DNA of 64,000 nt from Heptranchias perlo (taxonomy: Eukaryota): NCBI RefSeq assembly GCF_035084215.1, contig NC_090340.1, positions 28,582,001-28,646,000 on the forward strand, read 5' to 3'. A program made the translations under genes and the position numbers. Numbering within the stretch: position 1 is the first letter of the stretch; each line of letters opens with the position of its first letter. This document shows, piece after piece, positions 1-64,000 of this stretch. The notes below the pieces were generated by a model that saw nothing but the letters and a program-made list of their open reading frames with translations, did not search any database and was not told where the DNA came from.

Positions 1-1077
1 CAGGAACAGTGGCCTTTGGCCTAGGAATGAAACAATAATCAAAATGAAATGCATTGAAATTATGGTGTTGGAGGTAGGGCTACATCAGTATCCTTTGCAA
101 TGTGATACTGATCGATTCCCTGTAATGAAACTGGATCACTAATCTCAAATCAGAAGGTCGTAGCGACAGCAGGGTAGGAACAGCAAAGTTTAATATGGAG
201 GCATATGAATTAACGATGGCTGCAGGTTGGGTTGGGGAGGGCCATGTAGATTCATCCTGGTGTGAAGGTTGGCATATGTAAACGAGAAAGAGGAATGTAA
301 GTTGCCTGAGGGATTAATGAATCGAAGAAGAAATAATCTTGACAAAAACCTAAAATGAGTTTACTATTAGGACAACCATGTCTCAATTTAATTGTTTTTA
401 CATCACTGATAATATGCATTACATGGCCTGTGCAGGAAGGTAACTTAATAACTCACAAACTTATTTTGATTCTTTCACTGGCTGCACTTTCGAATTTAAA
501 TAGCTTTCCCCTTCAGTGTAAATGAGGAAGCACCTTCAGTTTAAATTCACCCTTCAAGTGACACATCAGCTTTCACTAAACATCAAGGTCATTGTTACCT
601 TGAGAGACCTAACATTGGTGTTACATTTCCATTATCAGAAAATGTTTAATTATTTTAAATTATGAACTTTCACATCCCTGAATCTCATGGGGCTGGGGTA
701 TCCAATGGACTTAGTGCTATTTTGATGGCTTTTAGATATTTTCAGGTCCTGAAATCTTCCCATACAGTGCAATGCCATTTGCTCCATGACACTCGGTTAT
801 AATTCCAGTACACTGATGTGACATTGCACTGAAAATGGACTTAGATGAATGTATGTTGATGAATTTGGTTTTGCTAACCTGTGCATCATCTCAATGAATA
901 CAATTACAGGTTTGTGCCATGACACATAGAACCGTGGTTACGATGTCAAAGCAGATACAAAAAGCTCAAGTAAAATTTAGCCCTCAGTCTGGTTAGCTAG
1001 ACCAGTGATGATGTAATGTTTCTACTCATCAAGTTGAAGGTTGTGAATGGGAATTAAACATTTTTTATTTCAGGCAA

Positions 1078-1290
1078 ACAGTGTCAGCATTAAGTACTCT
1101 CAGCGCCAGTATGACACAATTAGATGCAAAGTAAAGCTCGTTCTTCTCTTTCCCAACAATGTACCTTAGCCCCAACCTCTGAAGAGTACCCTCTACTTCA
1201 TCAGTGTGACTTTTTCTCAGTTCTCACTCCAGCCAGCCTCTGGCCTGTTTGAGTAAAAATACCAATTTAATGCTAATTCTTCTGAATTAG
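1078..1290 (-). mobile_element. Ancient SINE relic, LF-SINE-like 3' half (tentative)
   Basis: Minus strand ggttggggctaaggtacattgttggg...agctttact resembles the LF-SINE 3' domain from memory. Similar decayed sequence occurs at ~31265-31390 and ~43465-43620. Confidence 0.3.
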
Positions 1291-1813
1291 GAATCGTTTT
1301 GTACTGTGTATCCAAGCCAGGAAAGAACTAGATTGAGACTTCCTAAATTCACATAATGCATGTTTGATGTCCAGGACAAGAAGATTATGTCATGATAACA
1401 TTTATTTAAAACTGGTTTTGTTTGTGCAGATTCTGTGTGGATCAAATGTCACTATTCTTTCCTGTGACTAGAAGAACCTTTTTCGAGGACAAGCACATTT
1501 TAAAAGGAGAGGTAACGGGTATATGTTTTGTAATTTACAGACTGTTGTACAGACAGAAATGGATTGAAAACAATTCTTTTGGACAGGAACATTTTTTAAG
1601 AAATTACAGAATACTTTTACATATATGAACAGCTGTATCTGAGGAAATTATAGAAAAGAGGCACTCGAGTATGTTAATTCATTATTAAGGTATGTTGTTA
1701 ATTTAATAGTAATTTAAAAATCTGTCCCTTGCATAATCTTATGATAAATGTTTTGATTGCACAGTATGCCCAATGCAAATTTCAGGGAAGTTTATCCAAA
1801 GAATACAGACTAT

Positions 1814-1981
1814 GGCCCTAAAATTCCACAGGATTCTCCTGATCTCCTGCTGTGATGGTGGCAGGACACCAGCAGAACCCCCAGAAAAACGGCCGTTGAT
1901 GCCGTTTTGCTGGCAGTTCCAGTGGGCTCTGCTGAAGTTATGGTTGGAGACTGAGAGAACATCTGTAGAAGTTTAGGGGCC
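1814..1981. mobile_element. Small MITE with Harbinger-like termini (paralog at 15048-15215)
   Basis: Starts ggccctaaaattccacagg and ends tctgt(a/g)gaagtttaggggcc, an imperfect ~19-bp TIR. Present in both duplicate copies, so it predates the duplication. No clear TSD. Confidence 0.6.
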
Positions 1982-2404
1982 ACATTGCCCCCCTATAATG
2001 ATTTCAGTGAAACCTGTAAATTCAGACACTTGCAGTATAACTGGCGAGTGATATCATTAATATAACCATGCACTGAATTCTGGGAAGTGATGTGACACCA
2101 CCTCAAATATGTAGACTCCCATAATTTGACCTTCACATTGGCTGCAATATATCTGGTGGGAAAGCATGTTTTTAAACAACAAAATTAAAGTATAAAAATA
2201 TCTCATTGGTTCAATAGACTGCCTTTACATTTTCAATCTTAATAAAGTACTGACTGTACAGTAGTTTAACAGACATCCTGAAGAAAACCCCATATATGTG
2301 GCTTGCATTGTTTATAAAGCAATTACCCCCAGTCAAACTGGTATCTGCAGTATAAAAGAGCCATATGGTTTGTTATACCAGGAAGATTCCCTTTTGTAAG
2401 TAAA

Positions 2405-3925
2405 GACTGGTATTATTATAATGTTTTATCACTTGTCTCAAATGTCACAAAGTGCTTCACCATAAATTACTTCAAGGTGCAGTGGGTGTTGTTACGTAGC
2501 AAACGTGGCAATCAGTTTGCTCCCAGCAAGATCTTACAAACAACAAGGAGATAAATAACCAATTCATGATAGAATCATAGAATCATAGAAAATTTATGCC
2601 ACAGAAGGAGGCCATTCGGCCCATCATGTCCACGCTGGCTGAAAATGAGCCATCCAGCCTAATCCAACTTTTCAGCACTTGGTCTGTAGCCTTGTAGGTC
2701 ACGGCACTTCAGGTGCATATCCAGGTACTTTTTAAATGAGATGAAGGTTTCTGCCTCTACTACCCTTTCAGGCAGTGAGTTCCAGACCCCCACCACCCTT
2801 TGGGTGAAAAAAATTTTCCTCAGCTCCCTCTAAACCTTCTACCAATCACTTTAAATCAATGCCCCCTGGTTATTGACCTCTCTACTAATGGAAATAGGTC
2901 CTTCCTATCCACTCTATCTAGGCCCCTCATAATTTTGCACACCTCAATTAAATCACCCCTCAGCCTCCTCTGTTCCAAAGAGAACAACCCCAGCCTATCC
3001 AATCTTTCCTCATAGCTAAAATTCTCCAATCCTGGTAACATCCTCGTAAATCTCCTCTGCACCCTCTCCAGTGCAATTACATCCTTCCTGTCATGTGGTG
3101 ACCAGAACTGTACACAGTACTCAAGCTGTGGCTTAACCAGTGTTTTATACAGTTCCAGCATAATCTCCCTGCTCTTATATTCTGCGCCTCGCCTAATAAA
3201 GGAAAGTATTCCATATGCCTTCTTAACCACCTTATCGGCCTGTTCTGCTACCTTCAGGGATCTGTGGACATGCACTCCAAGATCCCTCACTTCCTCTACA
3301 CCTTTCAGTATCCTCTCATTTATTGTGTACTCCCTTGTCTTGTTTGCCCTCCCCAAATGCACTAGCTCACACTTCTCTGGATTGAATTCCATTTGCCACT
3401 TTTCTGCCCACCTGACCAGTCCATTGATATTGTCCTGCAGTCTACAGCTTTCCTCCTCATCATCAACCACATGACCAATTTTTGTATCATCTGCAAACTT
3501 CTTAATCATGCCCCCTACATTTAAGTCCAAATCATTAATATATATCACAAAAAGCAAGGGACCTAATACTGAGCCCTGTGGAACCCCACTTGAAACAGCC
3601 TTCCAGTCACAAAAACACCCGTCAACCATTACCCTTTGCTTCCTGCCACTGAGCCAATTTTGGATCCAACTTGCTACACACCCTTGGATCCCATGGGCTT
3701 GTACTTTTTTGACCAGTCTGCCATGTGGGATCTTGTCAAAAGCTTTGCTAAAATCCATATAGACTACATCAAATGATGGTTGGTGATGTTGAAGAAGGAA
3801 TGTTGGCAAAGACACACAGAAAAATCCCTGCTCTTCTTCGAGTATTGCAATGGGTGGAATGTCCACCTGAGCCAAAGAAAGAAACAGAGCCTTATTTTAA
3901 TGTATAATCTGAAGGACAGCATATT
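2405..3925 (-). mobile_element. Deu-domain SINE (SacSINE1/AmnSINE1-like), split by a CR1 insertion
   Basis: Minus strand has a Deu-like core (ctcaggtggacatt...gaagaagagcaggga...ccaacatt) and an L2-type tail. The paralog at ~15640-15950 is uninterrupted. Confidence 0.65.
2571..3772 (-). mobile_element. 5'-truncated CR1 LINE (RT C-terminal half and 3' tail), copy A only
   Basis: ORF motifs YMDFSKAFDKIPH, GVPQGSVLGP, KFADDTK and LEYCVQFWSP. The tail is (ATTCTATG)n on the minus strand. TSD atgat at 2566-2570 and 3773-3777. Empty site at ~15800. Confidence 0.95.
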
Positions 3926-5304
3926 TTATGTTTCGTTAGCATCTTAAATATTGATGATTATACTTCATTTTTGTGTTTGTTGAGATAAAGAATAATATTA
4001 CACTGATGAAAGACAGTTTATCTTATGCGTGCTCTCTTTCTTCTCCTCCCCCTCCAAGAAGACCAACACAAGTCAGAAGTTATACAGACAATAGCTACGA
4101 TCCTTATTGTCGCACGTGGGGTGCAAGCTCTCTCACATCCCATGTACACAAAATTGTTGATGCAAAATGAGGAGCACTGGCATTTTGACTTAGTCATTGT
4201 TATTCACTGTCTAAGCATTCATATTTGTGCTACATTGCAACATATATTTTGACTTTCCTTTGAACTATTAGAATAGTGAGTACAATGCCCAGGAACCAAT
4301 TTGTGTAGTAATGTTCCTTCAAATGTTATTCCACATAATTAAAGCAGGCATTTATAAAATGTGAAGTTACTTGTTCTAATGTCAGATTGGTGTAAAATCT
4401 CCCACTCAAAATCAGCACTGAAGTAACTAAGTGAGACCTAAGCTGACATAAGCAGTCTAATTTAATCCTGATTCACCACCCGTCCCGTGATTTGGCAGTA
4501 CACATATCAGAGGAAAGCTCAGTATGATTGTAACGAACATGTATGTGTTTTACAGTGGAAAACAGGCCAAAGAGAGGATTGAGGCATGCGGTGCAACTGA
4601 TTGCTTTAACTTGCGTTTTAACAACTATTAGCACAGAAGGGCCATTTTCAAATATTTACTTAAAACACAACACGCAGTCTCACCTCTAATCCAGTATACT
4701 GGCTTTAGGAGTGAAGGTTTCCACAATGTATTAATGTCCATTCCCTTTGGTGTGCTTGTTTCCGTAATTGCACAATTTATTAGTTCTGTCCACCACATGT
4801 CCTAGTTGAATAGACACACGGTGTGAACAGAAGGTCAAATTGAGTTTGAATCAATTGAATTCAGTTCCATGATTAGTCTTGGTGAAAGCTGCAATGTCCA
4901 ACAAAATGTTTCACGTGGTTCAAAAGCTCAACATTAAGCACTGCCACATATTGAAAATGGTATCATTAACACATTTGTTACGAAAGTATTTTTCTGTTAC
5001 ACTGATTGATTGAGTACTGGTTCTTATATTAGCTCTGTGCACTTTGTAAAAATAGTTTTTATTGCAAGGTCGTGATCTGTGAAACACTTTTTAAATGTCT
5101 TCAAAATCAAGAAACTGTAAAGTACAATTTCCAATGAATGATTTTGATGCTGGACTTTAGGTTTTATTGAGGATCTCTGGTGTGTGGAAGAGAGTTGGAA
5201 GGGTTCATACTCAGTAGGACAGTAAATGCTTTAGCTTCCCATTATATAATGTTTATAAATAGCTTAGTGGGTAAATGTACCATGTGGCCCAATGTTCTAT
5301 CCTT

Positions 5305-5570
5305 ATTACATCCTAAGTTTACTAATCTCAAATGGGACAGCTGTTGCGGCACAACAATTAGCCTAATCACTCCCGGGGCAGAGAAGGGGGAAAGGAATCA
5401 GTCAAGATTTCTCCTCCCAACTGTTATCGATTGATCCCTGCTGGAAACTACATGTGTTTAGAGGTTTGTTGAGGGCAAGATCAGGTTCAGTTATTGATTC
5501 CATACATTGTGTCTAGGTTGAACACTCTCTGTCTGCGCTCACAGGGGTGAGGAGCTGGCGTCCATAGAAT
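5305..5570 (+). mobile_element. Old SINE, AmnSINE2-like (tentative); the copy B paralog is split by a Harbinger
   Basis: Shares the blocks ctaatctc...aggggaaa...ctcc...atc...cccctgctg...ggctcaca with 38570-38930. Family name from memory of the consensus. Confidence 0.45.
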
Positions 5571-6007
5571 TACTCAAGAAAATGTTGTAATTTGGAATTT
5601 GCTTAGGCACTGAGATCTAATGCTGAACTCTTGACTAATGAGATTTACCATGGAAACTGAATACTCTTTGGTTCAGAATGTGCACTCCAGGCATCCCTGC
5701 ATATTGAAATGTCTTCTAGGGTCAGGAAATTGCACTCCTGAATGGTTGGGCCTCCTGTGATTATTTGAAACACAACCATATGCAGATAGACAATGTATGA
5801 CACTATGCCACCTTAACTCCTCGTCCTTGCACATAAATTAACTAAGCAATTCCATCTGATAGACAACAAATCTTTTTAAAATTATTTCTAAAAAAAAATC
5901 AAGCCTTTTATGCTCCTTCTTTTATAGAAGCCCAAGTATTTTCATTTTATTTTTGTACTTTCTCCTGGGAAGAAAATAAGGCACTGGACCACACAACTTG
6001 GAAACCA

Positions 6008-7438
6008 TAGAATCATTGAAGCGTTACAGCACAGAAGGAGGCCATTCGGCCCATCGAGCTTGTGCCGGCTCTTTTTAAGAGCAATCCAGTTAGACCCATT
6101 CCCCCACTCTTTCCCTATAGCCCTACAAATTTTTTCCCTTCTAATATTTATCCAATTCCTTTTCGAAAGCCATGTTTGAATCTGCATCCACTACGCTTTC
6201 AGACAATACATTCAAGATCATAACTACTTGCTGCATCAAAAAGTTTTTCCTCACATCGCCTTTGGTTCTTTTGCCAATCCCCTTAAATCTGTGTCCTCTG
6301 ATTCTCGAAACTTCTGCCAATGGGAACAGTTTCTCTTTATTTACTTTATCTAAACCTGTCATGATTTTGAACACTTCTATCAAATCTCCTCTCAACCTTC
6401 TCTGCCCTAAGGAGAACAACCCCAGCTTCTCCAGTCTATCCACGTAACTGAAGTCCCTCATCCCTGGCACCATTCTAGTAAATATTTTCTGCACCCTCTC
6501 TAAGGCCTTCACATCCTTCCTAAAGTACGGTGCCCAGAATTGGACACAATACTCCAGTTGTAGCCGAACCAGTGTATTATAAACGTTCAACATAACTTCC
6601 TTGCTTTTGTACTCTGTGCCTCCATTTATAAAGCCCAGGATCCTGTATGCTTTTTTAACAGCTTTCTCAACCTGTCCTGCCACCTTCAAAGATTTGTGCA
6701 TATATAACCCCAGGTCTCTCTGTTCCTGCACCCCCTTTAGAATTGTACCATTTAGTTTATATTGCCTCTCCTTATTCTTCCTGCCAAAATGTATCACTTT
6801 GCACGTCTCTGCATTAAATTTCATCTGCCATGTGTCCGCCCATTCCACCAGCCTGTCTATGTCCTCTTGAAATCTATTAATATCCTCCTCACTGTTTACT
6901 ACACTCCGAAGTTTTGTTTCATCTGCAAATTTTGAAATTGTGCCCTGTACATCCAAGTCCAGGTCATTAATATATATATCAAAAAAAGCAGTGGTTCTAG
7001 TACTGACCCCTAGGGAACACCGCTGTATAACTTCCTCCAGTCCGAGAAACAACCGTTCACCACCACTGTCTGTTTCCTGTTACTTAGCCAATTCTGTATC
7101 CATGCTGCCAGTGCCCCTTTTATATCATGGGGCTTCAATTTTGCTGACAAGCCTACTATGTGGCACTTTATCAGACGCCTTTTGAAAGTCCAAATACACA
7201 TCAATCGCATTGCCCTCATCAACCCTCTCTATTACCTCATCAAAAAACTCTATCAAGTTAGTTGAACACGATTTGTGCTGGCTTTCCTTTATTAATCCAC
7301 ACTTGTCCAAGTGACTATTAATTTTTTCCCGGATTATCGTTTCTAAAAGCATCACCACCTCCGAGGTTAAACTGATTGGCCTGTAGTTGCCGGGTTTATC
7401 CTTACACCCATTTTTGAACAAGGGTGTAACATTTGCAT
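6008..7438 (-). mobile_element. 5'-truncated CR1 LINE with frameshifted RT, copy A only
   Basis: Motifs ANVTPLFK, NYRPISLTS, YLDFQKA.DKVPH, KFADETK and LEYCVQFWAP. 10-bp TSD ttggaaacca at 5998-6007 and 7439-7448. Empty site at ~22473-22482. Confidence 0.95.
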
Positions 7439-7539
7439 TTGGAAACCAGTTTAGAAGACGCTTACATATAGCTGTGGAATCTTCATCGTTTCTTCCAATT
7501 CCAAGTGAGAAAACAGACAAACCTCTATCTAACATGCTC

Positions 7540-10260
7540 AGGATCTCTGACAGTACTGGAATTTCACCTGTGGATTGCAGAGTGGCCTATGTCATCCTAA
7601 TATTTTTTTAAAACCGATGAATCATAGACCAGTTGATTTAGCATTTTTAGTGGAGAAAATGCTTGAGGGCATTTTCTAGGATGCTATCAATGTTATAAAG
7701 CACAGAGACCATAAGAGGCAATCAGCATGGATTTAAAAGCAATCAGTTATGCCTCAAAAAATGTGGGAATCCTTTAAGGAAGTGACTCAATTAGTGAACA
7801 ATGGATATCCGGTGGAGGTAATATACTCGGATTTTCTACAGGCATTTGACAACGTTCCACATCACAGGCTTCTAAAAAAGATAATGGTGCATGAAAGAAA
7901 TGTCAAATTAACTAAATAGATTGATAATAAGTTTGGCAATAGAAATCAGGAGTGAATGATAAAGGAACAAGTTTGTACTTAGGACCAGTGACTGGTAGGG
8001 TTTCTTAGCAGTTTGTTTTAGGTTTTTTGCTCTTTGCACTATTCGTAAATGATATAGAAAAGGATTTTTTTTGTAATAGAATATTTGTAGAGTCCAGATA
8101 TCCTCTGCAGGGGAGGGCAATAAAATCCAAAAGAATCTATGCAAAATAAATAGATAGGCTGAGGAATGACAAATTATATTTAATGTGAATGCATTATGAT
8201 GCACTAAGTATAGAAAATGTGAAACATGTATAGAATAGATGGATGTCAAATGAAAAAGAAGAAATCAGATTTGGGTCTACCCATCAACCATTCAATTACA
8301 GTGTCCATATAAGGCCATTGTCAACAAGGCAAATGGAGGCCTTGGATTATGTAACATTTTGAGATTTTTACACTTTCAGCCTACAGAGGATCTTTGGTTT
8401 AATTTATAGTACATTACCTATGTAAAGTCAGGTGCAGTTTACAAAGAATTAATTCCAGCATACTTTTCTGATTTCACATTGAAAAGCCTATAAACACTGA
8501 ATAGTTGGTGATTTGCAATGTTAATATGCTATTCCACTGTAAAATTAATAGCCATTAAAACTGTTTACTTTTGGAAAATACATTTGCTTTGAAATAAAGG
8601 GAATCCATTGAGTACATCCCAGAGCAGTTAGCATCCTAATGTTACAATGGGTTTTTATTCAATCTGTCCAGAGTGGGAGAGGAGGGGTTGATCTCACCTT
8701 AAAAGACAATTGTACAAGGAGTGATAAGAAATAGATGTATTTAACGGAGAAACTGTGTTACATTCATTCATATATTTCATGTAAAATAAACCAGTTTGTT
8801 GGGTCACAATCAGCTTCGTCTCACAAGAATGCCATTCACCCCATCTTTTGAACAGATAGGAGAACACACATAGAGGTGTGTGCAAGATCATAGTATCCCA
8901 GTGCACACAACAGGAGGGGTATTATTTTAATGATCCCCAAGTCACACTATTGTATAACTAGACATTAGGCAGCAAAGGTGCTCTCCAGATCATAGAGAAT
9001 TCAAGATCTGCTTATGGTAATGGCCAGTGATACTGAACTTGATAGAATATCAACTGTAGGCCTCTAAATTTGTAATAGATGCCTCTCTTGAGATGTCTGA
9101 TTCAAAGTCAAAGCAAGCTACTTGAAACCTTGTTGGTGAGATCACATTTGAAACATTGTATGTGGGTATGGGTTTCTTAACTTCAAAAGTACACTGATAC
9201 ATTTGAGGAGGTTGAGAAACAAGGTGGATGATTCCAGGAGCCAAGACATAGGGCCAAAACTTGCTTCGATTGGCATGGTAAGGCTCTCCGCACATGCTGC
9301 GGATAAAAAGTACGAATATACTCAATGTCCATTTGCTGAATTTTGAAATCTTCTCCAGCGGTGTGCTCCGAGATCAGCGCAGGCCATGTGCGTGTGCAAA
9401 GACTGTGGGAATGCAAGCCTCGCCCACAAGCAAGCATGTAATACTCATTCATTTAAAGTGACATTCCCTCTGTTAGTCTAAATAAAAATTTAACATAATA
9501 GCGTACCTTATAAAAAGGCAAGGAAATGATTTATAATGTACTGAAAAGTACAGAAATTAAAAGTTTAAAAAAATGTTAATTTTTAGTAACATTTTTTAAT
9601 GATCAAAACATATTAAAATAAGAATAATTAGACATTCTACATTTTTAAAATTTAATTTTTTGTTGCTTTGCAGTCATTAAAAGTAGCGTAGGGCTGGTAT
9701 TTTCAAGCGTACCTTCTCGTGGTGTAAGTATCTTCGTTCCAGCTGGGCAGATGGGGGAAGTTTACTGATGTTTGCTGATTGTACTGATCGTAGCTTTGAT
9801 GACCCTTTAATTCGTAACTGTCAAAACGCCGGTGAACCAATCGGAGCAAGTTTGCAATTTTGGGGTTTAATTGCGCATGTGCGCATTTGCGAACTTGCTC
9901 CGATGGATTCGACGGCGGTTGGGATGGACGCCATTACGGAGCGGTGTCCAAGGAAAGTAAGTTCTGGGCCATAACGTTTAGAGGATATGTTGACAGAATT
10001 TAGGTTTTCCTCATTGGACAAGAAAATAAAGGATTTAATTTAAGTATTTAAATTGCTGAAAGACTGGGATAATGTAGGAATAAGTAATTATTCAAAACAC
10101 AAGGATAAAATCAGAACACACTGTATACCCATAGAGAAGCAGATATGTGGAATAGATTCTCACCACAAATACCACATGATCAATGTGATGCTACTTATGG
10201 TAAATTAGAGGACACATGTTTTAAAAGGACAGGAATGATATGGCATATAAGGTACAATGT
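7540..10260 (+). mobile_element. Highly decayed, fragmented CR1 RT relic predating the duplication (paralog ~22530-26280)
   Basis: Degenerate DCRVAYVILIFF, VEVIYSDFLQAFDNVPHHRLL and LVRSHLKHC(M/I)WVW on the plus strand, interrupted by other sequence. Confidence 0.7.
9251..9970. mobile_element. Non-autonomous PIF/Harbinger-type element (720 bp), copy A only
   Basis: TIRs gggccaaaacttgctt and aagtaagttctgggcc (13/16 match). 3-bp TSD ata. Empty site gacataacg at ~25968-25976. Confidence 0.85.
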
Positions 10261-11281
10261 ATTAGTCTGCTGCTAAGGCACAGTACATGGCTGCTGAAAG
10301 GGTTTGAAAAGAGGCTTTTGCGAGATATGCTCAGCGATAGTTAATTCCTGGAAAATAAATCCTTCTTTTATATATCCACAGCTTGTAGAAAAATAAAGAA
10401 ATAAATGTATTCCCCTCAGTTACATAAATACATAAATTTGTGCATGTAATATGGGGCAGAAGGATTGTTCCATGATTCTTTTGTCCAGTGAAGTAATCTA
10501 AGGCATGGGGGCAAAGTGGAAATGTGTTTAATTTTTGATCAGATTTAGAGAGAATGCAGGAAGCCCAAAGGCCACAGACCTGGGCCTATATATTGGGAGT
10601 AACATTTCTGAGGGAGGGTGATGAGAGTGGGAGGAGTATGTCTCCGGAACAAAATGGTGGCTGAAAGGATTTTCAAAAATATTTGGAGGAATTTAATTGA
10701 TTCTTCTCCTTGCTATTGGGAGCAGTTTGCTTATTTTTGATTGGTATTTTTTAAACATTATGATAGTTTTCATTCCTGCTTGCTACTTGTTCATTAATAC
10801 ATTTCTGACTTAGTCACTGCCTTATGAATATAAAATGTCAGACAATCTGGTGCAAGCAAGATATTTAAATTTTCAGTGACACGTGTGATGCCTGAGGTGT
10901 AATGAACAAAATGTTTGCTAGGTGCAAGACTTTTTTTTATGTATAAATTTATTCACTCCTTTTAATAGAGCTTAAATTGATATTTGATTATGAAACAGAT
11001 TGGAAGGTATAGTATCAAGATAATGAAATATTCTACTGAATGTTATGCTTCATTCTTCCTGGGATGAGAGGGTTGTCCTTTGAGGAGAGGTTGAGTAGAA
11101 TGGGCACATACTGTGGAGTTTAGAAGACTGAGAGGTGATCTCATTGAAACATGTAAGATTCTGAGGGGCTTGACAGGGTAGATGCTGAGAGGCTGATTCC
11201 CCTGGCTAGAACTAGAGGGCATAATCTCAGGATAAGGGGTTGGTCATTTAAGACTGAGATGAGGAGGAATTACTTCACTCA

Positions 11282-13477
11282 TCTGTGTGGCACTACCACC
11301 GTGCTAAATGGGATAGATTCAGAACAGATCTAGCAGCTCAAAACTGGGCATCCATGAGGCGCTGTGGGCCATCGGCAGCAGAATTGTATTCCAGCACAAT
11401 GTGTAACCTCATGGCCCGGCATATTCCTCACTCTACCATTACCAACAAGCCAGGGGATCAACCCTGGTTCAATGAGGAGTGTAGAAGAGCATGCCAGGAG
11501 CAGCACCAGGCGTACCTAAAAATGAGGTGCCAACCTGGTGAAGCTACAACTCAGGACTACATGCATGCTAAACAGCGGAAGCAACATGCTATAGACAGAG
11601 CTAAGCGATTCCACAACCAACGGATCAGATCAAAGCTCTGCAGTCCTGCCACATCCAGTCGTGAATGGTAGTGGACAATTAAACAACTAACGGGAGGAGG
11701 AGGCTCTGCAAACATCCCCATCCTCAATGATGGCGGAGTCCAGCACGTGAGTGCAAAAGACAAGGCTGAAGTGTTTGCAACCATCTTCAGCCAGAAGTGC
11801 GGAGTGGATGATCCATCTCGGCCTCCTCCCGATATCCCCATCATCACGGAAGCCAGTCTTCGGCCAATTCGATTCACTCCACGTGATATCAAGAAACGGC
11901 TGAGTGCACTGGATACAGCAAAGGCTATGGGCCCCGACAACCTCCCAGCTGTAGTGCTGAAGACTTGTGCTCCAGAACTAGCTGCGCCTCTAGCCAAGCT
12001 GTTCCAGTACAGCTACAATACTGGCATCTACCCGACAATGTGGAAAATTGCCCAGGTATGTCCTGTCCACAAAAAGCAGGACAAATCCAATCCGGCCAAT
12101 TACCGCCCCATCAGTCTACTCTCAATCATCAGCAAAGTGATGGAAGGTGTCGTCGACAGTGCTATCAAGCGGCACTTACTCACCAATAACCTGCTCACCG
12201 ATGCTCAGTTTGGGTTCTGCCAGGACCACTCGGCTCCAGACCTCATTACAGCCTTGGTCCAAACATGTACAAAAGAGCTGAATTCCAGAGGTGAGGTGAG
12301 AGTGACTGCCCTTGACATCAAGGCAGCATTTGACCGAGTGTGGCACCAAGGAGCCCTAGTAAAATTGAAGTCAATGGGAATCAGGGGGAAAGCTCTCAAG
12401 TGGCTGGAGTCATACCTAGCACAAAGGAAGATGGTAGTGGTTGTTGGAGGCCAATCATCTCAGCCCCAGGACATTGCTGCAGGAGTTCCTCAGGGCAGTG
12501 TCCTAGGCCCAACCATCTTCAGCTGCTTCATCAATGACCTTCCCTCCATCATAAGGTCAGAAATGGGGATGTTCGCTGATGACTGCACAGTGTTCAGTTC
12601 CATTCGCAACCCCTCAAATAATGAAGCAGTCCGAGCCCGCATGCAGCAAGACCTGGACAACATCCAGGCTTGGGCTCATAAGTGGCAAGTAACATTCGCG
12701 CCAGATAAGTGCCAGGCAATGACCATCTCCAACAAGAGAGAGTCTAACCACCTCCCCTTGACATTCAACGGCATTACCATCGCCGAATCCCCCACCATCA
12801 ACATCCTGGGGGTCACCATTGACCAGAAACTTAACTGGACCAGCCATATAAATACTGTGGCTGCGAGAGCAGGACAGAGGCTGGGTATTCTGCGGCGAGT
12901 GACTCACCTCCTGACTCCCCAAAGCCTTTCCACCATCTACAAGGCACAAGTCAGGAGTGTGATGGAATACTCTCCACTTGCCTGGATGAGTGCAGCTCCA
13001 ACAACACTCAAGAAGCTCGACACCATCCAAGATAAAGCAGCCCGCTTGATTGGCACCCCATCCACCACCCTAAACATTCACTCCCTTCACCACCGGCGCA
13101 CTGTGGCTGCAGTGTGCACCATCCACAGGATGCACTGCAGCAACTCGCCAAGGCTTCTTCGACAGCACCTCCCAAACCCGCGACCTCTACCACCTAGAAG
13201 GACAAGAGCAGCAGGTACATGGGAAGAACACCACCTGCACGTTCCCCTCCAAGTCACACACCATCCCGACTTGGAAATATATCGCCGTTCCTTCATTGTC
13301 GCTGGGTCAAAATCCTGGAACTCCCTTCCTAACAGCACTGTGGGAGAACCGTCACCACACGGACTGCAGCGGTTCAAGAAGACGGCTCACCACCACCTTC
13401 TCGAGGGCAATTAGGGATGGGCAATAAATGCTGGCCTCGCCAGCGACGCCCACATCCCGTGAACGAATAAAAAAAAA
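11282..13477 (+). mobile_element. Young 5'-truncated HER1-like (CR1-group) LINE, copy A only
   Basis: One reading frame over 11285-13414 with a single TAG at 11669-11671. RT motifs NYRPISLLS, LDIKAAFDRVWH, GVPQGSVLGP and MFADDC. A-rich tail. TSD actca at 11277-11281 and 13478-13482. Confidence 0.93.
11285..13414 (+). pseudogene. LINE ORF2 reverse transcriptase; endonuclease domain lost, one nonsense codon
   Basis: ORFs 11285..11671 and 11747..13414 are in the same frame and cover the full RT domain. Confidence 0.9.
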
Positions 13478-16400
13478 ACTCAGAGGGTTGTGAATCTTTG
13501 GAATTCTCTACCCCAGAGGGCTGTAGATGCTGAGTCATTGAATATACTCAAGGCTGAGAGCGATAGATTTTTGGACTCTAGGGAAATCAAGGGATATGGG
13601 GATCGGGCAGGAAATTGGAGTTGAGGTTGACGATCAGCCATGATCTGATTGAATGGCGGAACAGGCTCGAGGGGCCATATGGCCTACTCTTGCTCCTATT
13701 TCTTATTTTCTTTCTTATGTTCTCTGAGAGTGGTGAATCTTTGGAATTCTCTACCCCAGAGGGCTGTGATGCTCAATCGTTGAGTATCTTCAAGACTGTG
13801 ATCGATAGATTTTTGGACTCTAAGGGAATGAAGGAATATGGGGATTGGGCGGGAAAGTGTATTTGAGGTCGAATATCAGCCATGATCTTATTGAATGGCG
13901 GAACAGGCTCGAGGGGCCATATGGTCCACTCCTGCTCCTATTTCTTTTGTTCTTATGTTCCGTCTTGTTGAAACAATGGAAACATAATTGTGGAACCTAA
14001 GTGGTCGGTGTTTTAAAACGTTATTTGTAATATTGTATTAGATTGTTATCTGGTGTTTTCACTTTATTGTCCAAGGGAATTCAAGAAGAAATGTTGCTCT
14101 TTTCTCTTTGTGGAACATTCATCTGTAGTTATTCAATTACTATTAGGAAAACCGTGACTCAATTTAATTGTTTTTACACCACGGTTAAAATGCATTACAT
14201 GGCCTATGCACTAATGTAAGTTAATAACACACAAACTTATTTTGACTCTTTCACTGGTTACACTTTGGAACTTAAGTCGCTTTCCCCTTCAGAGTAAGTG
14301 GAGAAGCACCAGCAGTTTAAATTCATTCTTCAAGTGACACATCAGCTTTCACTAAACATCAAGGTTACTGTCACCTTGAGAGACCTAACATTGGTGTTAC
14401 ATTTCCATTATCAGAAAATGTTTAATTCTTTTAAATTATGAACTTTCACATCCCTGAATCTCATGGGGCTGGGGTATCCAATGGACTTAGTGCCATTTTG
14501 ATGGCTTTTAGATATTTTCAGGTCCTGAAATCTCCCTGTACAGTGTAATGCTATTTGCTCCATGACACTCGGTTATAATTCCAGTACACTGATGTGACAT
14601 TGCACTGAAAATGGACTTAGATGAATGTATGTTGATGAATTTGGTTTTGCTAACTTGTGTATCATGTCAATGAATACAATTACAGGTTTGTGCCATGACA
14701 CATAGAACCGTGGTTACGATGTCAATGGAGATACAAAAAGCTCAAATAAAATTTAGCCCTTAGTCTGGTTAGCTAGACCTTCTGTTTTCAAAGCAGTGAT
14801 GATGTAATGTTCCTACTCATCAAGTTGAAGGTTGTGAGTGGGAATTGAACATTTTTCATTTCAGGCAAATAGTGTCAGCATTAAGTACTCTAAGGGCAAG
14901 TATAACACCATTAGATGCAAAGTAAAGCTCGCTCTTGTCTTCCCCAACAATGTACCTGAGCCCATACCTTTATTATGAAAAATGTTCTGAGTGCACAGTA
15001 TGCCCAACGCAAATTTCAGGGAAGTTTATCCAAAGAATACAGATTATGGCCCTAAAATTCCACAGGATTCTCCTCGTCTCCTGCTGCGATGGTGGCAGGA
15101 CACCAGCAGAACCCCCAGAGAAACGGCCGTTGATGCCGTTTTGCTGGCCGTTCCAGTGGGCTCTGCCGAAGTTATGGTTGGAGACTGAGAGAACATCTGT
15201 GGAAGTTTAGGGGCCACATTGCCCCCCTATAATGATTTCAGTGAAACCTGTAAATTCAGACACTTGCAGTATAACTGGCGAGTGATATCATTAATATAAC
15301 CATATGTTGAATTCTGGGAAGTGATGTGACACCACCTCAAATATGTAGACTCCCACTATTTGGTCTTCACAATGGCTGCAATATATCTGGTGGGAAAGCA
15401 TATTTTAAAACAACAAAATTAAAGTATAAAAATATCTCATATTGTTCAAAAAACTGCCTTTACATTTTTAATCTTAAACTACTGTACTGTCAGTATTTTA
15501 TTAAAGGGCATCCTGAAGAAAGCCCCATATATCTGGCTTGCGTTGTTTATAAAGCAATTACCCCCAGTCAAACTGGTATTTGCAGTATAAAAGGACCATA
15601 TGTTTGTTATACCAGGAAGATTCCCTTTTGGAAGTGAAGACTGGTATTTTTATAGCCTTTTTTCACATGTCTCAAATGTCAAAACATGCTTCACAATGAA
15701 TTACTTCAAGGTGCAGTGGGTGTTGTTACATAGCAAATGTGGCAATCAGTTTGCACTCAGCAAGATCTTACAAACAACAAGGAGATAAATAACCAATTAT
15801 TGATGGTTGGTGATGTTGAAGAAGGAATGTTGGCAAAGACACTGGGAGAACTCCCTGCTCTTCATCGACTAATTCAATGCGTGCAATATCCACCTGAGTC
15901 AATGAAAGAAACAGAGCCTTAGTTTAATATCTAATCTGAAGGACAGCATTATTCTATGTTTCATTAGTATCTCAAATATTGACAATTATACTTCATTTTT
16001 GTGTTTGTTAAGATGAAGAATAACATTATACTGATGAAAGACAGTTTATCTTATGCGTGCTCTCTCTCCTCTCCTCCATCTCCAAGAAGACCAACACAAG
16101 CCAGAAGTTATACAGACAATAGCTACAATCCTTATTGTCGCACATGGGGTGCGAGCTCTCTCACATGCCATGTACACAAAATTGTTGATGCAAAATGAGG
16201 AGCACTGTCATTTTGACTTAGATATTGTTATTCACTGTGTAAGCACTCATATTTGTACGATATTGCAACATATATTTTGACTTTCCTTTGAACCATTAGA
16301 ATAGCGAATTCAATGCCCAGGAACCAATTTGTGTAGCAATGTTCCTTCAAATGTTATTCCACATAGTTAAAGCAGACATTTATAAAGAGCGAAGTTACTT

Positions 16401-17749
16401 GTTATAACGTCAGATTGGTGTAAAATCTCCCACTTCTGAAACTAGGTTAAAATCAGCACTGAAGTAACTAAGTGAGACCTAGGCTGACATCAGCAGTCTA
16501 ATTTAATCCTGATTCATCACCCGTCCCATGATTCAGTAGCACATATATCAGAGGAGAGCTTAGTATGATTGTCATGAACATGTATGTGTTTTACGGTGGA
16601 AAACAGGCCAAAGAGAGGATTAAGGCATGCAGTGCAACTGATTGCTTTAACTTGCTTTTTAACAACTATTAGCACAGAAGGGCCATTTTCAAATATTTAC
16701 TTAAAACACAACACGCAGTCTCACCTCTAATCCAGTATACTGGCTTTAGGAGTGAAGGTTTCCACAATGTATTAATGTCCATTCCCTTTGGTGTGCTTGT
16801 TTCCGTAATTGCACAATTTATTAGTTCTGTCCACCACATGTCCTAGTTGAATAGACACACGGTGTGAACAGAAGGTCAAATTGAGTTTGAATCAATTGAA
16901 TTCAGTTCCATGATTAGTCTTGGTGAAAGCTGCAATGTCCAACAAAATGTTTCACGTGGTTCAAAAGCTCAACATTAAGCACTGCCACATATTGAAAATG
17001 GTATCATTAACACATTTGTTACGAAAGGTATTTTTCTGTTACACTGATTGATTGAGTACTGGTTCTTATATTAGCTCTGTGCACTTTGTAAAAATAGTTT
17101 TTATTGCAAGGTCATGATCTGTGAAACACTTTTAAAATGTCTTCAAAATCAAGAAACTGTAAAGTACAATTTCCAATGAATGATTTTGATGCTGGACTTT
17201 AGGTTTTATTGAGGATCTCTGGTGTGTGGAAGAGAGTTGGAAGGGTTCATACTCAGTAGGACAGTAAATGCTTTAGCTTCCCATTATATAATGTTTATAA
17301 ATAGCTTTGTGGGTAAATGTACCATGTGGCCCAATGTTCTATCCTTATTCCATCCTAAGTTTACTAATCTCAAATGGGACAGCTGTTGCGGCACAACAAT
17401 TAGCCTAATCACTCCCGGGGCAGAGAAGGGGGAAAGAAATCAGTCAAGATTTCTCCTCCCAACTGTTATCGATTGATCCCTGCTGGAAACTACATGTGTT
17501 TGGAGGTTTGTTGAGGGCAAGATCAGGTTCAGTTATTGATTCCATACATTGTGTCTAGGTTGAACAGTCTGGGGGAAAAAGTCGATCAGGCCTATTATCG
17601 GGTGCGGCCACCCAATACCTGCGGAGCTGCAGTCTGGAGGGTCTCACGCTGGTCCTGCCATCCTTCTGGCTATCTTTCCCTCCTCCTCGTGGATTGTGCA
17701 TGTCCCATTTAAAATGTACACCTGCATCTTTAAGAGGTGCAGGCTGCTG

Positions 17750-19239
17750 ATGGCGTGCCCTGAGCACGCCCCATTTCAGGCTTCCTCATTCTCCATGCAG
17801 CCTTTCAGCAGCGCGGGAGTCCAGGTGAGTGAATACAAGTGTCAAGTGGCACATCCTACCAACTGCACCACTGCTCACGCATCAAACTCCGCCCCGTCAC
17901 CCACCCACCAACAAACACTGCCCATCCATATGCAATGTTGCACTCAGCATTCTGCATCTTACCAGCACATACTACCACACTTGCAGGCCACACAACCAGC
18001 GCTCACAGGTCACACACACTGGCAGCTATTCTACCATGACAGGCACATCACCCAGACACCTTGCAGGGTGCTCACTGGCACACTGCCCTCTGTCTTGCAG
18101 GAGAAGGTGGCTTGTCCCTTGGAGGAGACTGTGCTTCGGATCATGGGCAGGATGTCTCTGCAGCCGTGACAACATGCCACGCTGGAGGTCCTGATGAAGG
18201 GGGTCTCTGTATTTCTAATGCTCCTTCTCCTTTCCCACATCTCCCTCCTCCCATAATCTTTTCTGACTCACGTGCTGCAGATGCTGTCAGCACACACGTC
18301 TTACTTGCTCCTCTCCCCGCTCCACAACTCAACTTGTTTCCCTTTGTCATTGCAGATACCCAAGAACACATGGCAGCACCGTCAGAGGAGGAGGAGGAGG
18401 AGGAGGAGGAGGGGACACTGAAGCCACACCGTCAATTGTTCTGACAGTTGCTTCCACCCGGCTCAGTGACTGACACTGTGCAACATTTGGAGGTTAGGTT
18501 AGAGGAGGGATCTGCACGTGGAGAGACACCAAGCAAAAGTGCGCAGGTGCTGGGGCGGGGGGAACGGATACCACAGGTGCCAGCTCGCTGGAGGGCAAGG
18601 TTGTTCACTAGTTCTGCTGCAGAGGAGTCAGATGATGACTTCGATGGGCCAGGCTACAGAGGATGGCTGATGGGCGTACACCACCAAATGCTTGGGACAC
18701 TGGAAAGCCTGCCGGAAAGCCTGTGCACAATAAGAAGGGGCATGGAGGAGTCCAGCTCCAACTTGGCACAGGGCTTTGCGCAGAGCTTGGAGCCCATCCT
18801 TACCAACATGAAACGGATGGTCACCTCCATCGGCACACCTGTGGAACCCAATATGATGCAGCATCTGATGGCCGATGTCGTGGCTGCCATGTCATCAAAG
18901 GTCTGCAAACTACGGTTGCAGCTCAGACTGCTGCAATGGAAGCTCAGACTGCGGCTATCCTGGCTGTGGAACGGGGCTTCCAGGGCGTCACAGCAGTCCA
19001 GCAATCCCATTCTCCAGTTGATCACCAGGATTGCTGAGGCGTCGCCCCGGGAGAGTGGCAGTGGTGCCATGGCAGTTGGACCTGCTGTTCTCTCTCAGGA
19101 CGACAGCATTCCTGCTCCCACCCCTGCCACTCCGCCAGTGCCCTTGTTGTTGCCTATGAGCCAGCCAGGCCAGGCTGCTGCAGCCCATGCTGAGATGGTG
19201 CAGTCTGAAGCCGGGCCCTCCTGGCCCAAAGCTGCGTGA
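17750..19239 (+). pseudogene. Harbinger Myb/SANT-like partner gene remnant (spliced, exon 1 internally deleted)
   Basis: Donor cag|gtgagt at ~17825 and acceptor ttgcag|gagaaggtggc at 18100. The same junctions follow a recognisable Myb-like exon in the 43812-45522 copy. The long ORF 18448-19239 is inferred to be the C-terminal part. Confidence 0.65.
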
Positions 19240-19351
19240 GGTCATCCTCCAAGGCCATCTGCAGGCTTCTCCATTGAAGGCCAGCAGCCTTCCACCACCC
19301 ATGCTCCAGCCACTGGGGATACACCTCATAGGAGCACTAGGATAGGTAAAG

Positions 19352-20049
19352 ATGATGTGGAGATGCCGGTGATGGACTGGGGTGGACAAATGTAAGGAGT
19401 CTTACAACACCAGGTTATAGTCCAACAGCTTTATTTGAAATCACAAGCTTTCAGAGCTTTGCTCCTTCGTCAGGTGAAGTGAAGAGTTACATAAAGGCAC
19501 AGCATATATAGTCAGAGAACAATGCCTGGTGATTACAGATAATCTTTCTAACAGCCCTTTATCACACCTCGGCAGAGAGATAATCACAGCAATCAAAGGA
19601 GTGAATGGTGTTCAAACAGGTTAGTCAGGGAAACATTACATCCAAGAATACTGAGGTGGGGTCACCAGGGGTCAAATGTAGCAGATGCTGGAGTTTGTAT
19701 TAAAAACAGATAACTTTTTTTTGCTGGAAATCGCAGCAGGTCCGGCCGCGTCTGTGTATGGAGAACAAGCCAACTACGACTTGAGTCTGGATGACTCTAC
19801 GTCAGGTGGGGTTACATGTTGCGTGATATGAGCCCAAAATCCTGGTTGAGGCCATCCTCATGGGTGCGGAATTTGGCTATCAATTTCTGCTCGACGATTT
19901 TGTGTTGTCGTGTGTCTCGAAGGCCGCTTTGGAGAACGCTTACCCGAAGATCGGAGGCTGAATGTCCTTGACTGCTGAAGTGTTCCCCGACTGGAAGGGA
20001 ACCCTCCTGTCTGGCGATTGTTGTGCGGTGTCCGTTCATCCGTTGTCGC
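19352..20049 (-). mobile_element. 5'-truncated Penelope-like retroelement nested in the Harbinger
   Basis: GIY-YIG C-terminal fragment LRQRMNGHR...PVGEHFS..GHS..DLRVSVL...EQKLIAKFRT..GLN. 8-bp TSD aggtaaag at 19344-19351 and 20050-20057. Its 3' end matches 47303-47427. Confidence 0.9.
19441..19477 (-). ncRNA. Minimal type I hammerhead ribozyme motif
   Basis: Minus strand reads UCAC-CUGACGA-A-GGAGC(AAA)GCUCU-GAAA-GC-UU-GUGA: core boxes, stem II, and a UCAC/GUGA stem I. Confidence 0.75.
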
Positions 20050-20129
20050 AGGTAAAGGCACACAAACAACAGGCGCTGAGGGAATGCACAAGGGTGAATA
20101 GTTCTGTTTTGTTTCCATAATTTGATTTG

Positions 20130-21510
20130 TTAATTGATAAATGTGACTTTGAATTTGCATTTGGTGGTGTTTTTTATTTGTACAATGAGCTGAGGGGGAA
20201 ACCAATGTTCAATCAGATGGAGGGCGATTTGATGCTCATGTGGGAGCAGAAAGGTGAGGAGTGTAGGATTGCTGGTGAGTTGGGGGATGTAGCTGACATT
20301 ATTGATAGCGGGCACGGATCGGGTGAGCGCGCAGAGCCCTTGCAGACAAGGCGTGTGTTCCCTGTTGCACCCTTGCATCTTCCTCAACTTCCTCCTCTGG
20401 CTTCTCCCCATCCTCGTCAGCCTCTTCCTCCTCAGCCTTTTCCTCCTCAGCCTCCACCTCTGGCTCAGGGTCATCTCCGATCTTTGGTGGCAAGGGTTGG
20501 TCCCTCATGACGGTGAGGTTGTGCAGTATGCAGCATACCACCACGAAACATTCCACCCGCTCACCGGAGTACTGGAGGGCTCCTCCAAAACGGTCCAGGC
20601 AGCGGAAGCGTTGTTTCAGGAGGCCTATGGTGTGCTCCACAACGTTACGTATGGCAACATGGCTCTCATATTAGGACTCCTGCACATGTGTGCATGCGTT
20701 CCTGACCGGAGTCATGAGCCACGGTGTGAGGCGATCGCCCTTGTTGCCCAGTAGCCAGCCTTTAACTTGCCGAGCTGGGTGAAAGATAGCTGGCATGTTG
20801 GAATGCGTGGTGACTGCTCCCAGGATAGCGGGCATCGATCTCCATGATTCGATGCATGTGGTCGCACATCAGCTGCATGTTCAGGGAGTGGAAACCCTTT
20901 TGGTTGACAAAGACGGCCGACTTGATATGTGGGGCACGCAGGGCAATGTGCATGCAGTAAATGGCCCCCTGCACCATGGTGAAGCCAGCAATATGAGTGA
21001 ATCCCCGTTTGCTTGCTTGTTCTGGTTGCCTCTATCAAGAGGGAAGATGGTGAACCTGTTCCTCATCTCGTACAGTGCGTCTGTGACCTCCCTTATGCAG
21101 CAGTGCACTGCATACTGCGAGATGTTGCAAATGTTGCCAGCAGAGGCCTGAAATGATACTCAGCTGTAGAAGTTCAGTGCCACAGTTACCTTCACAGCCA
21201 CAGGCAATGCTGTCCTTGCCCTGCTCTGAGGCTGAAGTTGTGGCCACACCAGTTGACAGATCTCTGTCATGGCCACCTTGGTGAACCTCAGCCGTCGGAT
21301 GCAATGCTCCTCGCTCATGTTGAGGTAAGAGAATTTGTCCCAGAAGGCCCTCATTGGATATGGCCTCCTGTTCAGTGCCCTACACCTCCTCCTCCTCCCT
21401 ATCCTCACAGCTTGCCCTGCTGAGTATAGCCTCTCTGCATACTCCCAGTCATGCTCAATGCCCAGCAGGAGCCCTAGCAACGACCCACGGTTGCCAGGAA
21501 TGTTGTTCAA
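20130..21510 (-). pseudogene. HARBI1-like DDE transposase, frameshifted
   Basis: Fragments SEEHCIRRLRFTK, LPVAVKVTVALNFYS, VQGAIYCMHIALRAP, NQKGFHSLNMQLMCD, ARYPGSSH and EHTIGLLKQRFRCLD...CCILHN, followed by an acidic tail. Confidence 0.92.
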
Positions 21511-22994
21511 CCACGGTTGTAATTTTTCAAACCGTAAGGCAGTACCTGCCAGACCACTCTCAAATGTACTGTAGCAACTTCAGTAAGTATAGGGAGCTTC
21601 AAAAAACACTTCCTATGCCACCAGCAACCAGCAACTAACCTGCAACATCTGCATGGTCCCTTTAAATAGCGCTGGTGGTGGGGTCCTCCAGGCTGTCTAA
21701 GACATGTTCAGGTGTGCATGGTTAAGGCTGTGCATTAAGTTGAGTGTTAAGTCCCAAAATGGTGTCTACCACTTTAAATCAGCGTTGCACACTGATTGTA
21801 CACATTTTCTCCCTACTTTACATGCTGCCGGCGTTTGGTATTTGCGCATGCGTTAATACCTACACCAAGATGGTGTCCAGTGCACATCACGTTGGAAATG
21901 TGCGTGCGCAGCCAAAACGGCATCTTGACACTTTGGGAGGCTGTGTAGCGACGTAACAATGGGCGCTACGCGGCCCAATTACTAGCCCTCTCTGTCTAGG
22001 CTCACAGGGGTGAGTTGCTAGTGTCCATAGAATTACTCAAGAAAATGTTGGAATTTGGAATTTGCTTAAGCGCTGAAATTCAATGCTGAACTCTTGACTA
22101 ATGAGATTTACCAGGGAAACTGAATACTCTTTGGTTCAGAATGTGCACTCCAGGCATCCCTGCATATTGAAATGTCTTCTAAGGTCAGGAAATTGCACTC
22201 CTGAATGGTTAGGCGCCCTGTGATGATTTGAAACATAATCATATACAGATATACAATGTATGACACTATGCCACATCAACCCCGAGTCCTTGCACATAAA
22301 TTAGCTTAACAATCCCACCTGATACACAACAAACTTTTTCAAGATTATTCCTAAAAAAAATCAAAACTTTTATGGTCCTTCTTTTATAGAAGCTGAAGTA
22401 TTTTCATTTTATTTTTGTATTTTCTCCACAGTGTCTTCCCTGGGGAGAAAATAAGGTCCTGGGCCACACAACTTGGAAACCAGTTTCTTCCAATTCCAAG
22501 AGAGAAAACAGACAAACCTCTATCTAACATGCTCAGGATCTCTGACAGTACTGGAATTTCACCTGTGGATTGCAGAGTGGCCCATGTCATCCTAATATTT
22601 TTTAAAAACCAATGAATCATAGACCAGTTAATTTAGCATTTTTAGTGGAGAAAATGCTTGAGGGCATTTTCCAGGATGCTATCAATGTTATAAAGCACAG
22701 AGACCATAAGAGGCAATCAGCATGGTTTTAAAAGCAATCAGTTATGCCTCAAATAAATGTGGGAATTCTTTAAGGAAGTGACTCAATTAGTGAACAAAGG
22801 ATATCCGGTGGAGGTAATATACTCGGATTTTCTACAGGCATTTGACAACGTTCCACATCACAGGCTTCCAAAAAAAGATAATGGTGCATGAAAGAAATGT
22901 CATATTAACTAAATAGATTGATAATAAGCTTGGCAATAGAAATCAGGAGTGAATGATAAAGGAACAAGACTGTACTTAGGACCAGTGACTGGTA

Positions 22995-24734
22995 GGGGTC
23001 AATTTTCAGATGGCTGAGTGGGTGCATTCGTGGCGCGGGGGCTCCTAAAATTTGAGATTCCCAGAGCAGGTCCGGAGCCCGGCTCCAACCCGCCCACTCC
23101 CGGGTTCCCCAATGATGCGAATCGGTTCGCGCGCAGCCCCCGTATGCGTGACTCCCACCGGCAATTTGAGCCAGTGGGATGACAGTTTAGATAGTTAGGG
23201 AGGTACTTGAGGGTTGACAGGCCTCATTGGAAAGAGATTTTAGCAGGGATGTGATTTTGGACTCTCCGCAGCATGTTTGCCATGCTGTGGGAAACACTCC
23301 CTGTTGTTGCAGATGTGTTTCAGTCAGCAGCCATTTGGAGATGCAGAGGATTCCTTGAGAGTTGGGGGGAATACCTCATTCATTGCAGCAGGGCACTCTA
23401 TCACCTCAGACAAACTTTTGCCTGCCACACCGTTGTCTCCACACTCAAAATTATTACATCATACCCTAAACTCTGCTGTCCAAACACATTTACCTACCTT
23501 GCGGACCCCCTCACACTGACACCATCAGGATGGTGGGGAGGGGGCGGGGGTTCCATAGCTGTATTCATCACTCCATTGGAGGACGAGCAATATCACCATC
23601 CTCGCCAGGCATGCCATCCACCTCCGCCACGTGGAACTACACAACACAGTGTTACGCAACAGGCACCTGCACAAAGTAGTCGTGCAACTACACATACACC
23701 CACTGTAGGGTGACCCAATGGGTGGCATCAAGGGTGTTCATGGAGAACCTCATAAAAGGGCATTATTGCACAAGCCAGACAAGAATGGCCAAGATGTGGC
23801 AGTAGTGGTGACAATATAATATGTAATGTGAGTTGATCAGAAATCAAATATAAGTAAAAACCATGACAAACCCTCAAACACCCTTGTGCATCCCCTTCAT
23901 GCTCAAGACACATTTGCCTTATGCTTCCTACTACACATACGTGGTACATGCCCTGTGGCTGCAGCACAAGTAGTGGCAGGTGGGGTGAGGCGGACCATGA
24001 AAGAGATGCATGAGAGGGTGAGAATGAGACAGAGCCATGAGATTGTATGAGGATTGGGTTGAGTGGTAGTGGGGGGATGAGTACTGGGGAGGTGAGGAAG
24101 TGCAGGTAAGATGAGGATGAGGTTTCAGTGGGTGTGAGGAGTGATGTGATAGAGTAGTGTTGGCAGTGCAGAAGGTGATGTGGCAGATGGAGTGTAGGGG
24201 AATGAGTAAGAGTACTCACTTCGGCTGACCTGGTTAGGTCATTGAAGCGCCTCCTGCACTGTATGCAGGTGCGTGATATGTTGGTGGTGCAGGTGACCTC
24301 CTCTGCCACCTCAAGCCAGGCCTTCGTGGTGGCAGAGGAGGGCCACTTCCTCCCGTCTGCCAGGTGGAAGATCTGTCTCCTCCTCCTCGTCCTCCTCCTC
24401 CTCACCCCATCCAGCAAGATCTGGAGTGAGGCATCATTAAGCCTGGGAGCAGCCTTCCCCCTGGGCTGCTCCATGCTGTAATTTTGCCTATTTTCTGCAG
24501 CATTAGTCAGTGGAGAACTGCCCCTTTAAATAGGGCTCCTCCAGCTGACAGCCTATGATATGGGTGTGCAGTCCGCCCGCTGCGCAGCTTTCCAGCGCGA
24601 AACGCGGAAGCCAAGATAAGTGGCTTCAATTTACTTATGATCGCGTGCCAAACCCACCGATTTCACTGGGTGGGTTACCCACGTGCCCAGCCGACCCCTC
24701 GCTGCCAACCCACCTCCCTCCTAATATTGGGCCC
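22995..24734 (-). mobile_element. Internally deleted PIF/Harbinger element (family 2), copy B only
   Basis: TIRs ggggtcaatttt and aatattgggccc. Flanks gta/ata. Empty site at ~7991-8005. Homologous in inverted orientation to 54407-56446. Confidence 0.9.
24220..24474 (-). CDS. Open Myb/SANT-like DNA-binding exon of Harbinger family 2
   Basis: MEQPRGKAAPRLNDASLQILLDGV...KAWLEVAEEV...RTCIQCRRRFNDL followed by the donor gtgagt. Expression is not shown. Confidence 0.6.
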
Positions 24735-26280
24735 ATAGGGTTTCTTAGGAGTTTGTTTTAGGTTTTTTGCTCTTTGCGCTATTCGTAAATGATATAGAAA
24801 AGGATATTTTTTTTCAATAAAAAATTTGTAGAGTCCAGATATCCTCTGCAGGGGAGGGCGATAAAATTCAAAAGAATCTATGCAAAATGAATAGATAGGC
24901 TGAGGAATGATAATACATTCACATTAAATATAATTTATGATGCACTAAGTTTCGAAAATGTGAAACATGTATAGAATAGATGGATGTCAACTGAAAAAGA
25001 AGAAATCAGATTTGGGTCTACCCATCAAACATTCAATTACAGTGTCCATATAAGGCCATTGTCAACAAGGCAAATGGAGGCCTTGGATTATGTAACATTT
25101 TGAGATTTTTACACTTTCAGCCTACAGAGGATCTTTGGTTTAATTTATAGTACATTACCTATGTAAAGTCAGGTGCAGTTTACAAAGAATTAATTCCAGC
25201 ATACTTTTCTGATTTCACATTGAAAAGCCTATAAACACTGAATAGTTGGTGATTTGCAACGTTAATATGCTATTCCACTGTAAAATTAATAGCCATTAAA
25301 ACTGTTTACTTTTGGAAAATACATTTGCTTTGAAATAAAGGGAATCCATTGAGTATATCCCAGAGCAGTTAGCATCCTAATGTTACAATGGGTTTTTATT
25401 CAATCTGTCCAGAGTGGGAGAGGAGGGGTTGATCTCACCTTAAAAGACAATTGTACAAGGAGTGATAAAAAAACAGTTGTATTATATTCATTTATATATT
25501 TCATGTAAAATAAACCAGTTTGTTGAGTCACAATCAGCTTTGTCTCACGAGAATGCCATTCACCCCATCTTTTGAACAGATAGGAGAACACACATAGAGG
25601 TGTGTGCAAGATCATAGTATCCCAGTGGACACAACAGGAGGGGTATTATTTTAATGATCCCCAAGTCACACTATCATATAACTAGACATTAGGCAGCAAA
25701 GGTGCTCTCCAGATCATAGAGAATTCAAGATCTGCTTATGGTAATGGCCAGTGATACTGAACTTGATAGAATATCAACTGTCGGCCTCTAAATTTGTAAT
25801 AGATGCCTCTCTTGAGATGTCTGATTCAAAGTCAAAGCAAGCTACTTGAAACCTTGTTGGTGAGATCACATTTGAAACATTGTATATGGGTATGGTTTCT
25901 TAACTTCAAAAGTACACTGATACATTTGAAAAGTTTCAGATACAAGGTAGATGATTCCAAGAGCCAAGACATAACGTTTAGTGGTTATGGTCACAGAATT
26001 TAGGTTTTCCTCATTGGACAAGAAATTAAAGGACATAATTTAAGTATTTAAATTGCTGAAAGACTGGGATAATGCAGGAATAAGTAATTATTCAAAACAC
26101 AAGGATAAAATCAGAAAATCCCAAGCCAGCATAGAACACATTGTATACCCATAGAGAAGTAGATATGTGGAATGGATTCTCACCACAAATACCACATGAT
26201 CAATGTGATGTTACTTATGGTAAATTAGAGGACACATGTTTTAAAAGGACAGGAATGATATGGCATATAAGGTACAATGT

Positions 26281-26363
26281 ACGTCAGGACCGCGACGGAC
26301 CTCCACCAGAGTTTCCTTTGGCTTCGCCCTGCCCAGGCATAGTTCACCATCTTTCAGGTCCTA
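26281..26363 (-). pseudogene. ~82-bp fragment of 28S (LSU) rRNA, copy B only
   Basis: The reverse complement taggacctgaaagatggtgaactatgcctgggcagggcgaagccaaaggaaactctggtggaggtccgtcgcggtcctgacgt matches the conserved vertebrate 28S core. Empty site aatgt|attag at 10256-10265. Confidence 0.93.
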
Positions 26364-27160
26364 TTAGTCTGCTGCTAAGGCACAGTACATGGCTGCTGAA
26401 AGGGTTTGAAAAGCGGCTTTTGAGAGATATGCTCAGCGATAGTTAATTTCTGGAAAACAAATACTTCTTTTATATATCCACAGCTTGTAGAAAAATAAAG
26501 AAATAAATGTATTCCCCTCAGTTACATAAATACATAAATTTGTGCATGTAATATGGGGCAGAAGGATTGGCCCATAATTCTTTTGTCCAGTGAAGTAATC
26601 TAAGGTATGGGGGCAAAGTGGAAATTTTAATTTTTGATCAGATTTAGAAAGAATGCAGGAAGCCCAAAGGCCACAGACCTGGGCCTATATATTGGGAGTA
26701 AATAACAAACCAGAGTAACATTTCTGAGGGAGGGCGATGAGAGTGGGAGGAGTATGTCTCCGGAACAAAATGGTGGCTGAAAGGATTTTCAAAAATATTT
26801 GGAGGAATTTAATTGATTCTTCTCCTTGCTATTAGTAGCTTTTTGCTTATCTTTGGTATTTTTTAAACATTATGATAGTTTTCATTCCTGCTTGCTACTT
26901 GTTCATTAATACATTCCTGACTTACTTAATTGTTGCCTTATGAATATAAAGCTTGACAATCTGTTGCAAGTAAGATATTTAAATTTTCAGTGACACGTGT
27001 GATGCCTGAAGTGTAATGAACAAAATGTTTGCTAGGTGCAAGACTCTTTTTTATGTATAAATTTATTCACTCCTTTTAATAGAGCTTAAATTGTTATTTG
27101 GTTATGAAACAGATTGGAAGGTATAGTATCAAGATAATCAAATATTCTAATGAATGTTAT

Positions 27161-27810
27161 AAGAAAATTAAGAAGCATAAGAAATAAGAGCAGGAGTAGG
27201 CCATACGGCCCCTTGAGCCTGTTCCGCTATTCATTAAGATCGTGGCTGATCTTTGACCTTAACTCCACTTTCCTGCCCGATCCCCATATCCCTTTATTTC
27301 CTTAGAGTTCCAAAAATCTATTCATCTCAGTCTTGAATATACTCAACGACTGAGCATCCACAGCTCTCTGGGGTAGAGAATTGCAAATATTCACGACCCT
27401 CTGAGTGAAGAAATTCCTCCTCATCTCAGTCCTAAATGTCCAACCCCTCATCATGAGTCTATGTCCCCTCGTTCTCGTCTTTCCGGCCATACTCTCAGCA
27501 TCTACTCTGTCAAGCACTCTTAGAATCTTATATGTTTCAATGAGATCACCTCTCATTCTTCCAAACTCCAGAGAGTATAGGCCCATTCTACTCAATCTTT
27601 CCTCATAGACAATCCTCTCATCCCAGGAATCAATATAGTGAATCTTTGTTGCACACCCTGTAAGGCAAGTATATCCTTCCTTAGGTAAGGAGACCAAAAC
27701 TGTACACAGTACTTCAGGTGTGGTCTCACCAGAGCCCTACATAATTGCAGCAAGACTTCCTTACTCTTGTACTCTAACCCCCTTGCAATAAAGGCCAACA
27801 TACCATTTGC
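27161..27810 (-). mobile_element. 5'-truncated CR1 LINE, copy B only
   Basis: Motifs LVRPHLKYCVQFWSPYL and RMRGDLIETYKI. ttcttatg-type tail on the minus strand at 27161-27190. Confidence 0.9.
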
Positions 27811-28377
27811 TTATGTCTTATGCTTATGCTTCAGTCTTGTTGTAACAATGGAAACTTAATAGTGATCGGGGTTTTAAAAAGTTATTTGCAATATTGTATT
27901 AGATAGTTATCTGGTGTTTTCACTTAATTGTCCCTGGGAAATCAAGAAGAAATGTTGCTGTTTTCTCTTTGTGGAACTTTCATCTGTAATTATTCAATTC
28001 ACTCAGAAAATTAAATTAGAGAAAGTCTCAAACTTCCATAGGAAGGAATAGGCTCAAAAAGTCAAATGTACCTTTTCCTTCCATGCTTTTCCCCATTTTT
28101 TTCTATTAGTTGACACAAGAAAATGGAGCACCCAGAGGCAACTGTAAAAAGGACAGATGTCCTTAAATATTGAGCCTGAAAGGCCTACAGAATGGAGGCC
28201 AATTGGTAAGCCTGGAGCTTTGCTATGCCTATTGCATGCTTCAGTAAACTTGGATCCACATATAACAGTTAACTATGTGCAAAAACTTCTATAATTTATT
28301 GTGCTTTTTATGTTCTTAATGATCGTCTGTTGCCAGTCAGTAGATGGCACTGAAGTGCAGCCCAAGGTAGAAATGCA

Positions 28378-28833
28378 CCAAGTCCCGTTCTCCCATCATC
28401 CCTGTGCTCGCTGACCTATGTTGGCTCCCAGTCGGGGAACGCCTCAATTTAAAAATTCTCATCCTCCCATGGCCTTGCCCATCCCTATCTCTGTAACCTT
28501 CTCCAACCCTCCACCCTCCAAGATCTCTGCGCTCCTCCAATTCTTGCCTCTTGCGCATTCCCGATTTTAATCGCTCCACCATTGGCGCTGTGCCTTCAGT
28601 TGACTAGGCCCTAAGCTCTAAAATTCCCTCCCTAAACCTCTCTGCCTCTCTACCTCTCTTTCCTCCTTTCAGATGCTCCTTAAAGCCTCTTTCACCAAGC
28701 TTTTGGTCACCTTTCCTAATATCTCCTTATGTGGCTCGGTATCAAATTTAGTTTAATAATACTCCTGTGAAGCACCTTGGGACGCTTTACTACGTTAAAG
28801 GCGCTAAATAAATGCAAGTTGTTGTTGTTGTTG
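28378..28833 (+). mobile_element. L2 LINE 3' end
   Basis: cccatcatccctgtgctcgctgacct...tggctccc, then tgtgaagcaccttgggacg...aaaggcgct...aaatgcaag and a (ttg)n tail. Confidence 0.8.
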
Positions 28834-29449
28834 AAACCCCCCCCCCCCCCGCTGATTTTTCCTTCCTTCCATCTGCCAGATACCTTGCCTGTACTGATCC
28901 TGTCCCTACCAACCTGATAGAGATCAGCAAATTCTCTGTGAAGGAAGTTTGAGTGGGAATATCATCTGAAGCTGGATCTTTCATTACACTTAAATCTTTT
29001 CCCACTGATTTTTAAGTTGACTTCAGTAAGAAATTATTTAAATTTACATCCTTTATGTTTTGATCAGTCTGAATTCCTTTTTGGACACGTGACCTTGTTT
29101 GGTCTTTGATAAAATCCTTGACATAATAAGAATGTTTTGGTATCAAAGCAATACTGACATAAGGGAACATTTTATACATCAAAGGCATGACTGAGGAAAG
29201 CAAAGCTGGTCTGTATGACTAAGTTTCAAAAACATAGGTACGAGGTGTCACTTCATTAATTAAATGCTGTTCATCATTAAATGATTATTGCAGCCTTTCA
29301 TGCCCAAGGATATGTGAGATTTAAAAAAATTAAAAGCCTGTAAGTAAATCGGTAGAATGCAGATAGTCTCTATGAGTATTCAATACAGCCAAATGCTGAT
29401 AACCTCTGCTCCACCTTATCAAATAAAAAAGTAGATTTTTTAAAAAATG

Positions 29450-31010
29450 TTTTTATTCGTTCACGGGATGTGGGCGTCGCTGGCAAGGCCGGCATTTATT
29501 GCCCATCCCTAATTGCCCTCGAGAAGGTGGTGGTGAGCCGCCTTCTTGAACCGCTGCAGTCCGTGTGGTGACGGTTCTCCCACAGTGCTGTTAGGAAGGG
29601 AGTTCCAGGATTTTGACCCAGCGACAATGAAGGAACAGCGATATATTTCCAAGTCGGGATGGTGTGTGACTTGGAGGGGAACGTGCAGGTGGTGTTGTTC
29701 CCATGCGCCTGCTGCCCTTGTCCTTCTAGGTGGTAGAGGTCGCGGGTTTGGGAGGTGCTGTCGAAGAAGCCTTGGCGAGTTGCTGCAGTGCATCCTGTGG
29801 ATGGTGCACACTGCAGCCACAGTGCGCCGGTGGTGAAGGGAGTGAATATTTAGGGTGGTGGATGAGGTGCCAATCAAGCGGGCTGCTTTATCTTGGATGG
29901 TGTCGAGCTTCTTGAGTGTTGTTGGAGCTGCACTCATCCAGGCAAGTGGAGAGTATTCCATCACACTCCTGACTTGTGCCTTGTAGATGGTGGAAAGGCT
30001 TTGGGGAGTCAGGAGGTGAGTCACTCGCCGCAGAATACCCAGCCTCTGACCTGCTCTCGTAGCCACGGTATTTATATGGCTGGTCCAGTTAAGTTTCTGG
30101 TCAATGGTGACCCCCAGGATGTTGATGGTGGGGGATTCGGCGATGGTAATGCCGTTGAATGTCAAGGGGAGGTGGTTAGACTCTCTCTTGTTGGAGATGG
30201 TCATTGCCTGGCACTTATCTAGCGCGAATGTTACTTGCCACTTATGAGCCCAAGCCTGGATGTTGTCCAGGTCTTGCTGCATGCAGGCTCGGACTGCTTC
30301 ATTATCTGAGGGGTTGCGAATGGAACTGAACACTGTGCAGTCATCAGCGAACATCCCCATTTCTGACCTTATGATGGAGGGAAGGTCATTGATGAAGCAG
30401 CTGAAGATGGTTGGGCCTAGGACACTGCCCTGAGGAACTCCTGCAGCAATGTCCTGGGGCTGAGATGATTGGCCTCCAACAACCACTACCATCTTCCTTT
30501 GTGCTAGGTATGACTCCAGCCACTGAAGAGTTTTCCCCCTGATTCCCATTGACTTCAATTTTACTAGGGCTCCTTGGTGCCACACTCGGTCAAATGCTGC
30601 CTTGATGTCAAGGGCAGTCACTCTCACCTCACCTCTGGAATTCAGCTCTTTTGTACATGTTTGGACCAAGGCTGTAATGAGGTCTGGAGCCGAGTGGTCC
30701 TGGCGGAACCCAAACTGAGCATCGGTGAGCAGGTTATTGGTGAGTAAGTGCCGCTTGATAGCACTGTCGACGACACCTTCCATCACGTTGCTGATGATTG
30801 AGAGTAGACTGATGGGGCGGTAATTGGCCGGATTGGATTTGTCCTGCTTTTTGTGGACAGGACATACCTGGGCAATTTTCCACATTGTCGGGTGGATGCC
30901 AGTGTTGTAGCTGTACTGGAACAGCTTGGCTGGAGGCGCAGCTAGTTCTGGAGCACAAGTCTTCAGCACTACAGCTGGGATGTTGTCGGGGCCCATAGCC
31001 TTTGCTGTAT
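29450..31010 (-). mobile_element. Young 5'-truncated HER1-like LINE with open RT frame
   Basis: Near-identical reverse complement of ~11912-13475. The ORF is open from TAKAMGPD to the stop at 29509. Confidence 0.93.
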
Positions 31011-31395
31011 AAGAGGCATACAATCTTATCAGGAATGAAGAAAAACTTTGAAATAGATTGTGACGTCTCAAAAAGTTATCCCAAATGGGAAATGTTCTTA
31101 TGCAAGATATGGGGCTTATGCTTCAAAATAGAAATTATACTTTAGAGCAAAGCTTGAATAGTTGATAAATGTAAGGAGAACTGCAAAACTGAATTATTGT
31201 CTAAAAATCAACAGCAGTTATTTTGCATGTTTGTGCTAGGAAAGGGACACGTTTCCAGTTTTGGCACCCAATGTCAGGTTGAAACACTCCCATGTCCTAT
31301 ATAGCACAGACCTAGTTCCTACAAAACTGCCCAACAATGTGGCATTTCCATTTCCTGCACATCATAATGGACTGCCTGAGTGAGATTGTCACAGG

Positions 31396-31636
31396 GGAGG
31401 TGATTTTAAACCCCAAGAACGGGTGGGTTGGGGGCGGGTAGGAGTTGAAAATAGTTGATTTTTGGATCACAACCACAAAATTTTCGGACTTTGCATTCCC
31501 AGTGGGAAGCCTGTACTTTTACGCGCCAACGTTAAACCCGGAAATAAAGCCGGGTTGCGGTCGCGACCCAAGAAACAATTATTCTCAACTCCCACCCGCC
31601 CCCAACCCACCCGTTCTTGGGGTTAAAATCACCCCC
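31396..31636. mobile_element. MITE with ~80-bp terminal inverted repeats
   Basis: ggaggtgattttaaaccccaagaacgggtgggttgggggcggg... is mirrored by ...cccgcccccaacccacccgttcttggggttaaaatcaccccc. TSD not clear. Confidence 0.85.
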
Positions 31637-32784
31637 ATTGACTCAAGTATTGTTGTGTAATAAGAACTTTTGTGCTTTAGGCATGTGCCCATTTTCCAAA
31701 CTAATTTTACTAAGGAACCATAAAGCAGCTGGCAGAGAGGACACTGTCAAACATGGAGAAAATTTGAACCCAAGTCCTAGAGAGGAAGGGACAGTGGATG
31801 TATAAAGATATATATATATATATATCCGACTGGTCCCGTGGTATTATATTTTTTGGGATGTAGATTGCTGGTAAAGAGACTAGACTCTAAACATGAATTG
31901 TCATTTTATAAATAATAGGTAAGGCTAGAGCTCACACTTAAGCAAAAAGAAAATGCATCAATATTTAAAATATAATTTCATTTTCTTCTACCTAGTGATA
32001 AAACTCAACAACATTGACACTTCAGCTTTGGAACAGGCTTATGCACATGTTGGCGACCTGACTCTCTGGAAGTATTACCATAACATAAAAATCAGTTAAT
32101 ATGAACCTCTGCAATACTAGAGATTGTACAAAGAGTATAGTATGGTGAGAATGTTTAATATTGCTTCCTGATCAAAGACAAAGCTAACAGCAATGAATGA
32201 AGTATTGTAAGTAATGTCAAAGGTGATGAGCATTTTGGGAAAAATTTGCCAAGATCTTAAGTGAACACTTTGGAAAAAGCTGCATGTAGATTCCATCTGT
32301 ATTCTTATTAATAAGAGCCCTGAAAATATAGACATCTACATAGCTACCTGTATGTCATATGTGTTGGACCTAGCACACTTCAAATGCCACATTTCAGGCA
32401 TCACACTTGAAAGATCAAAAATATTTTTTTAAAAGGATGGCACTGACTTTATGCTGGTCTCTGATTCAGAGCTGGAAATTTACAAGCACCTGTCAATCTG
32501 CAAACTTTCCCCATCAACAGCAATCAACCTCTCGTTAACCTCAGGATTCACAGCAATTAGCCTTTTTGGCTTTAAAAGGACAGGCTGGCCTAATCGCAGC
32601 TTCATTCTAGCAGTACATTAATACATTACACGTTACATTGCACAACGATGCTGTCACTATAAAACAATGCCTCATCTGTTTTACCGTGAGCAATGGCACA
32701 GGAGCTCTGCTATTGCTACAAAAACAAAAGCAATAATGATAAAACGACGATATTGGCAGATTGCGATTTTTATTACAGTTTAAA

Positions 32785-32905
32785 AATTGCAAGTGCTGGA
32801 AATCTTACATAAAATCAGAAAATATTAGAAATGTGCAACAGGTTCTTGACTATCTGAACTGGAGAAGATAGGTTAATGTTTCAGATGGGTACCCTTCATT
32901 AGAAC
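32785..32905 (-). mobile_element. Decayed Penelope-type terminal repeat with degenerate hammerhead
   Basis: Minus strand gttCTAATGAagggtacccatctGAAAcattaac...tttccagcact has the same layout as 19680-19808. Confidence 0.5.
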
Positions 32906-33199
32906 AGGCACTTATATTAAGCATTCTATGCAGAATCATCCAGTGAGCATTAAATTTACTGAACACGTACTGCGCATAGTGGTATTTTATCACTGAAGGT
33001 AAAGTAACACTTAAGATAATTACCACAAATCTGCATTTTCTACATGTAATTTAACTCAGCTATAATGGATTGGCTAATGATAACTAAACACTAATTAAGG
33101 CAATTATTTAGGTGATAGATCTGACTAAACTAAACCACACGTATTCTCCACATTTAGGGAGAGGAAAATATTTTCGTAATGAGGCACATTTGAAGCAAG

Positions 33200-33290
33200 A
33201 AACTGCAAATGTTGGAAAATTGGAAAGGTCAGTCAGGATCTGTGAACATACAGACAAGGTAATGCTTTAGGCGTAACCCTTCATCGGAAC
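33200..33290 (-). mobile_element. Second decayed Penelope-type terminal repeat
   Basis: Minus strand gttCCGATGAagggttacgcctAAAGcattac...gatcctgactgacct...ttccaacatttgcag. Confidence 0.4.
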
Positions 33291-33527
33291 ATTTCAAATA
33301 GGCTTTGTTACGGAGTGTGTGTATTGTTGGTTCACATGAGTACCTGGGGGTTCTGTTAGATGCCAATTTTAGCTTGGACACGGTGCTTTGGATCTGCACT
33401 GCGAAAGAGGAAACGGCACTTAGCCTTTATCTTTATGGAGTCATCAAATCTCAATGTTGATTAAGCTTACAATGTATAAGGCAAGATTCAGAGCTCTTAG
33501 GCTTGCAATAGAAGCCCCCCACCCCAC

Positions 33528-33645
33528 CTTACATCAAGTTACATCAAAACTACAGCACAGAAACCAAGGTTCGATACAAGTTTAGCATAACTTCTTTGCT
33601 TTTCAATTCTATCCCTCTAGAAATGAATCCTAATGCTTGATTTGC
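33528..33645 (-). mobile_element. Tiny CR1 fragment: mid-RT piece fused to the extreme 3' tail
   Basis: ANQALGFISRGIELKSKEVMLNLYRTLV is followed directly by tttctgtgctgtagttttgatgtaacttgatgt. Confidence 0.65.
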
Positions 33646-34559
33646 CACACCCAGCTTACAGCTTGCCGTTTTTATGGCCTTGTTAACCTGTGTCACTACT
33701 TGGTCCATATTCATGACCAGAACCAAGTTGTAAGCTGGATGTGTGACAAAAAAGGGGAAACAATTACAAAAAGAGAAAGCTGGGGTCTGTACCAACCTGC
33801 CGCACTGCATCCTGGAAGGGGACTTTGACCTGTGATCAACACGAGTCTTTGTCAAAGTCATTTACATGAGGATCTAGGTTTATTTGGTGACAAATAAGGC
33901 TGGTACTTGGCACTGCATGTTTAGAACATCAGAGTGGCTGACACATTGCAAGCTATGCAGATCCTTCCACCAGGCTGAAGGTAGATATCCATCATGCAGC
34001 TGATGAGGAAATTCTGAGGCCTGGGATGACAGTTACTGGAAGCAGCTCCCCTGAGGCTGGGTATGCAAATATGCAGGGTTTGGTGCAGAAAGGGAAGCAA
34101 TTTCTTTTGAAACTTGCATCTCCAACTGGTAAACACAATTGCCCTCATTTCCATATAATTTCCACTGTTTATAATATTAAAATTAGGCCCTTGCCCATTT
34201 TTGGTGAACACATTTTTAAGATGGCGTGAAAGACCAGTTGGAAGACAATGTGTGTTGCACAATGGGCAGACATCCAGCAAAAATAATTTCTCAATCTCTG
34301 ATTGTCCATTTCATTCGAATCCCATTGTATGTGATAACTGGAGAATCAGCTTCCTTAATCCTAATGCTTCTAGTGTTTGTGTATTTATACCTTATTGTAG
34401 ATTTGCATCCTCTTTTGGCCTCCAGTGTCCACCTGTTTCTGGAATCTGATTCCTGCATTTCTCTGAATTATTGTGCATTGTTATGTTCATACCCACCTGC
34501 TGGCTACTTTTCATTTGAGATCCAGTTACTTCCCTGCCTTTTTCCTCCCTCTTCCAGTT

Positions 34560-35800
34560 TTAAATGATTTTCAATAGCTGCCTTAGTGCCTTGTTGTTCC
34601 TGTTTTTTTTGGTGCAACCAATTCTCTTATACCAGTCTTTATTGCCTTGAAAGTATTCCCAATTAATTATGGAAGAAACATTATTATTTTGACACCAGTT
34701 TTCCAATCACCTACATATATCTTAATTTTATTTGTGAACTTGCCTCCTTTTACAAACACTAGAAGGATGTCAGAGAAGATTTCGTTTTCCTATCCTTGAG
34801 TTCTGAGGTGATCATGAAACACCTTACTTTAAAAGCTCCTATACGATTTTTCCCCATGTTGTTTACCCCTACATGGACTACTACCACTTGGTCTCTTCCT
34901 GTCCCCTTCAATAGTACTTGTAACATTTTCTGAATGTAAATTGCTTTAGCTCCAGATAAACAACTCACCACCATACAGGTATTGTCCTTATAACACAGAT
35001 AGCTACCCACCTTCCTAAGCAAAGGGTTGCCTATGACTATAATGCATCTGTACCTTTTAGTCTGCATTTTTGAACTCAGCTATCCCCTCCGGTTTTCTAG
35101 CTAGCTCTTCCTGTGTGATTGGGTTTTCTTCTGCATTATGGGATGGTGTCTGATTCATTGTTGTAATCTTCTGAGTGGCTTCATAGTTGTTATTTTTCCT
35201 AACCTTCATCTACCCACTATCTCTATTTTCTTGCTTCCGCTCAACATTTGTCTCTTTTTTCTTGGTGACTCTATACCTGGTTGTACATAACCCCATCCTT
35301 TAGCTTGTTTGATCAAAACAGTTTTTGCATCTCCCCCTCTATTCTATCCAATGTTCTTGTGTATAATTATCCCACAGCAATCGCACACCATGGCTTCCAA
35401 TCTTCCCACATACCTCATCCTACAGGTGACTTAAAAAGTTGAACAAAGTTCTCTATTTTTAAATCCAAAAACAAACCACCTTTCCACTGGACAAAGTTGG
35501 GATTTAAATTGTTATTTGTCTTACTTTTCCCAAAATCACCTTGTTGTTCTGTCGCCATTTTGGTAGCTGCACTCCCCTTTTAAATTTTATTTCTCTTGCA
35601 TGCTCCTTTTTAATTTTACTACTCAGTGTTCCTTTTTAATTTTCATTTCTCTCAACGGTTCCCTGGTTAACTGTTGTTTTGTCAGATGCTCCCCTTTTAA
35701 CTCTGCTGTTCTCCTTTTAATTTACCTGGTCACTGCTGCTGCCTCACTCTGCTCACAGAGGATCCTGGAGCGATGAGTCCTTCCGGGATGAATTGCTGCC
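34560..35800 (-). mobile_element. Old CR1 5' region: ORF1 with SGNH/GDSL esterase relic and repetitive 5' UTR
   Basis: IVIGNPLLR...VSCLSGAK...VVVVHVGVNNMG match the CR1 ORF1p esterase blocks (GDS, CLPGA, HVGTND). A MVCDCCG motif lies near 35390. Degenerate tgctcc(c)ttttaa repeats at 35565-35725. Confidence 0.7.
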
Positions 35801-36875
35801 CGGTTTCTTATTTTTTTTTAACCTTCAAATAATGATAGCTCTGAATGGAATCCGTATCCCTGCTATAATCGACTGCCTGTTTCTTGTTCTTCAGTGCCTG
35901 TGCACTTGGATGCTGTCGGATTTATTTGCAACAGCTCTTCCAAAAAGCATCTACCCCGGTTGACCAGAGGTTTTTCTAAAAAAAATATTGTCTGACGGGT
36001 ATGTAATTTCTAGCTCAAGATTTCCAGACTTAACATTTTGGTTGCCTAACTGTTTCAAATAGAAAAACATCCTTCCCCCTCAGGAGCCTTCGAGTACACT
36101 ACAGTTGAATGTTTATCTTTGCCTTTATGCATACAGAGGGTATATAGAGCTTCAGAAGCCGTACTTGCATATGTACTATCAGAGGCTGTGGTGAGAGTTT
36201 GAGAAGAGTAACTGGAAGAACTACACTCTTTAAATAGTCCACTCATCTGTATTAATATTAGCTGATGATTGTACTGCACAGCATCTTGCCTACATTTGTT
36301 GCTTCTGTGATTTATTTTTAATTGTAACTAAGTCTGGACATGTAGCGTATCATGTACACAGCGGCCTAACAGTGTGATATTTTTGATCGCTCAAGTTGAC
36401 AGGAGATATAGTGGGCATTTTACATATTTCTCCAATAAGAAATGCACCATGATTGGAGTTAATTGATTGACTTGGCTACACTAATCTCAATACAGCACAG
36501 AATAAAGAAGCAAGTTTCAGTTTGTTGGATATTCTGCTTACAGAAATGGTTGTCCAGAAAAATGGGTTGGGAAGATGCCTGAATTGTAACCACTCACCTT
36601 CCTGTCCTCATAATGTTCCAAGAAGCTCTAACTGGCAACGCCCCTGGGATGTATGGGAGAGGATGATTGATTGTGGGCCAGCACAGTCAGTAGATTGACA
36701 TTAGAGTCAATTTGATTGGTTAAAGTGAGAGATGACAGATATTAACAGGCTATTTAACTTGAACTGCAAGCTCAGAACTAGAGAGCAAAAGGTTTAAAAT
36801 TACCAAACCCTTGAGCCAGACTAGAGATAAGCAGAATTATTTTTGTGCGTGGCCTACTGGCTACCTAAAATATAA

Positions 36876-37507
36876 GGGGCAATTTCAACTCCCCTGGGCG
36901 TTTGGCTGGCAGAACGTGCAGGCCTGCTGCCAGGGAGGTGCCACGAGAGGCCCAGTCCATTTTAACGGCCGGGCCTCATTAACATAGGTTCAGCGAGCTG
37001 CCCGCCCAAAATGGACGTCCAGAAGCAGCTCATGAGGTTATGGCTGGTGAATATTGGGCGGCCCAGAGGCTGCCCGGCTGGCACTCAGGTAAATCATCGC
37101 GGAGGGGGTGGGGGGGGGGTGGGGAGGGCGGGTTGGAGAGGTTTCTCAAAAGCAGGATGGGAGGGAGCCCTGGGTGATAGTGGCCCAAACTTTCTTTTGG
37201 TGCCCAGAGGAGCACTCCTGCTCCTCCTGGCCCCACAAAAATAATTTTTACACTTTCCTGTAAAGGCCTCCGCTTCTTGCCCACCAGGTTTTGCTGAGCA
37301 AAGCATCCACATCAGACACTTCTCCCAGTAGACCATTAACATAGCGTCAGACCGATTTACGTGTATTCATAAGGCTTCCACTTGAGTCAGGGAGGACCCT
37401 CAGCTGCCCAAGAAAACATTGGCATTAAAATGGCTGCAGGACAAATAAGATTGGTAAGTCCACCACTTGGATTTTAACTCTCGCCCGGTGGCAGTTAAAC
37501 ATCCTCC
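36876..37507. mobile_element. GC-rich non-autonomous DNA transposon (Harbinger-like MITE)
   Basis: Imperfect inverted ends ggggcaatttcaact..ctgggcg and cgcccgg..cagttaaacatcctcc. Flanks taa/tag. The internal motif gcactcctgctcct(c/t)ctggccc is shared with 60013-60035. Confidence 0.55.
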
Positions 37508-38569
37508 TAGAGTCTCAGTAAAAGCAGTTAATACTGTTTAAGGATTGAAAAGTAACCTGCCAGAATCAGACAAGTGAGCGGATGTGATCTTCTTCCCCTT
37601 CCCTCACCATGCTAAGTACAATCAGAATCAGTTTTTCCTTAAATGCCACAGCTGCATCCTTGGACCTTCTTTCAAGATGGCTATTATAATCTACCTTTAA
37701 CTGAACTAACTTTTGCAGGCCATTGACCTTTTTATTTTCCACTCCCAGGCACTCTTGGTAATATGGGATGCTGTGTTAGCCTTTTAGGCTCTCCTCACCT
37801 ATGGATTTTAGCATCTGAAATTTGTTATTTTCTTTTTTTGTTAGGGAATCCAAGACTGCCCTCTTGCTGTATAATGAATTGTTTCACAGACATATATAGT
37901 TCTTTCCTTCCAAACCATGATTTGAAAGTTGCTTTGGATATTATTGTGTTATTTTCCTAGTTTTTAGCAAGTGTGCAACAAGTGAGACTCTTTAACCAAG
38001 GCTCATTTCCAGTTGTTGATTTATCAAATTTGAAGGAGTTTGTCAAACCTTCAATTGGTACAAAGGTTATCATTTGAGAATACAGTTCAACAGTAGATAT
38101 GTGTGGTTTGCCCATATTTAGTTTCAAAAGAGCCTTAATATAAGTGCATGTAACACATCTCCTTTATTAGCAGCCATTAAATAGACTCTAATTTACTTCT
38201 GTCTTAGCTCTTTGTTGATTCAAAAGTGAAATTCTAACCTTTTGGAATCATCCAAGATTCTCCAATGTGCAGCAATGTATCGCTCAAAACTTTCACTTTT
38301 GATTTGTGAAGATTAACCAGGCAGTGCTCGGAATGACAAAGTCACTTTTTAATTGAGTTTATTGGTGGTTGTATGCAGATGACCATCTCTAGTGTCTCTG
38401 TGGTTGTTTATTTTAAAATCTGGCCTGTACTTGGACTCAGTTTCCAGATGGTACATTAGATACCATCTTTTTACATTTTATTTTAAACCTTGGGATGAAG
38501 AGAATTCACAGATGATTAAAATCATTAGTTCACAGATCTCCTAATGGCTTCAGGAGGTTAGCCATTGAG

Positions 38570-38930
38570 TAGCCGAGTCATGCAGGCCAGGAATGTCCCA
38601 GGTTTGATCTACAGCCTGTGCTGAGTTAGCTAATCTCTAGCTGGGGCACTAACATTGACCTCAAATGCTGTTATAGAGGGGAAAATTGCCAGACTTCCTG
38701 CTCCTGATCACTATCCAAGACCCCTGCTGAACGTGCACTAATATAGATATCGAGTGAAGACCAGGACAGGTTCTGTTGCAATTTGACCACCACTCCCCCC
38801 ACCCCCCCAAAACAAACCACTTCAATTTGAGTGAGTTCCTATTCTTCCCCCAGATCACATAACCTCGCTATTGAGGCTCATACATTGGCTACTTGAGCAT
38901 TGTGCTGTAGGGTGGCTCTAAATTATGGAA
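38570..38930 (+). mobile_element. tRNA-derived SINE, AmnSINE2-like (tentative)
   Basis: B-box-like ggtttgatc, then ctgtgctgagttagctaatctc...cctgctcctgatcactatcca..acccctgctg. Related to 5305-5570. Confidence 0.5.
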
Positions 38931-39067
38931 ATGCACCCCAGGAGAGGAGTGGAGATAATTACCAAGGAATAAAAAATAATTCTTGCAGAGTGGCAAAGTA
39001 AGGTGTTGCTGTTTCTTTTTTAGATGCTACCAACCTGCATCTAATATGTGAATGCAGTGCTTTGAAT

Positions 39068-39455
39068 GTTTTTTAAAATTTGTTTTTGGGATGTGGGCAA
39101 GGCCACATTTATTGTCCATCCCCCACTTATCCTGAGAAGGTGATGGTGGGACATCTTCTTGAATGATTGTTTTCACAACTAAGTGGTTTGCTAGGCTACT
39201 TCAAATGGCATTAAGAGTCAACCATGCAGTGTGGGATTGCAGCCACGTATAGGCTGGAGTGGGTAAATATGGCTAATTCCCTTCCCTGTAGAACATTAAT
39301 GAACTAATTGGGTTTTTACAACAATCCAGCAGCTTTCATGGTAATTTTTATTTTTGGTGCTAGCGACAAATTACTAGATTTATTGAATTCAGTTGCCAAT
39401 TTGTCATGGTGGGATTTGAACTCAAGTCCTCTGTGTCGTTAGTCCAGTACCTACT
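39068..39455 (-). mobile_element. HE1-like V-SINE with a 3' tail shared with the HER1-like LINE
   Basis: B box gagttcaaatccc, V-domain-like gattgttgtaaaaacccaattagttcattaatg, and a tail aligning to 13373-13477. Confidence 0.8.
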
Positions 39456-42400
39456 GTAAGTGGGCATGCTTTGTGATCAGGGTACCTCCTCTCCCAGAAA
39501 TAGAATAAGGACTTTGAAAGGACGCTATGATCGTTCACATCTTAAAATGGAACCCTAAGTGCTCCAAAGTGATAAATGATTGCCATCTGAGGGTTTTGTT
39601 ACCAGTTAATATTGAAAAGTGGAATATTTGGCAATGCAATAAGTTACAGTGAGTCTCTCGGTTAGTGCCAACAATCAGCAATAAACCTGATATGTCAGAG
39701 TTGACTGTAGCAAATTAATTTGTGCCTAAGGAAACTTTCACATCTTGCTGTTGCTGAAGTTGGTCAAGTGCCAAATTGTTTTATCACCTTTGAGCTTCCT
39801 TGGCACAGAAAACTGCTTTGCAAAAGGAAGACTTGTTACATCCTTCCCCTCACTATTCTTTCACAAAGCGTTAACATTTGAACATTGAAACGAAGAAGAA
39901 TCAGGCATTGATAAATGCATGTAGGCTTCTGAGGCATCAAGAGCAAACATTACTGTATTTAATTCTGCCCTTTTTTTCCCAGCTATCACTTACAACAGTG
40001 TATTCTACTCTCCTGAATTGATAATGTTTGGCTAAACGATTCTGTCTGACATTAGATTTCATTAAGTGTAAATTATACTCCAAGGCCTGAGGCTTTGAAG
40101 TGGCATTTGAAGCTATCATTGGGGATGTTTTTCTTTCTACCTGTCTACTGGCCAGTAGCCCAGAAGTTTTAACTAATGGAGAGCTGGCATTCATGTTGTA
40201 ATACAAATGTGAGGTCTGTGCAGCTTTTTTCTCCTTTGTGACAGTCATTAAATTTAAATGGAGATAGGAAATTGATCTGTATTTAAGGGGGTTAAAGACC
40301 CTTAGCTAACTTAGGATCTTTATGACCTGCTCATTATAGTTATTATATGCTAACAGAAGCACTAATGAGGAGCTCTAAAACTGTCTGTACATGGCGTCCA
40401 TCATTTTAGCCAAGAAAGCGGAAGGAGCGGTCTAGATGAGCAAAAATAGGGGAGAAGCTAATAATTAGTTGGGGCAAAATATTTGGTACTTTTCAAACAA
40501 TTTTCCTTTGGTCAATTTTTCAAAATTGTTACTTGTATTCAGTTATGTCTTTAGTCTTTTAAAAAATTGCCTTTGGATGATGCAGTGGTGCCTGATGTAA
40601 AAGAGTTACCCTGCTCTGTTGAGGTTATGGGTTTGTGACCCAATGGTGTCAAAGACTTGAACTCAGCTTCCTCGTGTGCAGTGAGTTACATTAATTCTCA
40701 GGAAACACTGACAAACTCTTCATCTCATTCTAAAAGTGTGTGTATTTTGCTGGTTGTCTTACATCAACAAAGAACACGTTTCGTTCATCTTATCATTCGA
40801 AGTGTTAGGTTTAAAGTCTGAATATTTCCGAAAGCTTTAGTGAAGGAATGGAAAAATGATAACTAGGAGGCATTTTTTCCACTCGTTGACTATGAGTGGG
40901 TGAGAAATTTACCCCAAAATGCAAGTCTTACCTTAATGAATAACTGACTTCATTCTCTAATGCGGACACTGGCCCATTCTTTCCTCATTTCCCAATCATG
41001 CCACTTCTTTGACATTATGATAAACATTGTTCTACGTATTTGTAAAGATGGCGTGTAACATTTAAATTTTCCTAATAAACTTAAACACTAGGTGAACGTT
41101 GGAAGATATTCTATAACATACTATTATGATGCAATGGCAAAAATAGGCTAAAGCTGGCTTATTTGAATAGACAATATTTTGCTGAGATATCATTCTGTGT
41201 TGGTTGCTTTTAAAAGTCACATATTAAGGTAGATTTTTATAATTATAGTAATCCAATTGAGTTCAATGATCTAAATTTAAATCGGTATTTTAAATGAGAA
41301 TTCTGATATTTTGGGTATTGCACTAAATCAAATTACTCCTTATTTAGCTAAATCTTATGTTATAAAATGAATAGTTTGTTTCCAGCACATGTTCCAGACC
41401 TCCTCACATTCAGATTCAAGGAATCTGAACCTTTCTAAGTATTTTCATTTTTAATCAAAAATTCAGAGTCATTTAGCAACAAATAACAAATCAACACAAC
41501 TGGTTGCAAAGGTACCTGCATCACCTTTCTCAAGAGATGTTTCCACATAAAAATACAGTTGAAAAATTCCATGTCTAATAAACTGTGTCCATCAAAGAAA
41601 CCCTTTTCCTTCCTAGAAAACAACTGACTTCTGAAGATTTCACTAAAAAAATGTCATTCATAATGCTTTATTTCTCCGGTTTTATTAACCTAGAGGGAAT
41701 CAGATGGTGGTTATGAGCTAATTTCTTTGTTGATGACAAATGGTGCTGTATTTTGCCTGTTTAAATTTCTTTAGCCTTTCTGACTTGGGTTACAGAGGCG
41801 TGTCATCTCCGATTACAGCATAGCCATCAATCTTAGATAGTTCAAATGATTCTCCATTATCTGGCACAACATCAGCCCATAGAGGAGACCTCTGGAGGTT
41901 GATTGAATGTGTCTGCTTTTTATTATTTATCAAGATATTTGCAAACTCTCTTGCTGTCGTTGATGTATCACAACTGTCACATAGTAACATAAAACTGAAA
42001 CATAAACATAACAAAAGCATTGAAAGCAATACATTTCTATTTTAAGCAGCTTTTTGACATTAATTTTATATGCATGGTTCTGAATCTTAGCTGTAAGTGA
42101 CTAGCGTATGCAGATGTAAGTAAATCAGGATGCCGGCCTAATTGCAGGAGGTTTGGAGGAGTGTTACAATGAACCAGAACCAAACTAAAGAGATTCTCTC
42201 ATCAAGTGCTAGGCTGCATGGCAGCTAGATTTATAGCTAAGAATTCATCTTGTAGAATATTAATGGTGAAACTAATTGGTGAGATCTAGTCTTATACAGA
42301 GCAGAGCAAATGAGTAAACAATCCTTAAGACATCAGACTGGGGCTGCACTGGGAAGTGTGATCATGTGTCACTGTTGAGATTGATGGAAAGATGGCCTCA

Positions 42401-43811
42401 TCTGTTACCTGTTGCAGAGCAGATCGCCATAAAAGGGATGGACCAGCTCAAATGAACTGCAATTAGTAAACTGATATTATGTTACAGCTTGATGCTCATG
42501 TAGCTTTTCAAAAGACACAGTGCAAAATTAGGATTTCTGACTCAGGAGCACATGATCAGTGCGGTCACTGCAGAGCTGTTATTGTGCAAGTAACAGACAG
42601 TCAAACTGTTTGGGTGGAGTTTAGCCACTGCAATCCAATCATTAAGTTCCAGTTTATACTGGTTTAGAAAGAAGTGCTACTTGGGTCCATCGAACAAGAC
42701 TATTTTAACCAAAAGATTGCTATTTAGCTAAGAGCATTTGGTGAAGGCAGAGAGTTCAACTGAGCGTAAAGTTTGTTTTAAGCAATAACATGTACACTTA
42801 TCATTGCCAACCACATGACATTACTATGTACAAGCACCACAAAAATATATGTTGAACCACTTTAAGTCATTTGTGTTAATAACTATTGGGTCCAAGTGAG
42901 TGGAAAAAAGATTTTTAGATCCGATGTTCAGGATGAGGTACTGTAGCTAAATCAGGAATGACTCTCTTTGAGTGATATTTTTCTTTTCCATCAAAGCTGG
43001 TTAGAAATGACTTATATTTTCCTTTGCAGTTCTTTATTATGCATCAGGACAAACAAAAAAAAACATATGTTTCATATTTTTTAGCTATTTTGTATAAATG
43101 TCGGATTGATGTATGGTATAAATTTAAAGTTGCTTTCAAAATATTTCATGTCATAAAACCAATAGAGGGTAGAAAGCATGTAAGTATTTAATCTGAGAAT
43201 CCACAATTGTAAGGAAACCGTATTCCTTATGTCAAGTCTGCAGAAGTTGGTTTGTAATCCATGCTTCCACCACACTGCTTTTTAACCAAAAACCAGTTAT
43301 TTGAATTGGAAGGTTTTCAGATGTGGGCAAACAGTTAAACCTATCCACAGTCAGACATTTCTTTTTACATGTCTCATCTTAATAGTACTTTACAAAAAAG
43401 AATCATCCACTTAAAGAATGATGGAGTTAGAGAATGGAATGTATTCCTATTTTACACCAACACAACAGTATTGAGTACTACCAGGTCTGATACAACATGA
43501 ATAAGTGCACTGCTCTACATTGTCCTGCCAATGTAATTAAAACCCTAACTTCAGAAGGGTAAACCTCCATGCATTAGCAAAGCATCTAGTTTCCACAGAT
43601 TCTCCTCATGGTGCAATTGTTACATTCATGCCTGCCTGCTCAGTTTTAGGGGAATGGTGTGCTTTGGATTCAAGTCCACAGGAATGTGAATAAATTCTGT
43701 TTGATCCAAGCTCAGTTCACTTAGGACCCTCAGCAGGTGCCAGACAAAAGAATTGCATCATATTTCAATGGGCTGGAGTCGTACTGAAGTCATAAAAATG
43801 AAAAAGACAAA

Positions 43812-45522
43812 GGGCGCTAAATTGGGCCATGTAGCGCCCGTTGTTTCGGTGCTACGCAGCCTCTCGAGGTGCCAAGATGGTGTCTTGGATGCGCATGTAC
43901 ATTTCCAGCATGACGTGTGCCGGATGATATCTTGGTATAGGAGTAGCGTATGCGCGAATACCGAACACCGGCTGCATGTACAGTAAGGAGAAAATGGATA
44001 CAATCAGTGTGCAACGCTGATTTAAAGTGATAGATACCATTTTGGCACTTAACGCTCAACTCAACGAACAGTCTTAACCCCGACCATCTGAACGTGTCTT
44101 AGAGTGCTTGGAGGACCCCCCAATAGTGCTGTTTAAAGAGACTATGCAAGATTTACAGGTTAGTGGCTGGATTATTGCTTCTGGCTGCCGAGACATTTGT
44201 AACTGTTTTTGGAGGTCTCCTAGACTTGAATACTACAATGCAGGGACATAGCATAACATTTAGAGCCAGGATGTGCAGGAGTGAATTTGGGAAATGCTTC
44301 TACACGCAAAGGGTGGGAGAAGTTTGGAACGCTCATCTGCAAACAGCAGTTGGTGCTAGCTCAATTGTGAATTTTAAATCTGAGATTGATAGATTTCTGT
44401 GAACCAAGGGTATTAAGGGATTATGGGGCTAAGGCAGGTATGTGGAGTTAGGCCACAGGTCCGCCATGATCTCATTGAATGGCGGAACAGGCTCGAGGGG
44501 CTAAATGTTACAGTCACTTGCTGCCTCCTGATATGTGCCACCTTCTCCTGCAAGGAAACGGGACGTATGTCTGGGTGATGTGCCTGTCATGGTTGAAAAG
44601 CTGCCAGTGTGTGTGGCCTGTGAGTTGTGGGCGGTCAGCTTGCAACAGTGGTAATGTATAAGGGTGAGAGGAAGCATCTGATTGGAAGAGTTGATTACTG
44701 ATAGAAAGAGTTTGTTGGTATGTGGGTGATGGGGGTGTGGTGCATGGAGCAGTGGATGTGGCTACTGGTGCAGTTAGTAGAAGACACCGCTTGACAGTTG
44801 ACCTCACTCACCTTGACCACTTGTGTAAAAGCATTGAACTTCTTCCTGCACTGCATCCATGTTCATGGTGCTTTGCATCTGGCATTGACTTTGTCCTCTA
44901 CTGCCTCCCACTGCCTTTTGGGCATATGTCTGGAGGGCCTCTTGCCCCCCCCCCACACTTCCCCCACCTCGCGGATATAGGATGTCCCTCCTTCTGTCCA
45001 CCTCTTGCACCAAGGCCTCTAGTGCATCATCAGAGAACCTTGGTGCACATACTCTCACAGGCCTGGTACAAACCCAAATTGGCAGATTGGTGAGGTCTGG
45101 TATGCAGATTGGAGGATGTGGGATTTAGTAGTGCGCAACCTTTATTAAATGTTTTAACATAACACGTCAGTGTGTAAACATAGGGACAGGACCTGCATCT
45201 GTGTTTTACGTGTGTGATATCTGATCTCCATTCAGACTCCGTGCAAACAGCAAACTTGTACTTTTAGCAAATAACAGGTACCGTCTACCTTTAAGAGATT
45301 TTAAGAGACATCCTCCCTTTAAGAGATTGGAGCTCCCCCTGCTGCTGGAAAGTGCGAATTGCACTGAATCAACGTGCAAGGCCTGGATTTGAATGCAGCT
45401 TGCAAGTGATTACTGAGGCAGTACGAAATTCTCATCCTGCCTGCGCAGGGGCCATTGGGCACGGGTTAATAGAGGATCATGCTACCTATGCCCAATAATA
45501 GGCCCTATCAAATTTTTCCCCC
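43812..45522. mobile_element. Internally deleted Harbinger family 1 copy
   Basis: Ends match 21988 and 17571 in inverted orientation. TSD aaa. A frameshifted Myb-like exon (APRFSDDALEALVQEVDRRRDILYP) lies on the minus strand at ~44812-45058. Confidence 0.88.
44243..44508 (+). mobile_element. CR1 3' fragment inside the Harbinger derivative
   Basis: GHSITFRARMCRSEFGKCFYTQRVGEVWNA followed by ccatgatctcattgaatggcggaacaggctcgagggg, as at 13638-13675. Confidence 0.85.
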
Positions 45523-45574
45523 AAACTCTTTACTCATTTGTGCCAACTGAATCTGGAAATGACACTGTGCAATA

Positions 45575-45797
45575 GAAAAGAAAGAAAGAACTTGCATTTA
45601 TAGAACACTTTTCACACGCTCAGGACAGCCCAATGCGCTTTACAGCCAATGAAGTACTGATTGAAGTGTAGGCACTGTAGTAATGTAGGAAACGTGGCAG
45701 TCAATTTGTATACAGCAAAGTCCCACGAACAGCAATGTGATAATGACCCGATAATCTGATTTTAAGTGTTGGTTGAGGGATAAATATTGGCCAAGTC
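45575..45797 (-). mobile_element. Deu-domain SINE 3' half
   Basis: Minus strand ggccaatatttatccctcaaccaac...attggctgtaaagcgcattgg...taaatgcaag with a (ttct)n tail. Confidence 0.8.
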
Positions 45798-46149
45798 AGT
45801 GTTATCGTATGAATGCTTTACGAGTTTGTGTCAAATCCCTCTATCCAATATCTTAATGAAAGCATTAATCTACTTAATGTAAAAGTGTTAACACCTTCAT
45901 TAAAGTAGTGAACAGAGAAATTGATATGAATTTATACGATAATATTGTACACTGTAATTTTCAGGCTTTAATATTTAACTAGGTTTAAAATAAGTCATAA
46001 GAAAGAAAAAGTTGCATGACCAAACATCAAAGATGTTTTATTATTATCCTTAAACATGTATTGCAATTTTCCAGATTACTTTTTACAATAAATCATATTT
46101 TTTCTCAATAGCTAAAGCACTGAAATCATTTTAGTTTTGATCATTTTGA

Positions 46150-46937
46150 ACTCTGCAACACACAATACTTATTCACAATTTTCTTTTTCATACTTTTCAA
46201 CCAAACTTTTGGACCCGCCAGTGACTTTTAAATATTGAATATTTGTACAATGCAGGGAGATTAAACTGCCACTCTATAGGCATATTGAAATGTTAATAAA
46301 TTGCACTATACAGAGCCTTTCCGGAGGCAAGTCCATAAAAGTCATATTTTTATGGACTTTAAACCAACCAAATGAAACTTTTATTAAAATTCTGGAACGC
46401 TCTGGCTCCCTCCTTTACTACATCTCTCCCCACCTTCAAAGGCCATTTTAAGCCATCAATACCAGCCACCTTGTTTAATTTTCCCTCCTGCTCCTGCTCA
46501 GGTCTATCTCCCAACTGTGAAGCACCTTGGGATGTTTTGCTACTTTAGAGGTGCTGTATCAATGTACATTGTGCACTGGATATATATTAGCTTTATCTTA
46601 AAATTCACTTGATATATAGAATATTTTGCAGTCTTGAGGAAAATATAGTTTACAATGGCAATTTCTGAGCCGAGATTTAAAAGAATTTAAGTGCATTTTC
46701 CCCGTGTTCATAGCTGAATAACAACTGCTTCTAACATTCCGGGGAGACCAAGCTTTCTTCCGGAAAGGCTTTGTTTGGTGCATTTTATTAACATTTCATT
46801 ATGCCTAAAGAGTGGCATTTTAATTTCCCTGCAATGTACAAATATTCACTATTTAAAAGTCACTGGCACGTCCAAGAGTTTAGTTGAGAAGTATGAAACA
46901 GGAAATTGTGAATAAGTATTGTGTGTTGCAGTAGAGT
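46150..46937. repeat. Long imperfect inverted repeat, ~175-bp arms (46153-46328 and 46757-46931)
   Basis: ctgcaacacacaatacttattcacaatt is mirrored by aattgtgaataagtattgtgtgttgcag, and complementarity continues inward to gcctttccgga/tccggaaaggc. Confidence 0.9.
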
Positions 46938-47224
46938 AATTTTCTTTTGTGCAACTGAATGCACTGTTCCTCCGTTAAAGCTCCTTTTAAAAGATAATGA
47001 GCAGGATTTTACGCTGTTGCCGATTGTTAATTAATCAGCGGAATATTAAAGTGACAAAGCTCGCCACCATAGTTTCTGCCTTTCTCTTTCAAAGCCCTTT
47101 AGAAACGACTGCTCCGTGACAAATATTCTGCCATTTTCTGAACGTTTAAATATGTCTTATTTTTGAAATGTAAATTTGTTAGAGCATTCACTCGTTATGT
47201 CGATTCACGAATCAATAATATTTG

Positions 47225-47424
47225 TAAGGAATCTTACAACACCAGGTTATAGTCCAACAATTTTATTTTAAAATCACAAGCTTTCGGAGATTATCCCCTT
47301 CGTCACCTGACGAAGGGGATAATCTCCGAAAGCTTGTGATTTTAAAATAAAATTGTTGGACTATAACCTGGTGTTGTAAGATTCCTTACATTTGTCCACC
47401 CCAGTCCATCACCGGCATCTCCAC
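47225..47424. mobile_element. Penelope-derived 200-bp palindromic mini-insertion
   Basis: Perfect 83-bp inverted arms at 47223-47305 and 47308-47390 with a 2-nt loop and a ~34-bp unpaired extension. 14-bp TSD atcaataatatttg at 47211-47224 and 47425-47438. Confidence 0.93.
47303..47339 (+). ncRNA. Minimal type I hammerhead ribozyme motif
   Basis: Reads UCAC-CUGACGA-A-GGGGA(UAA)UCUCC-GAAA-GC-UU-GUGA. Predicted cleavage after 47335. Confidence 0.78.
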
Positions 47425-50400
47425 ATCAATAATATTTGGACTACGTTAATACTAATAGAATGAAAACAGCTGAAAGGGATAAAAGAAATTTATAATTTGC
47501 AAGGTTGAAATCATAGAATTTGAAATGTTAATCGTATAGATATTTTTAAAAGTGAGACCAATGAATGATGCATCTGCTTTTTTTGGTATGAAGGCTGTAC
47601 ATGTGTTTCATAAACATTGTAAGATCACTGTTGTGTGTAAAAGGCACATCATAATATTAAAATAAGCCATGGGGATTACAGGAGAGTTGTAATCTACCAA
47701 GGAAACCGGATGAAGAGGAGAACAGGTGTCGCCGAATGTTTTAGGTGCTTTGTTTATATTTGTTACATTTCTAGTAGTTCCTCGGGGAACACAGCTATTA
47801 TTTTACAGAATAAATGAGTGTTCATCATCTTATTGCGATATTTACTCAAAATCCTCACCGGAAATATGCTTATTTTCACTCTGCTTTTGATCTTCTAAAT
47901 CAATGGAGTCAGAGATGGAACAGTCATAATAAAAATTAGTTTAGGATCCACATGAAGAATTGTAACCCACTCCATGAATGATGTTTCAATTACAAAATCC
48001 TTTAAAGCTTAGATCTCCTGTACGCAACATTCTTGTTAATTACCCAGGGAATATTTTTCCTTTAATATAATTTGATCCATTGAATAATCTCTGAATACAT
48101 TCTATACTCAGAGGTTTACACTGCTGGTGGCATCACTCATCCTGTGCACAACTCGCATTAAAGGGTAAAATCATATCTAAGAGTACACTAAGCTCGCTTC
48201 TACTTCAAATCTATCTCACTGAGTATTTCTTGTGTTCAGTTTTTCAATTCAGGAGTTCTACGTTCATGTTTGTGATCCCAAATGTGGGGAAATTTGGACC
48301 CTTTACGTAAGAGATCTCAAATTCACAATGTAGCAGGCAGATAATGAACTAAAAAACATCAACAAATGGCATTTGGAGCAGACTGCGGGGTATTTCTGTT
48401 AACATTCCTCCATTGTCTGCGTCACCATGTGGCATCCCATGTACCCAAGACCAAGACAATGGGGTAGCTTTTTCAATTGACCCTGTCAGCTAGCACGTTG
48501 ACCTTAACTGATTTGGTGAGGTCAGCTTTATTTGGATAGTGTGGGTGAGCTCCCGGCCCATATTGGGCCCGGCATTGGAAGTTTACCAGAGGGGGCCAAG
48601 TGACAGAGTGATGCAGCACTCTAACCCTTGTTTGATGACTGGAGAAATGGAGGTGCTGCCAAATACGATGGAAGTGAGAGATGACTCTGCTTTCCATTCC
48701 AGGGTACCACTGCCATTGGACAGCATTGCAGCATGTCTGGAAAGAGGCAGAGAATGAGAGGCACACCCCAGCAGCCCTGGGCATCTATGTTACATGGACG
48801 GGTAGATGAATGAGCGCTGTACTGGTGTAAGTAGTGGAAAATTACATTGTTGTCTAAGTAATGGCCTAATTTTAATATAATTAACTGCAAACTGGCAGCA
48901 GCACAAAATTTAACCAAAAACTTGGATGGGACACTAAATGGCAGAAATCTAGCTTAATGGATGTTTAACAATTTTTCCGATCAGTAGTACCCAATTTTTA
49001 ACCACCAATTAGACATATCCAATTGAAAGATCTATTCCATGACTCTAAAAAAGGTGGATTGTGGTATTTTCTATTTTGTAACTCTATTCAGATACGAACA
49101 TTGACTGGAAATGATGGCAGAAGATTAAGAATCCTCAAGACAGATCAGTTTGGCTTGTCATTGTCAGAAACTTTGGTGTCCACAAGCATGCATCTTCCCT
49201 TTGATAGAATATTTGTAGCTAGTATGCAAAAAAAAACATCCTTTGCTCCTGGACACAGTTTAATCTAAAGCCATAGAGATGATTGACCTTGATGAAGACA
49301 GGCCAGTCAATGCAAGAGTTCAACCTTTCCAACGTCAGTGATGTGACCAAAATGTGATGAAAGTAACAACACAACAGTCAGTAGTACTTAAACCAGACCA
49401 GAAGCACGCAAACATCATCCTATTATTTGGTATCAACCTAATGGCAGCGGCTGTGCTTCACACACCCATTTCTACTGCACGCAATCTCCCTGAAGGTCTG
49501 CAACACTGCCTCTTGTATGTAAAATGTTTTAAGCACAAAGTTAACAATCACTCCAAGGTAGCCAAACCATTATATTGGTTTGTGAAAAGCTGCTTGTGTA
49601 TTGATACCTGAACAAAATTCTTTCAAGTGTTTCTGTGCTCTCAGCAACCACCAGGGCTGGTTTGTGATCTGTCCTTTTATAGTTATTTCCAGCTGCATTC
49701 TGTTACGCCACCTAACGTATAAAACTAAATCACTTGATCAAACAAGAGTGATTTTCTTCACATGTGATGCACTATGGCCTTGTATGTGTGTAAAATTTAT
49801 TTACCAAAACTTGAATGTTCAGAATGAGCATAAAGTAAATCCTAGTACTCAGAACAGAACTGAGTTCCGTAATGGAGCTCTTTTATTTATAAATATACTG
49901 GAATGAACTTGCGTGGGCAACGACTGGTGAAACTTGACCAATGAAAGAAGGTGAATTTGAATGTCAGTTAAGACTTTGAACTTTGGTTCTCTAGCTGAGT
50001 CTTGCACTTTACCACTTGAAGTAGCAGACCATAAATTGTCCTACTATCCATCCATAACCACATCACTGGCATTGACCTTATTAAAATCTTGTGTTCTTCC
50101 TTGCTCTGATATTGTGCTGTTCATTGATTGAATACAGTGCCAAAGTGGATAAGGGTCATACTTGAGATGGCAGGTCCAAAGTTGTGAAACCTGTCGACAG
50201 GACATGAGCAGCGATGCCTCTGGCAAATGTTTTCAAGGCAGAGCTGTTTGGAATGCCTCAGGTTTTAATAAGCACAGATATGTCTGAAAACTATGTGAAT
50301 TACATTGGATGTGACAAGCTTGCCTCCTTGCTTTGATTAATTGGCATCATGTCACTTTTCTGCACCTGGCTACAATTTGCATGCATTCTTTATTTTGCCT

Positions 50401-52002
50401 GTTTACATATTCTCAGACCATCCCAGTGCCTCATTAAGGCAAAGGTTATAACCAAAGAACATGTGTTTTTTAAAATGACTGGAGCAAAAGAAAAACTGAT
50501 AGGACAACCAACATCATGACAGAAAATAATGGAAATGAGTAAACTACAAATACATTCTGTATTTTTGCAATGTATTTGTATAATACAGCCTTGAGCAAAT
50601 GTCTAATTATTTGGTGCCTTTGAAACATGCTTTTAAAAATTAACATTCATGTCTGTTGATAAAACAATCCCTCAATTTTGCAGTGTTTCTGTTTACCAAG
50701 TATACACAAATATATTTTGATAGATTTTGAATAATTTGCATCAGCGTTTTTTATTGTAGCGCTACAGTAAACACAAACCATGCAAAATATCACTTCTGCT
50801 GGATTTCCTGAAACATATAGAGGCTTAGAATTAAAAGGTTTACAATGAATTTCTGTACAGTCAAACCAATTATTCAAAAGAATCTCATTCAATCATTGTC
50901 TTATTTTAAACTTTAAGTGATTGGCCCACATATATTCTGAGTGCATAAGTATTCGTGTGCATACATATCAACACACTGTACACAACACAATCTTATTTTT
51001 ATAAAAGGGAGAACATTATGTGCGTTGAATTTTGAGATGCGTTAGTTTCTGTCTTGAAAGCTTTTGGTCTAACAAATAGTTATGAAAAACCACACAGCAC
51101 ATATGACAGACTTAATGACAGCAAAAAACAAACACAGTTAAAACATCAATAAAATGCATCTTTATGGAACAAGGAAGGGTAATGTTAATTCACCTGAGAC
51201 TCTTTACAGAACTTAGTTATAAATTCATATTAAACTTTTCTTCTCCACTGCAAGTTATTTTCATTGTTGAATTTATCTCTTTCAATATCTTCCTCACTGC
51301 CACCTTGGAAAGCAAACTCATCTTTTCCACAAAAGCCCTTCAGTAAAATTATCCAACAGCTTCAAGGACAGGGAGACTTAAATCTTCTACTCACACATAA
51401 TCTGACGACCCTCATTGCTGCTTTCTCATAAGGACTGAGTGCTAAGTGTGAACAGCAGGACTCGACTCAAGGCTCGATGTAATATTCAACCACAGTAGCT
51501 AAACTGAATCTACACAGTAGCTAAAGAGATAGCATAAATTCCTCAAAGCTTTAACTCAATTCCTGTATGCTAAAGAGGTTAGCATGGAAAGCTTTAAGGA
51601 AACTGACCTGGAACAAAGTGCTACAGTTAGAAGTCAACTGTTCTACTGTCTAATAAGAATAATCTTAAATACCATTTAAAGATTAGCATAACTAAAGTAC
51701 TAAGATGTAAGACAAGCATATCCCAGCAGTTCAGTTTAAGCTGTCAGCTTTGCAGAAAAATAATGTTGCAACAAGAATTGACATGAGAAGCTAATTGAGA
51801 TGGAAAGTCATTAATATGTTCTTTTATATTAAAAAAATGATGATGGGTTAAGGTCCATAATGCAGGACACCATCAAGATTTAAAAGGGTAAAAGAGAAGA
51901 CAAGAAATTGAAGTAGTGATGGGATGATACCAAGTTTAGGTTTTAAAAACCTGAAGATTATAGGAGGAAGGAAAGAATAAGAGAGGTAAGGAATTCATTG
52001 AC

Positions 52003-53610
52003 AAAACAACTTAAATTTATATCGTGACTTTTACATAAAGAAATGTCCCAGGGCACTTCACAAGGAAATAGATGCCAAGCTAGGCAAGGGGAAAATTGGA
52101 AGGATGCCTGAAAGTTTGGTTGAAGAGAAGAGTTTTGAGGTTTTTAAAGGTGGAGAGAGGCGGAGTATTTTAGGAAGGGAGTTCCAAAGAGTGGGACCGA
52201 GGTGGCTAAGGGCTTTATCACCAGTGGCAGGGCAAAGTGGAGGGGACCCGAGATGGAGGAACAGATTATTTGGCAGGGGATATAGGACTAGAGGTGTTTG
52301 CAGAGATAGGGTAAGGCAAGGCCACGGAGTGACTTAAAGCCAAGGAAAAGATTTTAAACTTCATGCACTGGGGCCACAGCCAATGTAGGTCATTGAAGAT
52401 GATGGTAATGGACAAAGGTATTTTGTGCAGGATAGGATACATATGACAGAGTTTTGTACAAGTTGGAGTTTATGGAGGTTAGAGGATGGGAGACTGGTAA
52501 CAGAGCATTACAGTAGTCAAGTCTGGAGGTGACAAAGGCACATATAAGGGTTTTAGGTGCAGAGGTGTGGTGGAAGGCAGATACAGAGAGGACTGGTGCA
52601 GAGGCAGAAGTGATTTTTGGTGATGGATAGGATGTGGAGTTTAAAGCTCATCAAGATCAAACAGAATGCCAAGTTTGTGAATGATCTGGTTCAATCTGAG
52701 ACAGTGGTGGGGAGGGATGGTGATGTTGTTGAGGAGCAGCAATTAAATAAGGATGAGCAGGAGCAGAGGATAGATTCTCACGGGATCCTGGAAGTGACAG
52801 TGCATGGGAGGGGAGAGAAGCCATTGCTGGAAATGTACTGGCTGCATTTGGATAGGTAGGAATAGAACCATGTAAAGGCACTCCCATGGACCTGGATGAT
52901 GGAAGAGAGGTGATGGAGGGGATGGCATAGTCAGCTGTGTTGAATGCTGCAGAAAGATCAAGGAGGGAAAACGCACTATGATCACAGTCACAAAGGATGT
53001 AATTCATGACCTCAGTGACCATCAAGTCTGTCTTGATGCTGTGGGAAAGATGGATGCAAGGCTGGAGGGATTTTAACAAAGAGCTTTGAAAGAGAGGGGT
53101 ACAGAATTGAGAGCCAAATATACATTCAAGACCATTTGAGAGGAAAGGAATGGTGGAGATGGGTGATAGTTGAGAGGGCTGATGGGTCCAGGGTGCGTTT
53201 TTTGAGGAAGTGGGTGATAATGGTGGTTTAGAAGGAGAGAGAGAAGGCAACTGAGGAGAGTGAACCTTTGAAAAGTAAGCTACCATGGGGCCAGGAAGAA
53301 GAGTTGAGTGGTCAGGAGTTGAGAGGGAAGGTGGTTGAGGGAGCAGGACATTGGTCTCATGGACAAGATGAGCTTGGAGAGGGCACAGGAAGAGATGGGG
53401 AAGAAATTGCAGAAAGACAGGAGTTCAGGGCTAGAGATGGCAGGAAGATGGGATCTCGGGCCAGCAGGAAGGGGATGCTGGGGGCTGGGCAAGAAAAGGG
53501 GAAGTTGGGCGCTAGGGCTAGAGGAAGGGGATGATGCAGCGGAACTTTTGATCTTGGAGACAAAAAAATCCGTGAGCCGTTTGCACTTGTAGAAAGGATG
53601 ATGGGGAAGG
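52003..53610 (-). mobile_element. Decayed L2 LINE (RT and 3' end)
   Basis: SLLDLSAAFNTADY matches the L2 LLDLSAAFDTVDH motif. Tail tgtgaagtgccctgggacatt...tataaatttaagttgtt on the minus strand. Confidence 0.75.
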
Positions 53611-54607
53611 AAGAAGGAACATAGGAACAGCGATAGATCATTCAGCCCCTTGAGCCTGTTCCAACATTCTATTAGATCATGGCTGATCTGTACCTCAGCT
53701 CCATTTACCCGCCTTTGCTCCAAATCCCTTTGTACCCTTACCTAACAAAAATCTATTGATCTCAATCTGGACATTTTCAATTGTTTCAGCCTCCACAGCT
53801 TTTTGGGGGAGACTTTTCCACATTTCCACTGACCTTTGTGTGAAAAAATGCTTCCTGATTTCACTCCTAAATGGCCCAGCTCTAATTTTAAGATTATGCC
53901 CTCTTCTTCTGGGGAAATAGTTTCTCTGTATCTATCCTATCAAATCCCTTTATCATTTTAAATACCTTAATTAGATCACCCTTCAACCTTCTAAACTCAA
54001 GGAAATACAAACCAAGTTTATGCAACCTCTCATAATTTAACCCTTTAACCCCTGGTATCATTCTGTGCTGTACTCCCTCCAAGGTCAATATATTTTTCCT
54101 GAGGTTCGTTTCCCAAAACTGAACACAATACCCCAGATGGGGTCTGACCAAGGCTCTGTACAACTGAAGCATCACTTCCTCACTTTTGTATTCCAACTCT
54201 CTTGAGATAAAGACCAACATTCCATTAGCCTTTTTCATTACTTTGAATACCGGTGCACGAGCTTTAAGTGATCTATGCACATGGACACCCAAATCCTTTT
54301 GCTCCTAGTCTCTTATCGTTAAGAAAATATTCTGATTTGTCTTCCTTGGATCCAAAGTGAATGGATTCATTCTTCCCCACGAACACCATAGTTTTGCCGA
54401 CTCAATGGGCCCGATATTAGGACGGCGGTGGGTTGGCAGGGGGGGTCAACTGGGCGCTTGGGTAACGCGCCCAGTGAAATCGGGGTGCTCCGCACGCAAT
54501 CGCAGCTTGATTGAAGGTACTTACCTTTGCTTCCGGGTTTCGTGCTGGAAAGCTGCGCAGCGGGTGCACTGCGCATGCGCATCATAGGCTGTCAGCTGGA
54601 GGAGCCT

Positions 54608-54615
54608 TATTTAAA
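54608..54615 (+). promoter_or_regulatory. Candidate TATA box (TATTTAAA) of the Harbinger Myb gene
   Basis: Lies ~50 nt upstream of the ATG at 54666. The same TATTTAAAGGG precedes the paralog (~24522-24532, minus) and the family 1 transposase (~21658-21668, minus). Confidence 0.4.
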
Positions 54616-54665
54616 GGGGTAGTCCTCCATTGACTGATGCTGCAGAAAATAGGAAAAATTACAGC

Positions 54666-54911
54666 ATGGAGCAGCCCAGGGGGAAGGCTGCACCCAGGTT
54701 TAACGATGCCTCACTTCCGATCTTATTGGATGGGGTGAGGATGAGAGGGAGGACTGAGATCTTCCCCACTGCGGGCAGGAGGAAGTGGCCTGCCTCTGCC
54801 ACCAAGAAGGCCTGTCTCGAGGTGGCAGAGGAGGTCACCTGCACCACCAATATATCACGCACCTGCATACAGTGCAGGAGGCGCTTCAATGACCTAAGAA
54901 GGTCAGCCGAA
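54666..54911 (+). CDS. Open Myb/SANT-like DNA-binding exon of Harbinger family 2
   Basis: MEQPRGKAAPRFNDASL.ILLDGV...RTCIQCRRRFNDL, 82 codons, followed by the donor gtgagt at 54912. Expression is not shown. Confidence 0.6.
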
Positions 54912-55479
54912 GTGAGTACACTTACTCATTCCCCTACACTCCGTCTGCTACATCACCGCCCCCACCCCACATCTCCTTCTGCACTGCCAACACTACTCTG
55001 TCACATCACCCCTCATACCCACTCAAAGCTCATCCTCATCTTACCTGCACTTACTTACCTCGCCAGTACTCATCCCACCACTACCACTCAACCCAATCCT
55101 CATACAATCTCATGGCTCTATCTCATACTCACCCTCTCATGCATCTCTTTCACGGTCAGCCTCACCCAACCTGCTACTACTTGTGCTGCAGCCACAGGGC
55201 ATGCATCACATATGTGCAGTAGGAAGCGTAAGGCAAACATGTCGTGAGCATGAAGGGAATGCACAAGGGCGTTTGAGGGTTTGTTATGGTTTTTACTTAT
55301 ATTTAATTTCTGATCAAGTCACATTACATATTATATTGTCACCACTACTGCCGTGTCATTGCGAATCTTGTCTGGTTTGTGCAATAATGCCCTTTCCAGA
55401 GGATCACTATGAAGACCCACAACTGATGCCACCCATTGTGTCACTGCAGAGTGGGTGTAGGTGTATTTGCACCTGTAGG

Positions 55480-55925
55480 CTGTTTTGTGAAGATGACTGA
55501 GAGACGTCGGCGATGTCCCCGGTGGCACCCTGGAAGGATGTTAAGGAGAAGTTGTTGAGGGCAGTGATGACTTTGACAGCGACAGGTAAGAAGATGGTGC
55601 TCGGGCCAGCCGGGAGCAGCTCGGCATGAAGGAGGCTGCAGATGTCCACGACTACATGTCGAGTGACTCTAAGCCTCCATGTGCACTGCTGCTCAGAGAG
55701 GTCCAGGAAGCTGAGCCTAGGTCTGTAGACCCTGTGATGAGGGTAGTGCCTTCTGCGACGCATCTCTCTCTGCGGTTGCCCTCCCTCCTGCTGTGCAGGT
55801 GGATGTGTCACAGCACTGTGTTGTGGAGCTCCACGTGTCAGAGGTGGACGGCGTGGCCGACGAGGCTGGTGATGCTGTTCGCCCTCCGAGGAGGTCATGA
55901 CTGCAGCTACGGCGGCCCCCATCTG
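55480..55925 (-). pseudogene. N-terminal fragment of HARBI1-like transposase
   Basis: RVYRPRLSFLDLSEQQC..RLR...LPVAVKVITALN.F...SFQGATGDIADVSQSS. Truncated before the DDE domain. Confidence 0.85.
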
Positions 55926-58817
55926 GACGATGTACATTTGAGGGGGTCCGCAAGGTAGGTACATGTGTCTGGACACCGGGGTAAGTGAGCAAGTTGGTGA
56001 ATTTTATTGTTAGGAGGAGGGTGGTGGAGGCCAAACTTTGTCCAAAGTGACAGAGTGGCCTCCTGCAATGAGTGAGGGTCTCCCCCCTCCACCTGCAGCT
56101 GCCACAGGCTGATGGCTGCAACATGTCCATTTCAACTGGGAGTGTTTCCCCCAGTACGGGAAACAGTCCCAGTTGACTTGAAAATCCCACCCCTCCTAAA
56201 ATATCAGGTCAATCAGGACTCTAAATGACTTGAAGTACCTGGTTAATTACTTCAAGTGGCATCCCACCGGCTTTAATTGCCGGCGGGAGTCCCACATGCG
56301 GGAGCTGCGCGCGCATGTCAGCGCGTCACTGAGGAACCCAGAAGTGAGCGGGTTGGAGCCGTGCTCAGGACCCAGTCCGGGAATCCCCGATTTTCGGAGC
56401 CCCCCCGCCACAAACACACCCGCTCGGGGCTGTGAAAATCGAGCCCAATCTGTTTATGTCCCTTTGTAACTTTCTGTTCTCTATCCCTTCATCCAAGTTA
56501 TTAATATATATGGTGAAAAGCTAAGGCCCCAGCACAGATCGTTGGGGAACACCACTTGTCACAGCCTGCCAATCAGTAAACATTCCCTTTATCCCTACTC
56601 TCTCTCCTACCCCCCAATCAATTAACAACCCATGTCACAGGATTACCTCCAATTCCATGCGCTTTCATTTTTGCTAATAATCTGTTGTGCGAACCTTATT
56701 GAATGCCTTCTGGAAATCCATACAGACAATGTTCATAGACACTCCCTTATCCACCATGCTAATAACATCCTCAAAAAAAAAATCAACTGGATTAGTCTGA
56801 CATGACCTACCCTACACAAATCCATGCTGACTGTCTTTGATCAGATGATATTTATCCAAGTGCTCAGTCACTGTGTCTCTGATGATAGATTCCAGTACCT
56901 TCCCCAAAAGAAGGTGGTTGGTTGTAGAAAAATGAAGCCTGAGTTTCTCCTTGCCTTCCAGGATGATCCTGGAATAGCAGATTGTTTTCTCTGAGGAGAA
57001 CGCAGCACAGCAATGTTTGACACAGTCATGCCAAATCTGGCAGCTAAAGGTTAGGAAAGTTGTGCAGCAGGGTATGTAAAATTTTACTGCCCTCTGACTT
57101 GAGGGAGTGAAATTGGGGCCTGTACCAAGCAAATGACAGTGGTGGGAAACAGTGATTGATTTACTGGAAGAAAATATGTTTAAAACAGAGGGAAGGGAGG
57201 GAACTATAGCCATTTGAGTGAATGAAATTGGGCACTGATCCTGATATTCCAACCTCTTTGATTTAAAAGTTTATATTTTAATAATAAGTTCTCAATTTGT
57301 GCATATTTAATAAATGGCCGTGTTGTTGTTGCCCTTTTCAGACCTTGGAATCATAATGCTCAGTCAGGTTCACCGTCTGTTAACAATCTGCTCACTTCTC
57401 TGTGAAAAAATACATTTGCTCTTCAGTTAACTCTGGCTGACTGTCACCATGGCCATGATTTGTGTGGTTCCTAAGCCGGTCAGCAAGAGAAGTGGAAGGT
57501 TTATCATTGCGTGCATGCACGGACTCCTCCTCCCACTGGTGAACTCTGAGAGAAGAAGCCACACCAGTCTGGTTCAGCCCCCCCTTGCCTGCAGCTCCCC
57601 ACCCACAGTGTAAAAGCCATGGCCCGTGTCAACAGGACAGTCATGCAGCAGTGATTTATTAGAACTGCATTGTGTTCAAAACACGAGGCATAACTGGTGA
57701 AATTTGTCTGTGCTGAACGTGCAAAGATTGTGAAACTTGTCAGAAACTCTAATGGGAAAACAAAAAAAAAACAGCAAAAATTATAACAGAGGATTGCAAC
57801 CAACAGTGTTTGAGTAAAACCCAAATAACAAAGCACCCCCATTCACCATACTTGTGAGGTGGACCAGTGGACACGGTAGGTGGCTTCATAATTGCCTGCA
57901 TAGTTCCGTCATATCCAAATGAATCCATAAGTATTTTAACTTTGGTTTTATATATAAATACACAATGCTGATTAAATTATAGGGCCACAGCCAAACTAAA
58001 TGTGCAAGTTGTTTATGGAAAATATGGTTTTGAAGTCAAGCCATGATCATGAGCATCATAAGAATCTGTGGTCAATAAAAGGTGTTTTTAATAAATGGCA
58101 TAACTTTCAGTACATAAATCTGTCTATTTGTTGTAATTTTTATGCAGTTAATTCAGGCACTTTCATTTCTTAGTGATGGGCTGAAAATAAATTCAAGTTT
58201 TATTACATTTCCATATAATCATATGTGTGTGACTTCCAGCAACAGTGGTTGGAACCACAAGAGGGCTGGTTACGGGCCTTAGCTGTGCCACTGTAAAATG
58301 CTGCAGATTGTATATGTGTGTGTGCATATGCGTGTCGACGTGTGTGTATATATTGCCTGGACGAACTGGGTCTGTCTATGATAGGACACTAACACAGGGA
58401 AACCAAAATCAGTTGTAATCTTCACACTGCCTCCTATTATTGTTGTATTATTATCTCTGATTTCATGATTTAACCCAAAAACAGCAGTTATGTATCTATG
58501 GAGGATTAAATTTATTTCTGAAGGTCGAAGTCCCATTCCTTCCACCAATATATCAAACATCTTCAACAGTGTATTTCTATTCAGACATTTTTTTTGCTAA
58601 CTGGGCAGTGATCGTGCAATGATTATGTGTTCTTTCCTTGGCATCGTAGCATTCCCTACACTGATTGCATCCCACACAACTAGATGTTATCATTATCATA
58701 CTATATTCAGGGATCTCCCATGAGAATGAAGCTAGAGTACTGGAGGCAAGTCATCATGGGTGAGCAAAGAGACCACTGGACTCTGGCCAGGTCTGTCTGG
58801 ACCAGGAACAGAGGCAT

Positions 58818-58878
58818 AACAACAGCAATTTGCATTTATATAGCGCCTTGAACATAGGAAAACACCCCAAAGTGCTTA
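58818..58878 (-). mobile_element. L2/SINE 3' tail fragment
   Basis: Minus strand aagcactttggggtg...aaggcgctatataaatgcaaattgctgttgtt. Confidence 0.6.
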
Positions 58879-59622
58879 GAGCTCAAGAGGGCTCCCCTGG
58901 TATAGAAACGTAATGGTAGCAGTCGCAGCAGGCACACAGTCAGGAGCACAGCAATTGGGGTGAGCCTATAGTGTACATAGAAATCAAGGTGTGGGTCTGA
59001 ACCAGGAACACAGCAAACGAGGCTCATTCGTGTGAGCAGAGAGCAAAGCCAAAAGACTTCGGGCAAAGCTTCGGGAAATGAGCAACATTTTTAACAATAA
59101 CGTGAGCCGGAAAGGCCCACTGCAGGGCCGCATTTCACAGACACTGATGTCATCGCATGTGCAGAGGCCTGAAAAAAATATCTGGAGGGAAGGCCCAGCT
59201 GAATAGAGCAAGTTTCAGGATCAGAGCAAAACTCTAGCTCAGCCACCTGAGAGCAGTTAGGAACCAGAGCAAAACTTACTAGATAGACGTTGACAGGAGA
59301 TGAACAATTTAATGGATAAGTCTGAAGATTTTTTGTGAATTATTTAGGCTTTCTTTCTGTTTTTTTATGTTAGCTGCCTTGTTTCGGTACAATATCCATG
59401 TATTACTGACAAAAGAAAATGGCAGCTTGAAACAGTGTCCTCTTTTTTATCAATTTCATTGGTTGTCCTTCTTGCTATTTTATGGTCGCGATTTTCTTGG
59501 AGCTTTCCTATCTTTTTTTAATAACATTTGAAACAATCGGCATTGTTCAGTTAATAGTCACTTGTGATTTTTTTTAATGAATGATATTTGAGCCAATCAG
59601 GTACAAGCGTGATGGACACAGT

Positions 59623-60233
59623 GACCCCGATATTTACGGGGAGGCGGGGAGGGTGTGGGGGAGGCCGGGATTGGCCGAGGAACCCGACAAGGTAGGGGAC
59701 GTGGAGGTCCTGCCGAATTTAACGGTGGGACCACATTATCATTTTTTTCTTCCATTTCCTGCCCAGCAGCCAGCCAAACTGACAGCCTGGCCAAGTGCTG
59801 GGTGGGAAAACCAATGGCAGGAGGCTGCAGCCGAGGATCCCTGGGGACGGTCCCTGGCAATTGTGGTGGGGGAGGTCATCCACGATCATGGCATGGAGAG
59901 AAAGGCATTGAGGTTTGGGGAGAGGGGGAGGTTAGCGATCGCGGCAGGGGGAAGAAAGAGGCCGCGATCAGCAGTGGGGGAGGTCGAAGGTTTCCATGAG
60001 GGGCCCGGGGAAGCACTCCTGCTCCTTCTGGCCCACAGGGAGTGCTGTGGGACCCCGATTAAATATGGTAATGAAGTGTCCTGCCTCTCCACAGCAGGAC
60101 ACTCAGACGTGACAAAACCCACCGCCGTAAAAATGGCAACAGGTGGCGGGTCGGGGACACATTCCCGGCTTTTTCATTTTTAAACCCCTCCAGCCCTATC
60201 CCGCCCGTTGTGGGGGGGGCTAATATCAAGGCC
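59623..60233. mobile_element. GC-rich Harbinger-like MITE
   Basis: Ends gaccccgatattta and taatatcaaggcc resemble the family 2 TIR. An internal motif is shared with 36876-37507. Confidence 0.6.
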
Positions 60234-60752
60234 ATTGCATTAGTTTCACTTTCAGGATTGAAGTACAATGCTTTCAAATATGATGTACATTTCCTGATGC
60301 TAGATAGAGATCATTTCATGATATTTACAGATACTGCTAAGAAAATATAAATGTTTGACATGTATTATGCCAGCATGATTCAAATTACAATGCACAATGA
60401 AAATAATTGGCTGAAAAATAATACTGTACAAAAACTAAATACAGTTTAAATTTTCCATTGTTTGTAGCTTTGGTAAATTACAATATACACATGATATTCT
60501 ATTCTCCTATAACATGCAGTAAAAACCCCAATATAACCACTGTTCAAATCATGTGGTACAATATCTCCTCAGCTTAAATTGGTTCATTTGATTACAAGAA
60601 CCATGACACCACTGGTGGCACAACAAAATCTTTTCCAAATAATATAATAAAACCACCCTCCATGAATCCTGCTCTTTCAATTCTTGTGTGTTATATAGAA
60701 CAGTGCAAATTGCAATGTATTTAAAGGACATGGTACATGTTGGGGCCCCAGG

Positions 60753-61579
60753 TTTTGTTTTATTCGTTCACGGGATGTGGGCGTCGCTGTCAAGGCCAGC
60801 ATTTATTGCCCATCCCTAATTGCCCTTGAGAAGGTGCCTTCTTGAACCGTTGCAGTCCAAGTGGTGAAGGTTTTCCCACAATGCCGTTATGTAGGGAGTT
60901 CCAGAATTTTGACCCAGCGACGATGAAGGAACGGCGATATAGTTCCAAGTCAGGATGGTGTGTGACTTGGAGGGGAACGTGCAGGTGGTGTTATTCCCAT
61001 GTGCCTGCTGCTCTTGTCCTTCTAGGTGGTAGCAGTCACAGGTTTGGGAGGTGCTGTTAAAGAAGCCTTGGCGAGTTGCTGCAGTGCATCATGTAGATTG
61101 TACACACTGCAGCCACGGTGCGCCGGTGATGAAGGGCGTGAATGATTAGGGTGGTGGATGGGGTGCCAATCAAGTGGGCTGCTTTGTCCTGGATGTTGTT
61201 GGAGCTGCACTCATCCAGGCAAGTGGAGAGTGTTCCATCACACGCCTTGTAGATGGTGGAAAGGCTATGGGGAGTCAGGAGGTGAGTCACTCGCCACAGA
61301 ATACCCTGCCTCTGACCTGCTCTTGTAGACACAGTATTTATGTGGCTGGTCCAGTTAAGTTTCTGGTCAATGGTGACCTTCAGAATGTTGATGGTGGGGG
61401 ATTCAGCGATGGTAATGCCGTTGAATGTCAAGGGGAGGTGGTTGGACTCTCTCTTGTTGGACATGGTCATTGCCTGGCACTTGTCTGGAGCGAATGTTAC
61501 TTGCCACTTATCAGCCCAAGCCTGGATGTTGTCCAGGTCTTGCTGCATGCGGGCACAGACTGCTTCATTATCTGAGGGG
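60753..61579 (-). mobile_element. Older 5'-truncated HER1-like LINE
   Basis: MQQDLDNIQAWADKWQVTFAPDKCQ and the same 3' tail as 13415-13477, with several small deletions. Confidence 0.9.
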
Positions 61580-63796
61580 TAATGTTATTACAGCATTCGA
61601 GCTTCTCTCTCACTGTTATTGATAATATTGAACCCTTTGGTGTATAATTGCCCTGTATCTTACTCCAGTTTGTGTGTTATCCTAATTGTAGAAGAAAACG
61701 GTCATTTTAAAAATATGTTTCATTGCATCCTTACTATTTGTAAGGTTTATTCTTGTGTGAAAAGTTAACAGATCTGTTTCTGGAATTTACCCCTCCACAT
61801 TTTGATGTGGTACGATCTGTTTCGAAGAGGGAACCCAAAAGGACCTAAATTAGTTTGAGTGATCTATCTTTTTACGTATAAAACGCAACATGTACAGAGG
61901 TATGAAATGATTCTCCATTCTTGTCTAGCCACTGTAATGACAAGTGATCAATGACTGGAGCCACAGCAACAAATGCAGTTTAAACGTATGTGCTGGCTGG
62001 TTGTCCAATAGAGGTAGTATAATTATAATTGTAATAGAGTGGATTATTTTATTGAGTCTAATAATGTCAGATTATTATGTTATTGCCAATATTCATTAAA
62101 TGCAATCTGTGTTGTGTTGGAAAGTGAGCAGTTTCTTTGGTACATGTGATTCTACTGTAAGCCACCATGCACTTTTCCCAAATTTTGCTAACAGTCAATG
62201 TCCCATGGAGCGGAACCTTATATGTAGTGATTAAGAGCTGTGGCTTTTCCCTACTGCTTGAGCATTGGTTCTACTGTGCACTGTTGATCTATCACAAACA
62301 ACCAACTTGGAGCCTTCAGCAGTCATAAATGCAGCATTAATACTGATGTTGCACGCAGATGAATCGCTCGAGTGAAGAACACTGATACAGATGACATGAT
62401 GATGGGAAGAGCATTGTCCTTATGTTAAATTATTTGCTTAAATTCTCTCTCATTGACGATGCTCTTTCGAAAGCAATGTCCATTATCCAGAGGAAGCTCT
62501 AAGGAGATATGCTGAGACTGTCGCGTGCTTTGATGGTAATTTTGCCTCAGGCATTTGTCATCTAACCTACAGGGATAACAACGTGTAATGGTGGTGCTTC
62601 TTTAGTACTCAGTGTAAGTATGCACACAGTACCGAGATCCCTATTACAATTAAAATGGGGAAATAAATCATAAACATACCGTGAACAAAGAAAGTTTGGT
62701 ATCAAATTCATGTCATTTCACCTCTTATTTTGTGTCTAATGATTAAATTCAAACAAACAATATTTAATTATTTCTTCAATTTTGTACTTCTATTTCTTTT
62801 TTATTTGTTCCAACACAACTGCAGCAACACTGCACTTTCTGTCTGGATATATTTAACAGCAAGCCTGCTTGATGAACATCCTCTCAATGATCTGTGGCCT
62901 TTTGAATGAATATAAAATCTTGTATTGTTGCTACCTATTTAAAAACATGAGCCATCACTGTTATTTTAATAATTTAAATAAGTCACAATAATATTTACTT
63001 CAAGTATATCCTTTTCTAACTACCTCAGGAGAATAGTACCAGTTGTTAAAATGTTTGCAAATTGAGTCCCTGGTGACTTCCATGGTAATTATTTTTTCTT
63101 TGCCTGACAATGGAACGAGGAATGGTCAGTTATAGCAGCAATGATTATTGTCGCTGGTAAATACACATGGCCATTCAGAGGTGCCTGGATATGCCATCCA
63201 GAAATCAAGAGTGTGAAGACACACATCTACCTTTATTATGTTTAATTTTATCTTTTAAGTGGGAGGAACCGAAGTAGAAACTGCATTATCTGGAAGAACT
63301 GAAATGATTTCTCCTCCACCATACTAAAATTGTGCCTCATTAAGGAAGGGCTATGTTTGAGAGAAGTGAAGACTTGACGAATCAGTATCAGCAGAACTGC
63401 AAAGTGGGGCATAAACATCATCTTTGATTTCTGATCTCCAGCTTCAGCACCGAATTGGTGCAAGTAAATAATGTGTGAATGAGGCTTGTCCTGTTCTATG
63501 ACCCCCATTGTGTGCCGTGGATACTGAAACGCTGATTGCAAGCTGATAAATGGAGGGGCAATTCTTCACATTTCAATTTGTTTAGTAAAAGTAGTAGCTC
63601 TGTTGACGTTTATGGACTTGGTGATCGATTCTTTTCATTTTTTGCTTAAGATTCTGTTATAACATTTTTTTATATGTGTTTTAGTCTGACATCCTTTTGA
63701 CATGATTTTAGTTGTGTCAAATTCTATCGCACTCAGAACAAATAAGAAAATGTACATTTTGGTGTGCAGCCTCATTGACTCCACAGCAAGACAATA

Positions 63797-64000
63797 TGGG
63801 GTAGATTTTGTCTTTTGGGTGGCCGGTTGGCGCGATCAGCCGCCCGCTAAGGCGATGAACGGGCCGCTGCCATTTTGAGGTTCGGGCCTTGTATGAATCC
63901 GACTGGTGAGAAAAGTGTCCTGAGGCAGCAACACCGGATTTTAGGCCACAGGAATGTCAGCATGCTGGGACGCCTGCGGCTGCTGCTGGTCAATCTTACG
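63797..64000. mobile_element. Probable left end of another Harbinger-like MITE, cut by the window edge
   Basis: Abrupt switch from AT-rich to GC/CpG-rich sequence at ggggtagatttt, similar to the other GGG-starting termini. Confidence 0.4.

Follow-up and report, generated by a model that had tools for sequence, protein, structure and literature searches.

A perfect hairpin of Penelope-like origin in Heptranchias perlo, very probably a young truncated insertion whose mirror arm was built during insertion

Results

Anatomy of the 47-kb insertion

In the 64,000-nucleotide stretch of Heptranchias perlo DNA that we analysed (the window), a hairpin is flanked by a 14-nt direct repeat whose two copies (47211-47224 and 47425-47438) match exactly. 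Its two arms (47223-47305 and 47308-47390) are 83 nt each, are 100% complementary and are separated by the 2 nt CC. Among the 25 longest of the 58 inverted pairs in the window, the arms at 47223-47390 form the sole perfect pair. An initial annotation of this DNA had described two mismatch-free 83-bp arms, a 2-nt loop and a perfect 14-bp target-site duplication, all of which we found again at the same positions.

Read from left to right, the locus begins with the left target-site duplication (47211-47224, plus strand), of which 12 of the 14 bp are A/T and the last 2 nt are complementary to the element at its tail-less end. Arm bases 47223-24 fall in this duplication, and 81 bp of arm lie inside the insertion. 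Next comes an 81-nt copy of the element's 3' end in inverted orientation and without a tail (47225-47305, minus strand); in it the hammerhead core has G for its first C and the stem I partner is absent. The fold-back centre, TCA-CC-TGA (47303-47310, plus strand), combines a 3-nt microhomology with the 2-nt loop, and the same 8 nt are also natural family sequence. The right arm (47308-47390, plus strand) repeats the element's 3' end in direct orientation and stops at a recurrent tail-less end of the family. On this side only, it continues into a tail (47391-47428, plus strand) whose final 4 nt overlap the right target-site duplication (47425-47438, plus strand; 14 bp); bases 47425-28 are at once the start of that duplication and the family's own last 4 bases. 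The extension of about 34 bp in the initial annotation corresponds to this one-sided tail, and the 4-nt overlap refines its length to 34-38 nt. Microhomology is present at both junctions, 2 nt on the left and 4 nt on the right, and the A/T content around the insertion site is 70%.

No change was found at the 190 compared positions (two 81-nt arms and two 14-nt duplications), which bears out the earlier view that the insertion is recent. Barring later homogenisation of the arms, the two sides have diverged by at most 1.6% per site since insertion (95% upper bound). The insertion is real and recent, and it contains the tail end of a Penelope-like element twice, head to head. There is no ORF in 47225-47424, neither reverse transcriptase (RT) nor endonuclease (EN) being encoded at the locus, and a scan of 47303-47428 found no ATG; the insertion is a truncated, non-autonomous copy, a passive stump. 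As RNA, the 200-nt hairpin has a predicted free energy of -139.9 kcal/mol (z = -27, with none of 200 shuffles equally stable), and the tail is single-stranded in the predicted fold. A search for host genes in 31100-53600, covering 80 stop-to-stop frames of at least 62 aa, gave nothing credible, the single Pfam match (1 of the 80 frames) being weak and below the cut-off; short exons would escape such a search.

The source element family

The only other copy of the family found within the window lies at 19352-20049 on the minus strand. This related copy, a simple 5' truncation, comprises a GIY-YIG C-terminal remnant, the 3' region, a hammerhead at 19473 and a tail, and is bracketed by an 8-bp target duplication (19344-51 and 20050-57). 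The right arm and tail of the 47-kb insertion match its 3' end with 92% identity over 121 nt. Its 79-aa ORF remnant had no Pfam match by itself, and it has 229 relatives at E<=0.001. An 881-aa homologue (P0007), whose C-terminus is 66% identical over the remnant, contains an RVT_1 domain (E 4e-10). When eight homologues of the remnant were searched against Pfam, RVT_1 was found in 5/8 and GIY-YIG in 4/8, one of the GIY-YIG matches exceeding the curated cut-off. Five of the eight homologues looked up are from the sharks Chiloscyllium, Rhincodon or Mustelus. The Penelope-like origin proposed in the initial annotation is upheld by this match to an element with RT and GIY-YIG homologues.

The 881-aa homologue has a CX4CxxC linker; the 79-aa remnant in the window stops short of the linker region. 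According to the available text of PMC8557442, a CX2-5CxxC linker between RT and EN marks the Neptune and Nematis types and is absent from Poseidon. Judged from these sequences, the parent element was an endonuclease-bearing Penelope-like retrotransposon, probably of the Neptune type. The two copies in the window represent sister subfamilies, because their hammerheads differ in stem II. The proposed link between the two loci therefore needs dividing: they belong to the same family, but the 19-kb copy is a dead 5'-truncated fragment of a sister subfamily and not the source of the hairpin.

Exact-pattern scans for family copies found none in metagenome contigs and none in viral contigs. At least 120 genome-contig loci contained the 15-nt pattern (the 80 listed being prokaryotic), and we rejected these as chance matches, the best alignments reaching only 19-25 nt. 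A protein-led locus search of metagenome contigs gave 190 pattern matches, none of which was confirmed.

The hammerhead motif

A minimal type I hammerhead motif occupies 47303-47339 on the plus strand, as identified by a motif scan and by a descriptor taken from the available text of PMC4209133. It is composed of stem I (47303-06/47336-39), the core (47307-13) with an extra A at 47314, a 5-bp stem II (47315-19/47323-27), the GAAA (47328-31) and a loop-less, palindromic stem III (47331-34), all on the plus strand. The motif combines a CUGANGA core, GAAA and UH with an unpaired nucleotide before stem II, G10.1-C11.1 and a palindromic 15.2-16.2. Both the anatomy and the predicted cut after 47335 agree with what the initial annotation had put forward. 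When the descriptor was applied to both strands of the whole window, it returned two motifs (47307 on the plus strand and 19473 on the minus strand) and none in 100 block shuffles. The minus-strand arm had been said to lack the first core C; a G stands there, and the stem I strand is broken as well, leaving a complete motif on the plus strand only.

Stem II varies at its fifth pair: A-U in the 47-kb copy, C-G in the 19-kb copy and G-C in another variant, which appears in loose ends of contigs. This covariation, in three variants only, suggests selection on the fold within the family. A G at one arm position makes a G-U pair in stem II and is the same in both arms. The hammerhead call is made because the motif, the published descriptor and the stem II covariation point to it; the Rfam hammerhead models, which had been recommended as a check, gave no match at gathering score in the whole window. 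At E<=10, no hammerhead was among the 20 matches in 47100-47550, which were to miRNA, sRNA and other models and fell far below their cut-offs. A miRNA gene was considered and rejected: the precursor matches scored 41-68 bits against cut-offs of 83-200, and only the long stem lies behind them.

The initial annotation had also anticipated that a long hairpin would compete with the ribozyme fold, and the predictions go the same way. The forced hammerhead fold reaches -86.2 kcal/mol vs -139.9 kcal/mol for the hairpin, a predicted gap of 54 kcal/mol. Predicted stem I pairing is 0.996 in an RNA of 47303-47345, falls to 0.2 in an RNA of 47303-47428 and is about 0 when the 5' end of the transcript lies at 47296 or further upstream. 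The word "intact" used earlier for this ribozyme accordingly holds for the DNA sequence and not for transcripts started upstream: in read-through RNA the motif is predicted to be locked in the hairpin and inactive. It is the motif ordinarily carried by its family. In related systems, as far as the available texts describe them, work on the minimal hammerheads of metazoan Penelope-like elements (PLEs) found a monomer uncleaved and little cleavage of dimers (PMC4209133), eight of nine frog retrozyme dimers were uncleaved (bioRxiv 10.64898/2026.07.22.740005), and the anole Poseidon hammerhead needed protein (PMC11167929).

Family abundance, ends and fold-back centres in read-derived contigs

We aligned contigs from 4 of the 9 listed sequencing runs (X1, X4, X5 and X7) to 47285-47660. 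X1, X4 and X7 come from one sample and are not independent; X5 is from another organism. The alignments comprised 15,347 contigs for X1 and 23,196 for X4, with almost all of the depth over 47298-47440. There, the summed depth peaks at 3-5 x 10^5 times that of the unique flank, a figure that is inflated by overlapping contigs and is not a copy number. X7, which is guessed to be an RNA run, contributed 2,505 family contigs. The family is very abundant.

Family loose ends run into long, A/T-rich flanks of low agreement. Among the rows listed, 64, 75 and 78 X1 contigs have loose ends behind 47392, 47393 and 47395, respectively, and 145 (X1) and 128 (X4) contigs have them behind 47428. Back-steps of 35-37 nt begin at 47390-92. 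The piles near 47390-95 and at 47428 are two ends of the family, one tail-length apart. At the 47-kb locus, the right junction is the tailed family end and is bridged with 0 differences by read-derived contigs in both DNA runs (X1 and X4). The left junction lies 2-5 nt from the tail-less piles. The tail-less end of this locus (47388-90) stops 2-5 nt before the piles that head the listing, an observation that sits against the mechanism preferred in the Discussion. None of the contigs listed spans the whole insertion or the whole aligned stretch; 5 contigs in X1 and 12 in X4 overrun the ends of the stretch, including a right-flank contig, and the left end alone accounts for 4 and 11. Nor did an empty allele appear among the contigs on this stretch, which runs from inside the left arm into the right flank; this and the lack of a spanning contig also weigh against the preferred mechanism.

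Depth in the left-arm bin, 47285-47297, requires the same fold-back centre as that of the 47-kb hairpin. This bin reached 108 (X1) and 92 (X4) times the single-locus depth. It was uncovered in X5 and in X7, the latter lacking cover on the flank as well, and we give neither gap any evidential weight. The hammerhead reached 126,862 (X1) and 71,308 (X4) single-locus equivalents, of which the hairpin centre makes up about 0.1%. Our reading is that the same centre is present at tens to about 100 loci. A second centre, 1-2 nt away and with a 1-nt loop, was found in one X4 contig, in which 5 letters are inserted after 47301, at about 4 times the single-locus depth. These two centres are the ones visible among the rows listed, and the 47303-47310 centre dominates. 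Such dominance of one centre would also be expected from a self-copying family, a point against the preferred view.

Discussion

A mirror arm made at insertion

The 47-kb hairpin is very probably a young, severely 5'-truncated insertion of an EN+ Penelope-like element, with a mirror arm that was built during insertion rather than inherited. The initial annotation had offered a choice between a one-off snap-back product and a mini-element family. The likeliest case is a different one, a recurrent de novo product: the hairpin is most likely remade at each insertion, with the TCA-CC-TGA microhomology favoured. We regard the origin as recurrent because the same centre is present at about 100 times the single-locus depth and a second centre exists as well, and both observations speak against a one-off product. 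We read the layout as that of an EN+ PLE because the head-to-head copy, the one-sided tail and the target duplication match published insertions. Two start sites of reverse transcription are proposed because family ends pile up behind 47392-95 and 47428.

Within de novo construction, we lean somewhat towards dual priming over snap-back. In dual priming, the GIY-YIG domain would nick both strands of A/T-rich DNA at positions that, to judge from the duplication, were 14 nt apart. One freed 3' end would prime reverse transcription at the tailed start, 47428, where there is a 4-nt microhomology, and the other would prime at 47390, about 38 nt upstream, with a 2-nt microhomology. Both cDNAs would then stop at the 5' edge of the hammerhead, join via TCA/TGA and be filled in. 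The template RNA was uncut at the hammerhead, because sequence on either side of the predicted cut was copied.

Other explanations

Under snap-back, the tail-primed cDNA would likewise stop at the hammerhead 5' edge, its TGA would fold onto TCA, and the RT would go on to copy its own cDNA; the endonuclease or the top-strand end would finally resolve the intermediate at the tail boundary. We hold this to be possible, at roughly one chance in three. In the family's natural sequence the centre is already a 3-bp mini-hairpin, and the arms are identical at 81/81 positions, including the G of the stem II G-U pair. Identical arms fit copying from a single molecule at least as well as they fit dual priming, and are an observation against the latter. 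Against snap-back stands the general knowledge that priming from a 3-bp stem closed by a 2-nt loop is very weak, and the 1-nt loop of the alternative centre is poorly explained. The available texts propose that junction palindromes arise by self-priming (PMC3846280) and that the tail results from resolution by the EN (PMC8557442), but the left junction lies at a site matching an RT start in the anole element (PMC11167929). The mirror arm might instead have been inherited, if the hairpin were a self-copying mini-element, a non-coding dsRNA hairpin of about 200 nt centred on the hammerhead 5' edge, with a Neptune-type protein mobilising it in trans. This is unlikely in our assessment. Its centre does recur at roughly tens to 100 loci, and its predicted fold leaves the tail, which bears the cis signals, unpaired; pLTRs alone were enough for trans mobilisation in a rotifer (PMC3846280) and PLE-derived retrozymes exist (bioRxiv 10.64898/2026.07.22.740005), as the available texts report. 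However, the centre makes up only about 0.1% of the hammerhead depth (108 of 126,862 and 92 of 71,308), a second centre exists, and the left end is a recurrent end of the whole family, for which fresh priming accounts with no need of a hairpin template. The RT would also have to cross an 81-bp duplex and then halt at the family's own start site, and the ribozyme is predicted to be unable to fold in hairpin RNA. If, improbably, such a mini-element does exist, its mirror arm would switch the ribozyme off and keep the template uncut. In a milder version, the clustering of centres at stem I may mark where the 5' end of the Penelope template RNA really lies.

We give very little credence to an assembly or library artefact in which chimeric reads, folding back within an abundant repeat, produced the palindrome. 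In its favour, the whole stretch is spanned by none of the listed contigs, and the sample of the DNA runs may be the same as the source of the window. The 14-bp duplication nevertheless brackets the unit, whereas a chimera would mirror the flank and not stop at the tail boundary. In addition, contigs of two runs cross the right junction with 0 differences, both runs have depth over the loop-spanning part, and the four best runs contain 91-97% of the sampled words. Equally improbable is an origin in two steps, in which a tailed copy was inserted first and the mirror arm was added later through template switching by host replication or repair at a quasi-palindrome. The natural family sequence upstream of the core is a short imperfect palindrome, as this would need, but the end of the arm at the recurrent tail-less end and its abutting an intact duplication would be left unexplained.

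Comparison with known systems

The layout of an inverted copy with a tail is already described for Penelope-like elements. In the available text of Arkhipova et al. 2013 (PMC3846280), rotifer elements have an inverted pLTR, a 31-bp tail, a target-site duplication and palindromes at the inverted junction. In EN+ PLEs, a 5'-truncated copy lies inverted and one end carries a 30-40-bp tail, according to the accessible part of Craig et al. 2021 (PMC8557442). As compared with these published accounts, the 47-kb insertion shares the head-to-head 5'-truncated copy, the one-sided tail of 30-40 nt, the variable duplication (14 bp here and 8 bp at the 19-kb copy) and the palindrome or overlap at the junction. 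Unlike the EN+ PLE insertions described there, only the last 81 and about 125 nt of its copies remain, the whole insertion is a perfect hairpin with no ORF, and the inverted junction sits on hammerhead stem I.

The anole protein PAc (Poseidon, Anolis carolinensis; Frangieh et al. 2024, PMC11167929) provides a biochemical counterpart. In vitro, according to the part of that source available to us, it cut and extended both strands, a double-strand nicking; two RT start sites bound the tail, and uncut RNA was used, hammerhead cleavage being unnecessary. The 47-kb locus resembles this system in its two ends one tail-length apart, its A/T-rich target, its hammerhead in the pLTR and a template copied without hammerhead cleavage. 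There are also differences: as described in PMC11167929, PAc starts reverse transcription without homology to the cut DNA, whereas the 47-kb junctions have 2-4 nt of microhomology, and the PAc ORF begins within the hammerhead, whereas 47303-47428 has no ATG. Moreover, the closest full-length homologue has the CX4CxxC of the Neptune/Nematis type, which Poseidon lacks in the account of PMC8557442.

With the metazoan PLE hammerheads in the available text of Cervera and De la Pena 2014 (PMC4209133), the 47-kb motif shares CUGANGA, the extra nucleotide before stem II, G10.1-C11.1, a palindromic loop-less stem III and a stem I of 4-5 bp. Its stem II has 5 bp vs 7-8 bp in the Schistosoma motifs of that source. 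Pairs of metazoan PLE motifs on opposite strands are reported there at distances of 100-700 bp. In contrast to the motifs described there, the one at 47 kb lies inside an 81-bp duplex that is predicted to block its folding.

Non-LTR retrozymes are likewise short, non-coding and derived from PLE pLTRs, with a type I hammerhead (bioRxiv 10.64898/2026.07.22.740005, in its available text). In that description, they are head-to-tail tandems with at least two complete hammerheads, whereas the 47-kb insertion is head-to-head with one, and its ends are the proposed RT start sites and not, as in retrozymes, the ribozyme cut. We rejected a retrozyme at 47 kb on these grounds, there being no tandem units and one complete motif in a head-to-head arrangement.

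MITEs and fold-back DNA transposons have terminal inverted repeats at both ends and a DNA-transposase partner. This class was rejected too: at its right end the insertion carries a tail without a pairing partner, and its sequence is homologous to the end of a retroelement.

Significance

As a single locus the hairpin carries little weight, being no more than a dead stump in a family that is very abundant. In the literature accessible to us, we found no description of minimal palindromic stumps in sharks or as a family. The mechanism behind the inverted copies and tails of Penelope-like elements is described as undefined in the available text of PMC8557442, and the 47-kb hairpin is a clean footprint of the Penelope insertion mechanism. 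A shark-type genome with many young hairpins could separate dual priming from snap-back through counts of centres, of ends and of the variants in each arm. Should the hairpin copy itself, ribozyme-bearing non-autonomous retroelements would include a new design, the head-to-head counterpart of the tandem retrozymes. If such loci are transcribed, their perfect 81-bp duplexes could feed RNA editing or small-RNA pathways.

Other repeats in the window

The window also holds repeats other than the Penelope-like hairpin at 47211-47438. A long repeat is present as two collinear copies (361-11046 and 14137-27160) with 87-97% identity, each broken by its own, different later insertions. Another pair of copies, 11913-13473 and 29450-31010, lie in opposite orientation to each other with 98.4% identity and carry RT-like frames of 580 and 537 aa; their motifs suggest a young LINE-type family. 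Additional frames at 2856-3896 and 6141-7079 are presumably RT-like, and those near 20299-21579 and 23728-24525 presumably Harbinger-like.

Inverted repeats also occur elsewhere. The 179-nt segments 46153-46331 and 46753-46931 are inverted relative to each other, with 89% complementarity and a spacing of 421 nt; this pair ends 280 bp upstream of the hairpin insertion. The pair was without similarity to the Penelope end and is possibly a DNA-transposon remnant. An older palindromic element at 31396-31636 (arms of 74 nt at 86%, spacing 76 nt) is without a hammerhead motif and appeared MITE-like by eye.

Features of the Penelope-like copies

In the 5'-truncated Penelope-like copy at 19352-20049 (minus strand), an insertion of about 150 bp (19654-19815, minus strand) is nested immediately 3' of the stop codon, flanked by 12-bp direct repeats with one mismatch between them. 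At its start are a hammerhead-like core and a stem of 5 bp; the GAAA side is degenerate, and this motif failed the minimal-hammerhead descriptor scan of both window strands. The 5' boundary of the insertion is at the 5' edge of this core, just as the fold-back point of the 47211-47438 hairpin is at the 5' edge of its hammerhead motif. The insertion possibly represents a second Penelope-end family.

An AATAAA at 47346-47351, 10 nt 3' of the predicted hammerhead cut, is common to the hairpin insertion and the 19352-20049 copy and could be a polyadenylation signal.

Among family copies in read-derived contigs, some carry tandem back-steps of 33-37 nt that terminate at the tail-less end (from 47390/47392 to 47356; family contigs, sets X1 and X4 from one sample, and X5 from another organism). 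A tail-to-tail joint links 47393 to 47427 on opposite strands, and in one tandem pair 40 letters separate the copies. Such junctions point to priming having occurred repeatedly at the internal start site.
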